Assembly: GCA_034521595.1 (NCBI GenBank)
Contig: JAXHMG010000003.1
Location: forward strand, 1,504,001-1,568,000
From: Gemmatimonadota bacterium
GTDB lineage: Bacteria; Gemmatimonadota; Gemmatimonadetes; Longimicrobiales; Gaopeijiaceae
Direction of reading: 5' to 3'
Length of the DNA: 64,000 nucleotides
A program made the position numbers and the translations under genes. This document shows positions 1 through 64,000 of this stretch, one piece after another. The notes beneath the pieces were generated by a model. The model searched no databases and had not been told where the DNA came from. It worked only from the letters and a program-made list of their open reading frames with translations. The first letter of the stretch is position 1; the number at the start of each line of letters is the position of its first letter.

Positions 1-5
1 GGCGA

Positions 6-580
6 CTACCAAGCTCCCGACCAGCCTCCAGTTCGGTCACCCCAGCCTCTGAGCAGGAGATCGTCAATCTCCGTGTGACTCCAATCGGATATGACATTCC
101 GGACTCGAATCAGGTCATTCCGAGGCGGTGTTGGTAGCCCCCGCGGAGTGAATCGCCCGAGCAGTTGAGTACTGACGTCAACGCCTCCCTGGGCCAAGAC
201 GGCTAAGAGGTCGCCGCGTTTGACAGCCCAGTGATGTCGGCTGAACTCAAACTGTTCGATATCGAGGTGACCGCGGAGGCGCCAGATCGCGTCGTTGGTT
301 AGCGGCTCGGGGCTAAGATCCTCAGAGACGGAAACCACGATATCACTGCCTGTACGGCGGATGGACTCGATCTCAACAAGGTACGCTCGCTCATCCGCAC
401 GCCCCTCTTGCATAAGAAGGCAGGGCCAGGACTGGATAGACCTGCATCGCCTCGGAAGAGCGGCTTCGAAGTTGATCGGAAATGACCCGGACCGTGCTAC
501 TCGAGAAACCGGGAGGGCTCGACGGTGACGAAATGTTCGTCGAGTTGCGCTACGTCGTTCGAGACTATCAGGTTGTACAT
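6..580 (-). pseudogene. Frameshifted hypothetical protein (MYNL...FLEYT...HHWAVK N-terminal domain); probably continues beyond the window start
   Basis: ATG at 580 reads MYNLIVSNDVAQLDEHFVTVEPSRFLE, then an indel leads into the ORF-track frame (LDIEQFEFSRHHWAVKRGDL). From recall this resembles an N-terminal domain of TIR/Abi-type proteins; unverified. Confidence 0.5.
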
Positions 581-924
581 GCGGGCAGCTTACGGTCCCG
601 TCACTGCCGCGGAAAGAGTCGGGTCCCAGGATAGCACGGGCGCCCAACCTCACTCGAATGAGGCACGTCGGTGACCGCGGGTGGCGTCACAAGGACCGTA
701 GCCCGGGCGTCGGCGATCGCTGACCTGACCCCAGGGCCACTACCGGGAACTCTGCTGACATCGGGCTCTTGAACACTGATTCTCGGCCCGAACTCTACCC
801 ACAATCTCACCCCCATACGGGAAGATCCGACGCGCAGAATCAGGCCGATTGACCTTCTTCGCAGGGAGAGACCGTATCTCGACCCGCAGCAGGCTCCTGG
901 ATGCGGTCGCCACTTCTGAATTGC

Positions 925-1085
925 CGTGGCCCGGGTGAGCGCAAGAAAACCAGCGCTACTCCCAACAAGCTTCCCGTGCCTCAAGATCAAGACCAGCCGA
1001 TCGAGGATACGCTGCCTCGCGTCCGCTCTGGGCCATGTGGGGGAAGCGAACGAAGTGAGCGGAGCCGGAAACATACTTGTTATGT
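925..1085 (-). repeat. Truncated attC-like site (distal end of the array; outer R' arm missing)
   Basis: GGCCATGTGG...GAACGAAGTGAGCGGAGCCGGAAACATACTTGTTATGTG is nearly identical to the right half of the 13131-13286 repeat. The inner-stem partner CGTGGCC is at 925-931, but the CATAACGTTCAGATGTTTCCG arm is absent. Confidence 0.75.
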
Positions 1086-1294
1086 GATGGGTGCCGCTGT
1101 CCGTCGACATCAGTCACGTCTTGGGGTCAGTCCGCTCTTGCCATGGATCCTTCGCCGCGTCCATGATGCTCGGGTGAAGATCAAAGACATTATCCGTGTC
1201 AACGCCGGTTCAGAAGTGGACAGATCCGACGGAGTAGAGTTTGACACTTCCGGGTCGGGTTGGTTGGTCATCGGGGCATGAGGTTTCTCCTGGC

Positions 1295-2078
1295 TCAGGG
1301 GTGAGGGGACGGCGAGGCCGGCGTTTCTTCGGTGGCGGAGCCGGTAGCTTTCGCCGCGGATGTTGAGGGTGGTGGCATGGTGGAGTAGACGGTCGAGGAG
1401 AGCGATGGCGAGGACGGGATCGGGGAAGATCTCGTCCCATTGGCCGAAGCTCTTGTTGGAGGTGAGGATGATGGACTTCTGGGCCTGGTAGCGCTTGTTG
1501 ACGACCTCGAAGAGGAACGTGGCGTCGTGCTGCTCGAGGGGCAGATACCCGACCTCGTCGAGGATCGAGGACCTTGGGCCGGATCAGGACACGAAGCAGG
1601 ACAGTCGAGCCGGTTCTTCTCGCGATGGGCTCGGGAGCGGGTCACGAGGTCATGGAGCGTGAGGAAGTAGATGCGGTGCCCCTGCTCGATGGCCTTGAGC
1701 GAGAGGCCGATCGCCGAGGTGCGTCTTGCCGACACCGCTGGGTCCGAGGAGCAAGACGTTCTCGCCCTGATGCAGGAAGCGCAGCGTGGCGAGCTCGGCG
1801 ACGACGTCCTTGGGCACCTGAGGCTGAGCCTCGTAGTCGAAGTCTTCGAGCGTCTTGGGCGCCGGGCAGGCCGCTGAGCTTGAGGTTGGTGTTCACCCGC
1901 CGCTCGAAGCGAGCGGCGAGCTCGATGCGTGAGGAGCTCGTCGAGGACCTCGACCGGCGAGCTTCTCGCTCTTCTGGCCCCGCTCCAGGATCTCGATCGA
2001 GAGCCGTGAGCGCGGCTTCCAGCTTCGAGTTGATCGAGCTGGTCGCGGACCCGCTCGTAGCTGACCGCGCGCACTCAT
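1295..2078 (-). pseudogene. istB: IS21 helper ATPase IstB (frameshifted)
   Basis: MSAVSYERVRDQL start overlapping the istA stop; Walker A (GPSGVGKT) and DEVGYLP readable across frames. Confidence 0.85.
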
Positions 2079-3408
2079 GAGGCGCCCCCGCGAGCAACGC
2101 GCTCATAGGCATCGAGCGCGCCTGGATCTCACGACGGGCGCGACCTGCTTGAGGCGATCGAGTCGACCGACGAGCCGAGCTCGGCCGCCGCGACGCGCTG
2201 CATCGAAGCGAGGCGGGCCGCCTCGTCGTCCGCACGCCTTCTGAGTCCACTGCCACGTGTGAGCTGGCGGATCGCCTTCGGCGTGCTCGGCGAGCGTGCA
2301 CGGCCGGCTCCCGGAGGTCGGACGCGATGCCGACCAGGAGCTCGGTCGCCGAGGTAGACGGCGAAGCACGTCCGTCGCTCCTCGGCGGCCGCACCATCAC
2401 CGTGTGGCCGCAGCCGCGGGTCGGGCACGCTGTAGCGCACGCCTCGGAAGCTGAAGTGAGCAGTCGGCGGCCACCTTACGGAGCTCGACGGGCCGCATGT
2501 CGTAGGCCGGCACCGCGCTCGCTCGCCGGAGCTCGGGCAAGCTCGACGACGGTGGCGATCCAGCCGGCCGCTCGCCCGTGGTGCCGTGCACCCGGACGTT
2601 CGCGACCGTGTCGAGCCAGTGCTCGAGCTGACGGTTCAGATCCTCGAGATCGGTGAAGTGAGCGGCCCTCGAGGAACGATTGCTTCACGTAGCCGACGCC
2701 CCGCTCGACCTTGCCCTTCACCCGCGGCCAGTACGGTGGACTCGCCACCGGCAGCACCTCGTAGTGCTCGCACGAAGTCCAGGAACGTGGCGTTCCAGCG
2801 CACCGTGCCCGTCGTCACGTCGTGCTGGTCGACCGCCTGCTTCATGTTGTCGACCAGCAGCTCGCGCGGGCACGCCCAGGCGCTCGAACGCCTCCTTCAT
2901 GCACGCCAGCAGGGTCGGCCGCTTCATCGACGTCGTGAAGCGCGCATACATCCGGCGGCTGTAGCCCAGAACCAAGATGAACACGCACAGCTTCTTCGTT
3001 CGCCGACCCTGCTCGATCGTACCGCACTCGCCCCAGTCGATCTGGGCCTGCCGGCCGGGCAGCGTCTCGAAGCGCTCCATCGACCCGACGCGCATGAACT
3101 CTGCCTTCAGCGGCCGCATGAAGTCGCGGAGGATCGTGAGCCCACCCTCGTAGCCGAGCCCCTCGAGCTCTCGCTTCAGCACCGTGGCCGGCAGGTCGAA
3201 GCGCCTCCAGGCGAGCCCGGATGTAGTCCTTGTACGGATCGAGCTTCGAAGCCCGCCCGGCCCGGGGCTTCGGATACGGCTCGGTCCGGTTCAGATGGTT
3301 GTAAACCGTCTGGCGCGTCACGCCCTGAGCGGCGCGCGATCTCGGCTGATCGTCACGCCCTCTTCGGCCAAAGAATTTGATCTGCATGTGCTTCTCCCGT
3401 AGCATCAT
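2075..3408 (-). pseudogene. istA: IS21 transposase IstA (multiple frameshifts)
   Basis: Fragments SKLDPYKDYI, RFETLPGRQAQIDWG, LGYSRRMY, PYWPRVKGKVERGVGYVK. Confidence 0.88.
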
Positions 3409-4687
3409 CTGTCTCGAAGTCCTCCGGCGCGTGGGGCCGATCCTTGGTCGGACGACCCCAACCTAGCGCGCCAGAGGGCTTCTTTTTGGGTGAGGGGTTC
3501 CGGGGCCCTCTCCTCGCGCCTGCGGCGCTCGGGGCCCACGGCTCCCGCGGCTACGGAAGTGTCAAATTCTCAACCGTCGCTTCTGTCCAAGATCAAACCG
3601 GTGGGGACATCCGTGCGGCCCCAACCTTCTTCCGAGCGGCTTGGAACTGGTTCAGCCACTTCGATACCCTGATGTCGCTCTGGGCTGGCTCGGGAGTGCA
3701 TCCGCCCTGATTGCAGCCTTCTCTGCAGTGGTGGGTTGGATCGTAGCGCGACTCGCTTCGTTCGGACCGGTCCTCAGCTTCTTCCTCGCGCTAATCGCAT
3801 GGGTCTTGGTGTCTGTCGCCTTGGCGCTGAATCGATGGGTTCCAGGTTGGAATGCCCGCTCCCGAAGAGAAGGGGCCGTCCGAGCCTCTCGGGACCAGTG
3901 AGGAGTCTCCGACGGAACTCGTCTTCCACCTGCAGTCTCCGACCGAGACGTTTGACCTACGGATCGCTGGAGCCTTTCCGGGAAAGCTGGGCCTGATCGA
4001 GATCGCGAATCCGACCGAAGCCGTTGAGCGTCTCGGCGCGCTTCTCCTACCGACCGTATTCCGCCGGAATGACCTCTCTCATGACCCGATCTGGTGGTTT
4101 CGTGGCCATTCGAGCCAGTCCGTCGAGACGTTTCGTGATCTCGAAGGCGGCAGGTGCCTCCTCAATCACATGGAACTCACCTTACGGCGCGTCGTCGCAT
4201 ACCGCTCGATCGATACGGCCCACCAATTCGTCTATGTAGAGTGCGACCCTGATCCACCTGTTGGTTCGGATCCCCACTCGCTCCGTAGCCTTGAAGAAAG
4301 GGTCGCGGAACGCGGTTACGCGGCCGAGGAGTACGGCCTCTTTCGGGGCATGCCGTCACTCGGATGGAGTACGATGACGCTGCAGCCGTGGATTAACGGG
4401 AAGCTGTAGATTTCACCACGACGTCAGACCGAGCAGAGGTCAGGCGTCGGTTTCCTTACGAGGTTCAACTTCATCATCTGCGCGAAGTTCCATCCGCTGA
4501 AATCGGAACGCCCTGGATCAATCCGATGGAGGATATCCCGAATGCGATCCTCCGGGGTGGGGCGACTGTTGAAGATCTAGTCGAGCACATCCGGCAACTT
4601 CCGGCGCATCCAGGGGATGGAATGCACCTGGCCTAATCGCTCAGAAGCGAGACCAAGGAACCGATCCATCACCTGAAGGCACCTTTC

Positions 4688-4840
4688 ACATAACGTTCAG
4701 ACGTTTCCGACGTGGCCACCACGGAAGCGCCCACGCTACCTACCCGAGCATACGCTGCGATCTGCTCTCGTGCCACAAAACTCCGAGGCCATGTAGGTGA
4801 AGAGAGCGAAGCGAACGGAACCGGAAACGTTCTGTCATGC
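4688..4840 (-). repeat. attC-like recombination site (R'' degenerate)
   Basis: On the + strand: ACATAAC-GTTCAG-ACGTTTCCG-ACGTGGCC...GGCCATGT...CGGAAACGT-TCT-GTCATGC; nested inverted repeats shared with other copies. Confidence 0.85.
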
Positions 4841-4844
4841 AGAC

Positions 4845-5576
4845 GCTCTGGGCCCCGCTGTGCTGAGGAACCGTGGGAGTCTAGTACACCTGCGCTGTCT
4901 GGCCTTACGGGGAGAGTATCGAGCCCCGATGGTCCGGATGAATCGATCGGCGAAGTCCCCAATTCCACCGGCTCGCCAAGGTTGCCAAGCCCGTCGCTGT
5001 GTCTTCCAGCTAAGGCAAACGCTGTGATGGGAATGGCCAGCGTGAGCATAACGATTCCGTTGCGCACCCCGGAGAAGCTGACCGAAAGAGCGTTTGACCG
5101 AAGATTTGTCACTTTCTGATTCTGTTCAACATAGTAGAGTCGCCTCGCTCGCGCCCTCGATTCCATCCTTAATGACGATCTCTTCGTTGAGCGCAGGTTG
5201 ATACGTCCGAGCGACTTTCATTGCCTCCAACGCCCACCAGCCAGCTGCCAGCAGGTAGATCGCGCCCAGATAGCAGGACCACGGCGACAGCCACCGCTCG
5301 GCGATCACTCGGAAGACCGAAGAAGTTGACGCTGGCAGACAAGATCGCGAAGGAAAGAGTCACCCCAATGATGTTGCTCTTAGCCTTGTCTTCGATGGAT
5401 CGTCGCCGTTCCAGCTCAATACCTTCAAAGAATCGGAGGCGGTCCTCATCGACCGCACTCGCCGTCTGTCGAAGCTCCTTCAGGTGGCAGGAGAACGCGT
5501 CGTCTCGATCCTCCAAGTCCTTAAGGATGGCTTTCCGAGCATTTCTAGCGGCCGGGATATCCAACAGAAAGCACAC
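4845..5576 (-). CDS. Hypothetical membrane protein downstream of the ATP-grasp gene (frameshifted; ends approximate)
   Basis: Consecutive ORF fragments 5169-5576, 5126-5308 and 4669-5166 with ERRRSIEDKAKS followed by three hydrophobic segments. Confidence 0.55.
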
Positions 5577-5620
5577 GGCTCATGCGAGTCACCATCGAGG
5601 AGAGCCGTCCCCCACGGTGA

Positions 5621-6567
5621 TTATCCACGAATGAGAGCTCGTGCCAGAGTCAGGGATATCTCAAGGTCGAGAGCGGACTCCAGCCACACCCACTCTCCGA
5701 GAGGGTTGACCTCCAAGAAGAGGTATTCGCCGTCCCGCTCCATCAGGTCTATCGCCCCATATATCGAGCCCCAGGCGGTCCATCAGTCGAAGGCATCCAT
5801 CGACGACTTCGGTAGGCAATGTGGTCAGTCTATAAGACACGTCACCCTTGCGGAGCCGCCAGTCGCCGTCAATCGACTCGCCGTTGTCCGTGATCGCCAC
5901 CGCCCACCAGGTTGAGCCCACGATCGTAAGGCGAACGTCCACCTTTGGCTGGACACCTTCCTGTAGGACGTACGGCATCTACCGAGTTGCGGGCCTGAGC
6001 CTTGAATGCTTCAGCGCTCATCAGTGTCGTGTAGCCGAAATGGACGTCCGCATCGTCCTCCCAGAGCACGGTGTCCAATCCCTTTACGGCTACGCGCCCG
6101 GCACCAGGAAAGTGGTCAAACGGCCAGTTGCCGATTCTCGTCCATGGGATTTGCAGCCCGGCCTCAACCGCGACCGCGAGCTGCTCAAGCTTGTCGTTCG
6201 GATCTGTAGATCGCGAACGGAGAGTTGATCCAATGCCCACCTGCGGCGACCAATGAGCGGAGCATCGTCTCCCAATGGAGATGTCTCAACTGACTCGGCC
6301 CGGGACTCCCATGCGTTCGAACATACGCAGGCCGCTTGCAGTAGACGGAGTGAGGACCGGACACCGTGAAGGCCTGTCCTGAGGACTCACCGAAGATTGT
6401 CTTGGCTACCGGGTCGACGCTGATCCGGACCGGAGATCCTCGGTATTCAGTCGTTGGTAGGAGGCGTCTAGGTCACGAAGGTGCCCAACGACCAAGTCAG
6501 CGCCGAAATCGAATCGCGACGTGATCAGCAGGATCGTGGGAGCCGAAGAGGAAATGTCGTTACTCAA
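5621..6567 (-). CDS. ATP-grasp RiPP maturase (MvdC/MvdD-like), frameshifted
   Basis: TTG start overlaps the precursor stop; ILLITSRFDFGAD...RLNTED, KLEQLAVAVEAGLQIPWT, VAVKGL, PYVLQE, DVRLTIVG, DWR, FLEVNPLGEWVWLE motifs. Confidence 0.85.
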
Positions 6568-6776
6568 TATCCCTTCTGGTCCTCTCCGGTTTCGACGTCG
6601 TTCTTCTTCGTCTGGGGGCGGGGGCCTTCCGGCCGCCTCATCAGCAGTTCTCCCGATTCCGAGTGAACCCACGCGCCGATCTTCGGGTCATATGCTGCCC
6701 CCCTAGGTGTGGGATCGGATGCGGGGCGCGAGTTCCTGACTGCTCCTGCTATCAGCATGTGCTTAGACAGTTGCAT
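6564..6776 (-). CDS. Graspetide (omega-ester peptide) precursor, 70 aa
   Basis: RBS GGAGGA; C-terminal core PQTKKNDVETGEDQKGY rich in T/K/D/E; lies directly upstream of the ATP-grasp gene. Confidence 0.85.
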   Translation of the reverse strand: MQLSKHMLIAGAVRNSRPASDPTPRGAAYDPKIGAWVHSESGELLMRRPEGPRPQTKKNDVETGEDQKGY

Positions 6777-6983
6777 CGATCCTCCAGGACGTGATGACAT
6801 ACGACAAGACATGGGGCGGCACGAACACTATCCGTTTCTCTACAACAAGAGGGGTCCAGAGTGTCTCATAGACACGATGGAAGGGCTGGCCTCCTGGTTT
6901 TTTCGTGGATTAGCATCCCGAAGTAGCCCGGAGTGCCAGAGCCACCTGCGGCGTTCGAGCCGCACAGCCCAGGAGACCAGCCC

Positions 6984-8125
6984 ATGTCTGCGCCAATCTT
7001 CTTCGTCGGCCTCGACGTGCACAAGGACACGGTGACGGTCGCGGTGTTTCGCAACCGCGATGTGGAGCCGATGCGGGTCGATCGACTTCCCCACGACCAC
7101 AAGAAGCTGCGTCGCTACTTCCAGCGTCTCGAGGCCGAGGGCTCGAGTCCGAGCCTGCTACGAAGCCTCCGGGGCGGGCTACGTGCTGCAGCGCGCGCTC
7201 ACCGAGTGGGGCATCGCCTGCGAGCTCGCCGCTCCGTCCCTCATTCCGAGGCGAGCGCGGTGAGCACCGCAAGACCGATCGACGCGATGCGATCGAGATC
7301 GCCCGGGACTTTCGCGACGATCGCCGCGTGCTCATCCACATCCCCACCGAAGCCGACGAGCGCGTCCGCGACTTGGTGCGCTGCCGCGAGACCTTCCAGC
7401 GCGAGATCGTCAAGTCACGCCATTACATCCTGAAGTTCCTGCGCCGCCGAGGCTTCATCTACCGCGACGGCACGCACTGGACCACGCGCCACATGAACTG
7501 GATCCGACAGGTGCTCGAGCCCGGCACCCTCGCCGAGGAGGACGGCGTCGTGCTCGCCGAGTACCTTGCGCTCCTCGAGTACGAGTTGCAGCGCAGAGAC
7601 GAGCTCGACCGCAGGATCGAGGCCCTGGCGCTCACGCCCCGCTACAAGCCCCTCGTCGACCGTATCCGCTGCTTCCGGGGCTTCAAGACCCAGGCGGCCA
7701 TGGTGCTCGCCACCGAGATCGGCGACGTGCGTCGCTTCGAGAGTCCGCGCCAGCTCATGGCCTATCTCGGACTCGTGCCCGGCGAGAACTCCTCGGGCGA
7801 TCGAAGGCGACTCGGGGCCATCACCAAAGCCGGCAACGCACGCGTGCGTCATGTGCTCATCCAGGCCGCCTGGCAGTACCGACGACGGCCTGCCGTCGGT
7901 GTCACCCTCCGGCGTCGTCAGCAAGGTCAGGACCCGGCCGTCATCGCCCATGCCTGGAAGTGTCAGGACCGTCTCTACAAGGTCTTCCACCGCCTGGCCG
8001 CCAAGAAGCCCAAGCCCGTCGCCGCCACGGCCGTCGCACGTGAGATGGTCGGCTTCCTGTGGGCCGTGCTCAACGACATCGATGTCGCCCAACTCCAGGA
8101 CGCGGAGGTGAGCCGAGCCGCCTGA
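6984..8125 (+). CDS. IS110 transposase/recombinase (indels near 7145 and 7257)
   Basis: VGLDVHKD, CYEASG, KTDRRDA, YLGLVPGENSSG, ITKAGN motifs. Confidence 0.92.
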
Positions 8126-8340
8126 CCCCGATCCTGACACTTCACGTCCGGAAGGAGAGCGCCCGGGGCACGATAGGAGAACGCCTCGAAACGTTATGGG
8201 GTCCGGCTCCGTGCCCAATCCCCGCACATAGACTCCGGCCAGCTCCCGACGAATCCGTCTCATGATGCTCTGAGCCTCAACGCTCAACCATCGAATATCA
8301 GCAGGATGCATCGTCGAAGACGCCCCGGCCTCTCCTTCGG
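8126..8340 (+). ncRNA. Putative bridge/seek RNA of the IS110 element
   Basis: Non-coding 3' end containing ATATCAG (8295-8301, equal to the right end plus core) and CATCGT (8309-8314, reverse complement of left-end ACGATG at 6874-6879). Confidence 0.6.
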
Positions 8341-8421
8341 ACCGCGACTTGACAACACCCTTCCATATCAGGCGACCGGAACCGGGGCGTCCGTGGGCGT
8401 GGTGCGCCGGACCCGGAGCTC

Positions 8422-8793
8422 GTGGAGCGCCCTCGGCGTCGTACGTTCACGGCGGCCTACAAGCTCAAGATCGTGCAGGAAGCGGACGCGTGCGAGAAGC
8501 GGGGCGAGGTGGGCGCGTTGCTGCGTCGTGAGGGGCTCTACACGTCCCACCTCTCGGCGTGGCGCAAGGAGCGCGACAAGGGAGCGCTCCAGGCGCTGTC
8601 GAAGCCTCGGGGTCGGCCGAAGCCGGATCCACGCGACGGCGAGATCGAGCGGCTGCGCCGGCGTGCGGAGCGAGCCGAAGCCGAGCTGGCCACGGCCCAC
8701 AAGGTCATCGAGGTGCAGGGAAACGTCTCGGCGCTCTTGGAAGAGCTGCTCCAGGCTGGGGGCGCGAAGCAGAACGGGAGCAGCGAGCGGTGA
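8422..8793 (+). CDS. IS3 OrfA (HTH)
   Basis: RRRTFTAAYKLKIVQEADAC...GALLRREGLYTSHLSAWR. Confidence 0.88.
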   Translation: MERPRRRTFTAAYKLKIVQEADACEKRGEVGALLRREGLYTSHLSAWRKERDKGALQALSKPRGRPKPDPRDGEIERLRRRAERAEAELATAHKVIEVQGNVSALLEELLQAGGAKQNGSSER

Positions 8794-9794
8794 CGGAGCA
8801 GGCCGTGGAAGAGCTCACGCCACTGATCGGGACGAGTCCGGCGTGCCGGGCCCTCGGGACGGCACGGGCGACGATCTACCGGCGTCGGCGTCCACCCGAG
8901 CCCCGGCCCCGGAAGCCTCGGCCGAAGCCGGCGCGGGCGCTCTCGGAACAGGAGCGCGACGCGGTGCTCGAAGCGCTGCACTCCGAGCGCTTCGTCGATG
9001 CCTCACCGGCACAGGTCTGGGCCACGCTGCTCGATGAAGGCCGTTACCTGGCGTCGGAGCGCACGATGTACCGCCTCCTGGCCGAGCAGAGCGGGAGCCG
9101 GGAGCGGCGCGACCAGTTGGTCCATCCGGCCTATGCCAAGCCGGAGTTGCTGGCCACGCGGCCCAACGAGCTCTGGAGCTGGGACATCACCAAGCTCCTG
9201 GGGCCGGCCAAGTGGACCTACTTCTACCTCTACGTCATCCTGGACGTCTTCAGCCGCTACGTCGTGGGCTGGACGATCCAGCACCGTGAGTCGGCCTCCG
9301 TGGCCCAGCAGCTCATCGCCCAGAGCATCGAGCAGCAGGACGTCGGGGCCGGCGAGCTCACGATCCACGCCGACCGCGGCACCTCGATGCGCTCGAAGCC
9401 GGTCGCGTTCCTGCTCGCCGACCTCGGCGTCACGAAGACGCACTCGAGGCCCTACACCTCGACGGACAACCCCTACTCCGAGGCCCAGTTCAAGACGCTC
9501 AAGTACCGGCCCGACTTCCCCCACCGCTTCGCCTCGATCCTGCACGCGAGGTCCTGGGCCCGGGGCTTCTTCGCCTGGTACAACCATGAGCACCGCCACT
9601 CCGGCCTTGGCCTCATGACCCCGACCACGGTCCACTACGGCCGGGCCGACGAGGTCAGGGAACAGCGTGGTGAGGTGCTCGAGGCCGCCTACGCGGCCAA
9701 CCCCGAACGCTTCGTGCGCGGGCTACCCCAGCCGCCCAAGTCGCCCACCGCAGCTTGGATCAACCCACCCGCCACCGAGGAGGATGCTCACTAA
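8790..9794 (+). CDS. IS3 OrfB DDE transposase
   Basis: WSWDITKL, IHADRG, DNPYSEAQFKTLK; GTGA overlap with orfA. Confidence 0.92.
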   Translation: MTEQAVEELTPLIGTSPACRALGTARATIYRRRRPPEPRPRKPRPKPARALSEQERDAVLEALHSERFVDASPAQVWATLLDEGRYLASERTMYRLLAEQSGSRERRDQLVHPAYAKPELLATRPNELWSWDITKLLGPAKWTYFYLYVILDVFSRYVVGWTIQHRESASVAQQLIAQSIEQQDVGAGELTIHADRGTSMRSKPVAFLLADLGVTKTHSRPYTSTDNPYSEAQFKTLKYRPDFPHRFASILHARSWARGFFAWYNHEHRHSGLGLMTPTTVHYGRADEVREQRGEVLEAAYAANPERFVRGLPQPPKSPTAAWINPPATEEDAH

Positions 9795-9836
9795 TATCAG
9801 ACCACCTTCTGTCTCATCGGCGTTGACAGGTTCCGC

Positions 9837-9957
9837 TTCACGCTAGATACGTACGGATGCTTCGGCCCAGAACTGAAACAGAAAAAGCGACGGGCCGCGC
9901 CCGCCGCCACCCTATCCGTCCGCGGTCTTGCTTCGGTCCTTCTTAATGGTGTTATGA
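9837..9957 (-). repeat. Remnant of an attC site disrupted by IS3/IS110
   Basis: GTTATGAGTCGTTGCAGGC at 9951 is an inverted match to GCCTGCAATGACTCATAAC at 11010-11028; the remainder differs from the main attC family. Confidence 0.5.
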
Positions 9958-9979
9958 GTCGTTGCAGGCACGGTCGTCG

Positions 9980-10937
9980 TCACCGTACCGCTACCCCTTC
10001 TTTGGCTCGTTGGTCGTATACTGTCCCACGATCGACGGCACCTCTCCTGGTACGGCGCTCCAGATCCTCCCCTTCGCTCGATCAGGTCTGAGAACAGGGC
10101 AACTGTGTCGAGATGAATACCTCTTTCGCTCTCCTCCTTACGGCGGCTAAGCCAATTACCTTCTCCTGGCCCTCCGTGCGATAGCGTTCAATCGCATCGG
10201 GTGACTAGCTGATCGGCAGGATCGGAGCTTCGGCTCTGCAGGGACTCCCGAAGTTTGTGATGCACGACGGCCAGCCCGGCAACGTACTCACGGATCAGCG
10301 GTACTCAGATCGACCACCTCCCCAAGATCGGCCAGTTCATCGAGAACGTTCGACTGAAGCCTCCATCCTCCCGGAGACGCTCGGTATCGATGCTCGGTAC
10401 TATTGCATTTCGGCGGGTCGAGCCTTCTTCAAGTCGGTCGCGCCAGAACTGATGGGACATGCGCACCGCACCGCAACTCCCCGGGTGCTGCGTGTAGTTC
10501 CGAAGGGCCTCCATCGCCCGGTATCCGAGACGGGAGTCATACTCGATGGATCGCCATGCGTTGAACCGGGCAAGACCGGTCCGAGTCTTTGCCGAATCGG
10601 CAGCTGAGTAGGTGACGGCGCCTGATCCAGGTATCCTCTTCCACCCGAAAGGAGGTTCACGACTCTTCGGTCGACATCGTGGATGGTTCCGACCGCACTC
10701 GGACCAAGACCCCTCTGTACAGAGGAGTGAATACAACGCCCGATCGAGCAGGGCACCTTCGTACTCATAGAAGTTTGCCAGGACGAGATGGAAGCCTTCT
10801 TCCAAAGCGAGGGCGTCCACCAGTAGACCCTTGGCGTCCTTCAGCTCCTGGAAGTCGCTCCGATCAAGCGGGAGGAATGGTGTCTTCCCGAAGACGGCGA
10901 TCTGACCAGAGCCGTGTCCGACCTGATCATCGTTCAT
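9980..10937 (-). CDS. Cassette gene, hypothetical protein with HEPN-like RxxxxH motif (frameshifted; end approximate)
   Basis: Helical protein with RVVNLLSGGRGYLDQ and YRAMEALRNYTQH. Confidence 0.55.
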
Positions 10938-11021
10938 ACGGAAATCTGGATTGCTGCGTTTACCAAGAGAGAAGAGGAGGGACACCCCCCCGACGTCGCG
11001 CGAGATCCAGCCTGCAATGAC

Positions 11022-11143
11022 TCATAACGAATCAGGGGTTTCCGAACTTGCGGCCTGGCGCGGCTCGTCGCGCTCGCACGAGACGTGACAGGGCGGAAGT
11101 CAGGCCGGAGGGGCCCCGGAGCCGGGAACCCTCACAGTGGAGG
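11022..11143 (-). repeat. attC-like site, divergent member (R'' degenerate)
   Basis: TCATAAC-GAATCA-GGGGTTTCCG...GGCCTG...CAGGCC...GGAGC-CGGGAACCC-TCACA-GTGGAGG; same architecture as the others. Confidence 0.7.
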
Positions 11144-11169
11144 GCTGAAATCGCGCCCCGACCCGTGAC

Positions 11170-11905
11170 CATCCGTCCTATCGGGACCCATCCCAAGTGC
11201 GGGCTTTACGGATGCGCGTTCGAATCCTTCTCGGCAGTAGCGGGTCTCCCGCATCCAACCGGTACTTTCGCGAAAGTAATTCTCAGCGACGTTCTCCTGC
11301 CTTGCCTGCTTCCCCCAGTCGCACCAAAACAGGAGACAAACGATCTAAGATCCGGATGTCTCCCGAGATACCTCGTCTCCACGCAACTCTTGGAGGAGCT
11401 CACCGACAAAACCCTCCCTCCCGCTGTATCCCCGCATACTCATCAATCGTCCTGCAGAGCCTCTTCTATGTACATCCGAGCTGCCGCACGCACACTCCGT
11501 CTTCTCTAGAGACTTCGCCCGATCAGCAGCAGCGCTGAGACTCATTTCTCAGCTTCCAGAATCTTTGGTTAGCTTCATAGTCTATCACCCTCCCGAAATT
11601 GATCCAGTTTACCAAACTCTCATTTTCCCGCGCCATCCAGCGGGCCTCAAGGTCCTCTGCACCTTCCTCATCGAGATCGTCAGCCAAGATGAGAACCTTG
11701 TACTCGTCGTCGAGATGCCTCTTCACGTAGAATTCCCAGAGCTCATGCCCATTCTTCTCCCACGCACGGCGCCCCTTGCCCTTCCCGACGTAGAAGATCT
11801 CGCCATCGCGATCCACATGCGCGTACACGTAGAACCGACGCGGATTCGTTCGATCGGCCTCGTCGGATGGTGTCAGCCTCTGAGGCGAAGTGGAGTCACT
11901 GAGTG
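11170..11905 (-). CDS. GIY-YIG nuclease domain protein with helical C-terminus (frameshifted; ends approximate)
   Basis: FYVYAHVDRDGEIFYVGKGKGRRAW...AEDLEARWM...LVNWIN. Confidence 0.8.
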
Positions 11906-11980
11906 ACAGAGCGATACCGCGATTGGTAAAATGAAACAGCAGCTCGTTATGTGGCGTGCTGCACTTGGTCCATGACGCCA

Positions 11981-12700
11981 CTACTGCTCGGGGTAAACAC
12001 CCAACAACGCGGCGACGCTTGCTTTCCACTCCTCTCGGCACCCCCTCATCGCGACAGTAGCTCCGAAAGCGACTTCAATTTGTGTTGAAGAGGGGTGAAC
12101 GAGGTTCGCTCGACGTTGAATATCGGTGACCGCCTCTAGATCAGCGCTGAACCCAGTCGATGGACAGTACGCGATCCTCACCGGTTTCGATGAGGTGGTA
12201 CCTTCTGGAAACGACCGCCCTTCGCTCTGTCTACAATCAGCAGAGGACCACGAGGCCGACGCCCTTCTACGTCTGCGGCGGCGAGCAACGCGGTTCCCAT
12301 CACGGGAACTAAGGTCATGAGGCCCAACCGGAGATAGATCGGGGTCATCTGCCGATGCTCCATCGAAGACCTCCTTCGGGTAGCATCCAGTAACATCCGC
12401 CATCTCCCCTTCGGGGATGGCCGCTCGGGCGAACCGACCGCCTGCCGCCGGCCAGGCGTCTGATTAGAGCGATCGCAATCGCCGCGCAACGATCCAGATT
12501 CTCTTCAGGATAGTCACTGACGACGAGGAAGCCGTCGCCAAACTGATGCGCGAAGAGCCGCTCCCGTTCCTTCGGAAACACACGACGACCGATGCGGGCG
12601 ATGGCAGCCATGAGTTCGCCAATCGCCTGCACGTGGTCCCGCGACGATCGCTGCTTGAAGCCCTGAACGTCGATGTACAGTGACGATCGGTCGTCAGCGG
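11981..12700 (-). CDS. Class III nucleotidyl-cyclase-like protein (frameshifted; start approximate)
   Basis: LYIDVQGF, HQFGDGFLVVS, ARAAI-EGEMADV, VMGTALL resemble the metal-binding and core motifs of the cyclase fold. Confidence 0.55.
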
Positions 12701-13069
12701 AAGCAACCGTCGCTCCGAAAGGAGAGCCTCTCCGCCCTTTGCCACTGATCTCGCTCGCCAAACCCATCCTGTGGAGAGCCAGAAGCAGAACCGTGCAATT
12801 GCAGTTGTGGCCTCTCTGGCTGCGGTACCGAACACCTCGGGCGACATACTCCTTGAGATCCGTGGTCGCGGACGTACCGTCCGGCGGAATGCTGAAACGC
12901 ATGATAGAGAGCTTCCACACCAACGTAGAACCGCGAGTGGCCACGTTGGTAGCAGAGCCGTCGGTCGTCGGACGAGACGATCTTGGTGGTGCCGCCGCCT
13001 GGATTCTCAAGGAGCGTGCCCTGGGGGCACGCTGTCGCCCAGCCTGTGCGAGAACTGAGTAAAATCCAT
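12694..13069 (-). CDS. Small hypothetical protein with GHNCNCT motif (frameshifted)
   Basis: Reconstructed across indels: MDFTQFSHRL...NPGGGTTKIV...CYQRGHSRFYV...TTDLKEY...GHNCNCTVLLLALHRMGL...GRRGSPF. Confidence 0.5.
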
Positions 13070-13130
13070 GGAGATCGGCGCCGCCTCCCGATAGAGCTTC
13101 CAACTCACGGCACCTCGTTCCTAGCATGCC

Positions 13131-13286
13131 ACATAACGTTCAGATGTTTCCGACGTGGCCACAGCATATGCGCTCATCTTTCCTGGGCCTTCGGAGTGCA
13201 GCTGACAGCATACGATATCAGCACGTTCGAGGCCATGTAGGTCGGAGCGAACGAAGTGAGCGGAGCCGGAAACATTCTTGTTATGT
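13131..13286 (-). repeat. Intact attC-like site
   Basis: ACATAAC / GTTATGT perfect R pair; ATGTTTCCG / CGGAAACAT; ACGTGGCC / GGCCATGT. Confidence 0.92.
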
Positions 13287-13335
13287 GATGGCCTTTCGCT
13301 GTTTCCCTACACCGATTCGCACTCTTGGGCAGCGG

Positions 13336-14533
13336 TCAGCTTCGGGCAAGTTCGTAGATCCGAGCGTACTCGACCTCAAGTTCGTCCCGCCAGACCCCGA
13401 CCACTTGGTCCCCCAGGATCTGAGTCGGGCGGAGCCGCTGATCGGGAAACTCGACGGTGCCGAGCCAGACTCCTTCACGATCGAAGACAGCCCAAGAACG
13501 AGCATCACCATCGTACGAAAAGTCCTGGACCCAAAGGAACCCCTCACTGTCGACAAGGAACCTCGAGTAGGCCGGTCGGCTCTGAGGTTGCGGCTGCTCT
13601 TGGTAACGGGCCCGAAGACCAGGTCGAGCGCCTTCTGGAGCTGCGAGCACTCGTGCCTCAACAGCGGCGTCGTAGGACACCTCATCCAATCGGACGTCGA
13701 CATCCGATCTGCGGATCAGACTTCGGAGGATACCGTCCTCAGAATAGACGCCGATCTGGTATGCATCTTGAGAACCCTGAAGGATCTCCTCACCCCGGAC
13801 TGCGTGACTCACCGACCGGGCCAAGAGAGGACGGAGCATCTCCACAGTCTGAGGGCCGTACATCAGGATCCGTTCCGAGCCCGGAGTCACGAGGACCGTG
13901 TCTTCCAGCGCTCCGGAGTGGGTCGATCCGGACGTAGGCTGCTCCGAACCTAGTCGGAGACCGGCGGGCAACTCGTCGATGATCGCCGACGAGAATGCGA
14001 GGTGCGCGGCCGGCGCGACGAGCCCCCGCGACGAGCCGACCGGACCAAGTCCTGCGTCGTCCACCGCAGCCCGGGCAACCCGAAACGGTCCGCTCTCGGG
14101 ATCCAAGACCGTGATCCTCTGCTGCGCGCCCGTCGAAGTCCCAGAGCGAGTCGGCGTTCAGCCCGATGGAAGGTCAGGCCCTGAAATTCCCCGGGCCCTT
14201 CGCCTGACCGACCGAACACGGAGATAGGGTTGCCAAGCAGGTTAAAAAGCTTGACCTGGCTGGCACCTTCGTCGAGCACGGCGATCCTCTCGCCGTGAGA
14301 ACGAAGACGCCCGAGAGCCGGTCGAACGCCGCATCGCCGTCCAGGCTACCCAGGCTCAGAACCGGATCCTGAGATACCTGCCATACCTCATGATCATTCC
14401 AAGCGGGACGACTGTTCTGCACGATCCGAATGCCGGCGCTGTCTTGGACGGCAACTGCAACGGGAGGAACTTCGTCAGACCCGCAGGCCGTGCAGATCAG
14501 AAGACAACCCAAGAGCGCTAGTCTCACCCGCAC
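13336..14533 (-). CDS. 6-bladed beta-propeller lipoprotein (frameshifted), cassette gene
   Basis: RBS GGAGGAG just after the GTT core; lipobox ICTAC; GRSGEGPGEF; WAVFDREGVWLGTV; GVWRDELEVEY. Confidence 0.8.
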
Positions 14534-14561
14534 GTTCTCCTCCGTCCAAAGAATGGCTTTC

Positions 14562-14721
14562 ACATAACGTTCAGATGTTGCCGACGTGGCCCACCACCGC
14601 TCCCTCCGGAGCCGGCCACCCGTCATGAATACGGCTTAGGCGCTCAACCCGCCACACCCGTTCCGGGCCATGTAGGCCGGAGCGCCCGCAGGGCGCGGAG
14701 CCGGCAACATACTTGTTAGCA
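14562..14721 (-). repeat. Intact attC-like site
   Basis: ACATAAC...ATGTTGCCG-ACGTGGCCC...GGGCCATGT...CGGCAACAT-ACTT-GTTAGCA. Confidence 0.92.
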
Positions 14722-15179
14722 GATGTTGGCTTCCTGTGGTCCACGCCACACTTACGGTTGACTTCACGAGGGACGTCGCGTCGACGGCTATCCGTCCCGG
14801 TGGTTCGACCTGAAACGGAAACCCCGCGGACACACGGTCGAGGGATCGCGCGAAGGAAGCCCAAGGAGCGAGCAGACCGAAGGTGTGGCCCCAGTCGACC
14901 GATGATGCCTCGGAGCGGGTCAACGCGCGATTCACCAAAACCTCTTTGGCGCCGTCGACGAAGAACCCGCCGGGTGGACATCGCAGTCGTGGATCGAGCC
15001 CGCCCGACCGTGTGGAGCCACACGGGGGGAGGGACAGCGGCGAATCCATAGGGTGGTGGGCGTGACTCGAGCCGAAGGTGCGAACCCCAGTCGACCGTAG
15101 ATGCCTGGGAGGATGTCAACGCACGAGGAGTTGAAGGCGTCGCCGCTGTCCTCGAACCTGACCGTCCATGGCCAATGTC

Positions 15180-15198
15180 CGCTAACTGGTTGTTGCCG
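15180..15198 (-). other. attI-like simple site at the head of the array
   Basis: Minus strand CGGCAAC-AACCA-GTTAGCG (inverse core, 5-bp spacer, core) with no attC hairpin upstream; GTTAGCGGACATTGGC matches GTTAGCAGATGTTGGC at 14715. Confidence 0.65.
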
Positions 15199-15472
15199 CA
15201 GAAGTGTGTCGCTTCTGCTCCTCGTCCTAGGCGGGATTCCCGACGTTGAGGATCTGGGGCTGGAGCGTCTGAGTAAGTTACCTCCGGTCTCCGCAACGTT
15301 CGCTCCCCCTCGGCGGAGCGCAAGGTAATCGCTCGGCGAAGGATCCGGGTGAGTCGGCGGGCGAGTCACGGCCTCCATCCGGTCGGCTGACGGTGGACTG
15401 GACCACGACCACACGTACGTCGAGACCTTTCAGTCGGCTGCATACGTGGACCGACCGTCGGTCGTCACGTTG

Positions 15473-16144
15473 TCACCCCCTGTCCTGGGTCCTTGAGCAC
15501 CCGTTCCGCCGGCCCCACTCGTCCACCAGCTCGGGGTTCGCTTCCGCATGACGCAGTGCTGCCGCGATCGGCAGCCCCTTCGAGACGTGCAAGCTGATGA
15601 CGAACTGCCACATCGCCGTCGCGAGGAGCATCGCCCCGTCGTCCTGATCGTTTGTGCCGGTTCGGCCTGGTACAGCCCGAAGTGCTTCATGAGCTGCTCG
15701 CCGTGCTCGGACTTGTCTTCGAACTGGAGGACGAAGTTGCCATGCATGTCCCATTTCCAGCCCTTCACCAGCCGCTGGAGGTCATCGGGAAGGGCGAGCA
15801 GATCCTCGGGCCGTTTAGCTCGTAGGCCCCGAACTCAGCGAGGTTGGCGAACGCCACCGCTGAGACCTCGTCGATCACGCGTTCCGCTGCGGTCCGCCTG
15901 GTTTCCTCAGCTCGACGCGGCGGGCGGCAAGATACGCCTGAACCTCTGGCTCCTTCAGGAGCTGGCGCGCATTCGTGGCGGCGTCCTTCCCCTTTGCCTT
16001 GAACCCCGACGCCTCGTACGCCACCCGGTGCCCCTTCCCTTCCAGGATGCCCTCACAGAACGCGATCCGTTCCGCGCTGAGCTCGCCGTCCTGAGCCTTC
16101 CCGCGTGGCCGGGCACGCCGGACCGCAGTGCCGTTACCAGCCAT
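15473..16144 (-). CDS. Phage terminase small subunit-like protein (frameshifted)
   Basis: RBS AGGAGA; ERIAFCEGILEGK...AYEASGF...AATNARQLLKEPEVQAYL HTH, then LPDDLQRLVKGWKW...EDK...LMKHFGLY typical of TerS. Confidence 0.7.
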
Positions 16145-16324
16145 GAGTCTCCTTCTCGGCACGGCCCATCGAGCCGCGCCCAAAATGGGGTGAGAACGGA
16201 GTGAGTTTGGCTTCGCTGGGGCAGCGGATCCAGGTTTCCGGACTTCGCCATCGGTACCGGAAAGGCATGAAACGACAAGACTTCCGGCACGCCGACAGCG
16301 AAATGCCGTACCCCCGCTGGCGGC

Positions 16325-16362
16325 TTTTAAGTCCCCTGCGTATACCATTTCGCCACCCCGGC
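16325..16362 (-). tRNA. tRNA-Leu(TAA) 5' half only (probable att junction)
   Basis: GCCGGGGTGGCGAAATGGTATACGCAGGGGACTTAAAA gives the acceptor 5' strand, D arm and anticodon loop; no 3' half seen in the window. Confidence 0.8.
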
Positions 16363-16500
16363 GCAAGCGTCTCGCAAGCTATGCTCCTCTCCCCCACCAC
16401 GGGAAGTCCGGCTCGACGCCCGGTGTACCGTCGGCGTCCTACCGGGCCGGGGGCCACACGGCACGGATGCGTCGTCTCATGGACGACGTCAGGTTCACGC

Positions 16501-17262
16501 TCAGGGCCGGCGGCGCAGGACCCAGATCTCCAACAGCGACCACTCCTCGCCGGGATAGTTCTCCTGCTCCAGCTGCGACATACGGCGGTGACGGGTGGCC
16601 GTGCTGCCCACGAAATCCAGCCGCTCCAGGAGGATGCGCTTGGTCTCGTCGGCCTTCTCCAGGCTGAAGGGGTTGAGGAAGTTCACCAGCATGTAGCCCT
16701 CGCGCGGGGCGCGGGCGAAGGCGTCGACCAGGCCCTTGATGACATCGGTCTCGAGATAGACCAGCGAGGCGGTGGAGATCACCACGTCAGCGTTCTCCAT
16801 GGCGCTGTCCACGGACCGCTTCGCCTCAGGCGAAGGGGCGTTGAGATCGGCGACCACGGTGTCGTCGAACAGGCCGGAGCGCTGGCCGTAGGCCATGGCG
16901 TTGCCGGAGATGTCGATGCCGGTGGTATGGGCCGGGAAGCGGCGGTCGGCCTCGATGGTCCGGCAGGCCTCGGCATCGCGCCAGTTGTGGCGGATGGCCT
17001 CGTAGTCCATGCCGTAGACGGTGGCCATGGTGGTGTTGCCGAAGCAGGCGCACAGGTCGACGTAGTTGACGGTCTCGCCGCGCTCCGCCTTTGCCTGCAC
17101 CCAGGGCAGGATCAGGCGGTCGAACATCTGGCGGTTGAAATCGTCCGAGATGTAGTCCAGCGCGTCCAGGATGCGCTCCTTGAAGGGCACCGGAGTCTCG
17201 GCGACGTAGATGTCGTCGAAATGCTGCTTCTTCTCGTCGGTTCTGATGCTGCTCTGGCTCAT
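16501..17262 (-). CDS. SAM-dependent methyltransferase-like protein
   Basis: FDDIY, YVDLCACFG, TGIDISGNAMAY, ADLN, ISTASLVY motifs. Confidence 0.65.
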   Translation of the reverse strand: MSQSSIRTDEKKQHFDDIYVAETPVPFKERILDALDYISDDFNRQMFDRLILPWVQAKAERGETVNYVDLCACFGNTTMATVYGMDYEAIRHNWRDAEACRTIEADRRFPAHTTGIDISGNAMAYGQRSGLFDDTVVADLNAPSPEAKRSVDSAMENADVVISTASLVYLETDVIKGLVDAFARAPREGYMLVNFLNPFSLEKADETKRILLERLDFVGSTATRHRRMSQLEQENYPGEEWSLLEIWVLRRRP

Positions 17263-17474
17263 CTTTCGTCTCTGCTTGCTGTGAAGTAGCGCGCTCTTTC
17301 GGTTCCCGCTTCGGCGGAAGCATCTCCCTATGTTAATGGTTTCCCCGTCTCTCGGCATTCGCACCCCCTCCCTGCTGGTGCTCACCGCGGGGCCGGCGCA
17401 TGCCGGCGGTCCCGGTCTGCCGAGCTCGCGGCCGATCGCATCACGACCGTGTCTCCCTGCGCTGTAGGCTGGGG

Positions 17475-17528
17475 TTGCATCTTCAGCGTGTTACCAGTAT
17501 ATATCGTGTATCGACGATCAACGATATA
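17475..17528 (+). promoter_or_regulatory. Sigma70-like promoter overlapped by a putative ArsR operator
   Basis: TTGCAT-17 bp-TATATA; inverted repeat TATATCGT (17500-17507) / ACGATATA (17521-17528). Confidence 0.7.
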
Positions 17529-17540
17529 GGAGCACCTGTG

Positions 17541-17942
17541 ATGCCAGTTGTAGCCGAGACGCAGTCCTTGCCCTTGGACGCACCAGCCGCCGAGCCGGCG
17601 TCCGGTGCAGAGATCGCCGCGATCGCCAAGGCGCTAGGCCATCCGGCCCGGATTCACATCGTGCGGTTGTTGCTGGAGGAGCCCTGCGTCGGCCGCGAGA
17701 TCGTGGGCGAGGTGGGGCTGGCGCAGTCCACGGTTTCCGAGCATCTGCGCATTCTCAAAGCAGCCGGCATCATCATGGGCGAAATCGAACATCCGCGAGT
17801 CTGCTACTCCCTCAATCCCGACAGCGTGGCTCCGCTGGCGGGACTGCTGAGCGCGGTGTTTGAGAAGGACAACCGTTGCGAAGTCGACGATGCCGACTGC
17901 TGCCCACCTGCGGGCTGCGAATCCACGAACACCTCTTGCTGA
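17541..17942 (+). CDS. arsR: ArsR/SmtB family repressor
   Basis: AKALGHPARIHI, LAQSTVSEHLRILK, C-terminal CC..C. Confidence 0.9.
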   Translation: MPVVAETQSLPLDAPAAEPASGAEIAAIAKALGHPARIHIVRLLLEEPCVGREIVGEVGLAQSTVSEHLRILKAAGIIMGEIEHPRVCYSLNPDSVAPLAGLLSAVFEKDNRCEVDDADCCPPAGCESTNTSC

Positions 17943-17956
17943 TGAGGAGCGCTCTC

Positions 17957-18562
17957 ATGCCTACAGTCACGATTTATGATCCACCCATGTGTTGCTCGAC
18001 GGGCGTCTGCGGCCCCGAGGTCGATCCGAAGCTGGTGCAATTCGCCGGTGACCTCGACTGGCTGAAGGCCCGGGGCGTCGAGGTCCGGCGCGTGAATCTC
18101 GCGCAGGAGCCCGACCGCTTCGTCGCGAACCCCACGGTCAAGGCGATCCTCGATCGCTCGGGAGACGATGAGCTGCCGGTAGTCGTCGTGGGTGACGAGT
18201 TGATGGCGAGCGGGCGGTACCCCAGCCGCGACGAGCTCGCCGAGAGCACGGGCGTCGGAGTCGAGCCTCCGGCCGAAGAAGTGACCGACGGGGTCAAAGA
18301 GCTCATCGCCATCGGCGCCGCCATCGGCGCAAGCTGTGAGCCCTGTTTCAAGTTTCACTACGACAAGGCTCGAAAGCTGGGCGTCTCCGTCGAGGCCATG
18401 CGCGAGGCCGTCCGGGTCGGCGACGCCGTCAAGGCTGCGTCGGCCAAGAACATGCTCGGACTCGCCGACCGGATCCTCGGCGCCGAAGAGCCCGAAGCGG
18501 CCGCCAGCGCCTGCTGCGGCGACGCCGACGAGCCCCAGGAGAAAGCCTCCGGCTGCTGTTGA
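17957..18562 (+). CDS. arsD: Arsenite metallochaperone ArsD fused to a CMD/AhpD-like domain
   Basis: IYDPPMCCSTGVCG...YPSRDEL, then KELIAIGAAIGASCEPCFKFH. Confidence 0.9.
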   Translation: MPTVTIYDPPMCCSTGVCGPEVDPKLVQFAGDLDWLKARGVEVRRVNLAQEPDRFVANPTVKAILDRSGDDELPVVVVGDELMASGRYPSRDELAESTGVGVEPPAEEVTDGVKELIAIGAAIGASCEPCFKFHYDKARKLGVSVEAMREAVRVGDAVKAASAKNMLGLADRILGAEEPEAAASACCGDADEPQEKASGCC

Positions 18563-18610
18563 TCGCCGCCCGAGCGCTACGCATACCTTATAGAAAGAAG
18601 GAAGCACACC

Positions 18611-20380
18611 GTGTTCAACGATCTACCCAAGTTCGTCTTCTTCACCGGTAAGGGCGGGGTCGGCAAGACGTCGCTGGCATGCGCCACGGCCGTCAGCCTG
18701 GCCGACCGCGACAAAAAGGTCCTGCTCGTCAGCACCGACCCGGCCTCCAACGTCGGGCAGGTATTCGATACGGAGATCGGCAACCGCATGGTGCCCGTCT
18801 CGGGCGTGCCGGGGCTCGACGCCATCGAGATCAACCCCGAGGAAGCGGCCGCCGACTACCGGGAGCGGATCGTCGGCCCCATGCGTGACGTGCTCCCGGA
18901 GAACGCGCTCAAGAGCATCGAGGAACAGCTCTCCGGCGCCTGCACCACGGAGATCGCCGCTTTCGACGAGTTCACGGGCCTCCTGACGCATCAGGAGCGC
19001 ATCGAAGGCTACGACCACGTCCTCTTCGATACGGCTCCGACGGGCCACACGATTCGCCTGCTCCAACTGCCCGGAGCCTGGTCGGGCTTCCTCGAGGAGG
19101 GGAAGGGCGACGCCTCCTGCCTCGGTCCGCTGGCCGGCCTGGAGAAGCAGCGCGAGCGGTACGCGGCAGCGGTGGCGCGCCTTTCCGACGGCGACAGCAC
19201 GCGTCTCGTCCTCGTGGCTCGCCCGCGCCCATCGGCCCTCGCCGAGGCCGCGCGGGCGTCACGCGAGCTGGCGGCCATCGGCATCCGGAACCAGCAGCTC
19301 GCCATCAACGGGCTGATGCCCGAGGACGTCGAGGGCGACCCGCTGGCCACGGCGCTGGCCGAGCGGGACCGGACGGCATTGGCCGAGATGGACGCGGACC
19401 TCGAGGACCTTCCCCGCGTGACGGTCCCCCTCCGGTCGGAGAACCTCATGGGTGTCCAGGCGCTTCGCCGGTTCGCCGAGGGCGCCCCGGATACCGACGG
19501 CGCTCCCGTCCCGGACCCGTCGGCTCAGGACGAGCTACCCGATCTCGAATCGCTCCTCGACGAGGTGGAAAAGCCCGGCAAAGGGCTCCTCATGTTCATG
19601 GGCAAGGGCGGCGTGGGGAAGACGACCATGGCCGCGGCCTTCGCGGCCGACCTCGCGGCCCGGGGGCACGAGGTGCTGCTGACCACCACGGATCCCGCCG
19701 CGCACCTGGTGGAAACGCTGGGAGGAGAGGTCCCGGGCCTCACCGTCAGCCGGATCGATCCGGCCGAGGAGACGCAGCGCTACCGGGACCGCGTGCTCAA
19801 AACCAAGGGCGAGGGCTTGGACGCGGAGGCGCGGGCCATGCTGGAAGAGGATCTGCGCTCTCCGTGCACGGAGGAGATCGCCGTGTTCCAGGCGTTCTCC
19901 AAGGTCATCCGGGAAAGCAGCCGGCGCTTCGTGGTGATGGATACGGCGCCCACGGGGCACACGTTGCTGTTGCTGGACGCCACCGGATCCTATCACCGCG
20001 ACGTCCTTCGGCACATGGCACCGGACCAGGAAGGTCACGTCACCACGCCGATGATGCAGCTTCAAGACCCGAGCCAGACGAAGATCTTCATCGTGACGCT
20101 GCCCGAGACGACACCCGTCGTGGAAGCGGCGCACCTACAGGAGGATCTCCGACGCGCGGGCATCGAGCCCTGGGGCTGGATCATCAACGCGAGCCTCGCG
20201 GCGGCGCGGACCCAGCATCCCCTGCTCCTCCGCCGGGCTGCCTCGGAGTACACGCAGGTCGCCAAGGTGCGCGACGAATTGGCGTCACGACACGCCGTCG
20301 TGCCCATGCAGGCCGAAGAGCCGGTGGGCCGCGAGCACCTCATGGCCCTGGGCCGGCCGATGACGCCTTCGGAGGTGTGA
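18611..20380 (+). CDS. arsA: Arsenical pump-driving ATPase
   Basis: Two GKGGVGKT and two DTAPTGH motifs; GACTTEIA, SCLGP, SPCTEEIA cysteines. Confidence 0.97.
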   Translation: MFNDLPKFVFFTGKGGVGKTSLACATAVSLADRDKKVLLVSTDPASNVGQVFDTEIGNRMVPVSGVPGLDAIEINPEEAAADYRERIVGPMRDVLPENALKSIEEQLSGACTTEIAAFDEFTGLLTHQERIEGYDHVLFDTAPTGHTIRLLQLPGAWSGFLEEGKGDASCLGPLAGLEKQRERYAAAVARLSDGDSTRLVLVARPRPSALAEAARASRELAAIGIRNQQLAINGLMPEDVEGDPLATALAERDRTALAEMDADLEDLPRVTVPLRSENLMGVQALRRFAEGAPDTDGAPVPDPSAQDELPDLESLLDEVEKPGKGLLMFMGKGGVGKTTMAAAFAADLAARGHEVLLTTTDPAAHLVETLGGEVPGLTVSRIDPAEETQRYRDRVLKTKGEGLDAEARAMLEEDLRSPCTEEIAVFQAFSKVIRESSRRFVVMDTAPTGHTLLLLDATGSYHRDVLRHMAPDQEGHVTTPMMQLQDPSQTKIFIVTLPETTPVVEAAHLQEDLRRAGIEPWGWIINASLAAARTQHPLLLRRAASEYTQVAKVRDELASRHAVVPMQAEEPVGREHLMALGRPMTPSEV

Positions 20381-20387
20381 AGACACC

Positions 20388-20801
20388 ATGTTGGAATACT
20401 CGGTACAGGCCCGGCGCATCGACGAGCACGGGAGCCTCGCTACCACCAACGAGGCCGAGATCACGCTCGACACCGACGTGAAGGGCCGCGAAGACGCCTT
20501 CAACCCCGCCGAGCTGTTCCTCGCGGCCATCGCGGCCTGTATGATCAAGGGCGTCGAGCGAGTGACGCCCATGCTCGAGTTCGAGCTACGCGGCGTCGAG
20601 GTGAAGCTGGACGGCGTCCGGCAGGACAGCCCACCGAAGATGGCTTCAGTGGATTACGAGATCATCGTCGATACGGACGAAGATGACCGGCGGCTCGAGC
20701 TGCTGCACACGAACGTCCGCAAGTTCGGCACGATCTCCAATACGGTCGCCGAGGCCACCCGGCTGGAAGGCACCATCCGGCGGCGGTCCGCGACCTCGTG
20801 A
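20388..20801 (+). CDS. OsmC family protein
   Basis: FNPAELFLAAIAACMIK...GTISNTV. Confidence 0.85.
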   Translation: MLEYSVQARRIDEHGSLATTNEAEITLDTDVKGREDAFNPAELFLAAIAACMIKGVERVTPMLEFELRGVEVKLDGVRQDSPPKMASVDYEIIVDTDEDDRRLELLHTNVRKFGTISNTVAEATRLEGTIRRRSATS

Positions 20802-20825
20802 GCCAGCGGAGACGGTCACCCCTTC

Positions 20826-21959
20826 TCACGGTTGAGCTCCCGTGCCCGCGCTCACCCCCGCGGGCACGGCGCAGTTCGACACCCCCTCGATCTCCGCCTC
20901 GGCCTCCGGGAAGTATCTGCGCCGCCACCAGAGGGCGACGTTCACCAGGGCGATGAGGACCGGAACCTCCACCAGAGGACCGATAACGGCGGCGAAGGCC
21001 GCCCCGTGGGCGATGCCGAAGGTGCCCACAGCCACGGCGATGGCCAGCTCGAAGTTGTTGGACGCGGCAGTGAACGACAGCGTCGTCGTCTTCCTGTAGT
21101 CGGCACCGGCCCAGCGGCTCATGAAGAACGTGATCACGAACATCGCCAGGAAGTAGATCAGGAGGGGCACGCCCACCCGGACCACGTCCAACGGCTGGGC
21201 CACGATGGCCTCGCCCTGGATGGAGAACATGACCACGATGGTGAAGAGGAGCGCCACCAGGGTGACCGGGCTGATCTTCGGGATGAAGCGCTCTTGGTAC
21301 CAGGTCTTGCCCTTCGCCTTCACGAGGACGAGGCGCGTCAGCATCCCGGCCAGGAAGGGGATCCCGAGATAGATGAACACGCTCTCGGCGATCTGCCCCA
21401 TGGTGATGTCGATGACCGCCCCTTCGAGTCCGAGCCACCCGGGAATCACGGTGATGAAGAGCCAGGCGTACACCGAGTAGAAGAAGACCTGGAAGACCGA
21501 GTTGAAGGCCACCAGGCCGGCGGCGTACTCGTTGTCGCCCTCGGCGAGCTCGTTCCACACGATCACCATGGCGATGCAGCGCGCCAGGCCGATGAGGATG
21601 AGCCCCACCATGAGCTCCGGGTGGTCGCGCAGAAAAGCCACGGCCAGCCCGAACATGAGGATCGGTCCGATGAGCCAGTTCTGCACCAGGGAGAGCCCCA
21701 GGATCTTCCAATCCCGGAAGACGTCGCCCAACTCCTCGTAACGCACCTTCGCCAGGGGTGGATACATCATCAGGATGAGTCCGATGGCGATGGGGATGGA
21801 CGTGGTCCCGACGTGCGTCGCCTCGTTCACGGCCGTGACGGCCGCCGGCCAGAGGTGCCCCAGCGCAACGCCCACCACCATGGCGGCCCCGATCCACACC
21901 GTCAGATAGCGGTCCAGGAGCGACATCCGACGGGCGACCCCTTGCTGCTCGTGCCTCAT
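20826..21959 (-). CDS. acr3: ACR3 family arsenite efflux transporter
   Basis: [52 protein letters not shown]. Confidence 0.96.
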
Positions 21960-22723
21960 GCGTTTTCCTCCGTCTCCGGCATGCCGCCGGTCTCGAGGTA
22001 TGCGGCGAAGTCGTCCGGGAGGTCACTACCGCGGATCGCCTCCGTCGCCCGTTCCAGGTCGTAGTCCACCCGCTCGAACTCCACACGCACCTGCTCACCG
22101 TCCATGTCCACCACCACGTATCCGGCCCGCCAGTCTCCGTCCTTCGGCCGTCCCACCGATCCCGTGTTGACGAACTCGATGCCTTCGACGGTCCGGTGCC
22201 ACGGCTTGTGGGTATGGCCGAAGGCGATGACGTCCCCGGCCTTCGCCCCGAGGTGCCCGGCCATCTTGAGGCAAAAGGCGTCCGAACGGTCCTCCGTCCA
22301 GTAGACGGTGTTCAGCACGGGGTTGCCGTGGAGCAGCATGAGTCGGGGGCCGGGCGCGTGTCCCCCCAGCGGCCGGACGTCGATCCGGAAGGGGAGCCCA
22401 CCCAGCCATTTCTTCGTCTCACGCGACACGTTCGTCCGGGTCCACTCGTAGCTCAGGTGGCTCAGAGCCTCCTGCCGCGGGTCCTCGGATCTGCACCCGC
22501 AGTGCTCGTAGTCCGTGGCCGTCGTCGAGTCGTAGTTCCCCGCGATCCCCGGAATCGCACGCTCCCGAAGGAGCGCGACCACTTCGTTCGGCCACGGTGC
22601 GTAGCCCACCAGGTCGCCGAGGTGATACACGGCCTCGACGTCCGCGCGAGCGTCGAGGGCGGCGAGGACCGCCTCGAGGGCCGGGAGATTCCCGTGAATG
22701 TCGCTGATCAACGCGATCCGCAT
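21956..22723 (-). CDS. Metallophosphoesterase family protein (ars-associated)
   Basis: SDIHGN, GDLVGY, GNYD, HG, GHTH, NTGSVG; extra HCGC motif. Confidence 0.9.
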
Positions 22724-22727
22724 CGCT

Positions 22728-23561
22728 CTACCCTTTCGCCGCCGCGGGCTTCCGCGCCCGCACGAAGGCTGACATGATGCGCCCTTCCACGGCGCTCACG
22801 AAGGCGTCGACGTCCAATCCCCCTTCCTCGAGAAAGGCCCGGGCGTCCTCGGGCTCGTAGATGCGCGTGGGCTCGAGGCTCGGATTTTCGAAGCCCGCTT
22901 CCCTCAGCAGGCGCTCGAACTCCCGCTCCTCGAGCGCGCCCGCCACGCAGCCCACCCAGAGCTCCATGCTCCGACGGAGCTCCGGTGGGATGTCGCCGCG
23001 CACCACCACGTCCGAGACCGCGAAGCGTCCGCCGGGCTTCAACACCCGGACGGCCTCCCGGAGCACCCGCCCCTTGTCGGCGGACAGGTTGATCACGCAG
23101 TTGCTGATGATCACGTCGACGCTCTCGTCCGGAAGCGGGATCTGTTCGATGTCGCCCTTCAGGAACTCGACGTTCGTCGCGCCGGCCTCCCGTGCATTGT
23201 GACGGGCGAGCTCGAGCATCTCGTCGGTCATGTCCAGCCCGTACGCCTTGCCCGTCGGGCCGACCCGCCGCGCGCTCAGCAACACGTCGATCCCGCCGCC
23301 GCTCCCCAGGTCCAGGACCACCTCGCCCTCGGACAGCTCCGCGAGGGCGGTGGGGTTTCCGCACCCCAGGGAGGCCAGAACCGCCTTCTCCGGGAGTGTG
23401 GACGTAGTGACCTCATCGTACAGGTCGCGCGTGATGGGGTCGCTCGCCTCCGGCCCGCAGCCGCACGACGAGCCGCAGCAGCTTCCGGCCGAGCTCGACG
23501 TCGCGCGCGCCGCCGCCTCACCGTACTTCTGACGCACCGTGCTTCTCAGATCCTCGCTCAT
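22728..23561 (-). CDS. arsM: Arsenite methyltransferase
   Basis: [32 protein letters not shown]. Confidence 0.95.
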
Positions 23562-23572
23562 TCCGCCCTCCC

Positions 23573-23588
23573 ATCAACCATTGTTGAT
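23573..23588. promoter_or_regulatory. Putative ArsR operator upstream of arsM
   Basis: Palindrome ATCAAC-CATT-GTTGAT. Confidence 0.65.
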
Positions 23589-23616
23589 ATATCGGTTCAA
23601 AAAAACGGCTCGGCCG

Positions 23617-23949
23617 TCACTCGCAGCATGACACGCGACCTTCCGGGGCCGGACGCCACGTCTCGGTAGGCGTAACGTCTCCCAGGAAGGCCCGCATCTC
23701 TTCGAGCGCCTCCGGCACCGCCGAGTAGTAGACCCAGCGACTGTCTCTCCGGTCCCTGACCAACCCCGCGTCCTTGAGCTTTTTGAGGTGGAACGACAAG
23801 CGCGACTGCGCCACGTCGAGGTCGCCCTGAAGCTCGCACACGCACCGCTCCCCGCTCGCGAGGAGTTGGAGGATGCGAACGCGGGTTCCCTCACCCACCG
23901 CTTGGAAACGCTGGAGGAGGAGATCGTTGGACAGGATATCGTGCGGCAT
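23617..23949 (-). CDS. arsR: ArsR family repressor
   Basis: ERCVCEL, QSRLSFHLKKLK, RWVYY, terminal CC. Confidence 0.92.
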   Translation of the reverse strand: MPHDILSNDLLLQRFQAVGEGTRVRILQLLASGERCVCELQGDLDVAQSRLSFHLKKLKDAGLVRDRRDSRWVYYSAVPEALEEMRAFLGDVTPTETWRPAPEGRVSCCE

Positions 23950-23960
23950 GGCCAACGATA

Positions 23961-23978
23961 CATCAACGACGGTTGATG
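23961..23978. promoter_or_regulatory. Putative ArsR operator upstream of arsR
   Basis: Palindrome CATCAAC-GACG-GTTGATG. Confidence 0.7.
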
Positions 23979-24038
23979 AGCAACGTCCGCCCCAAACGCC
24001 TCGACGATCGCGGGCGCCCTGTCCCCCGGCTCATTCGG

Positions 24039-24452
24039 TCAGCCGAGCAGGCGGCGCATCTCCTGGCCGTGCTCGTCCTCGTCGGCCGCTTGCTCCTCCA
24101 TCTTCATCTTCAGGGCGATGAGCCCTTCCTGTTCCGCGAGCGAAGCCAGCCGCACATAGTTCTTCGTGTCGATGGTTTCCTCGCTGGCGTCGTTCTCGAG
24201 CATGCGACGCACTGCCTCCGGCGGCGGACTGAGGTCCGGCTTCAGGCTCGGCGCCCCACCCAGCGCTACGATCTGGTTCGCCAGGTATTGCGCGTGCCCT
24301 ACCTCGTCCAGGACCTCTTCCAAATACATCTCGCGTACGGCCTCGGCCTCGGCGCCGCTGATCGACGCCGCCTGGAGCATATAGCGGAGAAAGGTCGTGA
24401 CCTCTCGGTTGAGTTGGTCGTTGAGCGCTTGGATGAGCTCGTCGCGAGCCAT
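24039..24452 (-). CDS. Ferritin/bacterioferritin-like protein
   Basis: E..Y, DEVGHA, E...Y, DEDEHG di-iron pattern. Confidence 0.85.
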   Translation of the reverse strand: MARDELIQALNDQLNREVTTFLRYMLQAASISGAEAEAVREMYLEEVLDEVGHAQYLANQIVALGGAPSLKPDLSPPPEAVRRMLENDASEETIDTKNYVRLASLAEQEGLIALKMKMEEQAADEDEHGQEMRRLLG

Positions 24453-24604
24453 GGTGTCCTCCTGAGGGATGAAAGTCGAAGTTGAAGGCGTTACGCATCC
24501 GCGCACGCCGGTGATCTGCGTCCCTCACGGTTCTTTCGCAATTACGTTCCTCCCTCCGCAAGGCTACGCGGGCCCTACCACACCGCGTGAAAGAGGCCTC
24601 GGCG

Positions 24605-25435
24605 CTAACGCTCCCCTTTCAACTCCCCGGCGATCGCGTCCGTCGCGATCCTGTGACCGACCCAAAAGCTACCGAATTCGCCGTAGACCGACGTCACCTC
24701 GTCGTAGCGCATGTCGGTGACCAACTCCTTGAAGTGCAACGGGTCGGGCGCGAAGAGCGTCACGGCCCACTCCCAGTTGTCCAGCCCCACGGAGCCGGTG
24801 ACGATCTGGGACACTTTGCCCGCGTAACCCCGCCCCGTGTGGCCATGCTCCTGCATGAGCCGGGCTCGCTCGGCCAGAGTCTGCGTGTACCAGTTCTGCT
24901 CCACGTTGCGCCGCTTGTTCATCGGGTAGAAGCAGACGTAGGGCATGTCGTCGGGCTGCCGGGGATAGAGCCGGCGCTGGGTATAGGGCGTTCCGAGCTG
25001 CTCGGCGAGGAGCTCGTCGACCATCTCCTTCCACGGCTCCGAACCGAGCTCGACCCCCTCGCGCTCCGCCCGCTTGGCGAGGCCGAGAGTGTGCCCGTAC
25101 AGCCCGAGCTCGACCACGGACACGTAGTCCCCGGTGACCACCAGATCCTGGCTCGACGGATGGAGCCTGAGGGTACGCTCCGCCTCTCCCAACTGGTCGA
25201 GGCTCGGCCGGAGGTGGAGGAGCATGTAGTCGTTTCCGCCCCCTACGACCCGGTACAGGGCACTCCAACCGCCATCCCCCAGGTCCTCCCAGTCCGCAAG
25301 CGTCGCGGCGAGCTCGTCGAGGCGTTCAGCCCTGCCTTCGTCCCCGTCACCCTCGAAGGATAGCGTGACGTCGGCGAATTGGGTGAGCATGTACCAGCCG
25401 TGGAGGGCGAGCGGGGGAATGATGGCGTCGGACAT
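24605..25435 (-). CDS. chdC: Coproheme decarboxylase / chlorite dismutase family protein
   Basis: CFYPMNKRR, NWY, LMQEHG, GSVGLDNWEWAVTLF, MRYDEVT. Confidence 0.85.
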   Translation of the reverse strand: MSDAIIPPLALHGWYMLTQFADVTLSFEGDGDEGRAERLDELAATLADWEDLGDGGWSALYRVVGGGNDYMLLHLRPSLDQLGEAERTLRLHPSSQDLVVTGDYVSVVELGLYGHTLGLAKRAEREGVELGSEPWKEMVDELLAEQLGTPYTQRRLYPRQPDDMPYVCFYPMNKRRNVEQNWYTQTLAERARLMQEHGHTGRGYAGKVSQIVTGSVGLDNWEWAVTLFAPDPLHFKELVTDMRYDEVTSVYGEFGSFWVGHRIATDAIAGELKGER

Positions 25436-25554
25436 CGGCGCGTCGTCGTCCTGTGGGAGTCACTGATCGGGGGGCCCGCTCCAACGCACACGACGTCGGA
25501 GCGGCCACTGCCCGAAAGCTATCATCTTCAGCCCACCTCGCATCCACCCGCGTC

Positions 25555-25917
25555 TCAGCCTCCCCGCACCAGCACCAGCGTCTCGGCGGACGACGCGACG
25601 ACGAGGCGATCGGGAAGGTCTTCGAACGTCCCGGTGTAGTCGGTGCCGTCGCTGGTCGTGAACCGTACCTCGCCTTCTGCCCAGCTCCCGGTGAGGGTGT
25701 TCACTTCCTCGCCTTCGACGAACTCCGTTCCCTCGAAGCTTCCGTGGGTTTCCCCGTCGTCGGTGGATTCGAAGCTGAAGTCCCGGTCCTGGTCCTCGAC
25801 GCCCCAGGTGTTGGTGATGATGAGGGCGGGGAGGACCACCGCCGTGGCCGGGTCGCAGCCCGGCGTGCTCAGGGAAAGCCCGCCCACCAGGAGCCATGCC
25901 GTGGTTCGCATTCGCAT
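25555..25917 (-). CDS. Hypothetical lipoprotein
   Basis: Signal peptide with lipobox (TPGC), acidic beta-rich body, RBS GGAGGA. Confidence 0.65.
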   Translation of the reverse strand: MRMRTTAWLLVGGLSLSTPGCDPATAVVLPALIITNTWGVEDQDRDFSFESTDDGETHGSFEGTEFVEGEEVNTLTGSWAEGEVRFTTSDGTDYTGTFEDLPDRLVVASSAETLVLVRGG

Positions 25918-25967
25918 CGTTCATCCTCCATCCACTGGGCTCCCGCCCCGCCGACCCGACCGGGTCG

Positions 25968-26963
25968 CTAAGGCTTCCGGAGCGCTTCGAGCAAGGGTGG
26001 CACTTCGGCTTCCAACCGAGCCAGAAGAGGCTCCAGGCGGTCCAGGGCTCCTACGACCTTCTGCCTGGCTCGGCGCAGCTCGTCGTCGTCCGTGGCACCG
26101 CCGTTGTACTCCGCCTGGATCACCAGGAGCGGCTCGCGCAAGGTGAGCACGGTCCGGTGAAAGTCCCCGTGGATCCGGTCGAGAACTTCGGACAGCTCCC
26201 GGGCCACGCTCGAGTCGCCGGACCAGGCCCGACGAACCTCGCCGGGGGCTTCGCCCAGGCCTTCGTCCAGCGCGGCGTATCCGTCGCTGTAGGCCGCCAT
26301 GGCATTGTAGAGGGCCAGGAAGTTCGCCTGGCTCATGGACCGGGAGACATCGATGAGCCCGAAGGCGTCCACGAGGTCCCGGCTCGTCCTCAGGTAGCTT
26401 CGCAGATACCGGCTGACCCGCTCACGAAGCTCGGCGCGGTCGGCTCCCGCCACCGCCCGCCCCACCGCGCCCTCCGTCAGGTCCGCGATGCGGACCACCA
26501 GTCCGTCCAGCTCCGATCGGAGCACGTCCTGGATGTCGGACTCCGACACGCCTCGGAGCTCCAGTGTCTCCCGGAGAGCGCGCAGATCCCGGCCGATCCG
26601 GTCTTCCACCGCCTCCCCGATCCGCCGTCCCACGACCACGGCGGCCACCGTGCCGGGATCCCGGGGAACGGGCGTGCGCCCGTCCGGCGGGTAGAGGACC
26701 TCGAGCTCCGGATCGCCCACCACCCGGAGCGTCACCTCATTCGGCTCGCCCTCCAGAGGATGGCTGAAGAGGCCTCCGTCGCGGATGACGACTTCCGGCG
26801 GATGGCCCACGACGACCAGGCGCACGTCCGCCGCGGCTTCGCCGTTCCGCTGGAGGAGCTCTCCCCGGAGCGTCGTGGTCTGGGCGCCTCCCGGCCGCAC
26901 CCAGCTCAACGTGAGGGTCAGGGCCAGCCCGATCGCGCCTCGAAGACCGACGGCATCCGGCAT
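25968..26963 (-). CDS. Hypothetical exported protein (beta-sandwich plus helical domain)
   Basis: Signal peptide; co-directional with and adjacent to the upstream gene. Confidence 0.65.
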   Translation of the reverse strand: MPDAVGLRGAIGLALTLTLSWVRPGGAQTTTLRGELLQRNGEAAADVRLVVVGHPPEVVIRDGGLFSHPLEGEPNEVTLRVVGDPELEVLYPPDGRTPVPRDPGTVAAVVVGRRIGEAVEDRIGRDLRALRETLELRGVSESDIQDVLRSELDGLVVRIADLTEGAVGRAVAGADRAELRERVSRYLRSYLRTSRDLVDAFGLIDVSRSMSQANFLALYNAMAAYSDGYAALDEGLGEAPGEVRRAWSGDSSVARELSEVLDRIHGDFHRTVLTLREPLLVIQAEYNGGATDDDELRRARQKVVGALDRLEPLLARLEAEVPPLLEALRKP

Positions 26964-26966
26964 CGC

Positions 26967-27839
26967 TCAGGACCCGAAAAGGAGGGTCACGGGCGTGCCG
27001 GCCGTGACCGGCACCTCCGTGTTGAAGCCCACCGTGTCACCCCGGGTGCCGATCACGGACAGGCGACCTCCGGAAGGGGGCTCGAGCGCGACGCCGAAGT
27101 TGCCCAGCGCGTCCGTCGTGTCCACGGCGATCCCGCTCCCGAAGCTCAGAACCACCCCCGCCACGGGTGCGCGGGTCTCCCGGTGCAGGACCGTGCCGCG
27201 GAGCTCTCGGAGCGTGGAGCGGGTCCTGAGCGCGAGACGGATGACGCCGTCGGCGGGCACCTCTTCGACGACATGACTCGCCGACGTGAAGCCTTCGGCG
27301 TCGGCCGACACGGTGACGCCCGACGCCGTGGGGGGCAGGCCGAGGAACGAAGCTTGCCCCGTGGCGTCGGTCATCTGCACGAGGCGCTGGGGGCCCCAGT
27401 CCAGTCGCACCTGGGCACCGCCGACCGGACCGCCTCCGTCTTCCGGCGACCGATCGACGCGCACCGCCACCGAACGGAGTCCGCCTTCGGGGACGAGGAA
27501 GAAGCCGCCCACGACCACCATCGCCGCAAAGGCCGCCGGACCGGTGAGCGTGATGTCCCGGGGGCTCTTTCCCTGGAAGGTGGCCGTGGACTTCATGGCG
27601 CCGAACGCGAAGGCCGCGGCCGACATCCCCAGGGGGACGAGGAGGACGTAAAATACCCGGTGGTCCAGGCCCGCCGCCACGATCCGATCGGCCCCGTAGA
27701 CCAGCAAAAGGAGGAGACCCACCGAAACCGCGAGACCCGCGGCGCTCACCGTCAGGTACGTCCGGGGCTCGAGCGGCTGGGGCCTGGAATTCGCCTCGCC
27801 GCTGCCGGAGCGCGCCACACTCGAAGGATCGGAACTCAT
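26967..27839 (-). CDS. Membrane protein with carboxypeptidase-regulatory-like domains
   Basis: Three TM segments, then TDATGQASF / TTDALGNF repeats; RBS GGAGGG. Confidence 0.7.
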   Translation of the reverse strand: MSSDPSSVARSGSGEANSRPQPLEPRTYLTVSAAGLAVSVGLLLLLVYGADRIVAAGLDHRVFYVLLVPLGMSAAAFAFGAMKSTATFQGKSPRDITLTGPAAFAAMVVVGGFFLVPEGGLRSVAVRVDRSPEDGGGPVGGAQVRLDWGPQRLVQMTDATGQASFLGLPPTASGVTVSADAEGFTSASHVVEEVPADGVIRLALRTRSTLRELRGTVLHRETRAPVAGVVLSFGSGIAVDTTDALGNFGVALEPPSGGRLSVIGTRGDTVGFNTEVPVTAGTPVTLLFGS

Positions 27840-27942
27840 CACCCCTCCGGTCGAGGGCTGTGGCCGGACGCTCCGTCGACCCCGTGCCGCGTTCGCGACC
27901 CGCCTGAGCACAAAGTGCACCGCGGACTCCGTTTGCGCCAGG

Positions 27943-28744
27943 AGGGCGAGGGCGGATCGACAGCGATGAGCTCGGTCTGCGGCGCGCCTCGGGCGGGCGA
28001 GATGGGTGGCGGGTGTTCGGGGATGCGCAGATGCCGGAGGAGGGGGCGTACGACCGCCGGGTCGGTGAGAAAGGCGAGGATGCGCATCTGACCGTGACAG
28101 GCCAGACAGCGCAGCGGGTCGATCTCGTAGACGCGCGCAAGGAGCTGGGCCCAGCGACGGCGGGGGCCGCGGTCGGGCCCGTGATCGCACACGGAGCCGG
28201 GTGCGGTGGCGTCCCCAGCGGGCTCCGAGCTGGATGCCACCTCCTCCGCGTCCCGCCGCTGGAGGATCGGCGTGAGCGCCCGTGCACGCTCGGCGTCCAG
28301 CCCTACGGCCGAGTGGAACTGGAGCGGAGCGCCCTCCTCGCCGTGCTCCCGCGCGAACAGACCATCGGTGACCGCCACGTGGAAGTGAGGGTGCGGATTC
28401 AGGCCCGACCCGAAGCGGTGCAGGAAGGACACGGCGCCGAGGCGGGCGTCGGACGCGGCGCCTCGGACGGAGTCGCGAAGCTCGTTCCTTATGACCCGAA
28501 GCAGGATGCGCAGCACGGCGCCTGCCAGATCCGAGTTCCGCAGGAGGTGCGGACGCAGCCGCTTGGGTACGGACAACACCCACTGACGTATCGGTACGGC
28601 CGGTACCACGCTGTCGCTCAGGTGGGCCGCGACCTCGACCATGCGCCGATTCGTACACGACGGGCAGACACATCTCCCCTTGCAGCTGAACGCCACCAGC
28701 CGCTCCTGCCCGCACTCGGTGCACCGCGCCCGAGCGAAGCCGAA
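27943..28744 (-). mobile_element. Partial IS91/ISCR-like transposase copy (direct repeat of 37063-37864)
   Basis: CTECG...FSCKGRCVCPSC, HRFGSGLNPHPHFH; 802-bp repeat with 4 substitutions by eye. Confidence 0.9.
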
Positions 28745-28873
28745 GGATCGGGGTCGGCCTCGCCGTCGTCGGCGGCGGGCTCCTGCTGGCACCTGTGTCG
28801 AGGTCATGAGGCGACCGGGCGGCGGCGTCGCCCGGGTCTTCCGCACGATCGGTACAGCGGAGGAGGCTTGGTC

Positions 28874-29542
28874 CTACGGCTCCGGCGAGGAGGACCTCAT
28901 GGATCTCAGGCCGGCGGCCAGATCTTCCGCCAGGACGCCCAGGCCCGCATCCAGCAGCGTCACCAGGCTGTTGTAGTCTCCCACCGTCCAGTTGTCCACT
29001 CGATAGTCCGTCGTGCCCCGGGTGAGTACCCTGCCGTCCTCCGGGCGGATGATCTCCCACGTCGCCACCACGTGGACCCCTCCCTCGAGCGTCGCCTCTT
29101 CCTCCGGGAGCTGACCCTCGAAGCGCAACACGTGGAGTTGGATCAGGTAGTCGTGCCGTTCGCGGGGCGCCCACGGAGCCACGTCGACGGCGCGGAAGGT
29201 CCCCTGCTCGAACAGGTGTCCGGCCACGGCTCGGTTGATTCCCTCGCCGAGATGCTCTCCCCACCGGTGAAGCTCGGTGAGGCCGATCTGATGGGGTCCC
29301 CGGCGCACCACGATGAACGGGACGTCGAGGTAGGACGCGATCTGAGGCCGCCGCAGCGCGATCGCGAGGTCCGCGGAATCGCGGGGCTGTGCCGCAACCT
29401 CGTGCGAATGTCCTCCCTCGAGCACGTAGTGCTGTATGGGTGGGGCGCCTCGGTTCAGACCGAAACACCCTGAGGAGCCGAGCAACGTAGCCAAGCAGAC
29501 CAGCCACGTCGCCTTCATCCGGTACCGCGTCTTGTCATCCAC
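28874..29542 (-). CDS. PqiC-like ABC transport auxiliary lipoprotein
   Basis: Lipobox SSGC, YLD...HRWGEHL, VLRFEG. Confidence 0.85.
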   Translation of the reverse strand: MDDKTRYRMKATWLVCLATLLGSSGCFGLNRGAPPIQHYVLEGGHSHEVAAQPRDSADLAIALRRPQIASYLDVPFIVVRRGPHQIGLTELHRWGEHLGEGINRAVAGHLFEQGTFRAVDVAPWAPRERHDYLIQLHVLRFEGQLPEEEATLEGGVHVVATWEIIRPEDGRVLTRGTTDYRVDNWTVGDYNSLVTLLDAGLGVLAEDLAAGLRSMRSSSPEP

Positions 29543-30518
29543 CTGGCGCTCTCCCTCTGATGAGCATGTCGGGGTTCTGCTCCATCGAAAGCACGAGCGC
29601 GCGTAGCGCGTCCGCAGCGTCCTTCAGGCTGGCCATTGCCCCCTCCATCTGATATCCGATCCCCGAATCGGAACCCAGGAACCCACGCGTATCTTCCAGC
29701 GCCTGTCTCATCGTCTGCAACGTCAGCACCACTTCTTCATTCGTGTCTTCCAGCCGGGCCTGAAGCGGATCGATCATCCCGCCGAGCCGCTCCGCCATCC
29801 GCTCCATCTCGCTTAGGGTGCTCGTCGTCTGCTCGGCGATCCGCGGGACCTCGTCGAGCGCAACGCGCAACTCCGGGGCATCGGCCAGCCGTTCGACGGC
29901 CCGGGCCGAGGCCACCACGGTTTCGTTGATCTCCGCCATGTCCACCTCCTCGAGGATCTCGTTCACGCGGAAGAGGATCGCCAGCACGTCCCCGACGAGG
30001 CTACCGGCCTGGGTCCCGAACGCGGCGAGCATCGAAGGAACCGTCGGGATCTCCGGATAAACGGTCTGAGCGCGTCGGAGCGCGGCCGGCGCCGCGTCCC
30101 GACGGTAGGTGAGCTCGACGTAGAGCTGACCCGTGACCACGCTTTCCATCTGCAGCTGGGCCCGGAGACCGTCGGCGATCTGCTGCCGCAAGACGTCCGG
30201 ATCGTCGAGTTGGACGAAGGTGCCGCCCGCCGACGTGAGGCGGGTGAGATCGATGTCGTACTGGACCGGAACCTCGAAGGTCTTGTCCACCAACTCGATC
30301 TGGATGAGCAGGTTCGTCACCTGCCCGACCGGCACCCCCTGGAACTTCACCGGGGCGCCGACCTCCAGGCCGTTCACCGACTCTCCGAAGTAACTGATGA
30401 AGGTCGACTGCTTGCGGAACAGCGAGCCGGAGGCCAGCGCGCCGACTCCGATCACGGAGAGCAGGATGGCCCCGATCATGAACAGACCGATGGCGGTAGG
30501 GTTGGCGCGGGCGCTCAT
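29535..30518 (-). CDS. MlaD/MCE family protein
   Basis: SVNGLEVGAPVKFQGVPVGQV, GLRAQL, NPDMLIRG. Confidence 0.92.
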   Translation of the reverse strand: MSARANPTAIGLFMIGAILLSVIGVGALASGSLFRKQSTFISYFGESVNGLEVGAPVKFQGVPVGQVTNLLIQIELVDKTFEVPVQYDIDLTRLTSAGGTFVQLDDPDVLRQQIADGLRAQLQMESVVTGQLYVELTYRRDAAPAALRRAQTVYPEIPTVPSMLAAFGTQAGSLVGDVLAILFRVNEILEEVDMAEINETVVASARAVERLADAPELRVALDEVPRIAEQTTSTLSEMERMAERLGGMIDPLQARLEDTNEEVVLTLQTMRQALEDTRGFLGSDSGIGYQMEGAMASLKDAADALRALVLSMEQNPDMLIRGRAPGG

Positions 30519-31324
30519 GGCTGGGGTATCCGGATAGGCTCGTGGTTGGATGCTGGCGGCGGGTGACCGTCGGCTTCGCTGCTGCGCGTAAGAAATCGGC
30601 GCACTTCCTCGCTGGGTGGGTTGTCCCTTAGTTCGGAAGGGCTTCCGAGCGCGGTCATGGTCTTCTCCTTGATGTCCAGGAATAGCACTCTGTCGGCGAT
30701 CTTGAAGATGCTCGCGAGGTCGTGGCTCACCACGACGATCGTGGTGCCGAAGCTGCTACGGATCTGCAAGATCAGGTCGTCGAGGCGGCTCGCCGTGATC
30801 GGATCGAGTCCGGAAGACGGCTCGTCGAAGAAGAGCACCTCCGGGTCCAACGCCATGGCACGGGCGAGGGCCGCGCGCTTGCGCATCCCTCCGGATATCT
30901 GGACGGGATAGAACGTCTCGAAACCGCGCAGCCCCACCAGTGCGAGCTTCAGTGACACGAACTCGGCGATGGCCTCGGGGCCGAGGTCTGTGTACTCCTC
31001 GAGCGGTAGGGCCACGTTTTCGGCGAGCGCGAGTCCGCCCCGAAGCGCGCCGTTCTGGTAGAGCACCCCCATGCGGCGCAACATTCCTCGCTTCGCATCT
31101 TCGTCGGCCGCTCCGAAGTCGTTGCCGTCGAACAGGATGGATCCTTTCGCGGGCTTCCTGAGCCCGATCAGGTGCTTCAGGAGGGTGCTCTTCCCGCTCC
31201 CGCTCCCGCCCGCGATTACGAAGACCTCTCGCCGGCGGACATCGAAGTCCAGCTGCTGCATGATGACGTGCGTCCCGTACGCCATCGTCAAGCCTCTGAC
31301 TTCCACTGCCGGATTCTTGGTCAT
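30515..31324 (-). CDS. MlaF-like ABC ATP-binding protein
   Basis: GGSGSGKS, ISGGMRKR, FFDEPSSGLDP. Confidence 0.93.
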   Translation of the reverse strand: MTKNPAVEVRGLTMAYGTHVIMQQLDFDVRRREVFVIAGGSGSGKSTLLKHLIGLRKPAKGSILFDGNDFGAADEDAKRGMLRRMGVLYQNGALRGGLALAENVALPLEEYTDLGPEAIAEFVSLKLALVGLRGFETFYPVQISGGMRKRAALARAMALDPEVLFFDEPSSGLDPITASRLDDLILQIRSSFGTTIVVVSHDLASIFKIADRVLFLDIKEKTMTALGSPSELRDNPPSEEVRRFLTRSSEADGHPPPASNHEPIRIPQP

Positions 31325-31331
31325 GACGGCC

Positions 31332-32471
31332 TCAGATCTCGAGCAGGGCGGCCGTCCAGTCGATGACGGCGTTGGCGAGGATGATCAACGTGATGCCCGT
31401 GACCACAGCGGAGGTCGCCGCTCGCCCCACGGCTCCGGCGTCGCTGCCCGTCTGCATGCCCCGCATGCAGCCGGCCACGCCGATGATCAGACCGAAGACG
31501 GTGCCCTTGAAAACGCCGAGGAGCCCGTCGGCGAGGGTGATCGGCGTCAAAAGCCCTCCCACGAACTGGGTGGTGGTAAGATCCAGCAGGCTGACCGCCA
31601 CGATGAGCCCGCCCACGATGCCGATGAACATCGAATAGACGGTCAACAGCGGCATCATCACGAACAGGCCCAGTACGCGTGGCAGGACGAGGTGCTCCAC
31701 GGGTGACAGCCCGAAGGTCTCGAGGGCGTCGACCTCCTCCGTGATCTTCATGGTTCCGAGCTCGGCGGCGAACGCGGCCCCCGTGCGGCCGGCCATGATG
31801 ATTCCCGTCATCAGCGCTGCCATCTCGCGCAGCATCCCGAAGCCGACGAGGTAGGACACGTAGTAGCCGGCGCCGAAGCGGCGCAGCGTCACCGCTCCGA
31901 GAAAGGCGATGATCAGCCCGACGAGAAAGCTGATCAAGGTGACGATGGGGAGTGCGCCCGAACTGTTCGATTGCACCACCGACCAGAAGTCCCGCCAGCG
32001 CAGGCGTGCCCTGAACCGGAGCAGCCTCACGAAGCCGGCCGCCACTTCTCCGGTAAAGGCGACGGACGCGAGGAAGCCTTCGAATGCGGAAATGCTTTTT
32101 GTGCCGAGCACGGCCAGGAACGACGTCTCCTGGTCCCCGGGATCCAGGTCCGCCTCCGGCACCGCCTCGGCGAGATCGAGGAGCCGCGCGATGTTCTCCG
32201 GCAGGCCTTCTTCTCTGAACTCGAGCCCGTGAGCGTCGCAGTAGGTCAGGCCCTGCATCAGAAATGTCAGCAGGCTGCTGTCCCATTCACCCAGCTCCGA
32301 GGTGTCGAACCCGATGCCGCGCGCCGTCCGCGTTGCTGCCCCGTCTTCCAGAAGCTGCGCGAAGCGCGGCGTTGGACGGCCCAGTTCCCAATCGCCGGAT
32401 AGCCCGGCGATGAGCAGATCGTCCTTCTGGTGGATGTCTACCTGCAAGGGGGGCCGCCTTTGAAGAGGCAC
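31332..32471 (-). CDS. MlaE family permease with N-terminal STAS-like domain
   Basis: LREMAALMTGIIMAGRTGAAFAAELGTM, VGRAATSAVV. Confidence 0.93.
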   Translation of the reverse strand: MPLQRRPPLQVDIHQKDDLLIAGLSGDWELGRPTPRFAQLLEDGAATRTARGIGFDTSELGEWDSSLLTFLMQGLTYCDAHGLEFREEGLPENIARLLDLAEAVPEADLDPGDQETSFLAVLGTKSISAFEGFLASVAFTGEVAAGFVRLLRFRARLRWRDFWSVVQSNSSGALPIVTLISFLVGLIIAFLGAVTLRRFGAGYYVSYLVGFGMLREMAALMTGIIMAGRTGAAFAAELGTMKITEEVDALETFGLSPVEHLVLPRVLGLFVMMPLLTVYSMFIGIVGGLIVAVSLLDLTTTQFVGGLLTPITLADGLLGVFKGTVFGLIIGVAGCMRGMQTGSDAGAVGRAATSAVVTGITLIILANAVIDWTAALLEI

Positions 32472-32610
32472 GACTGCGTCTCAGGACCGTGTTTTCGCCC
32501 CCGGCGAAGGTCCATCATCAACGCAGGTGTCGCTAGTGGGGGCCGAGTGCGTGACGCCGAAGAGAACGGTTTCCCGCGCTCGGCAGAGCCCTCTCCGGAT
32601 CCTCTCTACC

Positions 32611-33642
32611 TCACTGGCCGGGATCGGCCACGAGAAGTCTGAACTCTCCGCGGCGGTTCGCCGCGTCGGCCCGCTCTCCGGGGCCGTCGATCACGAGCTC
32701 GTTCTGACCGCGGGTCGCGATCTGAACCCGCGTGGCGGAGACGCCCTTCGAAACCAGGTACGCCTTGGTCGCCTCGGCCCGCCTGAGACCCAGCGCCATG
32801 TTGTACGCCGCCGTGCCGGGCTCACTCGTGTACCCGGTGATGACGATCCGCATCGCCGGGTCACTCTGGAAGATGCCGACCTTGCTGTCCAGAATGGCCC
32901 GCGCAGCGGCACTCAGCTCCGACGAGTTGTTCGCGAAGTGGATCACTTCGGCCATGGTCGCCGCGTCGGTCGCGGCGCCGGCACCCGCGGCCATCATGGC
33001 CCGGTGCTCGGCTTCGACGGCGCGGAGCCGCGCGGTCTCGGCCGCACTGACGGAATCCGCGCGCTGCGGCGTCGGAGCCGTCGCGGGCGCCTGGACCTGG
33101 ACTTCCCGCGTAACGGTGCGGGTCTCCACCGCCGGGTGACGGTAGATGCTGATGCCGGCGTGGATGGCCCGGTTCCAGCCCCCACCCATGGACATACGAT
33201 CCGTGATGGCGTCCACACGGAGAGCCACGTTGTCGGAGATCGCGTACTTGGCTCCGAGAAGCCCGTGGATCCCGTAGCTGACGTGGAAGTTGGTGTCGAA
33301 GTCATTGACGCCGGCGCCCACGAGGAGCGAAAGCGGGCCCACCTTGACGGGCACTGCGGTCAGCCGTGCGGCGACCATGCCCACGTTCACGTCGGCGAGC
33401 CCGAGCGAACGGCTCGCGCTGCTGCCGCCGCCCTCGAACTCCGCGGACAGCCATGGCACGATGAAGACGCCGATCCGGCCGCCTGCGCCCCAGCCGTTGT
33501 CCATGTTGAGACTGTTGTCGTAGGAGGTGCTGCTGCCGAATCCTCCGACCTCCATCGTCCCGCGTACCTGCGAAGCGGCCGGTGCGGCCGATGCGGCCGC
33601 CACGAGCAGAACGACGCCTATTGTAGTGGTTCTGACGAACAT
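32611..33642 (-). CDS. OmpA family protein (beta-barrel plus peptidoglycan-binding domain)
   Basis: IHFANNSSEL, YNMALGLRRAEA, NRRGEF. Confidence 0.9.
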   Translation of the reverse strand: MFVRTTTIGVVLLVAAASAAPAASQVRGTMEVGGFGSSTSYDNSLNMDNGWGAGGRIGVFIVPWLSAEFEGGGSSASRSLGLADVNVGMVAARLTAVPVKVGPLSLLVGAGVNDFDTNFHVSYGIHGLLGAKYAISDNVALRVDAITDRMSMGGGWNRAIHAGISIYRHPAVETRTVTREVQVQAPATAPTPQRADSVSAAETARLRAVEAEHRAMMAAGAGAATDAATMAEVIHFANNSSELSAAARAILDSKVGIFQSDPAMRIVITGYTSEPGTAAYNMALGLRRAEATKAYLVSKGVSATRVQIATRGQNELVIDGPGERADAANRRGEFRLLVADPGQ

Positions 33643-33783
33643 TGTGATTCTCCTGGAGAAGTTCCTGGTCGCGGGCTGGTTCGCCTGCCTGACGAGGCGT
33701 CCGCTGGAACTCGGTGCGGAGCCGCGGTCCTGTCGTTGGACCATCGTGCCGGAGCCGGCCAATTGGCCGGCTCCGGCCCCCGG

Positions 33784-35049
33784 TCACGGAAGGGTGATGG
33801 TGTTGTTCGTGCCCAGCGAGACGGCCCCGTTCCTGGCCAGCGCCCTGCCGTTCAGATTCGCGTTGTCCACCAGCGTGATGCTGGTCAGCGCGAGGATGTT
33901 GCCCTGCCACTGCGAGGCGGTGCCGAGCGTGGCGGAGCTGCTGACCTGCCAGTAGACGTTGGCGGCCTGTGCGCCGTTGATCAGCACGACGTCGCCCGCG
34001 GTCGTCAGCGAGGTGCCGGCCTGGAAGATGAAGACCGCGTCCGGATCGCCGCCGCCGTCGAGCGTCAGCGTACCGGTCACGCCGATACCGCTCTCGGTGC
34101 AGTAGACGCCGGCCGGCAATGTGGTGCCGCCCAGGTCGGCCACGATGGCGTTGCTCGGGTCGCAGGGGAGCCCGGCGAGCTGGTCGTACGCGTTGACGAG
34201 GTCGATCTGGGCCTGCTCGGCGACCGCGGTGGCGAGTTCCTGCACACCGGTGATGGTGCACGGCGGGAAACCGGAGACGTCACTGCCCGGGTGGATGCTC
34301 ACGTCGGCGTCGATGGTGCCGAGGTCGATGCAGGTCACTTCCGTGCCCGCGATGATGCCGTTGGGCTCGGCGGCCCCGAGGATCGAAGCCGGATCATTGG
34401 CGGCGACGACCGTGACGGTCGCGAACCCTGACAGGGTGCCGCTGGTGGCCATCACGGTGTTGGTGAAGGTTCCACCCACGCTTCCGGCGGTGAAGACGCC
34501 GGTACTGGCGTCGATGGTGCCTCCACCCGCTTCGACCGACCACGTGGGCGTGACTGTGACGGGATTGCCGCCCGCGTCTTCGGCCGTAGCGGTGAACTCC
34601 TGCACGCTGTTGACGAGCATGGACTGCGGGTCAGGGGAGACGGTCAGGCTCTCGGCCGGCCCGGCGGTCACGGTGACCGTCGCGGAACCGGAAATGGCGC
34701 CGCTCGTGGCGACCACGGTGTTCTCGAAGGTTCCGGTCGTCGTACCCGCGGTGAATATCCCGCTGGCGTCGATGGTGCCTCCACCCGCTTCGACCGACCA
34801 CGTGGGCGTGATCGAAATGGCGTTGCCCGCGCCGTCCACGGCCGTGGCGGTGAACTGCTGGGTGCCGTTGATCTCCATCGTCGTCGCGTCGGGCGTGACG
34901 GTGATCGTGGCGATGTCGCCGGGGCCAGACGGCGAGTGGACGTCACAGGAAGCGGACATCACCGCGACGAGCGCCGCTGCGACGACCCACCGGCCGGTCT
35001 TGAAAGGGGTGTGCGGCGCTCTTGGCGCGCGGTTCGTCGGGATTTTCAC
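33784..35049 (-). CDS. Ice-binding-like (DUF3494) lipoprotein with two Ig-like repeats
   Basis: Lipobox SASC; two TPTWSVEAGGGTIDAS repeats; LGGTTLPAGVY, VYWQVSSSATLG, GRALARNGAVSL. Confidence 0.9.
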   Translation of the reverse strand: MKIPTNRAPRAPHTPFKTGRWVVAAALVAVMSASCDVHSPSGPGDIATITVTPDATTMEINGTQQFTATAVDGAGNAISITPTWSVEAGGGTIDASGIFTAGTTTGTFENTVVATSGAISGSATVTVTAGPAESLTVSPDPQSMLVNSVQEFTATAEDAGGNPVTVTPTWSVEAGGGTIDASTGVFTAGSVGGTFTNTVMATSGTLSGFATVTVVAANDPASILGAAEPNGIIAGTEVTCIDLGTIDADVSIHPGSDVSGFPPCTITGVQELATAVAEQAQIDLVNAYDQLAGLPCDPSNAIVADLGGTTLPAGVYCTESGIGVTGTLTLDGGGDPDAVFIFQAGTSLTTAGDVVLINGAQAANVYWQVSSSATLGTASQWQGNILALTSITLVDNANLNGRALARNGAVSLGTNNTITLP

Positions 35050-35197
35050 AGGTACTCTCCTAATGCAGTTTATGCGCTTCTCGAATGTTTCGGGTGCGGA
35101 CCCTTACGGCTGGTCCGCTGATTCCCTGCTTATAAAGATGCCGGCAGCGCCTTCCGCGTACCATCAGCCGATCGGGGGGAAGGAGAGGGATGGCCGG

Positions 35198-35218
35198 CGG
35201 GTGACCCGGAGTCACCCG
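35198..35218. promoter_or_regulatory. Palindromic site upstream of the DUF3494-ompA operon
   Basis: CGGGTGAC-CCGGA-GTCACCCG perfect 8-bp inverted repeat. Confidence 0.45.
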
Positions 35219-35262
35219 AATGGATTAGAGCCGTCGAGGGAGAGGGGGTGGAGGGGAGAGCG

Positions 35263-35607
35263 TCAGCTTCCTTCCGGTTCTACCGCGCCCCCGACCGGTA
35301 CCGGGTCGGTGACCAGAAAGTCGACACCGAGCGCCCTCAGCTCCGTTTCGAGCTTCTGATGGATATCGAGGTCCAGCTCGGGGCTGTCGCTCACGATCAA
35401 CACGTGGGTCACCTGCGGCTCCGTGATCAATCGGGCGGTCCAGGTCCGGGCTTCTCGTTCCGCAACGCCGTGTTCCCCTTCCAGAAGGCCACGAAGTGCC
35501 GCCATACCCTGTTCGCGGTGCGGCGGCATCAGCTCGTACCCATACGCCCACAGAGTGCGTCCGGAGGAGGGTGTCCCATCCTCGGCGACTCGTCTCTTAT
35601 CCACCAT
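35263..35607 (-). CDS. Hypothetical protein
   Basis: 114-aa ORF with RBS; WAYGYEL...HVLIVSDSP. Confidence 0.7.
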   Translation of the reverse strand: MVDKRRVAEDGTPSSGRTLWAYGYELMPPHREQGMAALRGLLEGEHGVAEREARTWTARLITEPQVTHVLIVSDSPELDLDIHQKLETELRALGVDFLVTDPVPVGGAVEPEGS

Positions 35608-35792
35608 GATGTTATCCCCTCCGGGTAAGCTCGAACCCGCACGTGGCGCCGATTCCAGCTTCAGGGACTCGGGTGCCCGCGGCAGGGATCGGCGACTTGC
35701 GAGCCAGAGCGCTCACGTCTCGATACGGACGCTAGCGGCCCCCCCGGGGGGGAGCCATCCCACGAACGGGGGAGGACCGGGGGACGAAAAGG

Positions 35793-36449
35793 CTACTCTG
35801 CCTCTTCTTCGTCGACGGTCGTCTTGTGGAGGTATGCCGCGATCTGGAGGCGGGTGCGCAGCGCCAGCTTGTCCATGATGTTCCGGACGTGGCTCTTCAC
35901 CGTGTGAGGAGAGATGCCCAGGGTTTTGGCGATGGCCTTGTTGCTCAACCCGTCCCCGATCAGGGCCACCACCTTCCGTTCCCGAGCGGTCAGTTCGGTG
36001 GCCTCGCTCACCTCTTGGAGGTCCCGGGCGACGGCGTTCTCGACGATCTGGGCGAAGAGGGTCGAGGTCATCGCGGGGGGTAGGACGGTCTTTCCCGCGG
36101 CGACCGACCGGATGGTGGTCACCAACTCCTCGAGCGTGGCCTCCTTCAGGATGAATCCCGCAACGCCGACGTTGATGAAGTCGACGAGATCCTCGTGGAC
36201 GGGAAGGAGGTCCATGACGATCACCTCCATCGCCGGAAGCTCGCTCTGTATGCGCTGGGCCAACTCCAGGCTGTCGTCGTCCTCGAGGCCCACGTCCAGG
36301 AGAAGGACATGAGGCTTCGCTGCCGCGAGGCCCTCGAGGCTACCATTCGCGTCGGAATAGGTGACGGCGAGGTCTTCCTGCTCGTTCAGCCTGAGTGTGA
36401 GTCCCTCGCGAACGAGGCGGTTGTCCTCGATGATGGCGATTCTGATCAT
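35793..36449 (-). CDS. NarL/LuxR family response regulator
   Basis: IAIIEDN, LLLDVG, LTARERKV...SNKAIA...TVKSHV. Confidence 0.93.
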   Translation of the reverse strand: MIRIAIIEDNRLVREGLTLRLNEQEDLAVTYSDANGSLEGLAAAKPHVLLLDVGLEDDDSLELAQRIQSELPAMEVIVMDLLPVHEDLVDFINVGVAGFILKEATLEELVTTIRSVAAGKTVLPPAMTSTLFAQIVENAVARDLQEVSEATELTARERKVVALIGDGLSNKAIAKTLGISPHTVKSHVRNIMDKLALRTRLQIAAYLHKTTVDEEEAE

Positions 36450-36471
36450 GGAGCGTAGGATGGAGGCGGAA

Positions 36472-36759
36472 ATGAGACGACTTACCTTGTTGGGCCTGTT
36501 GTTCGCATCGGCGCTGGCACCAGGAGCCCTGGAGGGCCAGACTCTCACGGGGAACGTGCAGGATCAAGCCACCGGCCAGCCCCTGGCATCCGCTCAGGTC
36601 TACATTGCCGGTCTCGATATCGGGGGGCTGACGCAGGCGAACGGCGACTACCTCCTGCTCAACGTGCCCCCCGGGACGCACGCGGTCACCGTGCAACAGC
36701 TCGGGTACCAGACCCAGAGCCGGGAAGTGACGGTCGCTACCGGCCAGACCGCCGTCCAA
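36472..36759 (+). pseudogene. 5' fragment of a SusC-like/carboxypeptidase-regulatory-domain gene, truncated by the IS91-like element
   Basis: Signal peptide, TGNVQDQATGQPL...YLLLNVPPGTH, similar to the SusC N-terminus at about 49.2 kb; similarity stops at the element end. Confidence 0.8.
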
Positions 36760-38050
36760 GGAGAAGGAAATTCAACCGGGGTCGGTCCCGCCAGAAGGAT
36801 CGTAGTTCGACGGGATTGGGTCCCGCAAGAACGGTTCTCGCACGGGTTTCGATGTCCTGCGGCGGGGTGCCGAGCGCGCGCGGGGTGCAGGCTCCGCACG
36901 GATGGGCGCACGGGTCGCCCTGATGTCTTGCTGGGCGGAGGTCGCGCAGGCGGCGGCTGAGCCCCGAGGCCTGGGCGGCTCAGGCGCTCCAGGTCCCGTC
37001 GTCTCCGGGCAGGCTCTGATCGAAGGGGTCTGGGCCCGCGGCCGCATGGCTTCCCTGATCCCAGGGCGAGGGCGGATCGACAGCGATGAGCTCGGTCTGC
37101 GGCGCGCCTCGGGCGGGCGAGATGGGTGGCGGGTGTTCGGGGATGCGCAGATGCCGGAGGAGGGGGCGTACGACCGCCGGGTCGGTGAGAAAGGCGAGGA
37201 TGCGCATCTGACCGTGACAGGCCGGACAGCGCAGCGGGTCGATCTCGTAGACGCGCGCAAGGAGCTGGGCCCAGCGACGGCGGGGGCCGCGGTCGGGCCC
37301 GCGATCGCACACGGAGCCGGGTGCGGTGGCGTCCCCAGCGGGCTCCGAGCTGGATGCCACCTCCTCCGCGTCCCGCCGCTGGAGGATCGGCGTGAGCGCC
37401 CGTGCACGCTCGGCGTCCAGCCCTACGGCCGAGTGGAACTGAAGCGGAGCGCCCTCCTCGCCGTGCTCCCGCGCGAACAGACCATCGGTGACCGCCACGT
37501 GGAAGTGAGGGTGCGGATTCAGGCCCGACCCGAAGCGGTGCAGGAAGGACACGGCGCCGAGGCGGGCGTCGGACGCGGCGCCTCGGACGGAGTCGCGAAG
37601 CTCGTTCCTTATGACCCGAAGCAGGATGCGCAGCACGGCGCCTGCCAGATCCGAGTTCCGCAGGAGGTGCGGACGCACCCGCTTGGGTACGGACAACACC
37701 CACTGACGTATCGGTACGGCCGGTACCACGCTGTCGCTCAGGTGGGCCGCGACCTCGACCATGCGCCGATTCGTACACGACGGGCAGACACATCTCCCCT
37801 TGCAGCTGAACGCCACCAGCCGCTCCTGCCCGCACTCGGTGCACCGCGCCCGAGCGAAGCCGAACGCCAGAATACCGCACGTGAGGTAGCGGCGGAACTC
37901 GGGCTCGGCCCATGGAGGCAGATGATTGACCTCGCCCTCGTCGACCATCGCGAGGTACGTCTCGAGATGGTGCTGGACCACTTGGTAGAGAGGCGTCTGC
38001 TCCGGGTGCCGCCGTCGGTAGACGGGCGACGGCCAGAACCCCGATCGGGC
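36760..38050 (-). mobile_element. IS91/ISCR-like element with an internally deleted transposase (ORF 36980-37981)
   Basis: Zn-binding domain, HUH motif HPHFH, C-terminal CPAC; ori-like end GGTTGAATTTCCT at about 36765-36777. Confidence 0.85.
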
Positions 38051-38103
38051 TAGGGCCTGTTAACACTAGCGGGGTGATGGGCCATCTTCATGATGGCGAA
38101 GTT
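38050..38103 (-). mobile_element. IS5-family end remnant
   Basis: TAGGGCCTGTTAACACTA terminus encoding ...HPASVNRP* as at IS5 transposase C-termini (from recall). Confidence 0.55.
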
Positions 38104-39620
<1,517 letters not shown>

Positions 39621-39730
39621 GCCCCGAGTTGCCTTGCCACCCCATTGCCCTGGGGCGCCCTGGCACGGACACTACACTCGCGGGGGCCACCCCGCACCAA
39701 CCCGAGCCGCGAAGGAAGGAGAGAAGCGAG

Positions 39731-39830
39731 ATGTCCGTCGGACGAGCCCGTACCCGAGTCGTCGGCACGGCCGCGCCCAGAGAGACCGTCCGGGCGGCGG
39801 CGGAGCGCATGACCGAACACGACGTGGGCC
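39731..39830 (+). pseudogene. CBS-domain gene 5' fragment
   Basis: MSVGR...ETVRAAAERMTEHDVG then breaks off. Confidence 0.5.
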
Positions 39831-39852
39831 CCGGGATCAAGGCGGAAGCCCG

Positions 39853-40761
39853 ATGAAGCAGGTCATGGTCGCCCTGGATGGATCGTCGTTCGCGGAGCAG
39901 GCGCTCGGTCCCGCCATCGACATTGCGAACCGCGCGGGGGGCCGCTTGGACCTCGTCAGCGTCTGCAACCCGGCCGACGCCGGCCCCGCGCTGGCCGACG
40001 TGGAGCTCTCGCTGGAGGAGGAGGTGAGCCGGTACCTGGACGACGTGCGGGAGAAGATCGGTCCGCACGACGATCTGGAGGTGGAGGCCCGCGTATTGAC
40101 GGGCTATCCCGCGGCTGCCCTGGTCGAAGAGGTCGAGGAGCGTCGCGTGGATCTCGCGGTCCTCTCGACCCACGGCCGAGGCCCTGTGAGTCGCGCATGG
40201 CTGGGAAGCGTTGCCGATCGCTTCGTCCGTGAGGCCCCCTGCCCCGTCCTCCTGGTGCGGCCCGACGAGACCGACGGCGCGGCCGACTTCAACGAGCCCT
40301 TCGAAGTCCGGCACGTGGTCGTGCCCATGGACGGATCGGAGGTGGGCGAAGCCGTCCTGGAGCGTGCGGCCGAGATGGCTCGCCTCTTCGGCGCGCGAAT
40401 CACCCTCTTTTCCGCCGTCGGGCGTCGAGAGCTCATCAATCGCGACTTCGTGCCCCACGTCGAGTACGTCACCTACGACCGCCTCCTGAGCGACCGCGTG
40501 GCCCAGGCACGAACCGAGTTGGAGGAGATCCGGGAGCGCCTGCGAACACGAGAGATCACAGCGGACGTCGTCGTCGTCGAGGACTCCAACCCCGCCACGG
40601 CGATTCTGGAGTTCGTGTCCAGTGAGAAGCCGGACCTGGTGGCCATGGGCACCCACGGTCGGAAAGGCATGGCCCGCATGGTCCTCGGGAGCGTCGCGGA
40701 CAAGGTGGTGCGGAGTGCGACCACTCCGGTGCTTCTCGTACGACCTCCGTGGGAGGAGTGA
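39853..40761 (+). CDS. Universal stress protein (tandem USP domains)
   Basis: VALDGSSFAE, STHGRG...LGSVAD, MGTHGRKG...LGSVADKVV. Confidence 0.93.
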   Translation: MKQVMVALDGSSFAEQALGPAIDIANRAGGRLDLVSVCNPADAGPALADVELSLEEEVSRYLDDVREKIGPHDDLEVEARVLTGYPAAALVEEVEERRVDLAVLSTHGRGPVSRAWLGSVADRFVREAPCPVLLVRPDETDGAADFNEPFEVRHVVVPMDGSEVGEAVLERAAEMARLFGARITLFSAVGRRELINRDFVPHVEYVTYDRLLSDRVAQARTELEEIRERLRTREITADVVVVEDSNPATAILEFVSSEKPDLVAMGTHGRKGMARMVLGSVADKVVRSATTPVLLVRPPWEE

Positions 40762-40804
40762 GCCGCTCGGACCGGGCGAGCGACCGAGTGCGGGACAACG
40801 AGCC

Positions 40805-42109
40805 ATGACGGACACGCATTGCTGCCCGGCGTTGTTGGTCGCCGCCCCGGCTTCCGGCCATGGCAAGACCACGGTCACCGCGGCGCTGGCGCGTCATCAT
40901 CGCAACCGGGGACGGCGGGTGCGGGTGTTCAAGGTGGGACCGGATTTCATCGATCCCATGATCCACGAATGCGCCGCCGGTACGCCCGTATACCAGTTGG
41001 ATCTGTGGCTGGTCGGCGAAGACGCCTGCCGGCGGCTGTTGTACGAGGCGGCGGCCGACGCCGATTTGATCCTGGTCGAGGGGGTCATGGGCCTGTTCGA
41101 CGGCAACCCGTCCACTGCAGATCTCGCGGAAACACTCGGGTTGCCGGTGTTGGCGGTGATCGATGCAAGCGCCATGGCGCAGACCTTCGGCGCGGTGGCG
41201 CTGGGTTTGGACCGGTACCGGGACGCCGTTCATGTCACGGGCGTGATCGCCAACCGCATCGGAAGTCCCGCTCACGAGCAGATGCTACAACAGGCTCTGC
41301 CGCCGGCCATCGATTACTACGGCAGCCTGCCCCGCGATGAAGCGATCACCCTGCCGGATCGCCACCTCGGCCTGGTGCAGGCGGAGGAGATCGACGACCT
41401 GGATGGACGTCTCGACGCCGCCGCCGAACAGCTCGGCCGGAGCATGGAGGTGGCGCTCCCGGAACCGAGCACATTCCCGCGCCCGAAGGCCTCGGTCGAT
41501 CACGAAGACAGCGGCCAACCGCTGGCCGGCCGGTGCATCGCCGTGGCCCGCGACCGCGCCTTCGCTTTCGTCTATCGGGCCAACCTCGATCTGTTGCAGC
41601 AGTTGGGTGCCGACCTCGCTTATTTCTCACCGGTGAACGGCGAGGACCTGCCTCCGGCCGACGCCGTCTATCTGCCCGGGGGCTATCCGGAACTGCACCT
41701 CGACGCGCTGGCTGCCAACGAACCGCTGAAACAGGCGCTAGCCGCTCATCATGCCGCCGGCAAGCCGTTGGTCGCCGAGTGTGGCGGCATGCTCTACCTG
41801 CTCGAGTCGCTGACCGACAAGCACGGCACAGTAGCGGCCATGGCCGGCCTGCTGCCGGGGACCGCCGTCGTGCAGGAACGGCTGACGGCGCTGGCCTTGC
41901 AAGCGGTGACCTTGCCGGAAGGCACGCTGCGCGGCCATACGTTCCACCACGCACGCATGAACTCACCGCTCGAGGCCATCGCCCGCGGCGAGTGTCCGAA
42001 CCGGAGGAGTACGGCCGAGGCGGTCTATCGTGACGGGCGGCTCACGGCCAGCTACATCCACTTCTATCTGCCATCGAACCCGGCCGCCGCTGCAGCGCTG
42101 TTTCGGTGA
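40805..42109 (+). CDS. cobB: Cobyrinate a,c-diamide synthase
   Basis: ASGHGKTT, FKVGPDFIDP, VEGVMGLFDG, RHLGL, GGYPE, AECGGMLYL. Confidence 0.95.
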   Translation: MTDTHCCPALLVAAPASGHGKTTVTAALARHHRNRGRRVRVFKVGPDFIDPMIHECAAGTPVYQLDLWLVGEDACRRLLYEAAADADLILVEGVMGLFDGNPSTADLAETLGLPVLAVIDASAMAQTFGAVALGLDRYRDAVHVTGVIANRIGSPAHEQMLQQALPPAIDYYGSLPRDEAITLPDRHLGLVQAEEIDDLDGRLDAAAEQLGRSMEVALPEPSTFPRPKASVDHEDSGQPLAGRCIAVARDRAFAFVYRANLDLLQQLGADLAYFSPVNGEDLPPADAVYLPGGYPELHLDALAANEPLKQALAAHHAAGKPLVAECGGMLYLLESLTDKHGTVAAMAGLLPGTAVVQERLTALALQAVTLPEGTLRGHTFHHARMNSPLEAIARGECPNRRSTAEAVYRDGRLTASYIHFYLPSNPAAAAALFR

Positions 42110-42161
42110 GGAGGCGGCGGGGCGTCGTTCGAGGGCTGCGCGAGGGGGGCCGGTCGCCGCT

Positions 42162-42914
42162 TCAGCTCCCTCCACCGTCTCGGGATCCGGTCTCGATCAG
42201 TATGACCCCCGCCGCGGCGAGCGGATACCGGGTGGTAGCCACCGATCCGCGGAGGATCCGGATCCTCGTCACCGATGCCGCCGGAATCTGGTTCAAGGCG
42301 TCGATGGCTCCCGCAGCCCCTCCCTCGTCGATGCGCACACCGTTCAGATAGATCGCCGGGTCGTTCGGCAGGGTCAGAGAGCTCACGCCTCGGAGCCGAA
42401 CCCTGGCGCCCGATCCCACGTCGCCGTCGGTGCGGGACACCGTCAATCCGGGCACCTGCTGCTCGAGGAGGTCGACGGCCGTACCGCTCGCGTCGTCCCG
42501 GCCGGACACGTCGGATTCAACATGCCCTTGCTCGCGATCCGCGTCTCCGGTCACCCGGAGACCCTCCAGCACGGCCGTCACGGGAAGGAGCTCAAATCGT
42601 ACGACCGAGACCTCGCCGGGCAGGACTTCCAATGTTTCCACCAGCGTGCTGTAGCCGTCCCGCTCGATCCGGACGGTCACGTCCCCCTCGCTCACTCCCT
42701 CGATCGAAAACCGTCCGTCCTCTTCGGTGAGCACACCACTCCGGGAATCGGACAGGACGACCGTAGCACCCTCGATGGGCTCGCCGCTCTCTTCATCGAC
42801 GACCGAACCGATCAATGCCCCCTGGGTCTGTGCGCCGACCGCGGCAGCGCCCACGAGCAGAGCGAGCGCCACGATCCCGCCCCGGCCGACGACCTTGGAG
42901 GATGATGAGGACAT
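42162..42914 (-). CDS. Carboxypeptidase-regulatory-like plus TonB plug domain protein (no barrel)
   Basis: GSVVDEESGEPI, VRLRGVSS, PAIYLNGVR, GVILIET. Confidence 0.8.
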   Translation of the reverse strand: MSSSSSKVVGRGGIVALALLVGAAAVGAQTQGALIGSVVDEESGEPIEGATVVLSDSRSGVLTEEDGRFSIEGVSEGDVTVRIERDGYSTLVETLEVLPGEVSVVRFELLPVTAVLEGLRVTGDADREQGHVESDVSGRDDASGTAVDLLEQQVPGLTVSRTDGDVGSGARVRLRGVSSLTLPNDPAIYLNGVRIDEGGAAGAIDALNQIPAASVTRIRILRGSVATTRYPLAAAGVILIETGSRDGGGS

Positions 42915-42932
42915 GCTGGCTTCGGCTCCCGT

Positions 42933-43802
42933 TCAGGGGTCTGGCTCGGCCCTCCAGGCATCGTAACGCATCCGCAGGGTCACCACCGGGTTGGCGTTCT
43001 CGTCGGAACGGGTATTCTCGTCCGTCACGCTGATGTAGAGCGGGTAGTCGCCATCGTTGAAGCCCTCCTCCTCACGGGCCTCGTCGTCGGCGTCGGCCGC
43101 CATGATGTAGGCCACGTCGGCATGACGATATTCACACGGCGCGTCCGGCGCGGACTCGTCCTCGCAGCTACAACGAGCGTCCCCTCCGGCGCGGTCGGCG
43201 GCTTCCATCGCGGCTATGACCCGGTCCGTGACGGACCCCTCGCTTTCCTCCATGGCCCCCACGGCATCCTGGACCACGGAGTACGACGCCAGAATGTTTC
43301 CCTGGATCGAATAGTAGATCTCGGTGCCGGGGACCCGTCCTTGTACGTCCGACGACGCGGCGCTGGTCTGCGCTCCCGAAAAGCCTGCGAACCGACCTTC
43401 CAGGTCCACGATGCCGAACTGCCGATCCTGGATCTCGGGGTCGGTCATGAGCATCTCGAGGATTCTGGAGGGATGGGTGCCGTCCTCGAGCTGGCGAAAG
43501 ATCAGCTCCTGGTTGGAGCGGTCCCGGTCCACGCCCGCCTGTGCGGCGGCAACCCCCATCCCCGGAACCACGACGGCCTGGATGTCCCTCAGGTCGTCGG
43601 CCGGGAACGTCAGCAGTCTCGCCTGCGGCACGCACGTAGCGGAGGCGATCACGACCTGCCCCGTCGACCGATCCACGGCGATGACCGACCAGGTGGCCGA
43701 CGCCGGTATCGGTAACACGGCCAGAAAGATCGCCGCTGCCGCCGCAACGATGAGGCTCCTCGAAAGCCATCCTTCAGCACGGTGTCGCACCCACTCGCTC
43801 AT
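42933..43802 (-). CDS. DUF1028 (Ntn-hydrolase-like) exported protein
   Basis: ATWSVIAVD, RQFGIVD, QGNILA, GGDARC. Confidence 0.85.
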   Translation of the reverse strand: MSEWVRHRAEGWLSRSLIVAAAAAIFLAVLPIPASATWSVIAVDRSTGQVVIASATCVPQARLLTFPADDLRDIQAVVVPGMGVAAAQAGVDRDRSNQELIFRQLEDGTHPSRILEMLMTDPEIQDRQFGIVDLEGRFAGFSGAQTSAASSDVQGRVPGTEIYYSIQGNILASYSVVQDAVGAMEESEGSVTDRVIAAMEAADRAGGDARCSCEDESAPDAPCEYRHADVAYIMAADADDEAREEEGFNDGDYPLYISVTDENTRSDENANPVVTLRMRYDAWRAEPDP

Positions 43803-44842
43803 CGTTCCCTCCTCGGATCGATCAGTTCCGCGAAGCCGGAGTTGCTTCGAATGGAATCGAAATCGCTGTCCTCTGCGGCACGCTCCCGGTACCGCTCCTC
43901 ACGCTCAATGGCCTCGGCCAAGGCTCGAACCGCCTCGTCACCCTCCCCGGCCCGTGCGTGAAGCTCGGCGAGCCCGTAGTAGTAGCGCGCGTTCTCCGGC
44001 TGGAGCTCGATGGCCCGCCTCTGAGCCCGAAAGGCCTCGGTGTGGCGCCCTTCGGTGGCCAACGCGTCCGCGCGGCGCGAATGATTCCGAGCCACGGCCA
44101 TCCCCAGGAGTCTGCGCATCTCCACGAACGGCTCCGGATGGTCGTCCACCCGGATGTCCACCCACAGGTCGTCGTCCCGGGACGGATCATCGCCAATCGG
44201 CTTCACGACGAAGATGCCACCCGCTTGCTTCCCTCGGGCGTCCCCGCCAGCCGCCTGCCCGGCGTCCAACGCGTCCATCATCCGCTCCGCCAGCGTTCCG
44301 TCGGACGCTTCGAAGGTTCGGGCCATCGCCTGCACCACCTCTTCGCCGGCGAGGATGTTCCCTTGGACCGAATAGTTCTCGCCTTCGATATGTCCGTTCC
44401 AATCACTGGTTTCCGAGCCGGTGTACGCCTTGACTCGGCCTCGCGCGTCGATGACCGCGAGCTGCCGACTGGCCCCGCCCACGTCGTTCGTCGTCAGCCG
44501 CCGCACGACTTCCGCGGGCGAAGCGCCCTGGGACAGGAGCCGAAGCCCTTCCGGGCCATAGGCCTCGTTTGCGGAGGCCTGGGTGGCGATGGCACCCAAG
44601 CCGGCCTTCGCGAAGGGCACGATAGCACCGGCGCGGAAGGCCCGGGACTGGATTCCCACCCCGAGCTCGCCCGTCTCCGGGTCGAACGCGACGATGGAGA
44701 ACGTGGAGACCGGCTCGTCGCCGACGCCTTCCGTCTCCTCCCACGGGGTCTGCGCCGCCGCCCCGTTGGACAACGACACCGACAAAGCCAGCGCGAGGAG
44801 AAGGGGGCCGCCCGTGTTCATCAATCTGCTACCATCCGTCAT
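43799..44842 (-). CDS. DUF1028 protein with C-terminal TPR
   Basis: STFSIVAFD, IATQA, QGNILAG, GGDARG, DIRVDDH, TPR-like tail. Confidence 0.88.
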   Translation of the reverse strand: MTDGSRLMNTGGPLLLALALSVSLSNGAAAQTPWEETEGVGDEPVSTFSIVAFDPETGELGVGIQSRAFRAGAIVPFAKAGLGAIATQASANEAYGPEGLRLLSQGASPAEVVRRLTTNDVGGASRQLAVIDARGRVKAYTGSETSDWNGHIEGENYSVQGNILAGEEVVQAMARTFEASDGTLAERMMDALDAGQAAGGDARGKQAGGIFVVKPIGDDPSRDDDLWVDIRVDDHPEPFVEMRRLLGMAVARNHSRRADALATEGRHTEAFRAQRRAIELQPENARYYYGLAELHARAGEGDEAVRALAEAIEREERYRERAAEDSDFDSIRSNSGFAELIDPRRER

Positions 44843-44946
44843 AACTACCTCTCCGGAGCTATGTGTCGTGGGCGGGAAGTTCACGAACCGCCCACCAGTT
44901 GCTGGAACTCCGAGTCCTCATGGACCGAACCTCCCCGGTCCCCCCA

Positions 44947-46260
44947 TCACGTGCTCTCGATGTTCGGGACCGGATAACAGGTCGTCGTGCCGTAGGGCTG
45001 TCCGTAGTCGTTCGTCCCATCGGGGTGGTCGGATCCCGGCTCACCGAGGAACGGGACTTCATACGGGGTTCCCCGCCACCGCAGGTGGTCTCGCAGTCGG
45101 TGTCCTCCTTCGACGAACAGCTCCCGCTTCCGCTCTTCGATGACGTGCTCGATCACCGCATCCTGGGTCGGCAGATCATCTTCCGTTACGGTCGGGATGC
45201 CGGCCTCGTCGTGAAGGTCCTGGAGAATGCCGATCGCCCGGTCGAGGTCGTTCGTCATAGCGGCAGCTTCGGCCAGGAAGAGCCGGGCCTCGCGATACGA
45301 AGCGATCAGACGGTCGTCGCCCTGAGTCTCGACCTTGTCGTGACGCCAGATGATGCTGGCGTTGTCGTGCCCGACGAAGCCCGTATTCACGACATTCACC
45401 CGTGGGTCCTCCTCCCCCTTCCACCGCAGGTCACGGAAGCTCGGGGCGACGGTTCCGCTCCGGTTGGACTCCAGACGATTGATGGACTCGAGGGTGTTCT
45501 GGCGGCGAGAGGGCTGCGCTTCACGCGTCGCCATCACCTCGAAGCCTTCGGTGACCAGCTCCGCATCCGAGATCGCGTCTTCGTAGTTTTCCAAGTCGAG
45601 ATTGGCTCGAGCTCGTCCCACCCGGGCCATGTCCACCAGATCGGCGTTGCCTGCCTGCTGCGCCAGGTCGAGCGCGTCGGTGAAACGGCTGACGGCAATG
45701 TCGAGCAACTGCTCGGGGGTCAGAATCTCGTCGCCGGCGTCTATCGGGGTGCCGCAGTATCCTTCACCGAACGCCACGTACGTGAAGCCCGCGTACGCGC
45801 GCATCTCGGCCATGTACTGCTGGCGCTCCGGCACCTCCTCGTCCGTGAATCCTTGGAGGCGGTCGTAATGCGACTCGAGCATGAACCGCGCCGTGTGCAT
45901 GGGCGTGAAGATACCGGTCCATCCCGCGCAGGAGCCCTGAGCGTAGGCGGTGAAGTCGGGGGTGATCTGCCGCAGCATGGAGCGCTGCGCGGTGATGTTC
46001 CCCGAGGCCGGCAGGTACTCGTCGGAATGGAGCGCCGACTGGGTGACGTAGCTGTCCCATACGCACTCGAAGTCCCCGATGGCCGAGTTACGCATTACCG
46101 TGGCCATGGCGGGGGCCTCTACGTCGTCAGCCTCGACATTACCGGGTAGATCCACGTCCAGCAGCCCCTCCGTGTCGCAGGCGGAGGACAGCAGCGTGAG
46201 GAGGGCCAAGGGAAGCAGCCTCGACCCCAGGAGGCGCGTAATCCAGGTGGTGATAGGCAT
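44947..46260 (-). CDS. RagB/SusD family lipoprotein
   Basis: Lipobox SSAC; ERKRELFVEGGHRLRDHLRW. Confidence 0.88.
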   Translation of the reverse strand: MPITTWITRLLGSRLLPLALLTLLSSACDTEGLLDVDLPGNVEADDVEAPAMATVMRNSAIGDFECVWDSYVTQSALHSDEYLPASGNITAQRSMLRQITPDFTAYAQGSCAGWTGIFTPMHTARFMLESHYDRLQGFTDEEVPERQQYMAEMRAYAGFTYVAFGEGYCGTPIDAGDEILTPEQLLDIAVSRFTDALDLAQQAGNADLVDMARVGRARANLDLENYEDAISDAELVTEGFEVMATREAQPSRRQNTLESINRLESNRSGTVAPSFRDLRWKGEEDPRVNVVNTGFVGHDNASIIWRHDKVETQGDDRLIASYREARLFLAEAAAMTNDLDRAIGILQDLHDEAGIPTVTEDDLPTQDAVIEHVIEERKRELFVEGGHRLRDHLRWRGTPYEVPFLGEPGSDHPDGTNDYGQPYGTTTCYPVPNIEST

Positions 46261-46322
46261 GGAATGTCTCTCTGAGCAGGAATCTGTGTGCATTCGGGCG
46301 CGTGTCGGCTCGTCGATACGCA

Positions 46323-49300
46323 TCAGAACGTCACCCGTAGCGTCGCGTTGAACCGTTTGTGGGTCGGCCAGACATCCTGGAAGTACGCGGTTAGCCCCCC
46401 GGGTCCGTACCCGACGCCCCGGTGTATCGCAGCTCCGGGTCCACGATCTTACGGCCGAAGCCCTCTTCCTGGGCGCGCCACGGCATCCAGAGGTTCTGGC
46501 CCGAGACGCTGAGCGTGGCCGTGCTGGCGCCGATGCTGGCCGCCAGGCCTTCGGGCAACGTGTAACTCGCGGACACCGTCCGGAGCCGAGCGAAGCTGGC
46601 GTCGAAGAGGCCCGGTTGGTTCGTTCCCAGATCTGCCAGGGCCTCGTAGCCGAGGAGGATCGGGTCGTCACGCTCCTCGATCTCCCGGGTGTTGCGGAAG
46701 AACGTGTGTGCCGCGGCCACGTGCCCGTCAATCAGATGATGTCCCCCTTCGTAGTCCAACTGAGCGTACAGACGCAGATCGTTGAAGAGGGTCACGGTCG
46801 CCGTGAATCCTACCTCGCGGGTGGGTATGGGCTGGCCCCAGAAGACTTCAGGCGCGTCCTCACTGTCGCACGGCACCGGATCACCTCCCCCACGGGTGAG
46901 GTTCGTGCCGGGTACGGCGATGGGGCCGCTCTCACACATCACGTTCACGGCACGCGCGTCGAGCCCGTCTCCCACGATGTCCGCCGAGACGACTCGGGGT
47001 CCGAAGATGGCGCCCACCGGGAATCCTTCGGCAAAGCGCTGCCGCGACCAACCCGTGGAAGGGTTGGAGGCCGTGAGCGGCAAGGGGCCGATCCCCCCCA
47101 TGTCGGTGATCTCGTTGTCGTTCAAGTGGAGGGACGTACCGAGATGGACGTTCACGTCCTGGCCACGGTACGCATCCCACTCGAGACCGATCTCGTAGCC
47201 CGTGTTCCGGATTTCACCCAGGTTACGGAACTGAGTGCCCGGAAAGCCCGTGGAGGGCCGCACGGGGACGTTGATGAGGGCGTTCCTCCGATTCTGGTTG
47301 TAACGGGTGAACTCGACCGCCAGGCGATCGTCGAAGAGCCCGGCATCGAACCCGAGCTCGATCTCCTCGCCCACCTCCGGCTCCACCGCCTCGTTGCCGA
47401 CCGTGGCAGGGGTCACACCCGGCTGGCCCTGGAAGGAGGTCACCGGCTCGTACAGCCGCGCTGCCGCGAAGATATCGGGCTGCTGACCCGCTTCGCCCCA
47501 CGCCCCACGAAGCCGCAAGGAAGTGAGCCAATCCACATCGCTGAGCATGGCCTCCTCCGACACGACCCAGCTCGCGCTCAGCTTCGGATAGACAACGAAG
47601 TCGAAGTCCCGCCCGAACGCCGAGTTGTCGTCACCCCTTCCGGCGACGGTCACGAAGAGCCGATTCTCCCAGGAGAACTGCTCCTGGACGTACACCCCGA
47701 ACGTCTTGTTCTGGATGAAGAAATCGCTCGTGCTGCGTTCCGCGCCCGCCGAGATGCTCTCGAGCGTGGGGACGGGGAAATTCTCTCCCTCACTCTGCAC
47801 GGACTCGACGGTCTTGTCGTAGTACTGGACGCCGGTCGACGTGGCCAGCTCCAGCCCGGAGATGGGCTCCCAGTTGGCCGTGGCCCCGTAGTCGAGGCTG
47901 ACGTACTCGGTGGTCTGATATTCCACCTCGCGCATACCCTGGCGGGGACTGGCGCCCACCCCACCCTGGAGGTGCTTCAGGAGGTGGTGATTCCTGGTTT
48001 CGGTCAGATCGAAGCCGACGATGAGCCGATGGTCGAGCCAGTCGAAGGGCTGATGGTTGGTGGTCAAATTGTACGTGTTGCGGATCACGTCCTGCCCGCC
48101 CCGGACATTCTCCTCGTAGACCTCGGGGAGATAGGCGATGTAGCCCCGGAAGGGACCGTCCAACGCATTCGGCTGCCCCGATCCCTCCTCACAGCCCGCG
48201 CCCGGACACGCCCAGTGGAAGGCGACCGTGATCGGCTGTTCGGCGGACGCGGACGAGAACTCCGATCGGACGAGCCCCAGTCCCAACGACACGGTCAGGT
48301 CGTCACGTGGCGCCCAATCCAGGTTGCCTCGACCATTGAGCTGGTTCTTCCAGTTATAGGGGACCGCACCCTCGTCGTGATCCCAGCCCAGGCTGAAGTG
48401 GTAGCGGAGACCGTTGCCTCCGCCCGAGACCGCGCCACTGAGCCCGTAAGGCATGCCGACACGGAAGTGGTTCATTCCGTGTCGCTCCCAGTCCTCCTGG
48501 AAGACGTTCACCCCGACGATCTCACCCGGCGTGCAGCTCCCATCCCCGATCCCCTGGCAGGTGAAGTAGGCGCTGGGCCAGTGCTTTCGGGGATCCGGGT
48601 ACCAGCTCTGTCCCACTTTGCTGGTGAGCGTGAACTGGGGCTCCCCCTCCACCCCTTTCTTCGTGATGATCTGGATCACGCCGTTGGACGCCTCGGTACC
48701 GTACAACGTCGCTGCGGCGGGCCCCTTGATGACCTCGATGGATTCGATCATCTCGGGATCGATATCATTCAAGCGCGTCGGCGCGCCCGTGCCGTCCACA
48801 CCCACCGAGCTCCCGTATTGGTCACCCGCCTCGTTGTTCACCCGGACGCCGTCGATATACACGAGCGGGTTCGAAGAGAGGACCAACGAGCCCGCTCCAC
48901 GAATCCGCATCGTGGCTCCGACTCCGACTTCTCCGCTGCCCAGATCCACGTTCGAGACCTGCGACATTGCCTCTGAGGAGGTTGTCCATGTTGGCCTGAG
49001 GAGCAGCGCGCTGGACCTCACCGACGTCGAACTCCCCGACCACGTTACCCAGGGACCGCGCCTGCTGTGCACCGGCCGTTCCCGTCACCACGAGCTCGTC
49101 CAACGCCAGCGCCTGCTGCCGCAGTTCGAAGTTCAGGGCTACCGTTTCACCTTCGACAACGGTCACCTCCTGGCTGGCACTCTGATACCCGATGAGCTCG
49201 GCGCGCACCGTGTGCGTTCCGGTGGGCACGTTCAGCATCAGGTACCGGCCGCTGGCCTGAGTGAGCGCACCCACCTCCGAGTCGGCAACGTAGACCTGGA

Positions 49301-49868
49301 CACCGGGCAAGGGCTCTCGGCTGCTCGCATCCACCACCTGCCCCGCGATGCTCCCTTGGAGGTCACGGCGCTCGATCGGGGCCCCCAGGCCGAGAGCCGC
49401 CATCTGGGAGCGCATGTCACGGGCGAACCGTACGGCCGGTATATGCACGTCCCGGGCCTCACTCCTCGCTTCGGGCTTGCGAACGACGAGTTGGCCGGCC
49501 GTTATCGAGAGCTCGAAGGGAATGCCGTCCAGGAGCGTGGCCAACGCGTCCTCGACGCTCACGTCACGGCACGAGCACGTCACCGCACGAGTCACGGGAA
49601 ACGCGGCGGGGCTGTAGGCCAAGAACACGCCCGAGGTCTTCTGCAGGGCCTGGAGAGCCTCACCGAGTGGGACGTCTTCCACATGGAGGTGGGCCGTGCG
49701 AGCCGTGAGCACGACGGCGGAGCCGGCCTGAGCCACCGAGGTGCGTGCGCCAGCAGCGTCGGCCAGGACATCTTGTCCCGTGGCCCCGCTGGGTGCGGAT
49801 AGACCGAACAATGCCGCGACGGCCAGGCTGCCGAGCCGACGGAGGGTTCGAACGCGTGGAACATGCAT
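46323..49868 (-). CDS. SusC/RagA TonB-dependent receptor with N-terminal STN domain (indels near 48975 and 46400)
   Basis: IESIEVIKGPAAATLYGTEASNGVIQIITKKG; C-terminal LRVTF*. Confidence 0.92.
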
Positions 49869-49994
49869 AGGTTCCTCCGAACCGAAGGAAAAAGGATGGC
49901 GAGCCGTGAAGGCCAGCCACGTGTTCACCGGTCGGTCGGACCGGACGATGGATTCATGGTTCATGTGATCCTTCTCCTTGACGCGAACGCGTCA

Positions 49995-51047
49995 TCAGCC
50001 GCTCGATTCGGAGGTTCCGATCCGGAAATAGCTTCGGCTGGGGTCCCGCTGACACCCGGCCTTGACGATCTCGCAGAGCACGAGGATCACGTCGTCGGCG
50101 GAGCGGTTCGTGAACGTGGCCGTGATCGGAACGTCTTGGAACTGCGGAGCGTCGAGGGTCACGGCGACCCCGAAGTGCCTTCGCACCTCCTCCACCACCC
50201 GCGCGAGGGGAGTCGCGCGGAAGACGAGGTGGTTGCCCATCCACTCGAGTTGGTCATGGATGTCGGAGGCCCGTCTCTTCGACAACGGCCGACCCGGCTC
50301 CTTGTCGCTCATCTCTCCCTCGACGAGCTCGACTTCCAACTCCTCGGAAGTCACTCCGACCTTCCCCTCCACGACCGTGACCCGGAAGCGCTCCGGCTTG
50401 GAACGCACCTCGAAGCGGGTACCGAAAACGGCCACTCGTCCTTGCTCGGTCTCGACGATGAAGCGTCGGTCGTCGTCTTCCGCCACACCGAAAAAGGCTC
50501 GTCCTTCCAGGCGCACCGTGCGATTCCGCCCCGTGCCGGTGAAGGTGAGCTCGCTCTCGGGTCCGACCCGGACGTCGGACCCGTCGGCGAGGGTCACCGT
50601 GACCACCTCCCCCGGCCCCGTCGCGACCGTCCGAGCAGCCAGCGGCTCCGGCAAAAAGCCCATTCCGTCCGCGAGCACCGCCAGGCCGAATCCCAAGGCG
50701 GCCACACCTGCGGCCACCAAACCGGCCCGGAGGCCCGTCAGCGAGCCGGAGGCGGCCGAGCGTCGCACGTTTCGGACTTGGTCGCCGGCCTCATCCTCTC
50801 GCGCGGTTGCCGATGCGTCGTGTCCCGGAACGCAGATCCGACCTTCGGCCCGTTCGATCAGGGCCTGCGGGTCCGGAGACGGAACCTCCTGGACATCTGT
50901 CTCCGCGAACGAAGTGATCGCCCACACACGTTGCAGGGCGCGGAATCGGTCCTCGTTCGCCGGGTCGAGTGCTCGCCACCGTTGGAGGCGGCGCAACTCA
51001 CCGGCCACGGCGCGTCCCTGCAAGACCCGAATGATGAGGTCGTCCAT
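49995..51047 (-). CDS. FecR family anti-sigma factor
   Basis: TLADGSDV, LEGRAFF, VFGTRFEV, LVFRATPL. Confidence 0.92.
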   Translation of the reverse strand: MDDLIIRVLQGRAVAGELRRLQRWRALDPANEDRFRALQRVWAITSFAETDVQEVPSPDPQALIERAEGRICVPGHDASATAREDEAGDQVRNVRRSAASGSLTGLRAGLVAAGVAALGFGLAVLADGMGFLPEPLAARTVATGPGEVVTVTLADGSDVRVGPESELTFTGTGRNRTVRLEGRAFFGVAEDDDRRFIVETEQGRVAVFGTRFEVRSKPERFRVTVVEGKVGVTSEELEVELVEGEMSDKEPGRPLSKRRASDIHDQLEWMGNHLVFRATPLARVVEEVRRHFGVAVTLDAPQFQDVPITATFTNRSADDVILVLCEIVKAGCQRDPSRSYFRIGTSESSG

Positions 51048-51285
51048 GCTCGTCTTCAGCTCGTTTCAACTCCCCCGCGGAGGATTCCGGACGCGGCCGC
51101 GGCCTCGGGAGGGTAGGCCGACCGGGGATCCACCTCTCTAACCGGTTTGAACACGAGCAGCGAGAAAAAGTACTATCGGCTTCGGGGAAACGGGTCGCTG
51201 AGGGCCATGGCGAGGCTCCCTACCCCCGGAAGGAGAAAGGCTGCGCTGACGACGTCAGTGGCGTCTCGGAAGGGAGCGCCGGTGG

Positions 51286-51927
51286 TCAGCTCGGGGTTCG
51301 GACACCGGACAGTTGGTCACGGAGGGACGCGAGTGCGGCGCTCATCTGGTTAGCCACCGTCTGCCGTGAGATTTCCAAGGCTTCCGCGATCTCGCCGTAA
51401 CTCAGACGGTGAAAGCGAGCCAGGACGAACACCTCGCGGCGCCGCTCCGGAAGGGACGCGATGGCGGCCTCCACCTCACGGCGGAGCGCATTGTCGTGAA
51501 ACACGATGTCGGGATCCCGCGGTGGGCGTGGCCCGGAGGCCGCGGCTTCCGGATTGCGCCGCAGACTCGCGCCCGACTTCCTCTCCCGTTCCGAGTTGAG
51601 CGCCAGGTTACGGGTGATTCGATAGAGGTAGGCGCTCACCGTGCCGCGCGGTTCCCACGTCGACCGATTTTGCCAGACTCGCACGAATGCTTCCTGAACC
51701 ACATCCTGCGCGCGGTCCCGTCCACCCACGATCGTATCGGCATAGCGGATCAGCCGGGGCCAGTAACGCCGAAGCAGCGTGGAAAACGCTTCGTGAGAGC
51801 CCCGATGGATTTCCCACATGACCGCCAGGTCATCGTCGGGCCGGGCAGCACGGGCATCCGAAGGAACATCGGCATCGTCCACTCCTCGACGATTCGCGTC
51901 GAGTGGAATCACGTCCCCGAGTGCCAT
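51286..51927 (-). CDS. ECF sigma-70 factor
   Basis: AQDVVQEAFVRVW, LPERRREVF, SYGEIAEAL. Confidence 0.93.
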   Translation of the reverse strand: MALGDVIPLDANRRGVDDADVPSDARAARPDDDLAVMWEIHRGSHEAFSTLLRRYWPRLIRYADTIVGGRDRAQDVVQEAFVRVWQNRSTWEPRGTVSAYLYRITRNLALNSERERKSGASLRRNPEAAASGPRPPRDPDIVFHDNALRREVEAAIASLPERRREVFVLARFHRLSYGEIAEALEISRQTVANQMSAALASLRDQLSGVRTPS

Positions 51928-52313
51928 GCCCCCTCCTTCCAGGTCCTGACGGCGTCCCCACCGCCACCATATGGGGCGTGAGCACCGCGCCGCAAGCGAG
52001 ACCGGAGGCGAACGAAGCTTGACCGAAACACGGACCGAAGCGACGGTGCCCGACCCCGAGTCGCCCGACCATGTCGGCGAACCAGTTGAGCATGACCCGC
52101 GTCCCTCCACGACGTCGCATACGGCTGCTCCCACCCCGGCCGGCTGATCGAGCTTCGCGAGGAAGGGACGACCTTTGACGTGCCCGCCGGCGAGATTCCC
52201 TGGTCGAACGTCAATGGGGGGCACCCGGCCGACTTGGATCGTGGACCTGCTCTCAGCCGCAGTCCGCCGGGTTCACGGGGGACGAGAACCCGAGGGCTCG
52301 CTTTCCGTCCAGG

Positions 52314-53162
52314 TCAGAGGAGGAGCTCGAGGCCCAAGACGAGCCCGCCCACGAGGACGAACAAGACTCCCAGGACCCGTTCCATCAGGGAGGACGGGAC
52401 GTGCTGCGCGACCTGGCTTCCGAGGGTGCTCCCCACCAGCACTCCGGGGACGCTCCACACCACCACGCCCCACGCGGATTCGGCCACCAAGGCGTGAATC
52501 GCGGCGCCGACCACCGCCGTGATGGCCAACGTGAATACGCTGGTGGCGATCGCCACGCGGGGAGGGATGCGACACCGAAGAATGAGCTGAGTGGTCGAGA
52601 TCTCGGGAAGTCCCGCGCTGATGAGCCCCGTGAGGCCGCCTCCGATCGCGGCCAAGAAGACACCCGGCAGCCGCGAGCACGTCGGATACTCGAACACGGT
52701 GCCGTCTCGCGCCCGGATCGTCGTCGTGCCTTTTCCACTGGCACGGCCGCGAAGGAGCGTGCCCTCTCGGGCACCGGGCTCACAATCCTCCGGTGCCGGT
52801 ACGAAGATCAGCAAGGTGGCCAGGATCATCAGCGCGACCCCGAAGATGATCTTCAGCGTCGAGTCCGGGACGCGGTGCGCGAGCGCGGCCCCGACCACCA
52901 CCGTCGGGATCGCTCCGATCAGGAGCGTGCGGGCCGTGGCGTAATCGACCAGTCGCTGACGCACATAGGACCGGAGCCCGTTGCCCATCCCGAACACCTC
53001 GGTCAGGAGGCCGGCGCCGATCGCTTGTGCCGGGGTGAGCCCCACGACGAGCATGAAGAACGGGCTGAAGAAGAGGGCGCCCGAGACGCCGGACCCGACC
53101 GCCACGGTCGAGAATCCGACGGCCGCGGGTAAGACCCACCACAAGCTCCAAACGGGTTCCAT
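52314..53162 (-). CDS. Sulfite exporter TauE/SafE family protein
   Basis: GVSGALFFSP, GLISAGLPE, AIATS; about 8 TM segments. Confidence 0.88.
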   Translation of the reverse strand: MEPVWSLWWVLPAAVGFSTVAVGSGVSGALFFSPFFMLVVGLTPAQAIGAGLLTEVFGMGNGLRSYVRQRLVDYATARTLLIGAIPTVVVGAALAHRVPDSTLKIIFGVALMILATLLIFVPAPEDCEPGAREGTLLRGRASGKGTTTIRARDGTVFEYPTCSRLPGVFLAAIGGGLTGLISAGLPEISTTQLILRCRIPPRVAIATSVFTLAITAVVGAAIHALVAESAWGVVVWSVPGVLVGSTLGSQVAQHVPSSLMERVLGVLFVLVGGLVLGLELLL

Positions 53163-53594
53163 GCTCTCCTCTTCCGAGGCGTGTGTCCCGGGCCCTCCGT
53201 CTCCAGCGAGCCATCCGAGGACCGAATAAGCCGACGATCCAGAGGGTTCCCGGGTCGGTGCTCGGTCCGTCGCCGCAGGCTAATGCCTGATCCGCGCCCG
53301 GAACCGCTCCCGGACGTCACCGGTTCGGACGTGCGTTCGGGCCGACTCGAACGCACGGGAAAAGCACCACACGGAACGGAACCACACATGAACCTCCTCT
53401 CGCGACTCAGGTGCGCGCTCTTCGGCAGCAGCGCGCAGGCTGCCCGACATTCGGCGACCTGGATGTAGTCTGGCGCGCCTCCCACACGGGAGGTTCGCGC
53501 GGGCGCGATCCTAGCCGAGCTTCAGAGCCTGGACGGCACCAGTCCTACCAGCGCTGGACAGCACCCACATCCCAATGACACCCACTGATCGACC

Positions 53595-54680
53595 TTGCTT
53601 GATACGCCCACGAGCCGCCGCGTCACTACGTGCCCGGACCCCCGACCTCGACGCCTTCCTCCTTCGCGCTCCGCTCGGCCCGCGATCGCCTTCAATGCTC
53701 TCATCTTGGTCGCCGCAGCGGTCGTACTATTGGCCGTTCCCGCTCCGTCCCGGGCGCAGAAGCCCGACGACACCTCATCCGGCACGGCGTTCGGCCTGCG
53801 CATCGACAACGACACACTCGCAGGGACCGACCGTTGCTATACCGGCGGCCTCACGCTCCACTGGGTGCAATCACCGGAAAGACCTGAGGCAGGCGGAATT
53901 CGGAACTTCCTCGCAGGGGGAGACCCTGACGCCGAAGCGGGTCTTCACATCACCCTCTCGCAGGCGATCTACACCCCGGACAACATCCGCCGAAGCGATG
54001 TCATTCCCGACGATCGACCCTACGCGGGACTCCTTATGCTCAGGGTGGCGGTCCCGGTGATTCGGGAAACACGTGCCGACCTTTACACCGTATCCGTCGG
54101 CGTCGCCGGGCCCGCGTCGGGAGCCGAGCAGACACAAACGTGGATCCACCGGGCGACCGGAAACGTGGACCCGGCAGGATGGCAACATCAGCTCGGTAAC
54201 GAACCCGTTGTCCAGCTACGATGGGACCGGCGCTGGCAAGGGCTCGCGTTGGGAGGGGGCGAAGGATTCGGAGTTCGGCTCACACCCCATGTCGATGTCG
54301 GGCTCGGCACGTTGTCGATGGATGCCGGGCTCGGGGGGACGGTACGCGCCGGCTGGAACGTGGCGCCGGATCCAGGGTGGCGAAGCATCCGTCCTGGTGG
54401 TGGTCGGGCGCCAGGGAGCCGGTCGGCGCGGCGCCTTCGAGTGGAGCTCCACGCGACGGTGGGCGGGCGTCTCGTAGCCAGGAACCTCCTTCTCGACGGC
54501 AACAACTTCCGCGACAGTCACAGTGTGGAGCGCAGCCCCGCCACCGCCGATGCCGTCTTCGGAGCCGAGGTCGGCCTCGGACGCGTCAACCTCCTGTACG
54601 AGCTCGTCTTCTGGACGCGTAAGTTCGAGACCGAGTCCCGGAACCAAGCGTATTCGTCGATCGCCTTGCGCTTGAACTGA
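53595..54680 (+). CDS. Lipid A deacylase LpxR (DUF2219) family outer-membrane protein (start uncertain)
   Basis: IDND...DRCYTGG, YTP...DRPYAG, GWQHQLGNE, LLDGN. Confidence 0.85.
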   Translation: MLDTPTSRRVTTCPDPRPRRLPPSRSARPAIAFNALILVAAAVVLLAVPAPSRAQKPDDTSSGTAFGLRIDNDTLAGTDRCYTGGLTLHWVQSPERPEAGGIRNFLAGGDPDAEAGLHITLSQAIYTPDNIRRSDVIPDDRPYAGLLMLRVAVPVIRETRADLYTVSVGVAGPASGAEQTQTWIHRATGNVDPAGWQHQLGNEPVVQLRWDRRWQGLALGGGEGFGVRLTPHVDVGLGTLSMDAGLGGTVRAGWNVAPDPGWRSIRPGGGRAPGSRSARRLRVELHATVGGRLVARNLLLDGNNFRDSHSVERSPATADAVFGAEVGLGRVNLLYELVFWTRKFETESRNQAYSSIALRLN

Positions 54681-54718
54681 GGACGTGGCAGCCGCCCTTG
54701 GGCTACCGAGCGAGCACC

Positions 54719-55807
54719 TCACCGCCCATCGTGGTCCAAGCATCCGGCGGTCCGGCCCCCTCGGGTGCCGTCATCACCCCGCGCGGATTTCACATGGGCC
54801 GAGAGCCACGTCACCAGAATCTCCAGAGCCGCATCCGAGAACACGTGGCGCGTCCGGCCCGGCACCACACATACCGTCCCATCCGCGGTCTCCGCAGACG
54901 CCAAGCCCTGCCGCACCACTTCGAGGTAGTCCTCCAGGCGCGTGTTCGGGTCTTCGGTGCCGATGAGCACGAGCGCGGGGGACCGGAGACGAGCCAGCGT
55001 GGATCCCGGATCGAACGCGAGCTTGTCGTGCCAGAAGCGGCTCGCGAAGAACCGCATCTGGCGCTCGTCCGCAGGGAAGGAAGCGTTCCTGGGCAGCTCC
55101 ACGCTCGAGCGCGCGCGAACGCCCTCGAGCCGAGACCGTCGCTCGTACGGTCCCTCCACGTTCAACGCCACATCGGCGATCTCCCGCACATATGCGTCCA
55201 ACGCTTCGATGTCCGACGGATCTGCGCCCTGACGCTCTGCGATCCAGCGCTGCTCCAGCCGGAACGCCTCGACGCCCGGATACGCGGGCGGTGCCATGAG
55301 GACCAGCGGGATCGCGCGTTCTGCGTCCACGGCGTGGAGCATCGCCGGGGGCGCGTTGTCGCCCTGGGCCACGAGGGCGAGCGCATCCGCGTCGATGACG
55401 GCGAGCGAGCTCAGATACGTGAAGGCGGCGGCGAGGTCCCTCGCCAGGTCGGAGAACGTCGCCCGCAGGAGCGGCTCGACCGCAGCGAAGCCACGGAGCT
55501 CCGGAGTCAGGACCGCGTACCCCTCGGCCACGAGTCGCTCGATAGCCGGATCCGTCCCGGCGACCGACGTCAGGACGACGGCCGGATGCGGTCCCTGCCC
55601 GGGCGGCACGGTGAGGCCCGCGGAGAGCTCGGTCCCGTCACGCGGGTTCACGTAGGACACGCGCTCCGTGTCGTAGTCGCCCGTGACCTGGGCCACGGCA
55701 GGCGCTGCGACGAGCGTGGCCCCGAAGGCGGTGAGCAGAGCCACGGAGCGCGTCCACCGGAACCGAGCGTTCGAGATCATCGTGGGTCGACGGTTGAAGG
55801 GGAACAT
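54719..55807 (-). CDS. Alpha/beta-hydrolase-fold exported protein, atypical nucleophile site
   Basis: LTVPPGQGPHPAVVL, ELRGF, LIGTEDP, GRTRHVF; VAQGDN in place of GxSxG. Confidence 0.7.
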   Translation of the reverse strand: MFPFNRRPTMISNARFRWTRSVALLTAFGATLVAAPAVAQVTGDYDTERVSYVNPRDGTELSAGLTVPPGQGPHPAVVLTSVAGTDPAIERLVAEGYAVLTPELRGFAAVEPLLRATFSDLARDLAAAFTYLSSLAVIDADALALVAQGDNAPPAMLHAVDAERAIPLVLMAPPAYPGVEAFRLEQRWIAERQGADPSDIEALDAYVREIADVALNVEGPYERRSRLEGVRARSSVELPRNASFPADERQMRFFASRFWHDKLAFDPGSTLARLRSPALVLIGTEDPNTRLEDYLEVVRQGLASAETADGTVCVVPGRTRHVFSDAALEILVTWLSAHVKSARGDDGTRGGRTAGCLDHDGR

Positions 55808-55943
55808 GACCCGTTCTCTCACCCGTTGACCACGCGCGTGGTTCCCTGCCGCTGGACGCACCGCCCGCCTCCGAGGATATTCCTCCCTTTTCGGACGACA
55901 ATCGTAACCACACGTCTTTTTCCACGATCTCCATACCCGGCAC

Positions 55944-57605
55944 ATGCCCAAACCCATACGAGTCTTCGGCCACCGCAACCCGGACGCCGACGCGATCTGT
56001 TCGGCGCTCGCGTACGCGGACTTCAAGAACCGCACCGGCGAGGGGGAGTATCTGCCCGCGCGATGCGGCAACTCGAACCCGCGGATCGACGCCGTGCTCG
56101 ATCACTTCGGAGTCGAGCTCCCGGCGTTCGTCGGTGACGTGACGCCACGGCTGCACGAGGTGATGGCCAGCGACCTGGTCACGGTGGGATCGGACGCGAC
56201 TTGCGCCGAGGCGTTGGAGCTCATCGAGCAGCGCGACATCCAGGTGCTTCCCGTCGTGGACGGGCGGGACCATCTCGAAGGACTCGTCTCCATCTTCCAC
56301 CTCGGACACTACTTCGTGCCGAGGCTCGGACGCGTGAGGGACATGCGGTGGGTCGACACCTCGATCGAGAGCGTCGTGCGGGCGCTTCACGCCGAGGTCC
56401 TCCATCTGGAGGACGGCGCCCGCGCCGAGCCGCTCTACGTGCGTGTCGGAGCCATGGATCTCGGCTCCTTCGAGACCTTCGCGACCGAGGACACGGCCGA
56501 CCTGCGGCGGACGGCGATCGTGGTCGGGGACCGCCGCAACATTCAGGAGCGCTCGATCGAGCTCGGCGTCCGGCTCCTCGTGATCTCGGGCGACCTCGAG
56601 GTCGCGCCGGAAGTCGTGGACGAAGCGCGACGGAAGGGTGTGAGCATCATCGTAAGCCCCTACGACTCGGCGACGACCGCGTGGACGATCCGCGCAGCGA
56701 CCCGTGTCGGCAAAGTGATGTCGAAGGAATACACCGCCTTCCGGCCCGACGAGGCCGTGGAGGCGGTGCGGCGCAAGACCGGAACGCTCGACCCCGCGGT
56801 CTTCATGGTGACGAACGACGGGGGACGGCTGCTCGGCGTCTTCACCCGCCGCGACATTCTGCGGCCCAGCGACACGAAGATCATTCTGGTCGACCACAAC
56901 GAGCTCAGCCAGGCGGTTCCGGGCGCGGACGAGGTCGACATCGTCGAGGTGGTGGACCACCACCGGCTCGGCGACCTCCGCACCCAGGACCCGATCCTGT
57001 TCCTGAACCGGCCGGTCGGCTCGACCTGCACGATCGTGGCCGACCTCTACCGGCAGGCGGAGCTCACCCCGACGCGGGAGATCGCCGGCGTGCTCATGGG
57101 CGGGCTGATCTCGGATACCCTGAACCTTCAGAGTCCGACGACGACCCAGACCGACGCGGACGTGCTCTCCTGGCTCGAGGAGATCGCCGGCATCACGGGA
57201 AGCGAGCTCGCCGACATCATCTTCTCCTCCGGATCGGTCGTGGCGAATCGCAGCGCCGAGGAGGTCATCGAGCTCGACCGGAAAGTGTACGAGGAAGGCG
57301 ACTTCCACTTCGCCATCTCCCAGGTCGAGGAGGTTAGCTTCGAGGAGTTCTGGGATCAGTGCCTGCCACTCTCGGAAGCGCTCGAGCAGAGCCGCACGCA
57401 AGAGGGCCTCGACTTCGCGGCGCTCCTCGTCACCGACGTGAAGAGCCAGGATTCCCTGCTCCTCGTCTCCGGAAGCCCGCTGTTGGTCGAAGCGATCACG
57501 TACACGCCCATCTACCCCGGCGAGATCTACAGTCTCCCGGGTGTCGTGAGCCGCAAGAAGCAACTCCTCCCCTTCCTGACGGGGACGCTACAGCGATTGG
57601 GCTGA
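55944..57605 (+). CDS. ppaC: Manganese-dependent inorganic pyrophosphatase (family II, CBS-DRTGG insert)
   Basis: GHRNPDADAI, LVDHNE, VDHHR, VGSTCT, SDTL, VVSRKKQ. Confidence 0.95.
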   Translation: MPKPIRVFGHRNPDADAICSALAYADFKNRTGEGEYLPARCGNSNPRIDAVLDHFGVELPAFVGDVTPRLHEVMASDLVTVGSDATCAEALELIEQRDIQVLPVVDGRDHLEGLVSIFHLGHYFVPRLGRVRDMRWVDTSIESVVRALHAEVLHLEDGARAEPLYVRVGAMDLGSFETFATEDTADLRRTAIVVGDRRNIQERSIELGVRLLVISGDLEVAPEVVDEARRKGVSIIVSPYDSATTAWTIRAATRVGKVMSKEYTAFRPDEAVEAVRRKTGTLDPAVFMVTNDGGRLLGVFTRRDILRPSDTKIILVDHNELSQAVPGADEVDIVEVVDHHRLGDLRTQDPILFLNRPVGSTCTIVADLYRQAELTPTREIAGVLMGGLISDTLNLQSPTTTQTDADVLSWLEEIAGITGSELADIIFSSGSVVANRSAEEVIELDRKVYEEGDFHFAISQVEEVSFEEFWDQCLPLSEALEQSRTQEGLDFAALLVTDVKSQDSLLLVSGSPLLVEAITYTPIYPGEIYSLPGVVSRKKQLLPFLTGTLQRLG

Positions 57606-57643
57606 GGGAACCGGGCGCGGCCTCGCGCGCTACCGGACGCAGG

Positions 57644-59941
57644 TCATTCAGTCGCCCCCGCCCGGGCTTCGCCTGGTTCGTTCCCGGACGCCGCCAGCAC
57701 CGCGGCGTAAAACCGGACCACCTCTTCGGCGAACGGCTCGATGCCGTGCTCCTCGGCGAACGACTGCGCGTTGCGGGCGAGCTCCCGGCGGAGCGCGTCG
57801 TCGCCGAGAACCTCCTCGACCCTCGCGATCCACTGGCCTATGTCTTCCCGGGTCTTGAAACCGTTGAAACCGTCGTGGACCAGGTCGTCGATACCACTCG
57901 AGCGCACCACGACGACGGGTAGGCCGGCGGCCATGGCTTCGAGCACGACCATGCCCTGCGTCTCCGTCGTCGACGCGAAGAGAAACACGTCGCCGAGCGC
58001 GTAGTACCGCGGCATCTCCTCGGACGGAACGGCGCCGGGCATGAGCACCACGTCCTCGAGCCCGAGCTCCGCGATACGAGCCTGCAAGCGTGCGCGATCG
58101 GGACCGTCACCGATGAGCACGAACCGGAAGCGAGCGCCCCGTCGTGCGAGGTCACCCACGGCCTCGATCAGAAAATCGATGTTCTTCTCTCGGCTCACGC
58201 GCGATGCGCTCACGAGAACCGGCTCGTCGTCGAGATCCAGCCGACGCCGCAGCGCGTCCACCGCCTCGGCATCCACGTCGCGGAACGCCCGGTGCTCGAT
58301 GCCCGTGGGCTGAACGAGGATCCGGGTCGTGACCCCCAGGGTCCGGAGGTACTCGCGAGCCGACGGGGTGGGTACCACGACCCCCGAGCAGCGGTTGGCG
58401 AACCGCTTGATCAGGTAGTGCGATATGAGGTTCTTGAAGAGGCGACCCGGCACGGGCACGAAGTGGGCGTAGTGCTCGAAGCGCGTGTGGTACGTGTAGA
58501 CCGCCGGCACGCCCAGGCGGCGGGCCAACCAGAGTCCGAGCGAGCCCACCCAGAAGGGATGGTGCACGTGGACCACGTCGGGCCTGAACGACTTCACCTC
58601 GCGAAACACGCGCGGCGAGAAGATGTTCGCCAATCGGAAATCGGAACCCTTTCCGAAGGCCACCGACGGGAGCCGGAGGACGCTCTCCTCGTCCGACGCG
58701 TCCGCTCCACCCTGCCCCGGCGCCACGACCAGCACCTCGTGACCGAGCGCGGCGAGCCCCCGGCGCAACCGCTCGATGGAGATCGGCACCCCCCCGATGA
58801 ACGGCAGGTAGTTGTTCGTGAACATCGCGACCCGGAGGGGGCGTCCGAGGAATGCGTCCGGATCGACGTCGAACGAGGGGTAGTAGTCCTTCTCTTCGAA
58901 GACGAGCCGGTGCAGCTTGACCGCCACGAACACGAGCGCGGAGAGGAGGAGCAGGAAGTTCAGGTACCCCACGAAGAAGAGCGAGTGGACGAACAACCAC
59001 AGGCTCTCGAGCGTCCGGGCGACCGGATGCTGGCCGACATCCAGACGCCGCGCCTGGATCGACAAATCATCCTCCGATACGGTCACCATGGTGAAGTGGT
59101 GAAAGCTCGCCTCGTCGGCGACCACCAGACCGCCGGCACCGCCGGTGGTGACGAACCGAGTGCCGTTCCACTCGTGGTGGTCGAAAAGTGGAAGCCCGCT
59201 CGCGAACACCGCATCCACGTCGTGGCGCTCGACGAGCTCGAGCAGTCCACTCCGGAAGGACGGGGGGGCGAGGTAGTCTTCTTCGTCGACGAACACGGGC
59301 TCCCGTGCCGGACGCCGCAGAGGGCGGCCCGTGAAGAGGAAAGTGCGCTCGGCTTCCTCTCGGGCAAGCTCTTCCTCCAGCCACCGGAGCTGCCACTCCG
59401 GCGAGGTCTCGCCGGCTCCGTCCAGAAACAGGAAACGCGTGTCCCCCGCTGTGAACGCGAAGAAGTAGGGCCCGAACTGGCGATAGAAGCGGAAGGCGCC
59501 GAACCTGCTGGCCTCGTTCTCCGCGAACGTCAGCAGATACGGTACCTCGAGGCGGTCGAGCGTGCCCCGCAGCGCACGGTACTTGTCCTCACCTCCGTCA
59601 CTGACGGCGTTTCCGGCCGAAACGACGAACTCCGCGCCGGAAGCGTTGAGCATGGGAACGATGCGCCGCTCGAACACCCCGATCGAGTTGTTCGCGTTGC
59701 CGACCACCGCGAACCGGAAGGTATCGGCTTCGGCGACGCGCTCCTGGATCGTCTCCACGTGATCGGCATGGACGGATTCGAGCTCCACGTCGAAGAAGTC
59801 GAGGTGCAGCCGGTAACCCACGACGACGACCAGGATCACCAGGCTGAGGTGTTGGATGGCCCGCGACCACCGGCGTCTCGACACTGGAGCGGTCCGGCTA
59901 GGAATGCGCGCCGCGCGAGGCGGCGGCGGGGTCCGAAACAT
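57644..59941 (-). CDS. GT4 glycosyltransferase fused to a degenerate metallophosphoesterase domain
   Basis: FTNNYLPFIGGV, HVHHPF, ETQGMVVLEAMAAGLP; N-terminal calcineurin-like fold followed by a TM helix. Confidence 0.9.
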   Translation of the reverse strand: MFRTPPPPRAARIPSRTAPVSRRRWSRAIQHLSLVILVVVVGYRLHLDFFDVELESVHADHVETIQERVAEADTFRFAVVGNANNSIGVFERRIVPMLNASGAEFVVSAGNAVSDGGEDKYRALRGTLDRLEVPYLLTFAENEASRFGAFRFYRQFGPYFFAFTAGDTRFLFLDGAGETSPEWQLRWLEEELAREEAERTFLFTGRPLRRPAREPVFVDEEDYLAPPSFRSGLLELVERHDVDAVFASGLPLFDHHEWNGTRFVTTGGAGGLVVADEASFHHFTMVTVSEDDLSIQARRLDVGQHPVARTLESLWLFVHSLFFVGYLNFLLLLSALVFVAVKLHRLVFEEKDYYPSFDVDPDAFLGRPLRVAMFTNNYLPFIGGVPISIERLRRGLAALGHEVLVVAPGQGGADASDEESVLRLPSVAFGKGSDFRLANIFSPRVFREVKSFRPDVVHVHHPFWVGSLGLWLARRLGVPAVYTYHTRFEHYAHFVPVPGRLFKNLISHYLIKRFANRCSGVVVPTPSAREYLRTLGVTTRILVQPTGIEHRAFRDVDAEAVDALRRRLDLDDEPVLVSASRVSREKNIDFLIEAVGDLARRGARFRFVLIGDGPDRARLQARIAELGLEDVVLMPGAVPSEEMPRYYALGDVFLFASTTETQGMVVLEAMAAGLPVVVVRSSGIDDLVHDGFNGFKTREDIGQWIARVEEVLGDDALRRELARNAQSFAEEHGIEPFAEEVVRFYAAVLAASGNEPGEARAGATE

Positions 59942-62264
59942 CGACGCGGACCCTGGACGCGCCCGGATCGCACGAAACGTGTCGATACCCGGGCAGGCGG
60001 ACCTCCATCACCGGCGGCGTCTCGCGCCACGCACCGCTCCACTCCACGAGCGCGCCGCCTTCCTCGCCGCCCACCCGTACCGTCACGGGTCCGTACGGCG
60101 TCGGTGTAGGACCGAACTCCGTCTCCTCTCCGGCCCGAATCCAGTCGCCGGGAATGCCCGAGGCCAGAATCAACCGGTCCTGCTCTTCACGGACGAACCA
60201 GTTCCGGATCATGAGCACCCATTCGGCGGCCGCCCAGATGTGCTGCCCGTCCCCCATGCATCCCCCTCCCGTACGGGGGTGCACCGCCTCCGGCCACTGG
60301 CCGGTACCCGACGCGAGCTCGGCGACGGTGCGGACGAGCGTTTCCTGCCGCGGGTCGTCGGCACGAAGGAGAACCTGGGCGAGGTGCAAGGTCAGGTAGG
60401 CGTTGAGGCCCGAATGCATCATGTCCTGAAAGAACGCGCCCGCGACCGTGTGATGTTCGAGGAGATGCTCGACCGTCGCCAGCAACCGTTCGTCCCGTGC
60501 GCCCCACAGCCCGAGCGGATACCCCGCGCAGAGCGATCCGACGGCTCCAGCGTCCATGCGGCGATACGGGGACGCGGGAATCGCCCCACCTCGGCGGTGA
60601 CCCACGCTCACGTCGACACTCCGGTCCACGGCCGCGAGGAGATCGTCCGCTTCGCGCTCCCACCGGTCCGCCGCCTGCTCGCCTTCCCCTACGTCGCGCA
60701 GGAGGCGGGCGGCCGAGCGCAGTCCCGCGGCGCACCAGAAGTCGTCCCAGTAAAAGTAGTCGTTCGGTCCCAGGTGCTCGGCGCTGAAGCCCGCGGGAAG
60801 AAGGCCGGCGTGGGGGGCGTCGAGGTTCGCATCGAGACGCTTCTTCGCGACCCACCCGGCCGCCTTCGCCACCGTATCCATGCATCCCTCCGGCAACGGC
60901 TCACCACTCAGCCTCCGGTACCGATCCATGGCCCACAGAGCGGCTCCATTCGCATCCCACTCCCCTTCCTGCGAGCGAAAATACCCGGAGCCGTCCTGCC
61001 GGTCCGGGTATCGCGACAGAGCATCGCGGGCCCGTCCCACGAGCCCCGCCGAACAGAGCGCGTCGACGATGAACGCCGCGTCCCGAAACCAGAAACGCTT
61101 GTACGTATAGGGTCCGGGGTACACGTCGCCCGGCGCGTGCAGAACGAGGCTCCGCACGGCCGCGTCGTACAACGTCCGGAAGCGCGGCTCCGGGGTCGCG
61201 AGGCGGGCGGTGTCCTCCAACGCGACGCGCCACGCCTCCGCACCGGCGGCTCGGCCCGGGTCGGCCGATCCGTCACGATCGGTCCGGACGACCCCTGCGG
61301 GGGGGCCGGACACGTCCGCTCCCGGCTCGGAGCGAGATCCGGCCGTCAGGGAAACCCGCGCCGACACCTCCGCCCTGCCGTGCTCATCCAGCCGAAAGAG
61401 CGCTGCGGCGGTCGCGAGGCCCGAGGAGCACGACACCTCGTCCCTTTCGTCTGTTTCCGCGCGGACGGCCCACAATACGTCACCCGAACGGTACTCGGAC
61501 ATGTGCACCCGGTCCGGTACGGGGCTGAAGCGCACGTCGTGCTCTCCGTTCACCCGCAACGCGGCCGGCTCCGGGCGCGTCACCTCGTCGATGCACGACA
61601 CGCCCTCCGGATTCGCAGGCCGCAGCGCCAGCGCGAGCCATCCCGGTCCCTTCCCGGTGGCCCGCACGGTGACGCGAACGGACGGGCCCTCGTCCCAGAC
61701 GACCTCGACGTCCTCGACCAGTGATCCCGCGGCAGCACGGACCCGTGTTTCCACGTGCGGTCCGGAGCCGGTCGGGCCCTCTGGCCCGACCTCGAGATCC
61801 TGCACGGCAACGTCGGCACGCGAAGGGAGGAGTGGCGGGCCTTCGTCGGGAAGAAGCCAGGCATCGAGGGACCAGTCGTCGTACAGGGGCGTGACCAGAC
61901 CCCGCGGATCCACGACCGGGTGGCGGTCGACGTCCGGCAGACCCACCGCCGTCCAGTTGCGGTGGGTCAGGTTCACGTGGGTGAGTGAGAACGCCCTGGG
62001 GATGAACGCCTCGCTCCCGGCGTCGTACTGTTGCTCGACCCAATACGGCCAGACCCAATCGAGGTTGTACTGGATGACTCGAGCGTTCAGCAGCCCTCGC
62101 ACGTGGAAGAGGAAGCCGGCCCGCAGCAGCTCGATGGGCGCCGCCACTTCAGAAGGTTGGGCCAGCCGCTCGAGCCGCGCGAGGAGCGGGACCGGATCCA
62201 GAAACCCCGTCGCACGAGCCGTCTTGGACAGGACCCAGCGGAGCAGATGCCATCGGGTCCACAC
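59898..62264 (-). CDS. Six-hairpin glycosidase-like protein
   Basis: FWFRDAAF, GEWDANG, YWDDFW, WPEAVHP, GDGQHIW. Confidence 0.75.
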   Translation of the reverse strand: MWTRWHLLRWVLSKTARATGFLDPVPLLARLERLAQPSEVAAPIELLRAGFLFHVRGLLNARVIQYNLDWVWPYWVEQQYDAGSEAFIPRAFSLTHVNLTHRNWTAVGLPDVDRHPVVDPRGLVTPLYDDWSLDAWLLPDEGPPLLPSRADVAVQDLEVGPEGPTGSGPHVETRVRAAAGSLVEDVEVVWDEGPSVRVTVRATGKGPGWLALALRPANPEGVSCIDEVTRPEPAALRVNGEHDVRFSPVPDRVHMSEYRSGDVLWAVRAETDERDEVSCSSGLATAAALFRLDEHGRAEVSARVSLTAGSRSEPGADVSGPPAGVVRTDRDGSADPGRAAGAEAWRVALEDTARLATPEPRFRTLYDAAVRSLVLHAPGDVYPGPYTYKRFWFRDAAFIVDALCSAGLVGRARDALSRYPDRQDGSGYFRSQEGEWDANGAALWAMDRYRRLSGEPLPEGCMDTVAKAAGWVAKKRLDANLDAPHAGLLPAGFSAEHLGPNDYFYWDDFWCAAGLRSAARLLRDVGEGEQAADRWEREADDLLAAVDRSVDVSVGHRRGGAIPASPYRRMDAGAVGSLCAGYPLGLWGARDERLLATVEHLLEHHTVAGAFFQDMMHSGLNAYLTLHLAQVLLRADDPRQETLVRTVAELASGTGQWPEAVHPRTGGGCMGDGQHIWAAAEWVLMIRNWFVREEQDRLILASGIPGDWIRAGEETEFGPTPTPYGPVTVRVGGEEGGALVEWSGAWRETPPVMEVRLPGYRHVSCDPGASRVRVDVSDPAAASRGAHS

Positions 62265-62472
62265 GCTCCCTTCACTCCTGTTCGGAGTCGTAGTCGCTCG
62301 AACGGCCTTCCGCGGACCCTCGTCTCGCGAAGCACGGACGCCCCCTATCGGCGGGGCGGAAGGACGAGCTTCAGGGAAGGCGACAGGACTGTTATAACCG
62401 TCGCGCCCCGTCGGGATCCGCTCGTGAGAGTCGCGGGCGGCCGCGCTCCGCACGGGTGGTCACGCCCTCCGG

Positions 62473-63576
62473 GTGCTTCTAGGATTGTACGTGAGCCCAC
62501 GTTCGGAAGGGAGTCCAACGCTGCAACGCGCCTTCACACGTCTGGCCGGGTTCACTCTGCTGTTTCTCGCGCTGAGTGGCGCCGGCACGTACGTCGTCCA
62601 CGACCAGGTCGCGGGACGCGGCGTCGCTCTGGATCCGGCCCTCCTCTCTCTGCCGGTCGTCAGCGCGGTCGGGGGACTGCTGCTCGTGTATTTCACCGCG
62701 GACGGTCTCCGCCTCTACTTCACGCTGCGCGCGCTGGGGCACCACCTGCCGCTGCGCGCGATCGCCCGGCTGGTCTTCATCAACCTCTTTTTCTCGAACG
62801 TGACGCCCATGGCGACAGGCGGCGGCCTGGCACAGATCTGGTACCTCAGGAGGCGAGGGGTGCCGCTGGGTCGGGCCACGGCCGCGACGACGATCCGCAC
62901 CGTCCTGGCGATGATCTTCATTTTCTCGACCGCTCCCGCCTTCCTGTTCGCCGGCTCAGGGCTCCGTGGCGTGCCCTCGGATGCGCCCCTCGCACTGTCC
63001 ATCTCGCTCATGGTGAGCGGGTACGCGCTGTTCTTCGCCGTGGTGCTGCTTCGGCCGCGCTGGCTCGCGATGGCCGTGACGGGTGGCGTTCGCGGGCTGC
63101 GCGTGTTCCGACTCATCAACGAGCAGCGGGCGCAACGTTGGCGCTTCGCGGGCAAGCGGGAGCTTCTGACCTTCGCCCGGAGCTTCGGTCGCTACCTGAG
63201 TGGCCCGAGGGTCGATGTCGCGCTCTCCATCGTCTTCACCGTGCTGTTTCTGGTGAGCCTCTTCTCCTTTCCCGCACTCCTTCTCTGGGGCCTCGACTAC
63301 GAGATCCCCTACCTCCAGATCCTCGGCCTGCTCGTGGTCACCACCTTCGTCATGTACTTCGCGCCCACGCCCGGTGCATCCGGGATCGCAGAGGGTGCGT
63401 TCGGCTACGCGTTCGCCGGCCTCGTGGCCGGCGGGCATCTCGTGCTGGTGACGCTCGCCTGGCGCTTCCTGACCGTCTACCTGGGGATGCTGGTGGGCGT
63501 GGCCGTGACCTTGCGCGAGGTCGCGCTTCCGGTTGCCGCTGGACCCACGGCGGCCTATCCTGCTCGGTCCCGATGA
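62473..63576 (+). CDS. Lysylphosphatidylglycerol synthase TM / flippase-like protein
   Basis: NVTPMATGG, PTPGASGIAEG, WRFLT. Confidence 0.88.
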   Translation: MLLGLYVSPRSEGSPTLQRAFTRLAGFTLLFLALSGAGTYVVHDQVAGRGVALDPALLSLPVVSAVGGLLLVYFTADGLRLYFTLRALGHHLPLRAIARLVFINLFFSNVTPMATGGGLAQIWYLRRRGVPLGRATAATTIRTVLAMIFIFSTAPAFLFAGSGLRGVPSDAPLALSISLMVSGYALFFAVVLLRPRWLAMAVTGGVRGLRVFRLINEQRAQRWRFAGKRELLTFARSFGRYLSGPRVDVALSIVFTVLFLVSLFSFPALLLWGLDYEIPYLQILGLLVVTTFVMYFAPTPGASGIAEGAFGYAFAGLVAGGHLVLVTLAWRFLTVYLGMLVGVAVTLREVALPVAAGPTAAYPARSR

Positions 63577-63652
63577 GCCCCTGGTCCCAGATCGTCACGG
63601 CCCGCACTCCTCAACCGTGCGCGTGAGCCGTCGACATGCCCCGATGCCACGA

Positions 63653-64000
63653 ATGACGACGCCCTCCATCTCGCGCCGGCTATCGGCGCTCGTGTTCATG
63701 CTCGTTGCCCTGCTCGGGCCGATGTCGCCCGAGGACAGCGCGGCCCAGACCATCCTGAACGTGGAGCGTCTGCAGCCCGGCGACGTTACGGGCTGGCACT
63801 GGGGTCTGCAGGGTGAGCTCAGCCTCAGCCGCGGCAATAGCGATTACGTGGACGCGCTCGCGGGCGTGGCCACCGGCCACCGGTGGAGCGATCACTGGCT
63901 GCGGCTCTTCCTGGGTCTCGACTATCGCTCGGAAACCGGAGCGGCGGTCCAGAATGACCGGTACGTGCACGTGCGGTACAACCGTTGGCTCGCCCCCCGA
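63653..64000 (+). CDS. DUF481-like outer-membrane beta-barrel protein (partial)
   Basis: Signal peptide ...AAQTILNVERL, SRGNSD, HVRYN; open to the window end. Confidence 0.7.
   Translation, partial: MTTPSISRRLSALVFMLVALLGPMSPEDSAAQTILNVERLQPGDVTGWHWGLQGELSLSRGNSDYVDALAGVATGHRWSDHWLRLFLGLDYRSETGAAVQNDRYVHVRYNRWLAPR

Follow-up and report, generated by a model that had tools for sequence, protein, structure and literature searches.

How does a run of integron-type recombination sites come to lie without an integrase gene in a genomic island of a Gemmatimonadota bacterium? We addressed this question for a 64,000-nt stretch of contig C3 (the window), for which a preliminary description had claimed an integrase-less integron cassette array. 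Clusters of attC sites lacking an integron integrase (CALINs) are defined by Cury et al. (2016, PMC4889954) as at least two attC sites for which a distance of 10 kb contains no integrase. It is proposed there and in PMC8618304 that they arise when intI is lost or when a rearrangement separates the sites from it; intI pseudogenes are given for the neighborhood of only 15 of 279 CALINs (PMC4889954).

The array proved to be real. Positions 959 to 15186 hold an array of integron-type cassettes that reads along the minus strand, with one attC family, an attI-type site, and no integrase gene (Table 1). It is composed of three intact attC sites of ∼158 nt (4687, 13130, and 14561), a divergent hairpin (11021), a degraded copy (959), and two arm remnants. 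With more than one attC site and no gene for an integron integrase close by, the locus is a CALIN by definition. The stretch from 959 to 15345 is probably the remainder of a second integron of this genome, a CALIN that keeps its attI.

Table 1. Features of the array and its surroundings (window positions; the slash in a sequence marks the junction)
Feature	Position	Strand	Evidence
Degraded attC, distal end (last in array)	959..1086	-	R1 43.6 bits, E 9e-10; right half 76-92% identical to other copies
IS21-family insertion sequence in distal cassette	1192..3608		56-nt terminal inverted repeats 1197-1252, 3554-3609
Intact attC	4687..4841	-	R1 140.6 bits
Cassette region, frameshifted ATP-grasp peptide maturase fragments; right boundary approximate	4694..6900	-	TIGR04187 in 5664-5978 and 5872-6240, different frames
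IS110-family transposase gene, inserted in array	6985..8125	+	PF02371, E 1e-20
IS3-family element, abuts truncated attC	8422..9836	+	orfA 8422-8790, orfB 8559-9791; PF01527, PF00665, PF13683
Truncated attC, R'' arm only, of cassette 9837-11027	9837..9969	-	GTTATG core arm; 9951-9969 95% complementary to 11010-11028 (I18)
226-aa ORF of cassette 9837-11027	10305..10985	-	Starts 42 nt past crossover point; no family match
Divergent attC-like hairpin, no recognisable R'' (right-hand) core	11021..11144	-	R1 18.7 bits, E 0.0013
R''-L'' arm remnant of attC, cassette starting 13136	11933..11960	-	GTTATG core arm; 82% complementary to 13123-13150 (I3); no R1 match
260-aa cassette ORF	12345..13127	-	ATG 9 nt past crossover point; no family match
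Intact attC	13130..13287	-	R1 141.2 bits; up to 91% identical to attC of congener G003
Cassette 2, 1431 nt	13137..14567	-	Boundaries placed at attC cores; ORFs 14563-14174, 14106-13336
Intact attC	14561..14722	-	R1 153 bits; 96% identical to C3:31921-32083
Cassette 1, attI-proximal, 618 nt	14568..15185	-	Paralogue of second cassette in main array
Truncated integron platform, integrase gene absent	15186..15345	-	attI core ...GGCAACAACCAG/TTAGCG; boxes TCAACGTCGG, GCGACAC; CTTGCGC-N17-AACGTT motif
ORF weakly similar to terminase small subunit (DNA-binding part)	15878..16366	-	phrog_51 (PHROG 51) E 4e-7, residues 88-154 only
Copy of 5' 44 nt of tRNA-Leu(UAA), right end of island	16319..16362	-	95% identical to C3:1489592-1489635 (blastn)

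In the layout that we propose, the minus strand would run from the truncated platform (boxes and attI core) through an attI crossover at G15186/T15185 into about seven cassettes, each beginning with TTA and closing with an attC of the one family. The cassette ORFs begin 4 to 66 nt past the crossover and have almost no matches in Pfam, PHROGs, or NCBIfam. Three insertion sequences break up the array, and together with the several truncated attC sites they indicate that it is decaying. The IS21-family element, whose istA and istB are split over frames (NCBIfam IS21 transposase and IstB fragments), is 89% identical over 2,443 nt to a copy in the main array of the genome (C3:18834-21197); one public-run contig (X2) joins 1191 to 3609 without it. 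The end of the IS3-family element (9769-9836) is 87% identical to C3:966594-966661, and an inverted-repeat search for the termini of the IS110- and IS3-family elements gave nothing clear.

The preliminary list of sites and cassettes was roughly right. Its four full hairpins comprise three intact family members and the divergent site at 11021, which is not a full member. Among its remnants, the distal one scores as a degraded attC, and those at 9837-9957 and 11946 have core arms without a model match. As expected for a truncated site, 9830-9962 folds no better than shuffled sequence. No pairing partner was found for a candidate attC arm at 6838-6870. The proposed cassette 1079-4694 includes the 2.4-kb IS21-family element, and the proposed cassettes 11137-11925 and 11946-13137 are one rearranged stretch.

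The attC family

Repeat search and sequence reading identified the three intact sites as imperfect palindromes of ∼155 to 165 nt ending CACATAAC...GTTATGTG. Given that an Rfam scan of the window gave no family above threshold and no attC match, we built our own covariance model (R1) from 23 family copies, 3 of them from the window, and scanned window positions 1 to 20000 with filters off. The intact sites scored 140.6 to 153 bits on the minus strand versus at most 7.5 bits on the opposite strand, and the model also matched two sites outside its training set, the degraded copy at 959 and the divergent hairpin at 11021. The inverse cores of integron attC sites, here (C/T)ATAAC ... GTTAT(G/A), are present in the 23 aligned copies, in which helix 1 is paired at 93.9%. 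The 28 modelled pairs are paired at 89.1%, versus 30 to 45% with partners slid, and 9 pairs show compensatory changes, with an observed score reached by 0 of 500 shuffles.

The folding strand of this family is the + strand. This follows from pair 58/151, which in all 23 copies is A.C on the minus strand and so reads G.T on the + strand, from the tandem mismatches of a side hairpin, which are G.A/A.G on the + strand only, and from the better folds of the + strand (z of −2.7 versus −2.0 for the site at 13130; −33.9 kcal/mol and z of −3.6 for the hairpin at 11021, with 0 of 200 shuffles as good, versus z of −1.0 on the minus strand). In textbook attC sites, extrahelical bases on the bottom strand of the L boxes mark the strand to be recombined. 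Here, the 9-bp L helix is 97.6% paired with zero inserted columns in 23 of 23 copies, and the asymmetry resides in the side hairpin of ∼25 nt on one arm, not in extrahelical bases. Within the phylum, attC sites next to canonical IntI genes (L074 and L075) do carry two single-base bulges.

Hairpins without the extrahelical bases of textbook attC, next to a recombinase without the IntI domain (see below), could also be REP- or MITE-like repeats lying between genes by chance, in which case the locus would not be an integron. We regard this as scarcely credible, given that the cores ATAAC/GTTAT fit RYYYAAC/GTTRRRY and that the arrays have gene-sized spacing and one orientation, with all 5 window sites and all 28 matches on contig C3 on one strand. 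Furthermore, 25 of the 30 genome-wide R1 matches are clustered rather than dispersed, one unit is duplicated exactly core to core, and in 5 of 7 assessable Gemmatimonadota loci the sites are preceded by the same recombinase gene and by a conserved junction ...AG/TTA.

The attI platform and its island

The attI-like site appears genuine from its homology to DNA downstream of recombinase genes in congeners: the platform is 73% identical over 157 nt (E 1.6e-21) to that of G002 and 76% over 76 nt to that of G003, and shares with the genome's own main platform only patches of 32 and 17 nt. Its boxes align over 5 loci, and homologous sites hold the same position in G002, G003, the main array, L008, L009, and L010; in the window, there is no adjacent integrase. 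Only two sites of this attI type occur in the 3.49-Mb genome, with cores GGCAACAACCAG in the window and GGAAATAAACAG in the main array. The window attI is closer to those of the congeners, a difference that speaks against its use by the resident recombinase, which may or may not recognise it.

The homology to the recombinase-attI modules of the congeners ends ∼75 nt short of the expected position of the stop codon. By these alignments, the 160-nt platform is a relic, the truncated tail of a normal module, and the integrase gene that precedes it in relatives would have been deleted or rearranged away with a breakpoint near 15340-15345. A tblastn search of the 64-kb window with the array-linked recombinase gave nothing at E < 3, and all TIGR02249 matches in the genome lie outside the window. 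An intI remnant at 15200-15470, as a sign of ordinary decay, had been named beforehand as grounds for rejecting the preliminary reading; this holds in part, as there is a non-coding remnant of the module but no coding one (tblastn E > 3). As the genome is 93% complete, an integrase gene could also lie in its unassembled part. A sigma-70 consensus scan of 15100-16400 found no promoter, and for this reason we do not call the conserved CTTGCGC-N17-AACGTT pair one.

As had been described, the array lies inside an island next to a terS-like ORF. The island, 30.7 kb long and decayed, is integrated at tRNA-Leu: the tRNA-Leu(UAA) gene (C3:1489552-1489635, minus strand) is located 30.7 kb upstream of its 44-nt copy and contains the matching segment C3:1489592-1489635. 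The reported tRNA att junction is present as this copy; ARAGORN found zero tRNAs in the window. The reported terS-like gene, which sits where the integrase gene would be, comes down to the one PHROG match of Table 1, with neither a Pfam nor an NCBIfam match. The island further holds an integrase fragment, D5/DUF5906/Toprim fragments, defence genes, and att repeats. Its genes for integrase, primase, and restriction are each broken across more than one frame, while long genes outside it are intact, and no capsid or packaging-redirection gene was identified in it.

From these elements the preliminary description had concluded that a phage or satellite-like element carries "its own" attI as a cargo hotspot. 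Such a mobile island would have attI and array as a built-in cargo site that travels with it, relying by design on the integron integrase of its host. The location of array and attI between the tRNA-Leu gene and its repeat would fit, as would the integrase, D5-type primase, defence genes, and terS-like ORF of the same island, and so would a platform that resembles those of congeneric species more than the resident platform, as expected upon horizontal arrival. Nevertheless, we consider this reading improbable and did not retain it, in view of the truncated state of the platform, the weak terS call, and the frame-split island genes. Moreover, when five congeners were queried with window positions 15187-16400, the attI part was found only beside a recombinase gene (G002), the tRNA part everywhere, and the terS part only as a 50-nt patch in G003, and the terS-attI junction was found in 0 of 5. 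In G003, this short terS-like patch lies 3.3 kb from tRNA-Leu on a contig without an attC site. We discarded a tblastx comparison of the island with the G003 locus, whose matches were compositional noise only.

The main array and its recombinase

R1 matched 30 sites in the genome, 16 of which (C3:1529-32695) form the main array next to an IntI-related recombinase gene (C3:34262-35458), 1.47 Mb from the window. Neighboring sites are 0.6 to 2.7 kb apart (3.9 kb across the IS21 copy), with one 12.6-kb stretch without a match. The same order of gene, attI, and array recurs in relatives, with R1 matches in L009 (11), L008 (1), G003:C2 (13), and L079 (7), and in G002 the platform is followed by the contig end. 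The cassette bodies of this genome are absent from the five related genomes searched (four congeners and G016, of the same family), although attC sites are up to 91% identical between genomes. Variable cassettes with similar attC sites are the usual pattern of integrons.

One cassette is shared by the two arrays of this genome. Window positions 14558-15186 are 93.5% identical over 630 nt to C3:31915-32543, with one 1-nt indel; the homology stops at the TAA/C cores on both sides, and the paralogous block spans one left core to the next, with limits exactly at the G/TT crossover points. Given these exact borders and the far more diverged platforms, the main-array recombinase would have worked in trans, with the folded + strand of attC and the window attI as its substrates, and would have moved at least one cassette between the arrays. 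The 6.5% divergence indicates that any exchange was not recent. Loading in trans by an IntI encoded elsewhere, as previously suggested, is therefore plausible to the extent that a recombinase heads an array of the same family and one cassette is shared at G/TT; the resident enzyme fails two IntI tests, as described below.

Exchange between the arrays may or may not still be going on. The locus might instead be an inert fossil, a dead integron in which nothing has recombined since its integrase was lost and whose shared cassette was in both arrays before that loss. The three insertions, truncated attC sites, and frameshifted cassette genes agree with this, as do the divergence of the shared cassette and the public-run contigs, in which neither an excision circle nor a cassette-wise deletion was seen (attC-to-attC joints there have sides of 20 to 31 nt and may come from other organisms). 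Among these public runs, X1 contains 0.32 of the sampled words and is possibly the source sample. We find the fossil reading doubtful, however, because the model scores of three window attC sites equal those found in the main array, and because the shared cassette, whose two copies are much closer to each other than the platforms are, is attI-proximal in the window, the entry position of new cassettes.

The recombinase that would have acted in trans is related to integron integrases but unusually short. Its best match among solved structures is VchIntIA (PDB 2a3v; E 6e-45), it has its catalytic residues and an N-terminal SAM-like domain in common with canonical IntI, and a 28-sequence tree groups it with IntI and XerA, apart from XerC/D (100/100 support). 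It heads an array with attI, and its tyrosine-recombinase residues R255, K280, R348, H371, and Y380 are invariant in 42 homologues. The additional domain specific to IntI is described as about 35 residues near patch III and as the basis of the intI_Cterm model (PMC4889954). This domain is absent here: TIGR02249 positions 175-234 and VchIntIA residues 173-239 have no counterpart, the segment is 35 residues long versus 76 in five canonical Gemmatimonadota IntI, the motif ELPxAL..KYP..W.WQ.VFP..RHH is missing, and the structure model has no extra helix at this position. The protein also scores below the curated cutoffs of TIGR02249 (213.5 versus 265 bits) and NF040815 (XerA/integron integrase; 210.1 versus 220 bits). 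It has instead an extra N-terminal domain of ∼80 residues that was confidently modelled; for the N-terminal 120 residues, the best score in the ESM Atlas was 0.81, below lead level.

The clade of this recombinase heads attC arrays in several Gemmatimonadota, and more distant domain-less relatives stand at the head of arrays of repeats in Acidobacteriota (L012) and Ignavibacteriota (L084). The idea that attC sites without extrahelical bases occur only alongside the short recombinase was rejected: the congener G005 pairs the same attC architecture with a canonical IntI, without a short-recombinase orthologue in its fragmented assembly. For this reason, the short recombinase is a candidate for the acting enzyme. 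The chances appear to us about even that the arrays of this genome, that of the window included, belong to a distinct integron lineage, in which the IntI-specific (I2) domain was lost from the integrase or was never part of it and the extra N-terminal domain is present, and in which the strand is signalled by the side hairpin and the G.T and G.A pairs in place of extrahelical bases.

Relation to known integrons

The locus fits the CALIN definition and proposed origins (as given in PMC4889954 and PMC8618304), and the genome has further such clusters. It differs in keeping a recognisable attI and upstream platform, in its place in a tRNA-integrated island, and in its module remnant being purely non-coding. 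Large arrays (16 sites here and 53 in G003) with very similar attC and variable cassettes recall the sedentary chromosomal integrons of the Vibrio and Xanthomonas type, and the head integrase gene, co-oriented with the cassettes, recalls the "inverted integron-integrase group," in which PMC4889954 describes the integrase as oriented like the cassettes. What sets the present arrays apart is a head recombinase without the IntI-specific domain, together with long attC sites (∼158 nt) that have a perfectly paired 9-bp L stem free of extrahelical bases and a conserved side hairpin on one arm. Bacteriophage genomes have been reported to contain integrons and attC clusters (PMC9892861), and IntI has been reported to insert cassettes outside att sites (bioRxiv 10.1101/2022.09.11.507474). 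As in these accounts, we find arrays on mobile elements and cassette clusters far from an integrase, but what heads the window array is homologous to a true platform and is not a secondary genomic site, and the island that carries the array is decayed, has just a weak terS-like ORF, and is not recognisable as a phage.

The window thus offers a clear example of how a CALIN originates, with the integrase cut away and attI surviving, and the cassette common to both arrays suggests that cassette exchange can continue at orphan platforms. Both the detection of integrons and the accepted mechanism by which folded single-stranded attC sites are recognised rest on the IntI-specific domain binding extrahelical bases. 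If the distinct lineage is real, standard tools would report its arrays as CALINs, and it would contradict the 2016 conclusion, as worded in PMC4889954, that recombinases lacking the IntI domain near attC sites are not integron integrases. A conserved domain-less clade with bulge-less attC would then represent an alternative route for recombining folded attC sites, or a form of recombination intermediate between the Xer type and the integron type, and part of the "integrase-less" arrays in soil phyla would be complete integrons missed by current tools.

Cassette array and its attC sites

The preliminary description had proposed an attI-like site followed by a series of gene cassettes, and this anatomy was borne out by attC sites, cassette borders, and attI homology. 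The array region has a G+C content of 57 to 64%, versus ∼67% in the rest of the window, and a repeat search together with sequence inspection showed that its repeat family consists of imperfect palindromes of ∼158 nt. Our alignment comprises 23 full-length copies collected genome-wide, including 3 in the window. On the minus strand, the consensus begins with the core C-NN-ATAAC and a 4-nt spacer, followed by a 9-bp stem (ATGTTTCCG pairing with CGGAAACAT), a short side hairpin confined to the 5′ arm, a second stem of 8 bp (ACATGGCC pairing with GGCCACGT), a variable center, a 6-nt spacer, and the core GTTAT. Scored on a structure that we specified ourselves, 89.1% of the cells in this alignment are paired, versus 30 to 45% with the partners slid. 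Both members vary in nine pairs, and the covariation score was reached by 0 of 500 shuffles, a count that is not a probability, since the copies are related.

The covariance model of this family finds five sites in positions 1 to 20,000 of the window, all on one strand, and 30 matches in the genome at an E value of ≤0.01 (see the table). All 28 matches on contig C3 share one strand; they span 1.96 Mb, 27 of them lying within the first 1.52 Mb. The orientation of the C1 sites is as expected if C1 is a continuation of the main array beyond the C3 start.

Features of the cassette array and attC matches in the genome (cassettes are ordered on the minus strand, from attI outward; coordinates without a contig prefix are those of the window)
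Feature	Coordinates	Strand	Remarks
Cassette c1	15185-14568	minus	attI proximal
Cassette c2	14567-13137	minus	between attC cores
Cassette c3	from 13136	minus	260-aa ORF 13127-12345
Rearranged stretch	after c3	minus	ends at divergent hairpin 11021-11144
Cassette c4	11027-9837	minus	226-aa ORF; attC cut by IS3-family element
IS3-family element	8422-9836	plus	interrupts c4 attC
IS110-family transposase gene	6985-8125	plus	from sequence search
Cassette region	∼6900-4694	minus	frameshifted ATP-grasp maturase fragments
Distal cassette	4693-959	minus	split by IS21-family element 1192-3608
attC	14561-14722	minus	153 bits; in training set
attC	13130-13287	minus	141.2 bits; in training set
attC	4687-4841	minus	140.6 bits; in training set
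attC	959-1086	minus	43.6 bits; outside training set
attC	11021-11144	minus	18.7 bits, E value 0.0013; divergent attC-like hairpin; outside training set
Main array	C3:1529-32695	one strand	16 matches
Window matches		as other C3 sites	4 matches at E ≤ 0.01
Further cluster	C3:1011787-1025242	as other C3 sites	4 matches
Contig-end cluster	C1:737-3751		2 matches
Single sites	incl. C3:332426, 967986, 1449690		4 matches, one weak

Four lines of evidence point to the minus strand as the one on which the cassettes are read and to the plus strand as the one that folds. Over 630 nt, window positions 14558 to 15186 share 93.5% identity with C3:31915-32543 of the main array. This block runs from the left core of an attC to TAA↓C in the core that follows and, assuming that crossover takes place at G↓TT of the minus strand, comprises precisely one cassette. 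Minus-strand ORFs start 4, 9, 42, and 66 nt past crossover points. One modeled attC pair reads A·C in every one of the 23 copies when taken on the minus strand, equivalent to G·T on the plus strand, and two side-hairpin mismatches, T·C and C·T on the minus strand, are G·A and A·G on the plus strand in 13 to 15 of the 23 copies, the same positions being Watson-Crick pairs in the remaining ones. Finally, 13130-13287 folds at −28.6 kcal/mol on the plus strand versus −25.8 kcal/mol on the minus strand, and 11018-11150 has a fold z score of −3.6 versus −1.0. Cumulative GC skew declines across the window, which would make the folding strand the template for leading-strand synthesis at this location; the strand of attC sites relative to replication has been linked to cassette stability.

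The attC of cassette c3 is reduced to an R″-L″ arm at 11933-11960, complementary to 13123-13150. Almost none of the cassette ORFs matched a known family in Pfam, PHROGs, or NCBIfam, as is usual for cassette ORFs. A 1,230-nt contig from a sediment metagenome of another study joins position 1191 to position 3609 with a 5-nt overlap, so that the distal cassette is present there without the IS21-family element. The latter also occurs in the main array (C3:18834-21197, 89% identical), and isolated ends of it lie at five further places on C3. The IS110- and IS3-family elements adjoin each other (6985-9836) against the truncated attC, and the IS3 end recurs close to the single attC at C3:967986. Targeting of attC sites is known for certain IS110/IS1111 elements.

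A relic attI platform on a decayed island

Past position 15186, homology to the main array ends and the sequence continues as C↓TGGTTGTTGCCGCAG...; the first cassette of the main array has the same ending, ...CCCATAAC↓TGTTTATTTCC, 234 nt from the recombinase stop codon. The attI-like site noted earlier at this end of the array is real, as judged from homology of its platform (the attI core plus conserved boxes between recombinase gene and first cassette) to those of two congeners, G002 and G003, and of the main array. The 70 nt preceding the junction were aligned across five loci: those of the window and the main array plus three (L008, L009, and L010) of further Gemmatimonadota. Three blocks are common to them. 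The first is a box of the TCAACG type, which varies in L008 and L010 and is lengthened to TCAACGTCGG in the window and main array; the others are a GACAC block (ATACAC in L010) and the core AA(T/C)A(A/G)(A/C)(C/G)AG↓TT (one extra base in L008). Common to all five is also CTTGCG(C/T) followed after 17 nt by (A/G)A(C/T)NTT, a pair that does not fit the σ70 consensus. A pattern search of the 3.49-Mb assembly, with a pattern derived from these same sites, retrieved only two such attI-like sites, the main one and that of the window; none was seen at C3:1011787-1025242, C3:332426, 967986, or 1449690, or C1:737-3751.

When positions 15187 to 16400 were searched against five congeners, residues 1 to 152 of this query matched G002:C161:18165-18315 at 73% identity, starting 64 nt past the end of a recombinase homologue (G002:C161:16896-18101). 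In pairwise blastn, the window platform matched that of G002 at 73% over 157 nt (E value, 1.6e−21) and that of G003 at 76% over 76 nt plus 95% over 20 nt, and matched the main platform of its own genome only at 84% over 32 nt and 88% over 17 nt. A ATTACCTTGCG motif lies ∼85 to 95 nt past the stop codon in G002 and G003, and homology of the window to these modules starts ∼10 to 20 nt before it. Given that tblastn with P0001, the recombinase heading the main array, gave nothing below an E value of 3 in the whole 64-kb window, the integrase gene is cleanly missing together with the ∼75 nt that directly follow it, and this loss looks like a deletion or rearrangement rather than slow decay.

The surroundings have decayed as well. 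The 5′ 44 nt of a tRNA-Leu(UAA) gene at C3:1489552-1489635 (minus strand) are repeated at window positions 16319 to 16362, and the two copies, 30.7 kb apart, bound an island with a split phage-type integrase gene, a D5/DUF5906/Toprim primase gene broken over three frames, fragments of type I restriction hsdR and hsdM, a TIR-domain protein, the cassette array, and a terS-like ORF. Long genes beyond the island borders are unbroken (SulP of 576 aa, ArsA of 589 aa, and ORFs of 731 to 893 aa), and the gene breaks within it therefore look like genuine decay, not an assembly artifact. At the tRNA-Leu locus of G003 there is only a 50-nt terS-like patch, and the contig carrying it has no attC site. The fragmented restriction-modification genes and the TIR-domain protein, which is of the CAP12/Pycsar type, lie upstream of the array (C3:1496850-1503932). 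The island repeat is the 5′ half of the tRNA gene, with the integrase adjoining the 5′ end of the intact copy, a mirror image of the usual arrangement at the 3′ end. Just outside the island (17400-20801) is an arsenic resistance operon encoding ArsR, a fusion of ArsD with a carboxymuconolactone-decarboxylase-type domain, and the 589-aa ArsA.

The locus is thus a CALIN (an attC cluster without an integron integrase) that retains its attI, on a decayed tRNA-Leu island. A second integron probably lost its integrase, leaving the CALIN with attI behind, and cassette exchange in trans is likely rather than proven. The proposal that a satellite-like element uses the array as a cargo device was not demonstrated, the window platform being a relic and the island decayed.

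A short recombinase heading the main array

The main array ends 1.57 kb before the gene of P0001 (C3:34262-35458, minus strand), with one further cassette and attI in between; recombinase gene, attI, and cassettes are co-oriented. P0001 (399 aa, PF13495 and PF00589) is the best TIGR02249 match in its genome yet stays below the cutoff (213.5 versus 265 bits), as it does for NF040815 (210.1 versus 220); the other TIGR02249 matches there are two Xer genes and a 63-aa fragment. Its closest solved relative is VchIntIA (E value, 6e−45), and their alignment omits chain residues 173 to 239. Unlike canonical IntI, P0001 lacks the IntI-specific domain: this segment has 35 residues, versus 76 in five canonical Gemmatimonadota IntI and 39 to 41 at the same position in the two Xer proteins. 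The catalytic residues are unchanged across 42 homologues. An AlphaFold model (mean pLDDT, 79.7; pTM, 0.50) predicts, with confidence (pLDDT, ∼90 to 97), an extra N-terminal α/β domain at residues ∼10 to 80, then a low-confidence linker (84 to 112), and no additional helix in 293 to 317. More than 120 homologues have at least 57% identity; they are labeled XerD, tyrosine recombinase, or “site-specific tyrosine recombinase/integron integrase,” and those with organism names are Gemmatimonadota and Longimicrobiales records.

Recombinases and attC arrays across the phylum

The short-recombinase gene is followed by at least 1 kb of sequence in seven Gemmatimonadota loci, and five of these carry attC sites of this family after it on the same strand: 16 in the main array, 13 in G003:C2, 11 in L009, 7 in L079, and 1 in L008, with none in L081 and L083. 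Three loci ending <330 nt past the gene (G002, L010, and L080) fall outside this count; the attI junction is visible in the first two. Distant relatives without the IntI domain, 42 to 47% identical, precede repeat arrays that are attC-like but of a separate type in Acidobacteriota and Ignavibacteriota metagenome-assembled genomes (L012:7011-18950 and L084:9117-15888); in L012 the arrays flank the gene on both sides. No such array follows the gene in L013, and L086 gave one match only.

Canonical integrases also occur in the phylum, as TIGR02249 scores above cutoff in 79 of 201 sampled genomes (77 of 198 without three flagged unpublished ones) and in 0 of 23 genomes of the window's family. The attC sites beside canonical IntI in L074 and L075 are textbook hairpins with two single-base bulges. 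In both of these integrons (L074:10579-14400 for the first), the integrase gene is co-oriented with the cassettes and the platform is short (∼110 nt in L074). In a tree of 28 sequences, which excludes L068 because it comes from an unpublished genome, one 100/100 clade apart from XerC/D unites the short Gemmatimonadota clade (99/99) with the canonical clade (95/95) and an Acidobacteriota group (90/86), without resolving their order. In a further congener, G005 (C76:12205-13149; L076 and L078), a canonical IntI scoring 450 bits occurs together with no short-recombinase orthologue in its 170 contigs (best match, 38% identical) and with attC sites of ∼96 nt that have the architecture seen in the window, no bulges, and a minimal center. 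Linkage of IntI to the attC sites is obscured by the fragmented assembly there, and either the short recombinase or a canonical IntI may be the enzyme that acts on this attC type.

In PMC8618304, Gemmatimonadota appear on the list of integron-bearing phyla, and three proposed origins of CALINs are given; PMC9024848 mentions a large element on a 1.1-Mb Gemmatirosa replicon. According to PMC4889954, IntI is defined by its additional domain; 21 domain-less recombinases near attC, scattered in the tree and each beside <3 attC sites, were judged not to be IntI, and an inverted-integrase group was noted. The I2 helix underlies single-strand recombination, according to PMC7790495. In literature outside subscription journals and supplements, we found no attC arrays headed by a conserved clade of domain-less recombinases; tree S1 of PMC4889954, which covers the 21 domain-less recombinases, may already include relatives of the short clade. 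The unusual integrase and attC type behind the array are the part worth following.

Follow-up and report, generated by a model that had tools for sequence, protein, structure and literature searches.

A probable cassette-borne group 7 graspetide unit with a membrane protein partner in a Gemmatimonadota genome

The window (the whole stretch of 64,000 nucleotides analysed here) contains a compact three-gene unit. On the minus strand, a precursor peptide gene (6776–6564) is followed by an overlapping ATP-grasp ligase gene (6567–5621) and by a gene for a membrane protein with three transmembrane helices (3-TM; 5576 to about 4836). The unit is flanked by an attC-like repeat (4684–4838) and by an inverted copy of the repeat end (6851–6870). 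The ORFs and family matches bear out the first-pass annotation, which had described the three genes as one unit. The features are as follows.

4684..4838, plus strand: attC-like repeat of the ~165-nt family, left cassette boundary (nhmmer E 3e-42 and 1e-36); cores CATAAC ... GTTATG, closing 9-bp stem ACGTTTCCG/CGGAAACGT
4834..4857, no strand assigned: left terminal inverted repeat, made up of the attC-like site's outer core and the opening bases of the cassette
4836..5576, minus strand: third gene, 3-TM membrane protein of an unnamed family; three frame pieces with switches near 5300 and 5150, from tblastn of homologues
5621..6567, minus strand: ATP-grasp peptide ligase (graspetide maturase); TIGR04187, MvdC and MvdD matches on its pieces; frame switches at ~6433, ~6200, 5981 and 5766
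6564..6776, minus strand: precursor peptide, 70 aa; leader with H..L and G.W motifs, core TKKNDVETGEDQKGY
6851..6870, no strand assigned: right terminal inverted repeat, cut by the IS110 element and closing with the half core CTCATA
6871..8188, plus strand: insertion sequence of the IS110 family, lying within the attC-like site that follows; right limit approximate (Pfam Transposase_20 E 1e-20)

The two ends of the unit had been described earlier as matching cassette ends. The match is real, and the string at 4834 is the outer core of the repeat, but the match is imperfect: as the window stands, the pairing has one 1-nt gap and two mismatches. An ungapped search with up to three mismatches recovered nothing but 6851–6870 itself (chance expectation 0.01). 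With a 1-nt deletion taken from separately assembled contigs (X1, see below), the ends pair at 18 of 20 positions. The X1 contigs also change the outer core of the 4684–4838 repeat to GTTATGA, and with their differences applied the stop codon of the third gene is computed to lie inside the attC-like core. A second cassette (9951–11028) has the same type of ends, GTTATGAGTCGTTGCAGGC / GCCTGCAATGACTCATAAC, which are 95% complementary. No protease or ABC exporter gene is present between the cassette ends, as the earlier reading had it. The right inverted repeat directly abuts the IS110 element, which is a single copy in the genome, and one X1 contig spans the junction at 6870/6871. In our reading, the attC-like core seems to carry on beyond the element with ACGTTATGGGGTCCGG at 8189. 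The IS110 element probably landed in the neighbouring repeat after the cassette was in place.

The precursor ORF is intact in the window. It runs from 6812 to 6564 on the minus strand and encodes 82 aa; the 70-aa form starts from the ATG at 6776, with GGAGGA ahead of it at 6785–6780. A sigma-70 scan upstream of the precursor gave no promoter-like site, and an Rfam search of the whole window gave no match. The C-terminus of the peptide is TKKNDVETGEDQKGY. In an alignment of seven protein relatives, KK.DVETGEDQKGY is invariant. Homologues were found at 41 loci in species-representative genomes. The precursor has the C-terminal core [TS]KKxD[VIL]ETGEDQKG and the leader motifs H.LL and G.W that are expected of graspetide group 7. 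The MvdC/D-type ATP-grasp ligase that this group should have beside the precursor, in one operon with it, is present too. The supplement of Makarova 2022 lists a cluster171 with the consensus TKKxDVETGEDQKGE and labels it gr_07 of Lee 2020. The supplement of Carter 2026 places the Marinomonas fungiae precursor in group 7, and the precursor sequence given there is identical to that of one of our loci (L033). The core string occurs 364 times in that supplement, and group 7 loci number several hundred. By its sequence, the peptide belongs to a family already on record, as graspetide group 7 (Lee 2020), as cluster171 (Makarova 2022) and as the marinomonasin family. High novelty can therefore not be claimed for the peptide, and because the family is known, the locus by itself is ordinary. 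The core hardly changes from phylum to phylum, an uncommon trait in a weapon meant for export and a point against the preferred reading given below.

The ligase gene starts with a TTG at 6567 that overlaps the TGA stop of the precursor, an arrangement previously called translational coupling. Up to its stop at 5621 the gene is split into at least five frame pieces. Four of five pieces match TIGR04187 (profile positions 1–37, 124–192, 197–266 and 267–311; E 0.004 to 4e-12), with scores of 16–46 bits. All 40 homologous ligases align to this stretch in four frame blocks by tblastn. Intact homologues cover TIGR04187 end to end (E 1e-50 to 1e-57). Because three intact homologues score 173–193 bits, below the 350-bit cut-off of TIGR04187 (the GRASP_SAV_5884 subfamily), the profile places the ligase family as a sister group to this subfamily and not as a member of it. 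The earlier description, a complete graspetide unit of precursor, MvdC/D-like ATP-grasp enzyme and membrane protein, is supported.

The third protein belongs to a family of 1471 representative clusters. Its homologues have three hydrophobic helices, and the motifs EDKAK and IRNG are common to the window's protein and the family alignment. Searches with Pfam, NCBIfam and PADLOC assigned no family to the third protein, nor to any of 19 further family members (19/19). The AlphaFold model is all helical (pLDDT 80.7). A Foldseek search against the PDB gave nothing at E <= 0.001, and the best hits of a wide VIA-align search (Z 10) were generic long-helix bundles, below the level that is meaningful for helical proteins. 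There are weak leads towards known effectors. Neighbours in the ESM Atlas include a cluster named SLATT (0.91) and a PycTM cluster (0.86). A SLATT_5 match at E 0.036, below the cut-off, was seen in 2 of 29 family members, and PADLOC gave weak CARF_TM and PycTM matches (E 0.002–0.006) in one of six third proteins. The SLATT lead was not borne out by hhalign, which gave a probability of 0.1 against a two-sequence SLATT_5 alignment. The searches gave the third protein no family or structural relative that would directly support a role in export or immunity.

ORF clustering over the 41 loci yielded three shared families only. These are the precursor (40/41), the ligase, about 3 nt after the precursor (40/41), and the third protein, from the ligase end (34/41). 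The linkage of the membrane gene proposed earlier is therefore borne out, since it follows the ligase in 34 of the 41 loci. Three of the seven loci that lack it lie at a contig end, three have a truncated or missing ligase, and one (L013) has an IS110 transposase after the ligase. No protease or exporter is conserved across the 41 loci by the same clustering. The third family, which is free of annotation in more than 1400 clusters, gains its first functional context here, as it is tied gene-to-gene to one graspetide group, and group 7 gains a third component.

The homologous loci span at least seven phyla. Of 60 further genomes from this taxonomic family, only one has the precursor, and the sole genome from the same genus lacks it. 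Phyla are intermingled with support in the ligase tree; one clade, for instance, unites Gemmatimonadota, Gammaproteobacteria and Bacteroidota at 99. Judged from these distributions, the three-gene unit moves between phyla. The first-pass annotation had called it a mobile module; the distribution and the tree agree with this. Among the 41 loci, neither the attC-like profile nor the flanking repeats showed cassette carriage in any other genome. Among the repeats that flank homologous units, some proved to be the ends of tRNA genes, terminators or duplicated coding sequence. The repeats at L017 do not fold, and shuffled sequences fold as well as the repeat at L016. A partial IntI at a contig end is 3.2 kb away from L017, but the genes of L017 all point towards the integrase, so its status as a cassette is not established.

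To judge the frame breaks, we compared the window with the X1 contigs (depth 4 to 5.4; X1 may be the source sample of the window's assembly). They differ from the window at 5766 (−1), 5980–5982 (+2) and 6433 (+4), and at 4832, 4840 and 4882. Three of the four ligase frameshifts are absent from the X1 contigs, and each X1 difference in the ligase falls exactly at a frame switch and restores homology. When the differences were applied by script, one open frame was obtained over 5585–6137 and one over 6228–6560. The restored stretches score 174 bits (positions 164–318) and 70 bits (positions 7–112) against the family profile. X1 coverage excludes 6137–6228, with the fourth ligase frameshift (~6200), and 5495–5585, with the start of the third gene. 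The X1 contig over 4897–5495, within the third gene, has two gaps, and runs X2 and X3 cover repeat or IS parts only. None of the sequencing runs listed as containing this sequence is of RNA. Because the X1 differences restore one open frame, the breaks most likely reflect errors in the assembly consensus and not gene decay. This agrees with the first reading of the frameshifts as errors. It is also a caution that cassette arrays from long-read metagenomes can carry local indel errors.

The repeat at the left boundary belongs to a ~165-nt family with 34 matches in the genome. All 31 matches on contig C3 point in the same direction. The repeats are spaced 0.6–3 kb apart in arrays, one of which lies beside a tyrosine recombinase gene, and of their two cores, CATAAC is the inverted copy of GTTATG. 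They fold modestly better than shuffles (z −1 to −2). The left site of our unit is a full member of the family, while the right side keeps a half core only, next to IS110. The main array carries HepT/MNT, Phd and Gp49-HTH toxin–antitoxin cassettes and SnoaL, on both strands. No canonical integron integrase was found in the assembly, which is 93% complete (at least 265 bits to TIGR02249 and the IntI-specific insert were required). The best TIGR02249 match, beside the main array, is in two pieces (109 + 102 bits) with profile positions 175–234 missing, and in an alignment to canonical IntI it is without the specific insert. A related Longimicrobiales genome (G004) has a canonical IntI (345 bits) with a repeat array downstream in the same layout. 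The attC-like profile of our genome matches neither the 41 homologous loci, nor G291, nor the G004 array; at the level of sequence, the ~165-nt repeats are lineage-specific.

The orientation of the genes within the cassette was also considered. An arm-length (extrahelical base) reading is ambiguous because one arm holds a 30-nt insert, and the stop codon in the core is weak evidence because the cores carry stops on both strands. The layout relative to the recombinase and the equal layout of G004 lean towards a sense orientation. The array suggests that the unit is carried as one cassette among attC-like repeats in this Gemmatimonadota genome, in line with the cassette-type ends noted earlier. 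A whole RiPP pathway in one repeat-bounded cassette would be one way for such pathways to spread.

We consider it probable (roughly 0.72) that the locus is a self-contained group 7 (marinomonasin-type) graspetide unit, cassette-borne, with a membrane partner and with frameshifts that are assembly errors. What the analysis shows directly is which three genes these are, that they are linked, where the repeats bound them and that the frames can be restored; the chemistry is drawn from characterised relatives. The ATP-grasp ligase would bind the 70-aa precursor via the leader and, with ATP, link Thr/Lys to Asp/Glu side chains in the core TKKNDVETGEDQKGY. Gra-3 (group 7) and marinomonasin show three dehydrations each in the published account (Ayikpoe 2022, PMC9576775), and by analogy three rings would most likely be formed in the core. 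The product of the third gene, with its conserved motifs predicted to face the cytoplasm, is most likely a dedicated membrane partner of the peptide that would serve export or self-protection, a role that we infer.

Two alternatives concern the state of the locus and its mode of carriage. The cassette could be a decaying pseudogene remnant in which the frameshifts are real in the strain and the unit is dead. There are at least six frame switches in about 1.7 kb, the adjacent IS110 and IS21 genes are broken too (the IS110 transposase is split over two frames in the window), and the window's ligase sits on a long branch (1.3) in the ligase tree. Cassette arrays commonly hold many pseudogenes. 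However, the X1 contigs lack three of the four ligase shifts and differ exactly at the frame switches, the precursor is intact, and long ORFs (over 800 aa) in other parts of the window speak for an otherwise sound assembly. We regard decay as very improbable. It is unlikely, though less so, that the 165-nt repeats are some other dispersed repeat and not attC, with the unit brought in via an IS element or by island recombination. An IntI with the specific insert is missing from the assembly, the repeats exceed typical attC sites in length and their folding is only modestly better than that of shuffles, and elsewhere the unit is found next to tRNA/SmpB genes, among conjugative-element genes or between 44-bp or 196-bp direct repeats. 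Set against this are the copy number and shared direction of the repeats, their spacing in arrays with one beside a recombinase gene, the mutually inverted cores, the equal layout downstream of the integrase in G004, the cassette-typical cargo and the incompleteness of the assembly.

The remaining alternative concerns function. As the first-pass annotation had proposed, the unit could act inside its producer, as a conflict system for phage defence or abortive infection or as an addiction module. The effector would be the membrane protein, and the cross-linked peptide, or the precursor with its ligase, would serve it as sensor, trigger or brake. The missing conserved protease or exporter, the near-invariant core, the variable and mobile places in which the unit sits, the toxin–antitoxin cassettes of the main array and the weak SLATT, PycTM and CARF_TM leads are consistent with this. 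So are the neighbours. Under a strict rule (one of the four closest ORFs must be a known defence gene at full length), 18 of 143 nearest ORFs are full-length defence proteins, compared with 1 of 105 control ORFs (p 4e-4), and with PADLOC at E <= 1e-10 the figures are 27/143 and 9/105 (p 0.03). The strict-rule neighbours include type I and IIG restriction enzymes, AbiE, AbiL, Septu PtuA, PD-Lambda-1 and PD-T7-4, as well as Cas1, Avs4-like, DruE and LmuB. Homologous loci are thus often neighbours of defence genes: by the strict rule 15 of the 41 have one, compared with a single one of the 12 control regions (p 0.08), but the rule was set after the data were seen and the control is small (12 regions from 11 genomes, 105 ORFs). 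With a loose rule there is no enrichment at the locus level (17/41 against 7/12). Islands gather many accessory genes, not defence genes alone. PADLOC models match none of three ligases and give no convincing match to the third protein, and the SLATT_5 profile comparison is negative. The defence-like cassettes claimed next to the unit did not hold up either: the adjacent cassettes of the window show no defence family except for one weak 28-residue PADLOC match to PD-T4-3. Characterised relatives are treated as natural products in the published accounts cited here. We regard a conflict role as distinctly unlikely for this unit, and the wider proposal as improbable, namely that the group 7 unit is not an exported product but a three-gene conflict module spread widely through defence islands and cassette arrays, in which an invariant cytoplasmic cross-linked peptide would control a dedicated 3-TM effector. 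If true, this would make it the first abortive-infection or addiction system of its kind to be built on a RiPP. A defence role is possible, and intracellular action with the membrane protein as effector is speculation. The restriction, Abi, Septu, Druantia and CRISPR neighbours, together with the invariant core and the missing exporter, are a further point of interest.

The preferred reading, a group 7 graspetide unit with a membrane partner, can be compared with known systems. The closest are the marinomonasin cluster from Marinomonas fungiae (Kaweewan et al. 2021) and, from Bacillus sp. S66, Gra-3 (Ayikpoe 2022, PMC9576775), which have the same precursor architecture and core (TKKCDVETGEDQKGE versus TKKNDVETGEDQKGY), and their ligase is homologous to that of the window. 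At the M. fungiae locus (L033) the third gene comes right after the ligase, as in the window. The window's precursor is about 40% identical to theirs and differs in lying in a Gemmatimonadota cassette array. With the microviridin system (MdnA, MvdC/MvdD) the unit shares an ATP-grasp ligase of one superfamily (TIGR04185/TIGR04184 matches) and, as predicted, leader-guided side-chain ester and amide rings. Microviridin is made with a pair of ligases and an acetyltransferase, and its system also includes an ABC transporter and the leader motif PFFARFL, whereas our unit is without these.

The array shares with integron cassettes and CALIN the same-sense, imperfect-palindrome repeats with inverted cores, and the short, mostly unannotated gene sets that include toxin–antitoxin pairs. 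It differs in that the cassette has three genes (~2 kb), the repeats are ~165 nt long, there is no canonical IntI in the assembly, and the cassette ends extend the core pairing by ~14 bp. SLATT, PycTM and CARF-TM effectors resemble the third protein as small helical membrane proteins with a cytoplasmic helical head and an adjacent enzyme gene. Our protein has three helices and not two, without a significant sequence or profile match, and there is no nucleotide-signalling enzyme. Thuringinin loci (cluster 18) and the membrane proteins of cluster 40, as described in Makarova 2022 (PMC8939145), likewise combine no known transporter with a small membrane protein of unknown family. In that study, peptide transport is proposed for the cluster 18 protein, and the role of cluster 40 is called unclear.

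The minus strand of 4834–6870 carries three genes, arranged head to tail. They are listed here with the repeats and insertion sequences of the window and of its contig (C3) in the source genome.

Genes, repeats and insertion sequences
6776–6564, minus strand: precursor gene, 70 aa; ATG preceded by GGAGGA; C-terminal end TKKNDVETGEDQKGY
6567–5621, minus strand: ATP-grasp ligase gene; TTG start overlapping the TGA stop of the precursor
5576 to about 4836, minus strand: third gene, in three frame pieces; homologue of ~250 aa with three hydrophobic helices
988–1090, 4684–4838, 13126–13290, 14558–14728: smaller repeat clusters in the window (among others elsewhere)
C3:1.5–32.7 kb: main repeat array
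1197–3609: IS21-family element; IstB and rve fragments; 56-nt terminal inverted repeats
6871–8188: IS110-family element; its transposase gene is split between two frames in the window
8300–9950: second insertion sequence; rve/HTH_32 transposase at 8559–9794

The first-pass annotation had described a precursor, a translationally coupled ligase and a membrane gene. These sequence features are real, as seen from the ORFs, the TIGR04187 matches and the homologues, and the coupling agrees with the start–stop overlap at 6567. The ligase gene is broken into at least five frame pieces in the window. Four of five pieces match TIGR04187, an ATP-grasp peptide-maturase model, and jointly cover profile positions 1–311; the last pieces also match the MvdC and MvdD models. 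Homologous ligases align to the gene in four frame blocks (40/40).

The gene breaks were compared with separately assembled contigs of a public sequencing run (X1) that contains 75% of the words sampled from the stretch. The contigs cover 4485–5495, 5585–6137 and 6228–6994 at a depth of 4 to 5.4; the comparison therefore rests on low depth, and X1 is possibly the very sample behind the window assembly. Relative to the window, the ligase in the contigs lacks one base at 5766 and gains two at 5980–5982 and four at 6433; each of these indels coincides with a frame switch. The contigs also differ at 4832, 4840 and 4882, and there are three further indels. Applying the X1 indels by script gave a single open frame over 5585–6137 and over 6228–6560. 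Scored with a profile built from 29 intact ligases, the restored frames reach 174 bits (positions 164–318) and 70 bits (positions 7–112), respectively. The fourth ligase switch, at about 6200, lies in a gap between X1 contigs. Since the indels sit at the switches and restore the frames, and ORFs longer than 800 aa are present elsewhere in the window, we conclude that the breaks are most likely artefacts (errors of the local consensus, or else a minor variant) and that an intact unit is present in the X1 population. The earlier reading of the frameshifts as errors is supported for three of the four ligase switches, where X1 indels reopen the frame.

Judged by one protein of housekeeping size, the closest relatives of the source genome (3.49 Mb, three contigs, 93% complete) are Longimicrobiales and Gemmatimonadetes MAGs (64% identity). 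The source genome contains 34 matches to a family of ~165-nt attC-like repeats, which start with CATAAC, finish with GTTATG and are closed by a 9-bp stem. All 31 repeats on C3 lie on one strand though they are spread over 2 Mb (0.3, 0.97, 1.01, 1.45, 1.5 and 1.96 Mb). Cargo of the array with Pfam names comprises HepT/MNT, Phd, Gp49-HTH, DUF6932-HTH and SnoaL. A search for a canonical integron integrase in the genome found none: the tyrosine recombinase adjoining the main array (C3:34259–35500), with a 130-aa N-terminal extension, scores under the cut-off and is without the IntI-specific insert. A related Longimicrobiales genome with a canonical IntI resembles the source genome in its repeat array, which lies downstream of its integrase. 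Between the tyrosine recombinase and the first repeat, C3:32771–33988 encodes a 405-aa protein that matches no Pfam family.

The left edge of the graspetide unit lies exactly at the outer core of repeat 4684–4838. Its right edge, 6851–6870, repeats those first 20 bases in inverted form, so the matching cassette ends noted at first pass are real but imperfect (18/20 after X1 correction). A second cassette, 9951–11028, has extended inverted ends of the same kind. The half core CTCATA at the right edge is interrupted by the IS110 element, which is single-copy; this element and the second insertion sequence stand back to back, apparently within one attC-like site. Within the IS110 element, X1 contigs lack one base each at 7146 and 7258 and have 25 other bases in place of 7470–7708. 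A second copy of the IS21 element, in the main array (C3:18834–21197), matches it at 89% identity in an alignment with 109 gap positions, which again suggests local indel noise or decay in the arrays. Taken together, the unit is likely a cassette in an attC-like array whose integrase is missing. Just beyond the cassette cluster, 17400–20380 holds genes for an ArsR-type regulator and a two-domain ArsA ATPase (E 1e-99).

Their sequences place the peptide and the ligase in a graspetide group that is already in print and partly characterised. Seven precursor relatives in a protein collection share an invariant KK.DVETGEDQKGY. In a supplement to Makarova et al. 2022 (PMC8939145), cluster171, with consensus TKKxDVETGEDQKGE, carries the label gr_07 (numbering of Lee et al. 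2020); the main text leaves this family unmentioned. In their supplement, Carter et al. 2026 (PMC13097080) assign the Marinomonas fungiae precursor to group 7, and ETGEDQKG occurs there 364 times; the precursor of one of our loci (L033) is identical to that M. fungiae precursor. Ayikpoe et al. 2022 (PMC9576775) report production of Gra-3, a group 7 member. They note three dehydrations for Gra-3 and likewise for marinomonasin, which Kaweewan et al. 2021 (cited therein) described from M. fungiae. Intact homologous ligases match TIGR04187 over its full length with 173–193 bits, under the 350-bit cut-off, and so form a sister group to that subfamily. In a paper library, the sole match for graspetide with integron was a preprint on Porphyromonas ICEs with a different graspetide type; for graspetide with phage defence, no other paper with ‘graspetide’ was among the matches listed.

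A scan of one genome per species with the pattern DVETGEDQ gave 41 loci in Pseudomonadota, Bacillota, Bacteroidota, Ignavibacteriota, Acidobacteriota, Gemmatimonadota and Actinomycetota; conservation of this string among them is by construction, as it was the scan pattern. When all ORFs of at least 50 aa were clustered, only three sense-strand families were common to more than four loci: the precursor (40/41), the ligase starting ~3 nt downstream of it (40/41) and the third protein starting at the ligase end (34/41). Further clusters, recurring in 8 to 11 loci, consist of short opposite-strand ORFs inside the unit, which we take to be antisense artefacts. The third gene is missing at a contig end (three loci), with a truncated ligase (two), without a ligase (one) and in a Longimicrobiales locus, L013, where an IS110-family transposase gene (6264–7499) directly follows the ligase in its place. 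IS110 elements hence adjoin the unit in both Longimicrobiales genomes; the two transposases have no similarity at E 1e-5. Clustering of the 41 loci revealed no conserved protease, ABC exporter or other gene, and GNAT, MFS and LysE proteins occur among nearest neighbours once each. The linkage of the membrane gene, remarked on earlier from the window, extends to most of the homologous loci. This tight linkage of a group-7 graspetide unit to an unannotated membrane-protein family is a new lead.

Pfam, NCBIfam and PADLOC assign no family to any member of the third-protein family, including 19/19 further members. At E ≤ 0.001, a profile built from 29 members picks up 1471 representative clusters; at E ≤ 1e-30 it picks up 321. 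The AlphaFold model is all helical (pLDDT 80.7), and fold searches returned generic helical bundles only. From the hydrophobic helices and charge distribution, the N-terminus would lie inside and the C-terminus, with the variable tail, outside. This would put two conserved motifs at the cytoplasmic face: EDKAK ahead of helix 1 and N..R.N...S...IRNG ahead of helix 3. Leads to two-helix effector families (an ESM Atlas cluster named SLATT, 0.91; PycTM, 0.86; weak HMM matches) found no support in a comparison with the SLATT_5 profile (probability 0.1).

Defence-like neighbouring cassettes had been proposed. Among the window's own cassettes, the sole defence-like match is a short PADLOC hit to PD-T4-3 (ORF 11526–12074, minus strand; 28 residues, E 2e-5), which does not bear this out. 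For the 41 loci, which include two near copies (L045 and L046), we scanned the two nearest non-overlapping ORFs of at least 110 aa on each side (143 of 144 ORFs, one dropped for size). Pfam restriction, Abi, toxin–antitoxin or CRISPR proteins are among them at 9/41 loci, and transposase, integrase, resolvase or conjugation genes lie near the unit at about a dozen. PADLOC at E ≤ 1e-10 matched 27/143 ORFs (17/41 loci), compared with 9/105 ORFs (7/12 regions) in controls drawn from 11 of these genomes, where matches were mostly generic ABC-ATPase, kinase or SNF2 domains; p is 0.03 for ORFs, with no difference at the locus level. A strict rule set post hoc (profile coverage of 70% or more, or E ≤ 1e-40 for ORFs truncated at the end of the locus) gave 18/143 against 1/105 ORFs (p 4e-4) and 15/41 against 1/12 loci (p 0.08). 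Because the loose rule shows no locus-level difference and the strict rule is post hoc, association of the group-7 unit with defence islands is suggestive, not established, and is a further new lead. The proposed survey of homologous loci for attC sites and defence genes yielded suggestive defence company but no clear cassette elsewhere.

Cassette carriage, as first proposed, is likely in the source genome but was not clearly seen in others. The precursor occurs in 1/60 other genomes of the same family and is absent from the one same-genus genome; the single same-family locus holds a different subtype, with no array or recombinase within 10 kb. In the ligase tree, one copy each from Gemmatimonadota, Gammaproteobacteria and Bacteroidota form a clade (support 99), and an Ignavibacteriota copy is nested in Bacillota (support 97). 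The L011, L012 and L018 units, from Gammaproteobacteria, Bacteroidota and Gemmatimonadetes MAGs, are very close (branch lengths 0.11; L018 and L011 ligases 79% identical), which suggests recent transfer between phyla. An Acidobacteriaceae MAG (L023) has a 44-bp direct repeat exactly flanking the unit (4775–4818 and 6967–7010, 91% identical); the repeat resembles a duplicated piece of a coding region, as might result from insertion of the unit into a gene. In a Cyclobacteriaceae MAG (L035, 2768–4616 and 8264–8459), 196-nt direct repeats of 97% identity enclose the unit, which adjoins a tyrosine recombinase and a DUF6624 protein; Carter et al. 2026 (PMC13097080) report DUF6624 to be common among other groups of graspetides.

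Follow-up and report, generated by a model that had tools for sequence, protein, structure and literature searches.

How is the recombinogenic strand of a folded cassette site chosen when the site carries none of the bulged bases by which that choice is usually explained? In canonical integrons, strand choice is explained by extrahelical bases that are read through the IntI-specific insertion of the integrase, and the correct choice means that cassettes are inserted in an expressible orientation. The stretch of Gemmatimonadota DNA analyzed here (64,000 nt, hereafter the window) contains five same-oriented copies, three of them intact, of an attC-type site of about 160 nt. The original prediction had described these repeats as a branched attC family with covarying stems and a GNA-triloop side arm on one strand, and had proposed that the resulting three-way junction may set strand choice in addition to or instead of extrahelical bases. 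The observation is confirmed and extended by our analysis, and the interpretation is partly supported.

Sites, cassettes and polarity

The sequence strings quoted in the original prediction are present in the window at or near the positions it gave for them. A covariance model (R1) built from 16 copies in this genome detected 29 sites in a search of the whole genome, and R1-type sites were found in 43 of 151 related genomes. No Rfam family matched positions 1-17000 of the window at E ≤ 1. The sites and cassettes of the window are as follows.

958..1086, + strand: 5'-truncated copy (R1, 34.5 bits); the R'/L' half is gone, and the 3' arm of the inner stem, the side arm (1040-1066), L'' and R'' are retained
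4686..4841, + strand: third site (R1, 137.7 bits), with L stem ACGTTTCCG/CGGAAACGT and an atypical R'' box, GTCATGCA
4796-4822, + strand: purine-rich side arm of the third site, with core GC-GAA-GC at 4804-4814
11022..11142, + strand: decayed copy (R1, 24.3 bits); L stem GGGTTTCCG/CGGGAACCC retained, side-arm loop lost and tip collapsed to GGGGCCCC, without a GTTAT end
12345..13127, - strand: cassette ORF of 260 aa, starting 3 nt past the R' box of the site at 13129..13287; no Pfam family
13129..13287, + strand (= bottom strand): intact three-way-junction attC-type site (R1, 151.9 bits; sequence read), composed of the next nine elements
13130..13137, + strand: R' box CACATAAC; crossover probably after ...ATAA, as judged from duplicated cassettes
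13138..13143 and 13276-13279, + strand: unpaired central spacer, 5' half of 6 nt and 3' half of 4 nt
13144..13152, + strand: L' arm ATGTTTCCG, paired with 13267-13275 without a bulged base
13153..13160 and 13231..13238, + strand: inner stem, 5' arm ACGTGGCC paired with 3' arm GGCCATGT, G.T wobble included
13161..13230, + strand: variable region, the VTS-like branch closed by the inner stem (16-copy alignment)
13240..13267, + strand: side arm, with GG(T)C base, GGA/GGA purine internal loop, GC-GA-AC stem and GAA triloop
13247-13261, + strand: core hairpin of the side arm, GC-GA-AC-GAA-GT-GA-GC
13267..13275, + strand: L'' arm CGGAAACAT, running on directly from the 3' strand of the side arm
13280..13287, + strand: R'' box GTTATGTG
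13336..14626, - strand: two-ORF cassette (ORFs 13336-14106 and 14174-14626); no Pfam family
14560..14722, + strand: second intact site (R1, 146.2 bits)
14575-14583 / 14702-14710, + strand: its L stem
14584-14591 / 14666-14673, + strand: its inner stem
14675-14702, + strand: its side arm, with core GCGCCC-GCA-GGGCGC at 14682-14696
14715-14722, + strand: its R'' box GTTAGCAG
14723..15186, + strand: cassette-like segment with no site after it

The window holds a detached array remnant that insertion sequences have broken up; the same contig carries the main array with its recombinase at a distance of 1.47 Mb. In the main array, the recombinase gene is at about C3:34,262-35,458 (minus strand) and its attI region at about C3:34,020-34,260. 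The segment at 14723..15186, taken together with the site at 14560-14722, is 93.5% identical (blastn) to main-array positions G000:C3:31915-32543. A Pfam search of nine cassette ORFs of the window and of the first cassette protein of the main array returned no family. By eye, and unaligned, the product of ORF 14174-14626 resembles that first cassette protein in having a signal/lipobox-like N-terminus. The window also holds a 2.4-kb repeat (1194-3613), for which an early guess of an IS21-like element was dropped after three ORFs that were tried gave no Pfam match.

The arrays consist of sites spaced 0.2-2.4 kb apart beside a tyrosine recombinase gene and an attI-like junction, an arrangement that bears out the attribution of the repeats to the attC type. 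We observed that the longest ORF lies on the strand opposite the site in 82 of 110 cassettes, that the site kept with a duplicated cassette is the one at its 5' side (+ strand) in 25 of 26 pairs, and that the position of the recombinase at one end of the array always identifies the complementary strand as the coding, or top, strand. The attI-like ...CCCATAAC junction follows directly downstream of the recombinase stop codon. Because ORF direction, the position of recombinase and attI, and the travelling of the site with duplicated cassettes all agree, the + strand is the bottom strand, as had been proposed; by the same counts, one site stands at the 3' end of the cassette in arrays headed by attI and an integrase gene.

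Fold, covariation and strand asymmetry of the site

Read along the + strand, the fold begins with an R box (ATAAC/GTTAT) and continues through an unpaired spacer of unequal halves and an uninterrupted L stem of 8-11 bp to a three-way junction. Of the two branches, one is a variable-length hairpin, C-rich in its variable region, whose base ACGY.../...RTGT retains a G.T wobble. The second branch is the side arm, conserved and rich in purines, made of a 3-bp base, a G-N-A/G-N-A internal loop and a 5-8-bp stem that may include tandem G.A pairs, and usually capped by a C-G-closed GNA triloop. Sites in general have such an unequal spacer, with 5-7 nt in the 5' half and 2-4 nt in the 3' half. Between the variable hairpin and L' there is 0-1 unpaired base, between the 3' strand of the side arm and L'' there is none, and between the side arm and the variable hairpin there are 1-4.

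Folding both strands of the sites at 13129 and 14560 as DNA did not separate the strands (-29.1 versus -26.2 and -38.6 versus -41.6 kcal/mol), and the single-sequence minimum-energy folds of the window sites did not cleanly return the consensus junction. Since these single-sequence folds were noisy, we relied on covariation. In the alignment of the 16 genome copies, 90.3% of cells are paired, compared with 86.6 ± 0.7 in shuffles (0 of 500 reach the observed value) and at most 46% when the registers are slid. When all 50 short-form sites (about 20 genomes) were aligned independently with MAFFT, 82.4% of cells were paired, with none of 500 shuffles as high, 21 of 34 pairs showed two-sided change, and the covariation score was 0.304 (shuffles 0.129 ± 0.008; slid registers at most 0.083). 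For the L helix of these short sites, the corresponding values were 94.2% of cells paired and two-sided change in seven of eight pairs. Covariation, noticed in the L stem among a few copies, holds for the stems within the genome and across 43 of 151 related genomes.

The R-box pairs C-G, A-T, A-T and T-A are present in 47, 44, 47 and 42 of the 50 short sites, respectively; the site therefore has an imperfect inverted repeat with 5'-AAC-3' in R' and GTT in R'', and its L''/L' stem is set off from the R box by the unpaired central spacer. The inner stem had been given as CGTGGCC/GGCCATG. It does close the variable loop; its actual length is 8 bp with a G.T wobble, it is paired in all 16 genome copies, and it is invariant within the genome, with covariation only between genomes. 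The wobble is retained in 37 of 50 short sites. In the side arm, compensatory combinations were found at alignment pairs 63-94 (CG 41, UA 7, UG 1), 68-89 (CG 26, UA 21) and 71-86 (GC 30, AU 11, CG 5), and the closing pair is CG in 40 of the 50 short sites. Its internal loop shows G.A in 47 and A.G in 44 of these sites, and the tandem G.A/A.G pairs occur in 41 and 39.

The side arm is strongly asymmetric between strands. A hairpin with a C-G-closed G-N-A triloop (cGNAg) is present in 165 of 237 unique sites; the corresponding position on the complementary strand has it in five of 237, other positions on the + strand have it in nine of 237, and shuffles give 6.65. The loops are GCA (68), GAA (66), GTA (23) and GGA (8), and the hairpin was found in 31 of 41 genomes or records. 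Other loops (AGA, AAA, tetraloops) occupy the tip in the remaining 72 sites, and in one relative (G072) just nine of 40 sites have the cGNAg form. The original prediction staked its case on the conservation of the side arm in a larger alignment, and the 50 short sites, the 237 unique sites and the spread over genomes all agree with it. Because the non-Watson-Crick motifs and the wobble are found on the + strand only, the complementary strand is unable to form the same junction.

The energetic difference between strands is small. By nearest-neighbour energy, the + strand is ahead by a mere -0.83 kcal/mol for the whole site (148 versus 88 of 237) and by a mere -0.78 kcal/mol for the side arm, and values close to zero were obtained for the window's tandem-G.A arms. 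According to the accessible parts of PMC3201870 and PMC13037366, C-G-closed GNA triloops and GCGNAGC mini-hairpins are unusually stable. The high stability that had been attributed to the tandem-G.A arms is not reproduced by nearest-neighbour DNA parameters, and the claim consequently rests on this mini-hairpin literature. The arm has the c-GNA-g pattern and C-G closing pair of the d(GCGAAGC)-type mini-hairpins, and the site with core 4804-4814 contains the literal GCGAAGC. Unlike in those mini-hairpins, the motif is here part of a longer arm that also has a GNA/GNA internal loop as a second such element and in many cases tandem G.A pairs. Two ways of parsing the side arm were discarded: the minimum-energy fold of the site interior broke the tandem-G.A arms, and a permissive mismatch-tolerant scorer placed 23 of 197 sites above the 95th percentile, which is not beyond shuffles, and produced spurious long pairings.

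With respect to canonical attC sites (59-base elements; VCR, attC-aadA7), the sites share the inverted R boxes (5'-AAC...GTT-3'), the L stem, the unpaired central spacer and the variable distal part, as well as the arrangement in arrays starting from attI, where every promoterless cassette has a single site at its 3' end. They also share bottom-strand G.T pairs, purine loops and a GAA-type triloop; in the accessible part of PMC5027507, canonical bottom strands are described as enriched in G:T pairs and purines, with a GAA tip, and as carrying extrahelical bases opposite the AAC triplet. In contrast, the L stem of the sites studied here lacks extrahelical bases. An uninterrupted L helix of at least 8 bp was present in 183 of 197 parsed sites (of 242 unique), whereas the same parser gave at most 6 bp in 12 of 14 canonical attCs of relatives. 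The two or three extrahelical bases expected on the L'' arm are absent, and a whole hairpin arm plus a 1-4-nt linker stands at the position of the distal one. This discrete, covarying arm with its GNA/GNA internal loop, flush with L'', the asymmetric spacer (5-7 versus 2-4 nt) and a fixed branch point right at the end of the 8-11-bp L stem, which canonical branched attCs have far out in the VTS, further distinguish them from canonical attC.

The recombinase and its N-terminal domain

The recombinase adjoins the array and is transcribed towards it in G000 and in four of the five relatives examined. In every well-assembled case examined, R1-type arrays abut this recombinase (G000, G003, G072, G112, G126, G085, G104 and L074); in public loci, we found the adjacency in 13 of 80, with the sites on the opposite strand in 26 of 26. 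Gene and cassettes share one reading direction, which PMC9668308 also reports for 'reverse' spirochaete integrons; the same paper places archaeal attIs immediately downstream of intI.

Like IntI, the protein has a SAM-like and a catalytic domain and its gene heads a cassette array. It matches PF00589 (E = 7e-43), the best-scoring solved relative is VchIntIA (PDB 2A3V, E = 6.4e-45), and the catalytic residues R255, K280, H345, R348, H371 and Y380 are invariant in 31 sequences. The match to TIGR02249 reached 213.5 bits (cut-off 265) in two pieces, with model positions 174-234 unmatched, and no protein anywhere in the genome exceeded this cut-off. In place of the IntI-specific additional domain around patch III there are 25 residues, compared with 67 in VchIntIA, that is, about 40 residues of the insertion are missing. 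Because of this, the enzyme is not a canonical IntI, and an IntI-like enzyme without the insertion becomes the candidate in place of the IntI that the original prediction assumed. Two other tyrosine-recombinase ORFs, of 316 and 309 aa, were noted elsewhere in the genome.

The comparison with Xer proteins includes Xer action on the folded single-stranded attP of phage CTX. According to PMC5027507, no tyrosine recombinase besides these and IntI is known to work on folded single-stranded DNA. The recombinase has the same length as XerC/D and archaeal XerA in the catalytic-domain region and aligns end to end with Pyrococcus XerA (4A8E, 141.5 bits). Its scores are below the Xer cut-offs (XerA 210.1 versus 220, XerC 192.8 versus 335, XerD 188.8 versus 330), and unlike Xer it is found beside cassette arrays and not beside dif.

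A further difference from IntI is an additional, conserved domain of about 70 residues at the N-terminus, with a disordered linker behind it. The best PDB profile match of this domain is the HARP domain of SMARCAL1 (4O66, E = 0.0032), with which it has in common a ...G.xW....k.W..P motif. The AF2 model (pLDDT 93) predicts a five-stranded sheet and two helices, which agrees with the HARP fold as described in the accessible part of PMC4666394. PF07443 was matched below its cut-off in one of four orthologues (E = 0.0044, 17 bits against a cut-off of 25), and a Foldseek search of the PDB gave nothing at E ≤ 0.001 (4O66: E = 0.23, TM 0.42-0.47); the HARP assignment is thus weak. HARP domains have been implicated in forked-DNA recognition (PMC4666394, as far as accessible). 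In SMARCAL1 the domain sits with a SNF2 motor, whereas here the HARP-like domain is fused to a tyrosine recombinase. This domain does not require the side arm, because homologous recombinases in Desulfitobacterium adjoin simple hairpins that lack it.

Possible roles of the junction and its side arm

Starting from the observed anatomy, covariation, strand asymmetry, cassette polarity, recombinase-array link and missing insertion, we propose, at about even chances, that the repeats are the attC-type sites of an integron-like cassette system in which the junction and its side arm mark the recombinogenic strand. The + strand, as single-stranded DNA, would fold in vivo into the R box, spacer, L stem and three-way junction, and the recombinase would act on sites folded in this manner. 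Junction and side arm would replace the extrahelical bases, which the cognate recombinase would be unable to read in the canonical manner because it lacks the IntI-specific insertion. The N-terminal HARP-like domain is a candidate reader of the branched DNA, and the side arm could serve in strand choice or in protein docking; a role of the arm in strand choice is plausible. Since its 3' strand enters L'' without an unpaired base, the side arm may continue the main axis, in which case the variable hairpin would be the branch.

The same pairing was found in other bacterial phyla and in archaea. More tentatively, at somewhat less than even probability, these systems may form a distinct and widespread class of integron-like platform, in which the insertion-less recombinase would use its HARP-like domain on the three-way junction, with the GNA arm as the strand-defining handle. 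The range of such a class might, with a similarly guarded probability, extend over Gemmatimonadota, Bacillota, spirochaetes, Latescibacterota and several archaeal lineages. If so, standard integron finders that depend on the IntI-specific domain would list such arrays only as integrase-less attC clusters or miss them, and many 'integrase-less' arrays may have a cognate, unrecognized recombinase, which would widen the taxonomic range of cassette platforms. A natural system that appears to pick its strand without extrahelical bases and without the IntI-specific insertion offers a contrast for the strand-selection problem: a fixed three-way junction with a purine-motif hairpin, and a different extra enzyme domain. 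Such a pair of structure-specific site and enzyme could also be a tool. Our literature search found no three-way-junction attC, GNA-triloop attC arm or HARP-bearing integron-type recombinase; most subscription journals were outside its scope, and comparable folds may be contained in the figures and supplementary data on attC that accompany PMC9668308 and the IntegronFinder papers. The insertion-less IntI-like recombinase, its conserved HARP-like N-terminal domain, the ordinary bulged attCs at the canonical IntI loci of relatives, and the pairing in other phyla and archaea are new here.

A simpler role for the side arm, which we regard as rather unlikely, is that of a folding aid: a mini-hairpin that forms fast, is very stable, nucleates or locks the bottom-strand fold of long sites and keeps their L and R boxes free of mispairing with the long variable region, with no strand decision and no specific protein contact. 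The stability of GNA hairpins is in keeping with this role, as are the indirect action through bottom-strand stabilization that is ascribed to UCS and VTS in the accessible part of PMC5027507 and the wide variation of the arm (72 distinct cGNAg hairpin sequences), which suits a structural rather than a sequence-read element. However, the arm is equally conserved in short sites of about 95 nt, which have almost no variable region to mispair, and the retention of the G-N-A/G-N-A loop sequence and of a fixed position flush with L'' goes beyond the needs of a clamp.

We consider it distinctly unlikely that the two branches have to be relabelled. In that reading, the GNA arm would stack coaxially on the L stem and represent what was once the distal part of a short classical attC, stem and GAA-type tip included, and a hairpin made of the inner stem and variable loop would have been inserted in the 5' (AAC-bearing) arm. 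The mark of asymmetry would be this insertion, with its G.T wobble and unpaired T/A-rich linker, and not the GNA arm. The flush entry of the GNA arm into L'', with the unpaired bases lying towards the variable hairpin, fits such an arrangement. A site without the variable hairpin would also be about 70 nt long with a GAA tip, like the attCs of mobile integrons, for whose bottom strands a conserved GAA VTS is reported in the available text of PMC5027507. Moreover, Paenibacillus, Clostridium, spirochaete and archaeal loci have a different third arm and yet retain ACGT.../...ATGT, with its G.T, at the foot of the variable hairpin. Against this, the variable hairpin likewise abuts L' with hardly an unpaired base, and coaxial stacking is not decidable by sequence alone.

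The canonical enzyme itself offers another explanation, namely that the sites are ordinary attCs of a sedentary integron whose VTS is branched, that a canonical IntI, since lost from this genome, served them in trans, and that the arm reflects lineage drift; we judge this very improbable. Canonical IntI genes are present in 37 of the 151 relatives, and such action in trans is possible in 12 genomes, because IntI and R1-type sites occur together there. A branched VTS is documented for VCR and other large chromosomal attCs (PMC2727003 and PMC5027507). Nevertheless, the arrays abut the insertion-less recombinase in all the well-assembled cases that were examined, and the two genomes with the largest arrays (G000 and G003) have no canonical IntI. 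Four canonical IntI loci of relatives each have their own ordinary bulged attCs and gave no R1 match in 80 kb. In addition, the arm covaries, which drift does not yield.

Finally, an RNA element (terminator, processing or regulatory hairpin) or a REP/MITE-type repeat, suggested by the location of these strongly structured sites between ORFs, is extremely improbable and was rejected, since the cassette ORFs are on the opposite strand and their mRNA would bear the pyrimidine complement without the motifs (5/237), the sequences read have no T-run and Rfam gave no family, duplicated cassettes carry one flanking site, and the arrays begin at the recombinase gene.

Probable cassette sites in the window and their predicted fold

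Repeats of about 160 nt, all in one orientation, were observed on reading positions 1-12900 and 12900-14900 of the window. Of the 12 nt with which they start, CATAACGTTCAG, there are three exact copies (4689, 13132 and 14563); when up to three mismatches were allowed, 26 matches were obtained, of which the 23 besides the exact three are at chance level (22.4 expected). A repeat search recovered a shared left half of 47 nt and a right half of 67 nt, and every repeat string quoted in the original prediction was found in the sequence. With a covariance model (R1) built from 16 copies of the source genome (G000), on which a three-way-junction structure was imposed, five sites were detected in the window.

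Features of the window array (R1 scores in bits)
958-1086, + strand, attC-type site, 5'-truncated, 34.5 bits
4686-4841, + strand, attC-type site, 137.7 bits
7328-8125, IS110-family transposase domain (PF02371, E = 1e-20), between cassette sites
8559-9794, rve-type integrase-core transposase (PF00665, E = 5.5e-22), between cassette sites
11022-11142, + strand, attC-type site, decayed, 24.3 bits
13129-13287, + strand, attC-type site, 151.9 bits
14560-14722, + strand, attC-type site, 146.2 bits

The window corresponds to C3:1504001-1568000 of the source genome, which as a whole contains at least 29 R1 sites at E <= 0.01 (of 5875 first-look candidates, 150 were scored). One array at C3:1528-32695 of the same contig, the main array, accounts for about 20 of these sites, and the others lie in small groups at C3:1.01-1.03 Mb and on contig C1, plus a few singletons. 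Window positions 14558-15186 match C3:31915-32543, in the part of the main array nearest the recombinase, at 93.5% identity; this match and the scattered groups of sites indicate that the window array is a detached remnant, a site cluster without its own recombinase. It is broken by the IS110-family gene, the rve-type transposase gene and a 2.4-kb repeat also present in the main array; since the first two lie between sites, insertion sequences have fragmented it. The 2.4-kb segment (window 1194-3613) is 89% identical to C3:18830-21200, inside the main array, and appears to be a mobile element that entered both arrays; a Pfam search with three of its ORFs gave no family.

RNAalifold on the 16 copies returned three helices, namely the L stem, the inner stem and a third helix of which both the base (GGY/RCC) and the tip pair. 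The inner stem, of 8 bp with a G.T wobble (ACGTGGCC/GGCCATGT), is paired in 16/16 sites. The parts follow in the order R box (ATAAC/GTTAT), spacer (asymmetric, 5-7 nt on the 5' side vs 2-4 nt on the 3' side), L stem and junction, from which two branches emerge, separated by 1-4 unpaired, mostly T/A-rich bases. Branch 1, the inner stem, closes a 4-nt loop in the short sites (~95 nt) and ~80 variable nt in the long ones (150-170 nt). Branch 2, the side arm, starts from a base of 3 bp, to which one bulged base may be added, and continues through an internal loop of 3x3 nt (5'-GNA/5'-GNA) into a stem of 5-8 bp, either all Watson-Crick or with tandem G.A/A.G pairs, capped by a triloop; its 3' strand runs into L'' with 0 unpaired bases between. 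The variable inserts of the long sites (~80 nt; e.g., window 13161-13230 and 14592-14665) fall into a few subfamilies, common to distant positions and genomes.

The covariation of the stems noticed in the original prediction was borne out in two alignments, in both of which kinship among the sequences inflates the pairing statistics. In the 16-copy alignment 90.3% of the cells were paired, vs 86.6 +/- 0.7 in shuffles (0/500 as high) and at most 46% in slid registers, and 7 pairs were altered on both sides. The second alignment was made with MAFFT, independently of the model and without loss of any row, and covers all 50 unique short sites, which come from about 20 genomes; here 82.4% of the cells were paired (shuffles, 71.2 +/- 0.6), both sides had changed in 21/34 pairs, double changes were present in 217 cells vs 83.8 in shuffles, and the covariation score was 0.304, vs 0.129 +/- 0.008 in shuffles (0/500) and no more than 0.083 in slid registers. 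Further pair types showed no excess in this alignment (53 vs 54.2). Despite the kinship, real pairing is favoured by the slid-register control and by the diversity of the stems (72 distinct hairpin sequences).

Base pairs of the side arm (columns of alignment A7)
63-94: CG 41, UA 7, UG 1
68-89: CG 26, UA 21
71-86: GC 30, AU 11, CG 5
72-85 (closing pair): CG in 40/50

Two 'unpaired' positions of the side-arm stem are G.A in 41/50 and A.G in 39/50 sites, and are G-C in 8 and C-G in 6. In the GNA/GNA internal loop, G.A is present in 47/50 and A.G in 44/50 sites, the middle position being free.

Strand asymmetry of the sites

The side arm had been predicted to be conserved, restricted to one strand and very stable. 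In unique sites of at least 85 nt, hairpins were scored if they had a cGNAg triloop, 4 or more stacked pairs and a position 25-60 nt from the 3' end. Such a hairpin is present in 165/237 sites (GCA 68, GAA 66, GTA 23, GGA 8), vs 5/237 at the same place of the complement, 9/237 elsewhere on the same strand and a mean of 6.65 in 20 shuffles; it occurs at least once in 31/41 genomes or records. In the remaining 72 sites the loop is an AGA or AAA triloop or is larger, and the relative G072 has the cGNAg form in just 9/40 sites. The side-arm region is purine-rich on the model strand, the + strand of the window (GC skew +0.19, AT skew +0.21). Conservation and strand restriction thus held; stability did not follow from the energies. 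By nearest-neighbour DNA parameters, the model strand is favoured weakly over whole sites (-0.83 kcal/mol; better in 148 and worse in 88 of 237) and by -0.78 kcal/mol over the arms (better in 146/165), and the tandem-G.A arms of the window come to about 0 kcal/mol. The case for high stability therefore comes from the literature on GNA mini-hairpins, as far as the portions consulted go (PMC3201870, PMC13037366), and not from energies computed here. A purely stabilising side arm is one of the two main rivals to a role of the arm in strand choice.

Three independent lines point to the + strand as the bottom strand in integron terms (PMC5027507, in the part available), as originally proposed. Firstly, the longest ORF is opposite to the model strand in 82 of 110 cassettes from six genomes, as are all but one of the frames of at least 300 aa. 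Secondly, the only IntI-like gene of G000 (C3:34262-35458, - strand) flanks the main array on the right and is read toward it; the recombinase also lies at the array end, reading inward, in G003, G072, G112 and G126 (4/5 genomes examined), the fifth, G069, having gene and arrays on separate contigs. By coordinates, G085 and G104 have the layout of G000. Sites are carried by 13/80 public loci around homologues, where 26/26 are downstream of the gene and on the opposite strand. Thirdly, in 26 pairs of duplicated cassettes (at least 85% identical, in differing contexts; from a few cassette families, so the pairs are not independent), the 5'-side site on the model strand was more alike in 25, with a mean identity of 91.9% vs 68.5% for the other-side site. 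It follows that the site belonging to a cassette is the one downstream of its ORF and that exchange would take place within the ATAAC box; as this box is at the 5' end of the + strand, the + strand is the bottom strand. On this strand C is in excess in the variable region (GC skew -0.27). An attI-like junction, ...CCCATAAC followed by non-attC sequence, is present between the recombinase stop codon and the first cassette. In this candidate attI (C3:34022-34258, or L009:14022-14258), which immediately follows the stop codon, TGTTTATTTCCGA... comes after ...CCCATAAC, and a TTTCCGA box is in common with the L' arm of attC.

According to the available part of PMC5027507, bottom strands have more G:T pairs (1.24 vs 0.39), purine enrichment and a GAA tip, and the G.T wobble and purine loops of these sites agree with those traits. 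The side arm sits opposite the AAC triplet, where canonical attC, as described there, has extrahelical bases.

An unbroken L helix and an insertion-less recombinase

The L helix is unbroken over at least 8 bp in 183/197 parsed sites; the parser failed on 45 of 242 unique sites, mostly for a mismatch or a missing end. Applied to 14 canonical attCs of relatives adjoining canonical IntI genes (three more copies could not be delimited), it gave at most 6 bp in 12/14 and 8 bp in 2/14. The attC-type sites described here are thus without extrahelical bases in the L stem. The array-linked recombinase (399 aa, PF13495 and PF00589 domains) scores 213.5 bits against TIGR02249 (cut-off 265), in two pieces, and is under every Xer cut-off. 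Its best solved relative is VchIntIA (2A3V), and where IntI has 67 residues it has 25, a gap that falls in the region of the IntI-specific additional domain. Going by its sequence, it could not read extrahelical bases in the canonical way. [quoted passage not shown]

Five array-linked orthologues have in common an N-terminal domain (~70 residues; motif (I/V)PGRxW...R.AW..P) and, after it, a variable linker; the domain is also present in homologues from other phyla. Its AlphaFold model is beta-beta-alpha-beta-beta-alpha-beta (pLDDT 93). The best PDB match of a 15-sequence profile was the SMARCAL1 HARP domain (4O66, E = 0.0032); Pfam HARP matched 1/4 orthologues under the cut-off (E = 0.0044), and Foldseek gave none at E <= 0.001, its weak matches being archaeal XPB N-terminal domains and 4O66 (E = 0.15-0.23, TM ~0.45). 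On these scores a HARP-like identity is a lead, not established. HARP domains have been described as modules for fork recognition (PMC4666394), and such a domain would suit the reading of a branched site.

The best-supported reading is that the repeats are attC-type sites of an integron-like system, whose strand asymmetry comes from the junction, the wobble pair and purine-only motifs, bulged bases playing no part in it. A direct role of the arm, in choosing the strand or in docking the N-terminal domain, seems to us about as likely as not, or slightly less. The other main rival is a swapped layout, in which the GNA arm would represent the tip of the original stem, with the variable hairpin inserted as a branch. 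Already known are branched variable terminal structures (PMC2727003, PMC5027507), for bottom strands both GAA tips and a skew in purines and G:T pairs (PMC5027507), and also reverse-oriented intI with attI directly downstream (PMC9668308). The literature searched, exclusive of supplements and most subscription journals, contained no GNA-motif arm that covaries and is fixed in place at the L-box junction, no attC-type sites lacking extrahelical bases and no such sites paired with an insertion-less recombinase with a HARP-like domain.

Distribution among relatives and in other phyla

Among 151 related genomes, which take in the unpublished G110, G091 and G144, R1-type sites are present in 43 (31/90 of family f1, 11/30 of f3 and 0/30 of f2), canonical IntI over the cut-off in 37, and both in 12 (lists compared by hand); G000 and G003, with the largest arrays, have no canonical IntI. 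Ordinary bulged attCs make up the arrays of four canonical IntI loci, and 0 R1 matches were obtained over 80 kb of these loci. Canonical IntI with separate arrays of 86-120-nt bulged attCs was seen at L152:536-8685 (G072), L153:11935-19407 (G051) and L154:14001-19377 (G084); in G072 the canonical intI likewise reads toward its array. Both integron types coexist in one chromosome (G072). Full-length orthologues of the insertion-less recombinase are present in about 39 genomes, often at contig ends in fragmented assemblies, and metagenome homologues are on short contigs; we take both to reflect assemblies broken at repeats.

By record title, the closest homologues are from Gemmatimonadota, Longimicrobiales included. 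R1 matches were also found downstream of homologues in one MAG each of Micrarchaeota, Thermoplasmata, Bacillota and Latescibacterota, in Brucepastera and other spirochaetes, and in Paenibacillus, Clostridium and Desulfitobacterium. The archaeal and Bacillota sites have the base, GNA/GNA loop and stem arm of those in Gemmatimonadota; Paenibacillus and Clostridium sites are still three-way in layout, their third arm being of another kind; those of spirochaetes are more complex, and those of Desulfitobacterium are simple hairpins. From the differing third arms and the simple hairpins, the side arm is typical of part of the family, not universal. Most widely retained is the basal part of branch 1, including the G.T wobble. 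In Brucepastera parasyntrophica, the sites at L139 13129-13304, 16141-16311 and 18227-18394 have a GCGAACGAAGTGAGC-type hairpin and an extra arm, which suggests a four-way layout, and the neighbouring recombinase aligns with the Gemmatimonadota query only from residue 112 on.

Other observations concern the window itself. A 42-nt direct repeat (14889-14930 / 15085-15126; 83% identical, 196 nt apart) lies within the last cassette-like segment. Just past the array are an ArsR-family regulator (17400-17942) and an ArsA anion-transporting ATPase (18611-20380; PF02374, E = 1.5e-99), and 17400-20380 looks like an arsenic-resistance cluster. A 300-nt direct repeat (27943-28301 / 37063-37421; 99% identical, spacing 9120 nt), after which an identical 28-mer follows, is unrelated to the cassette sites.
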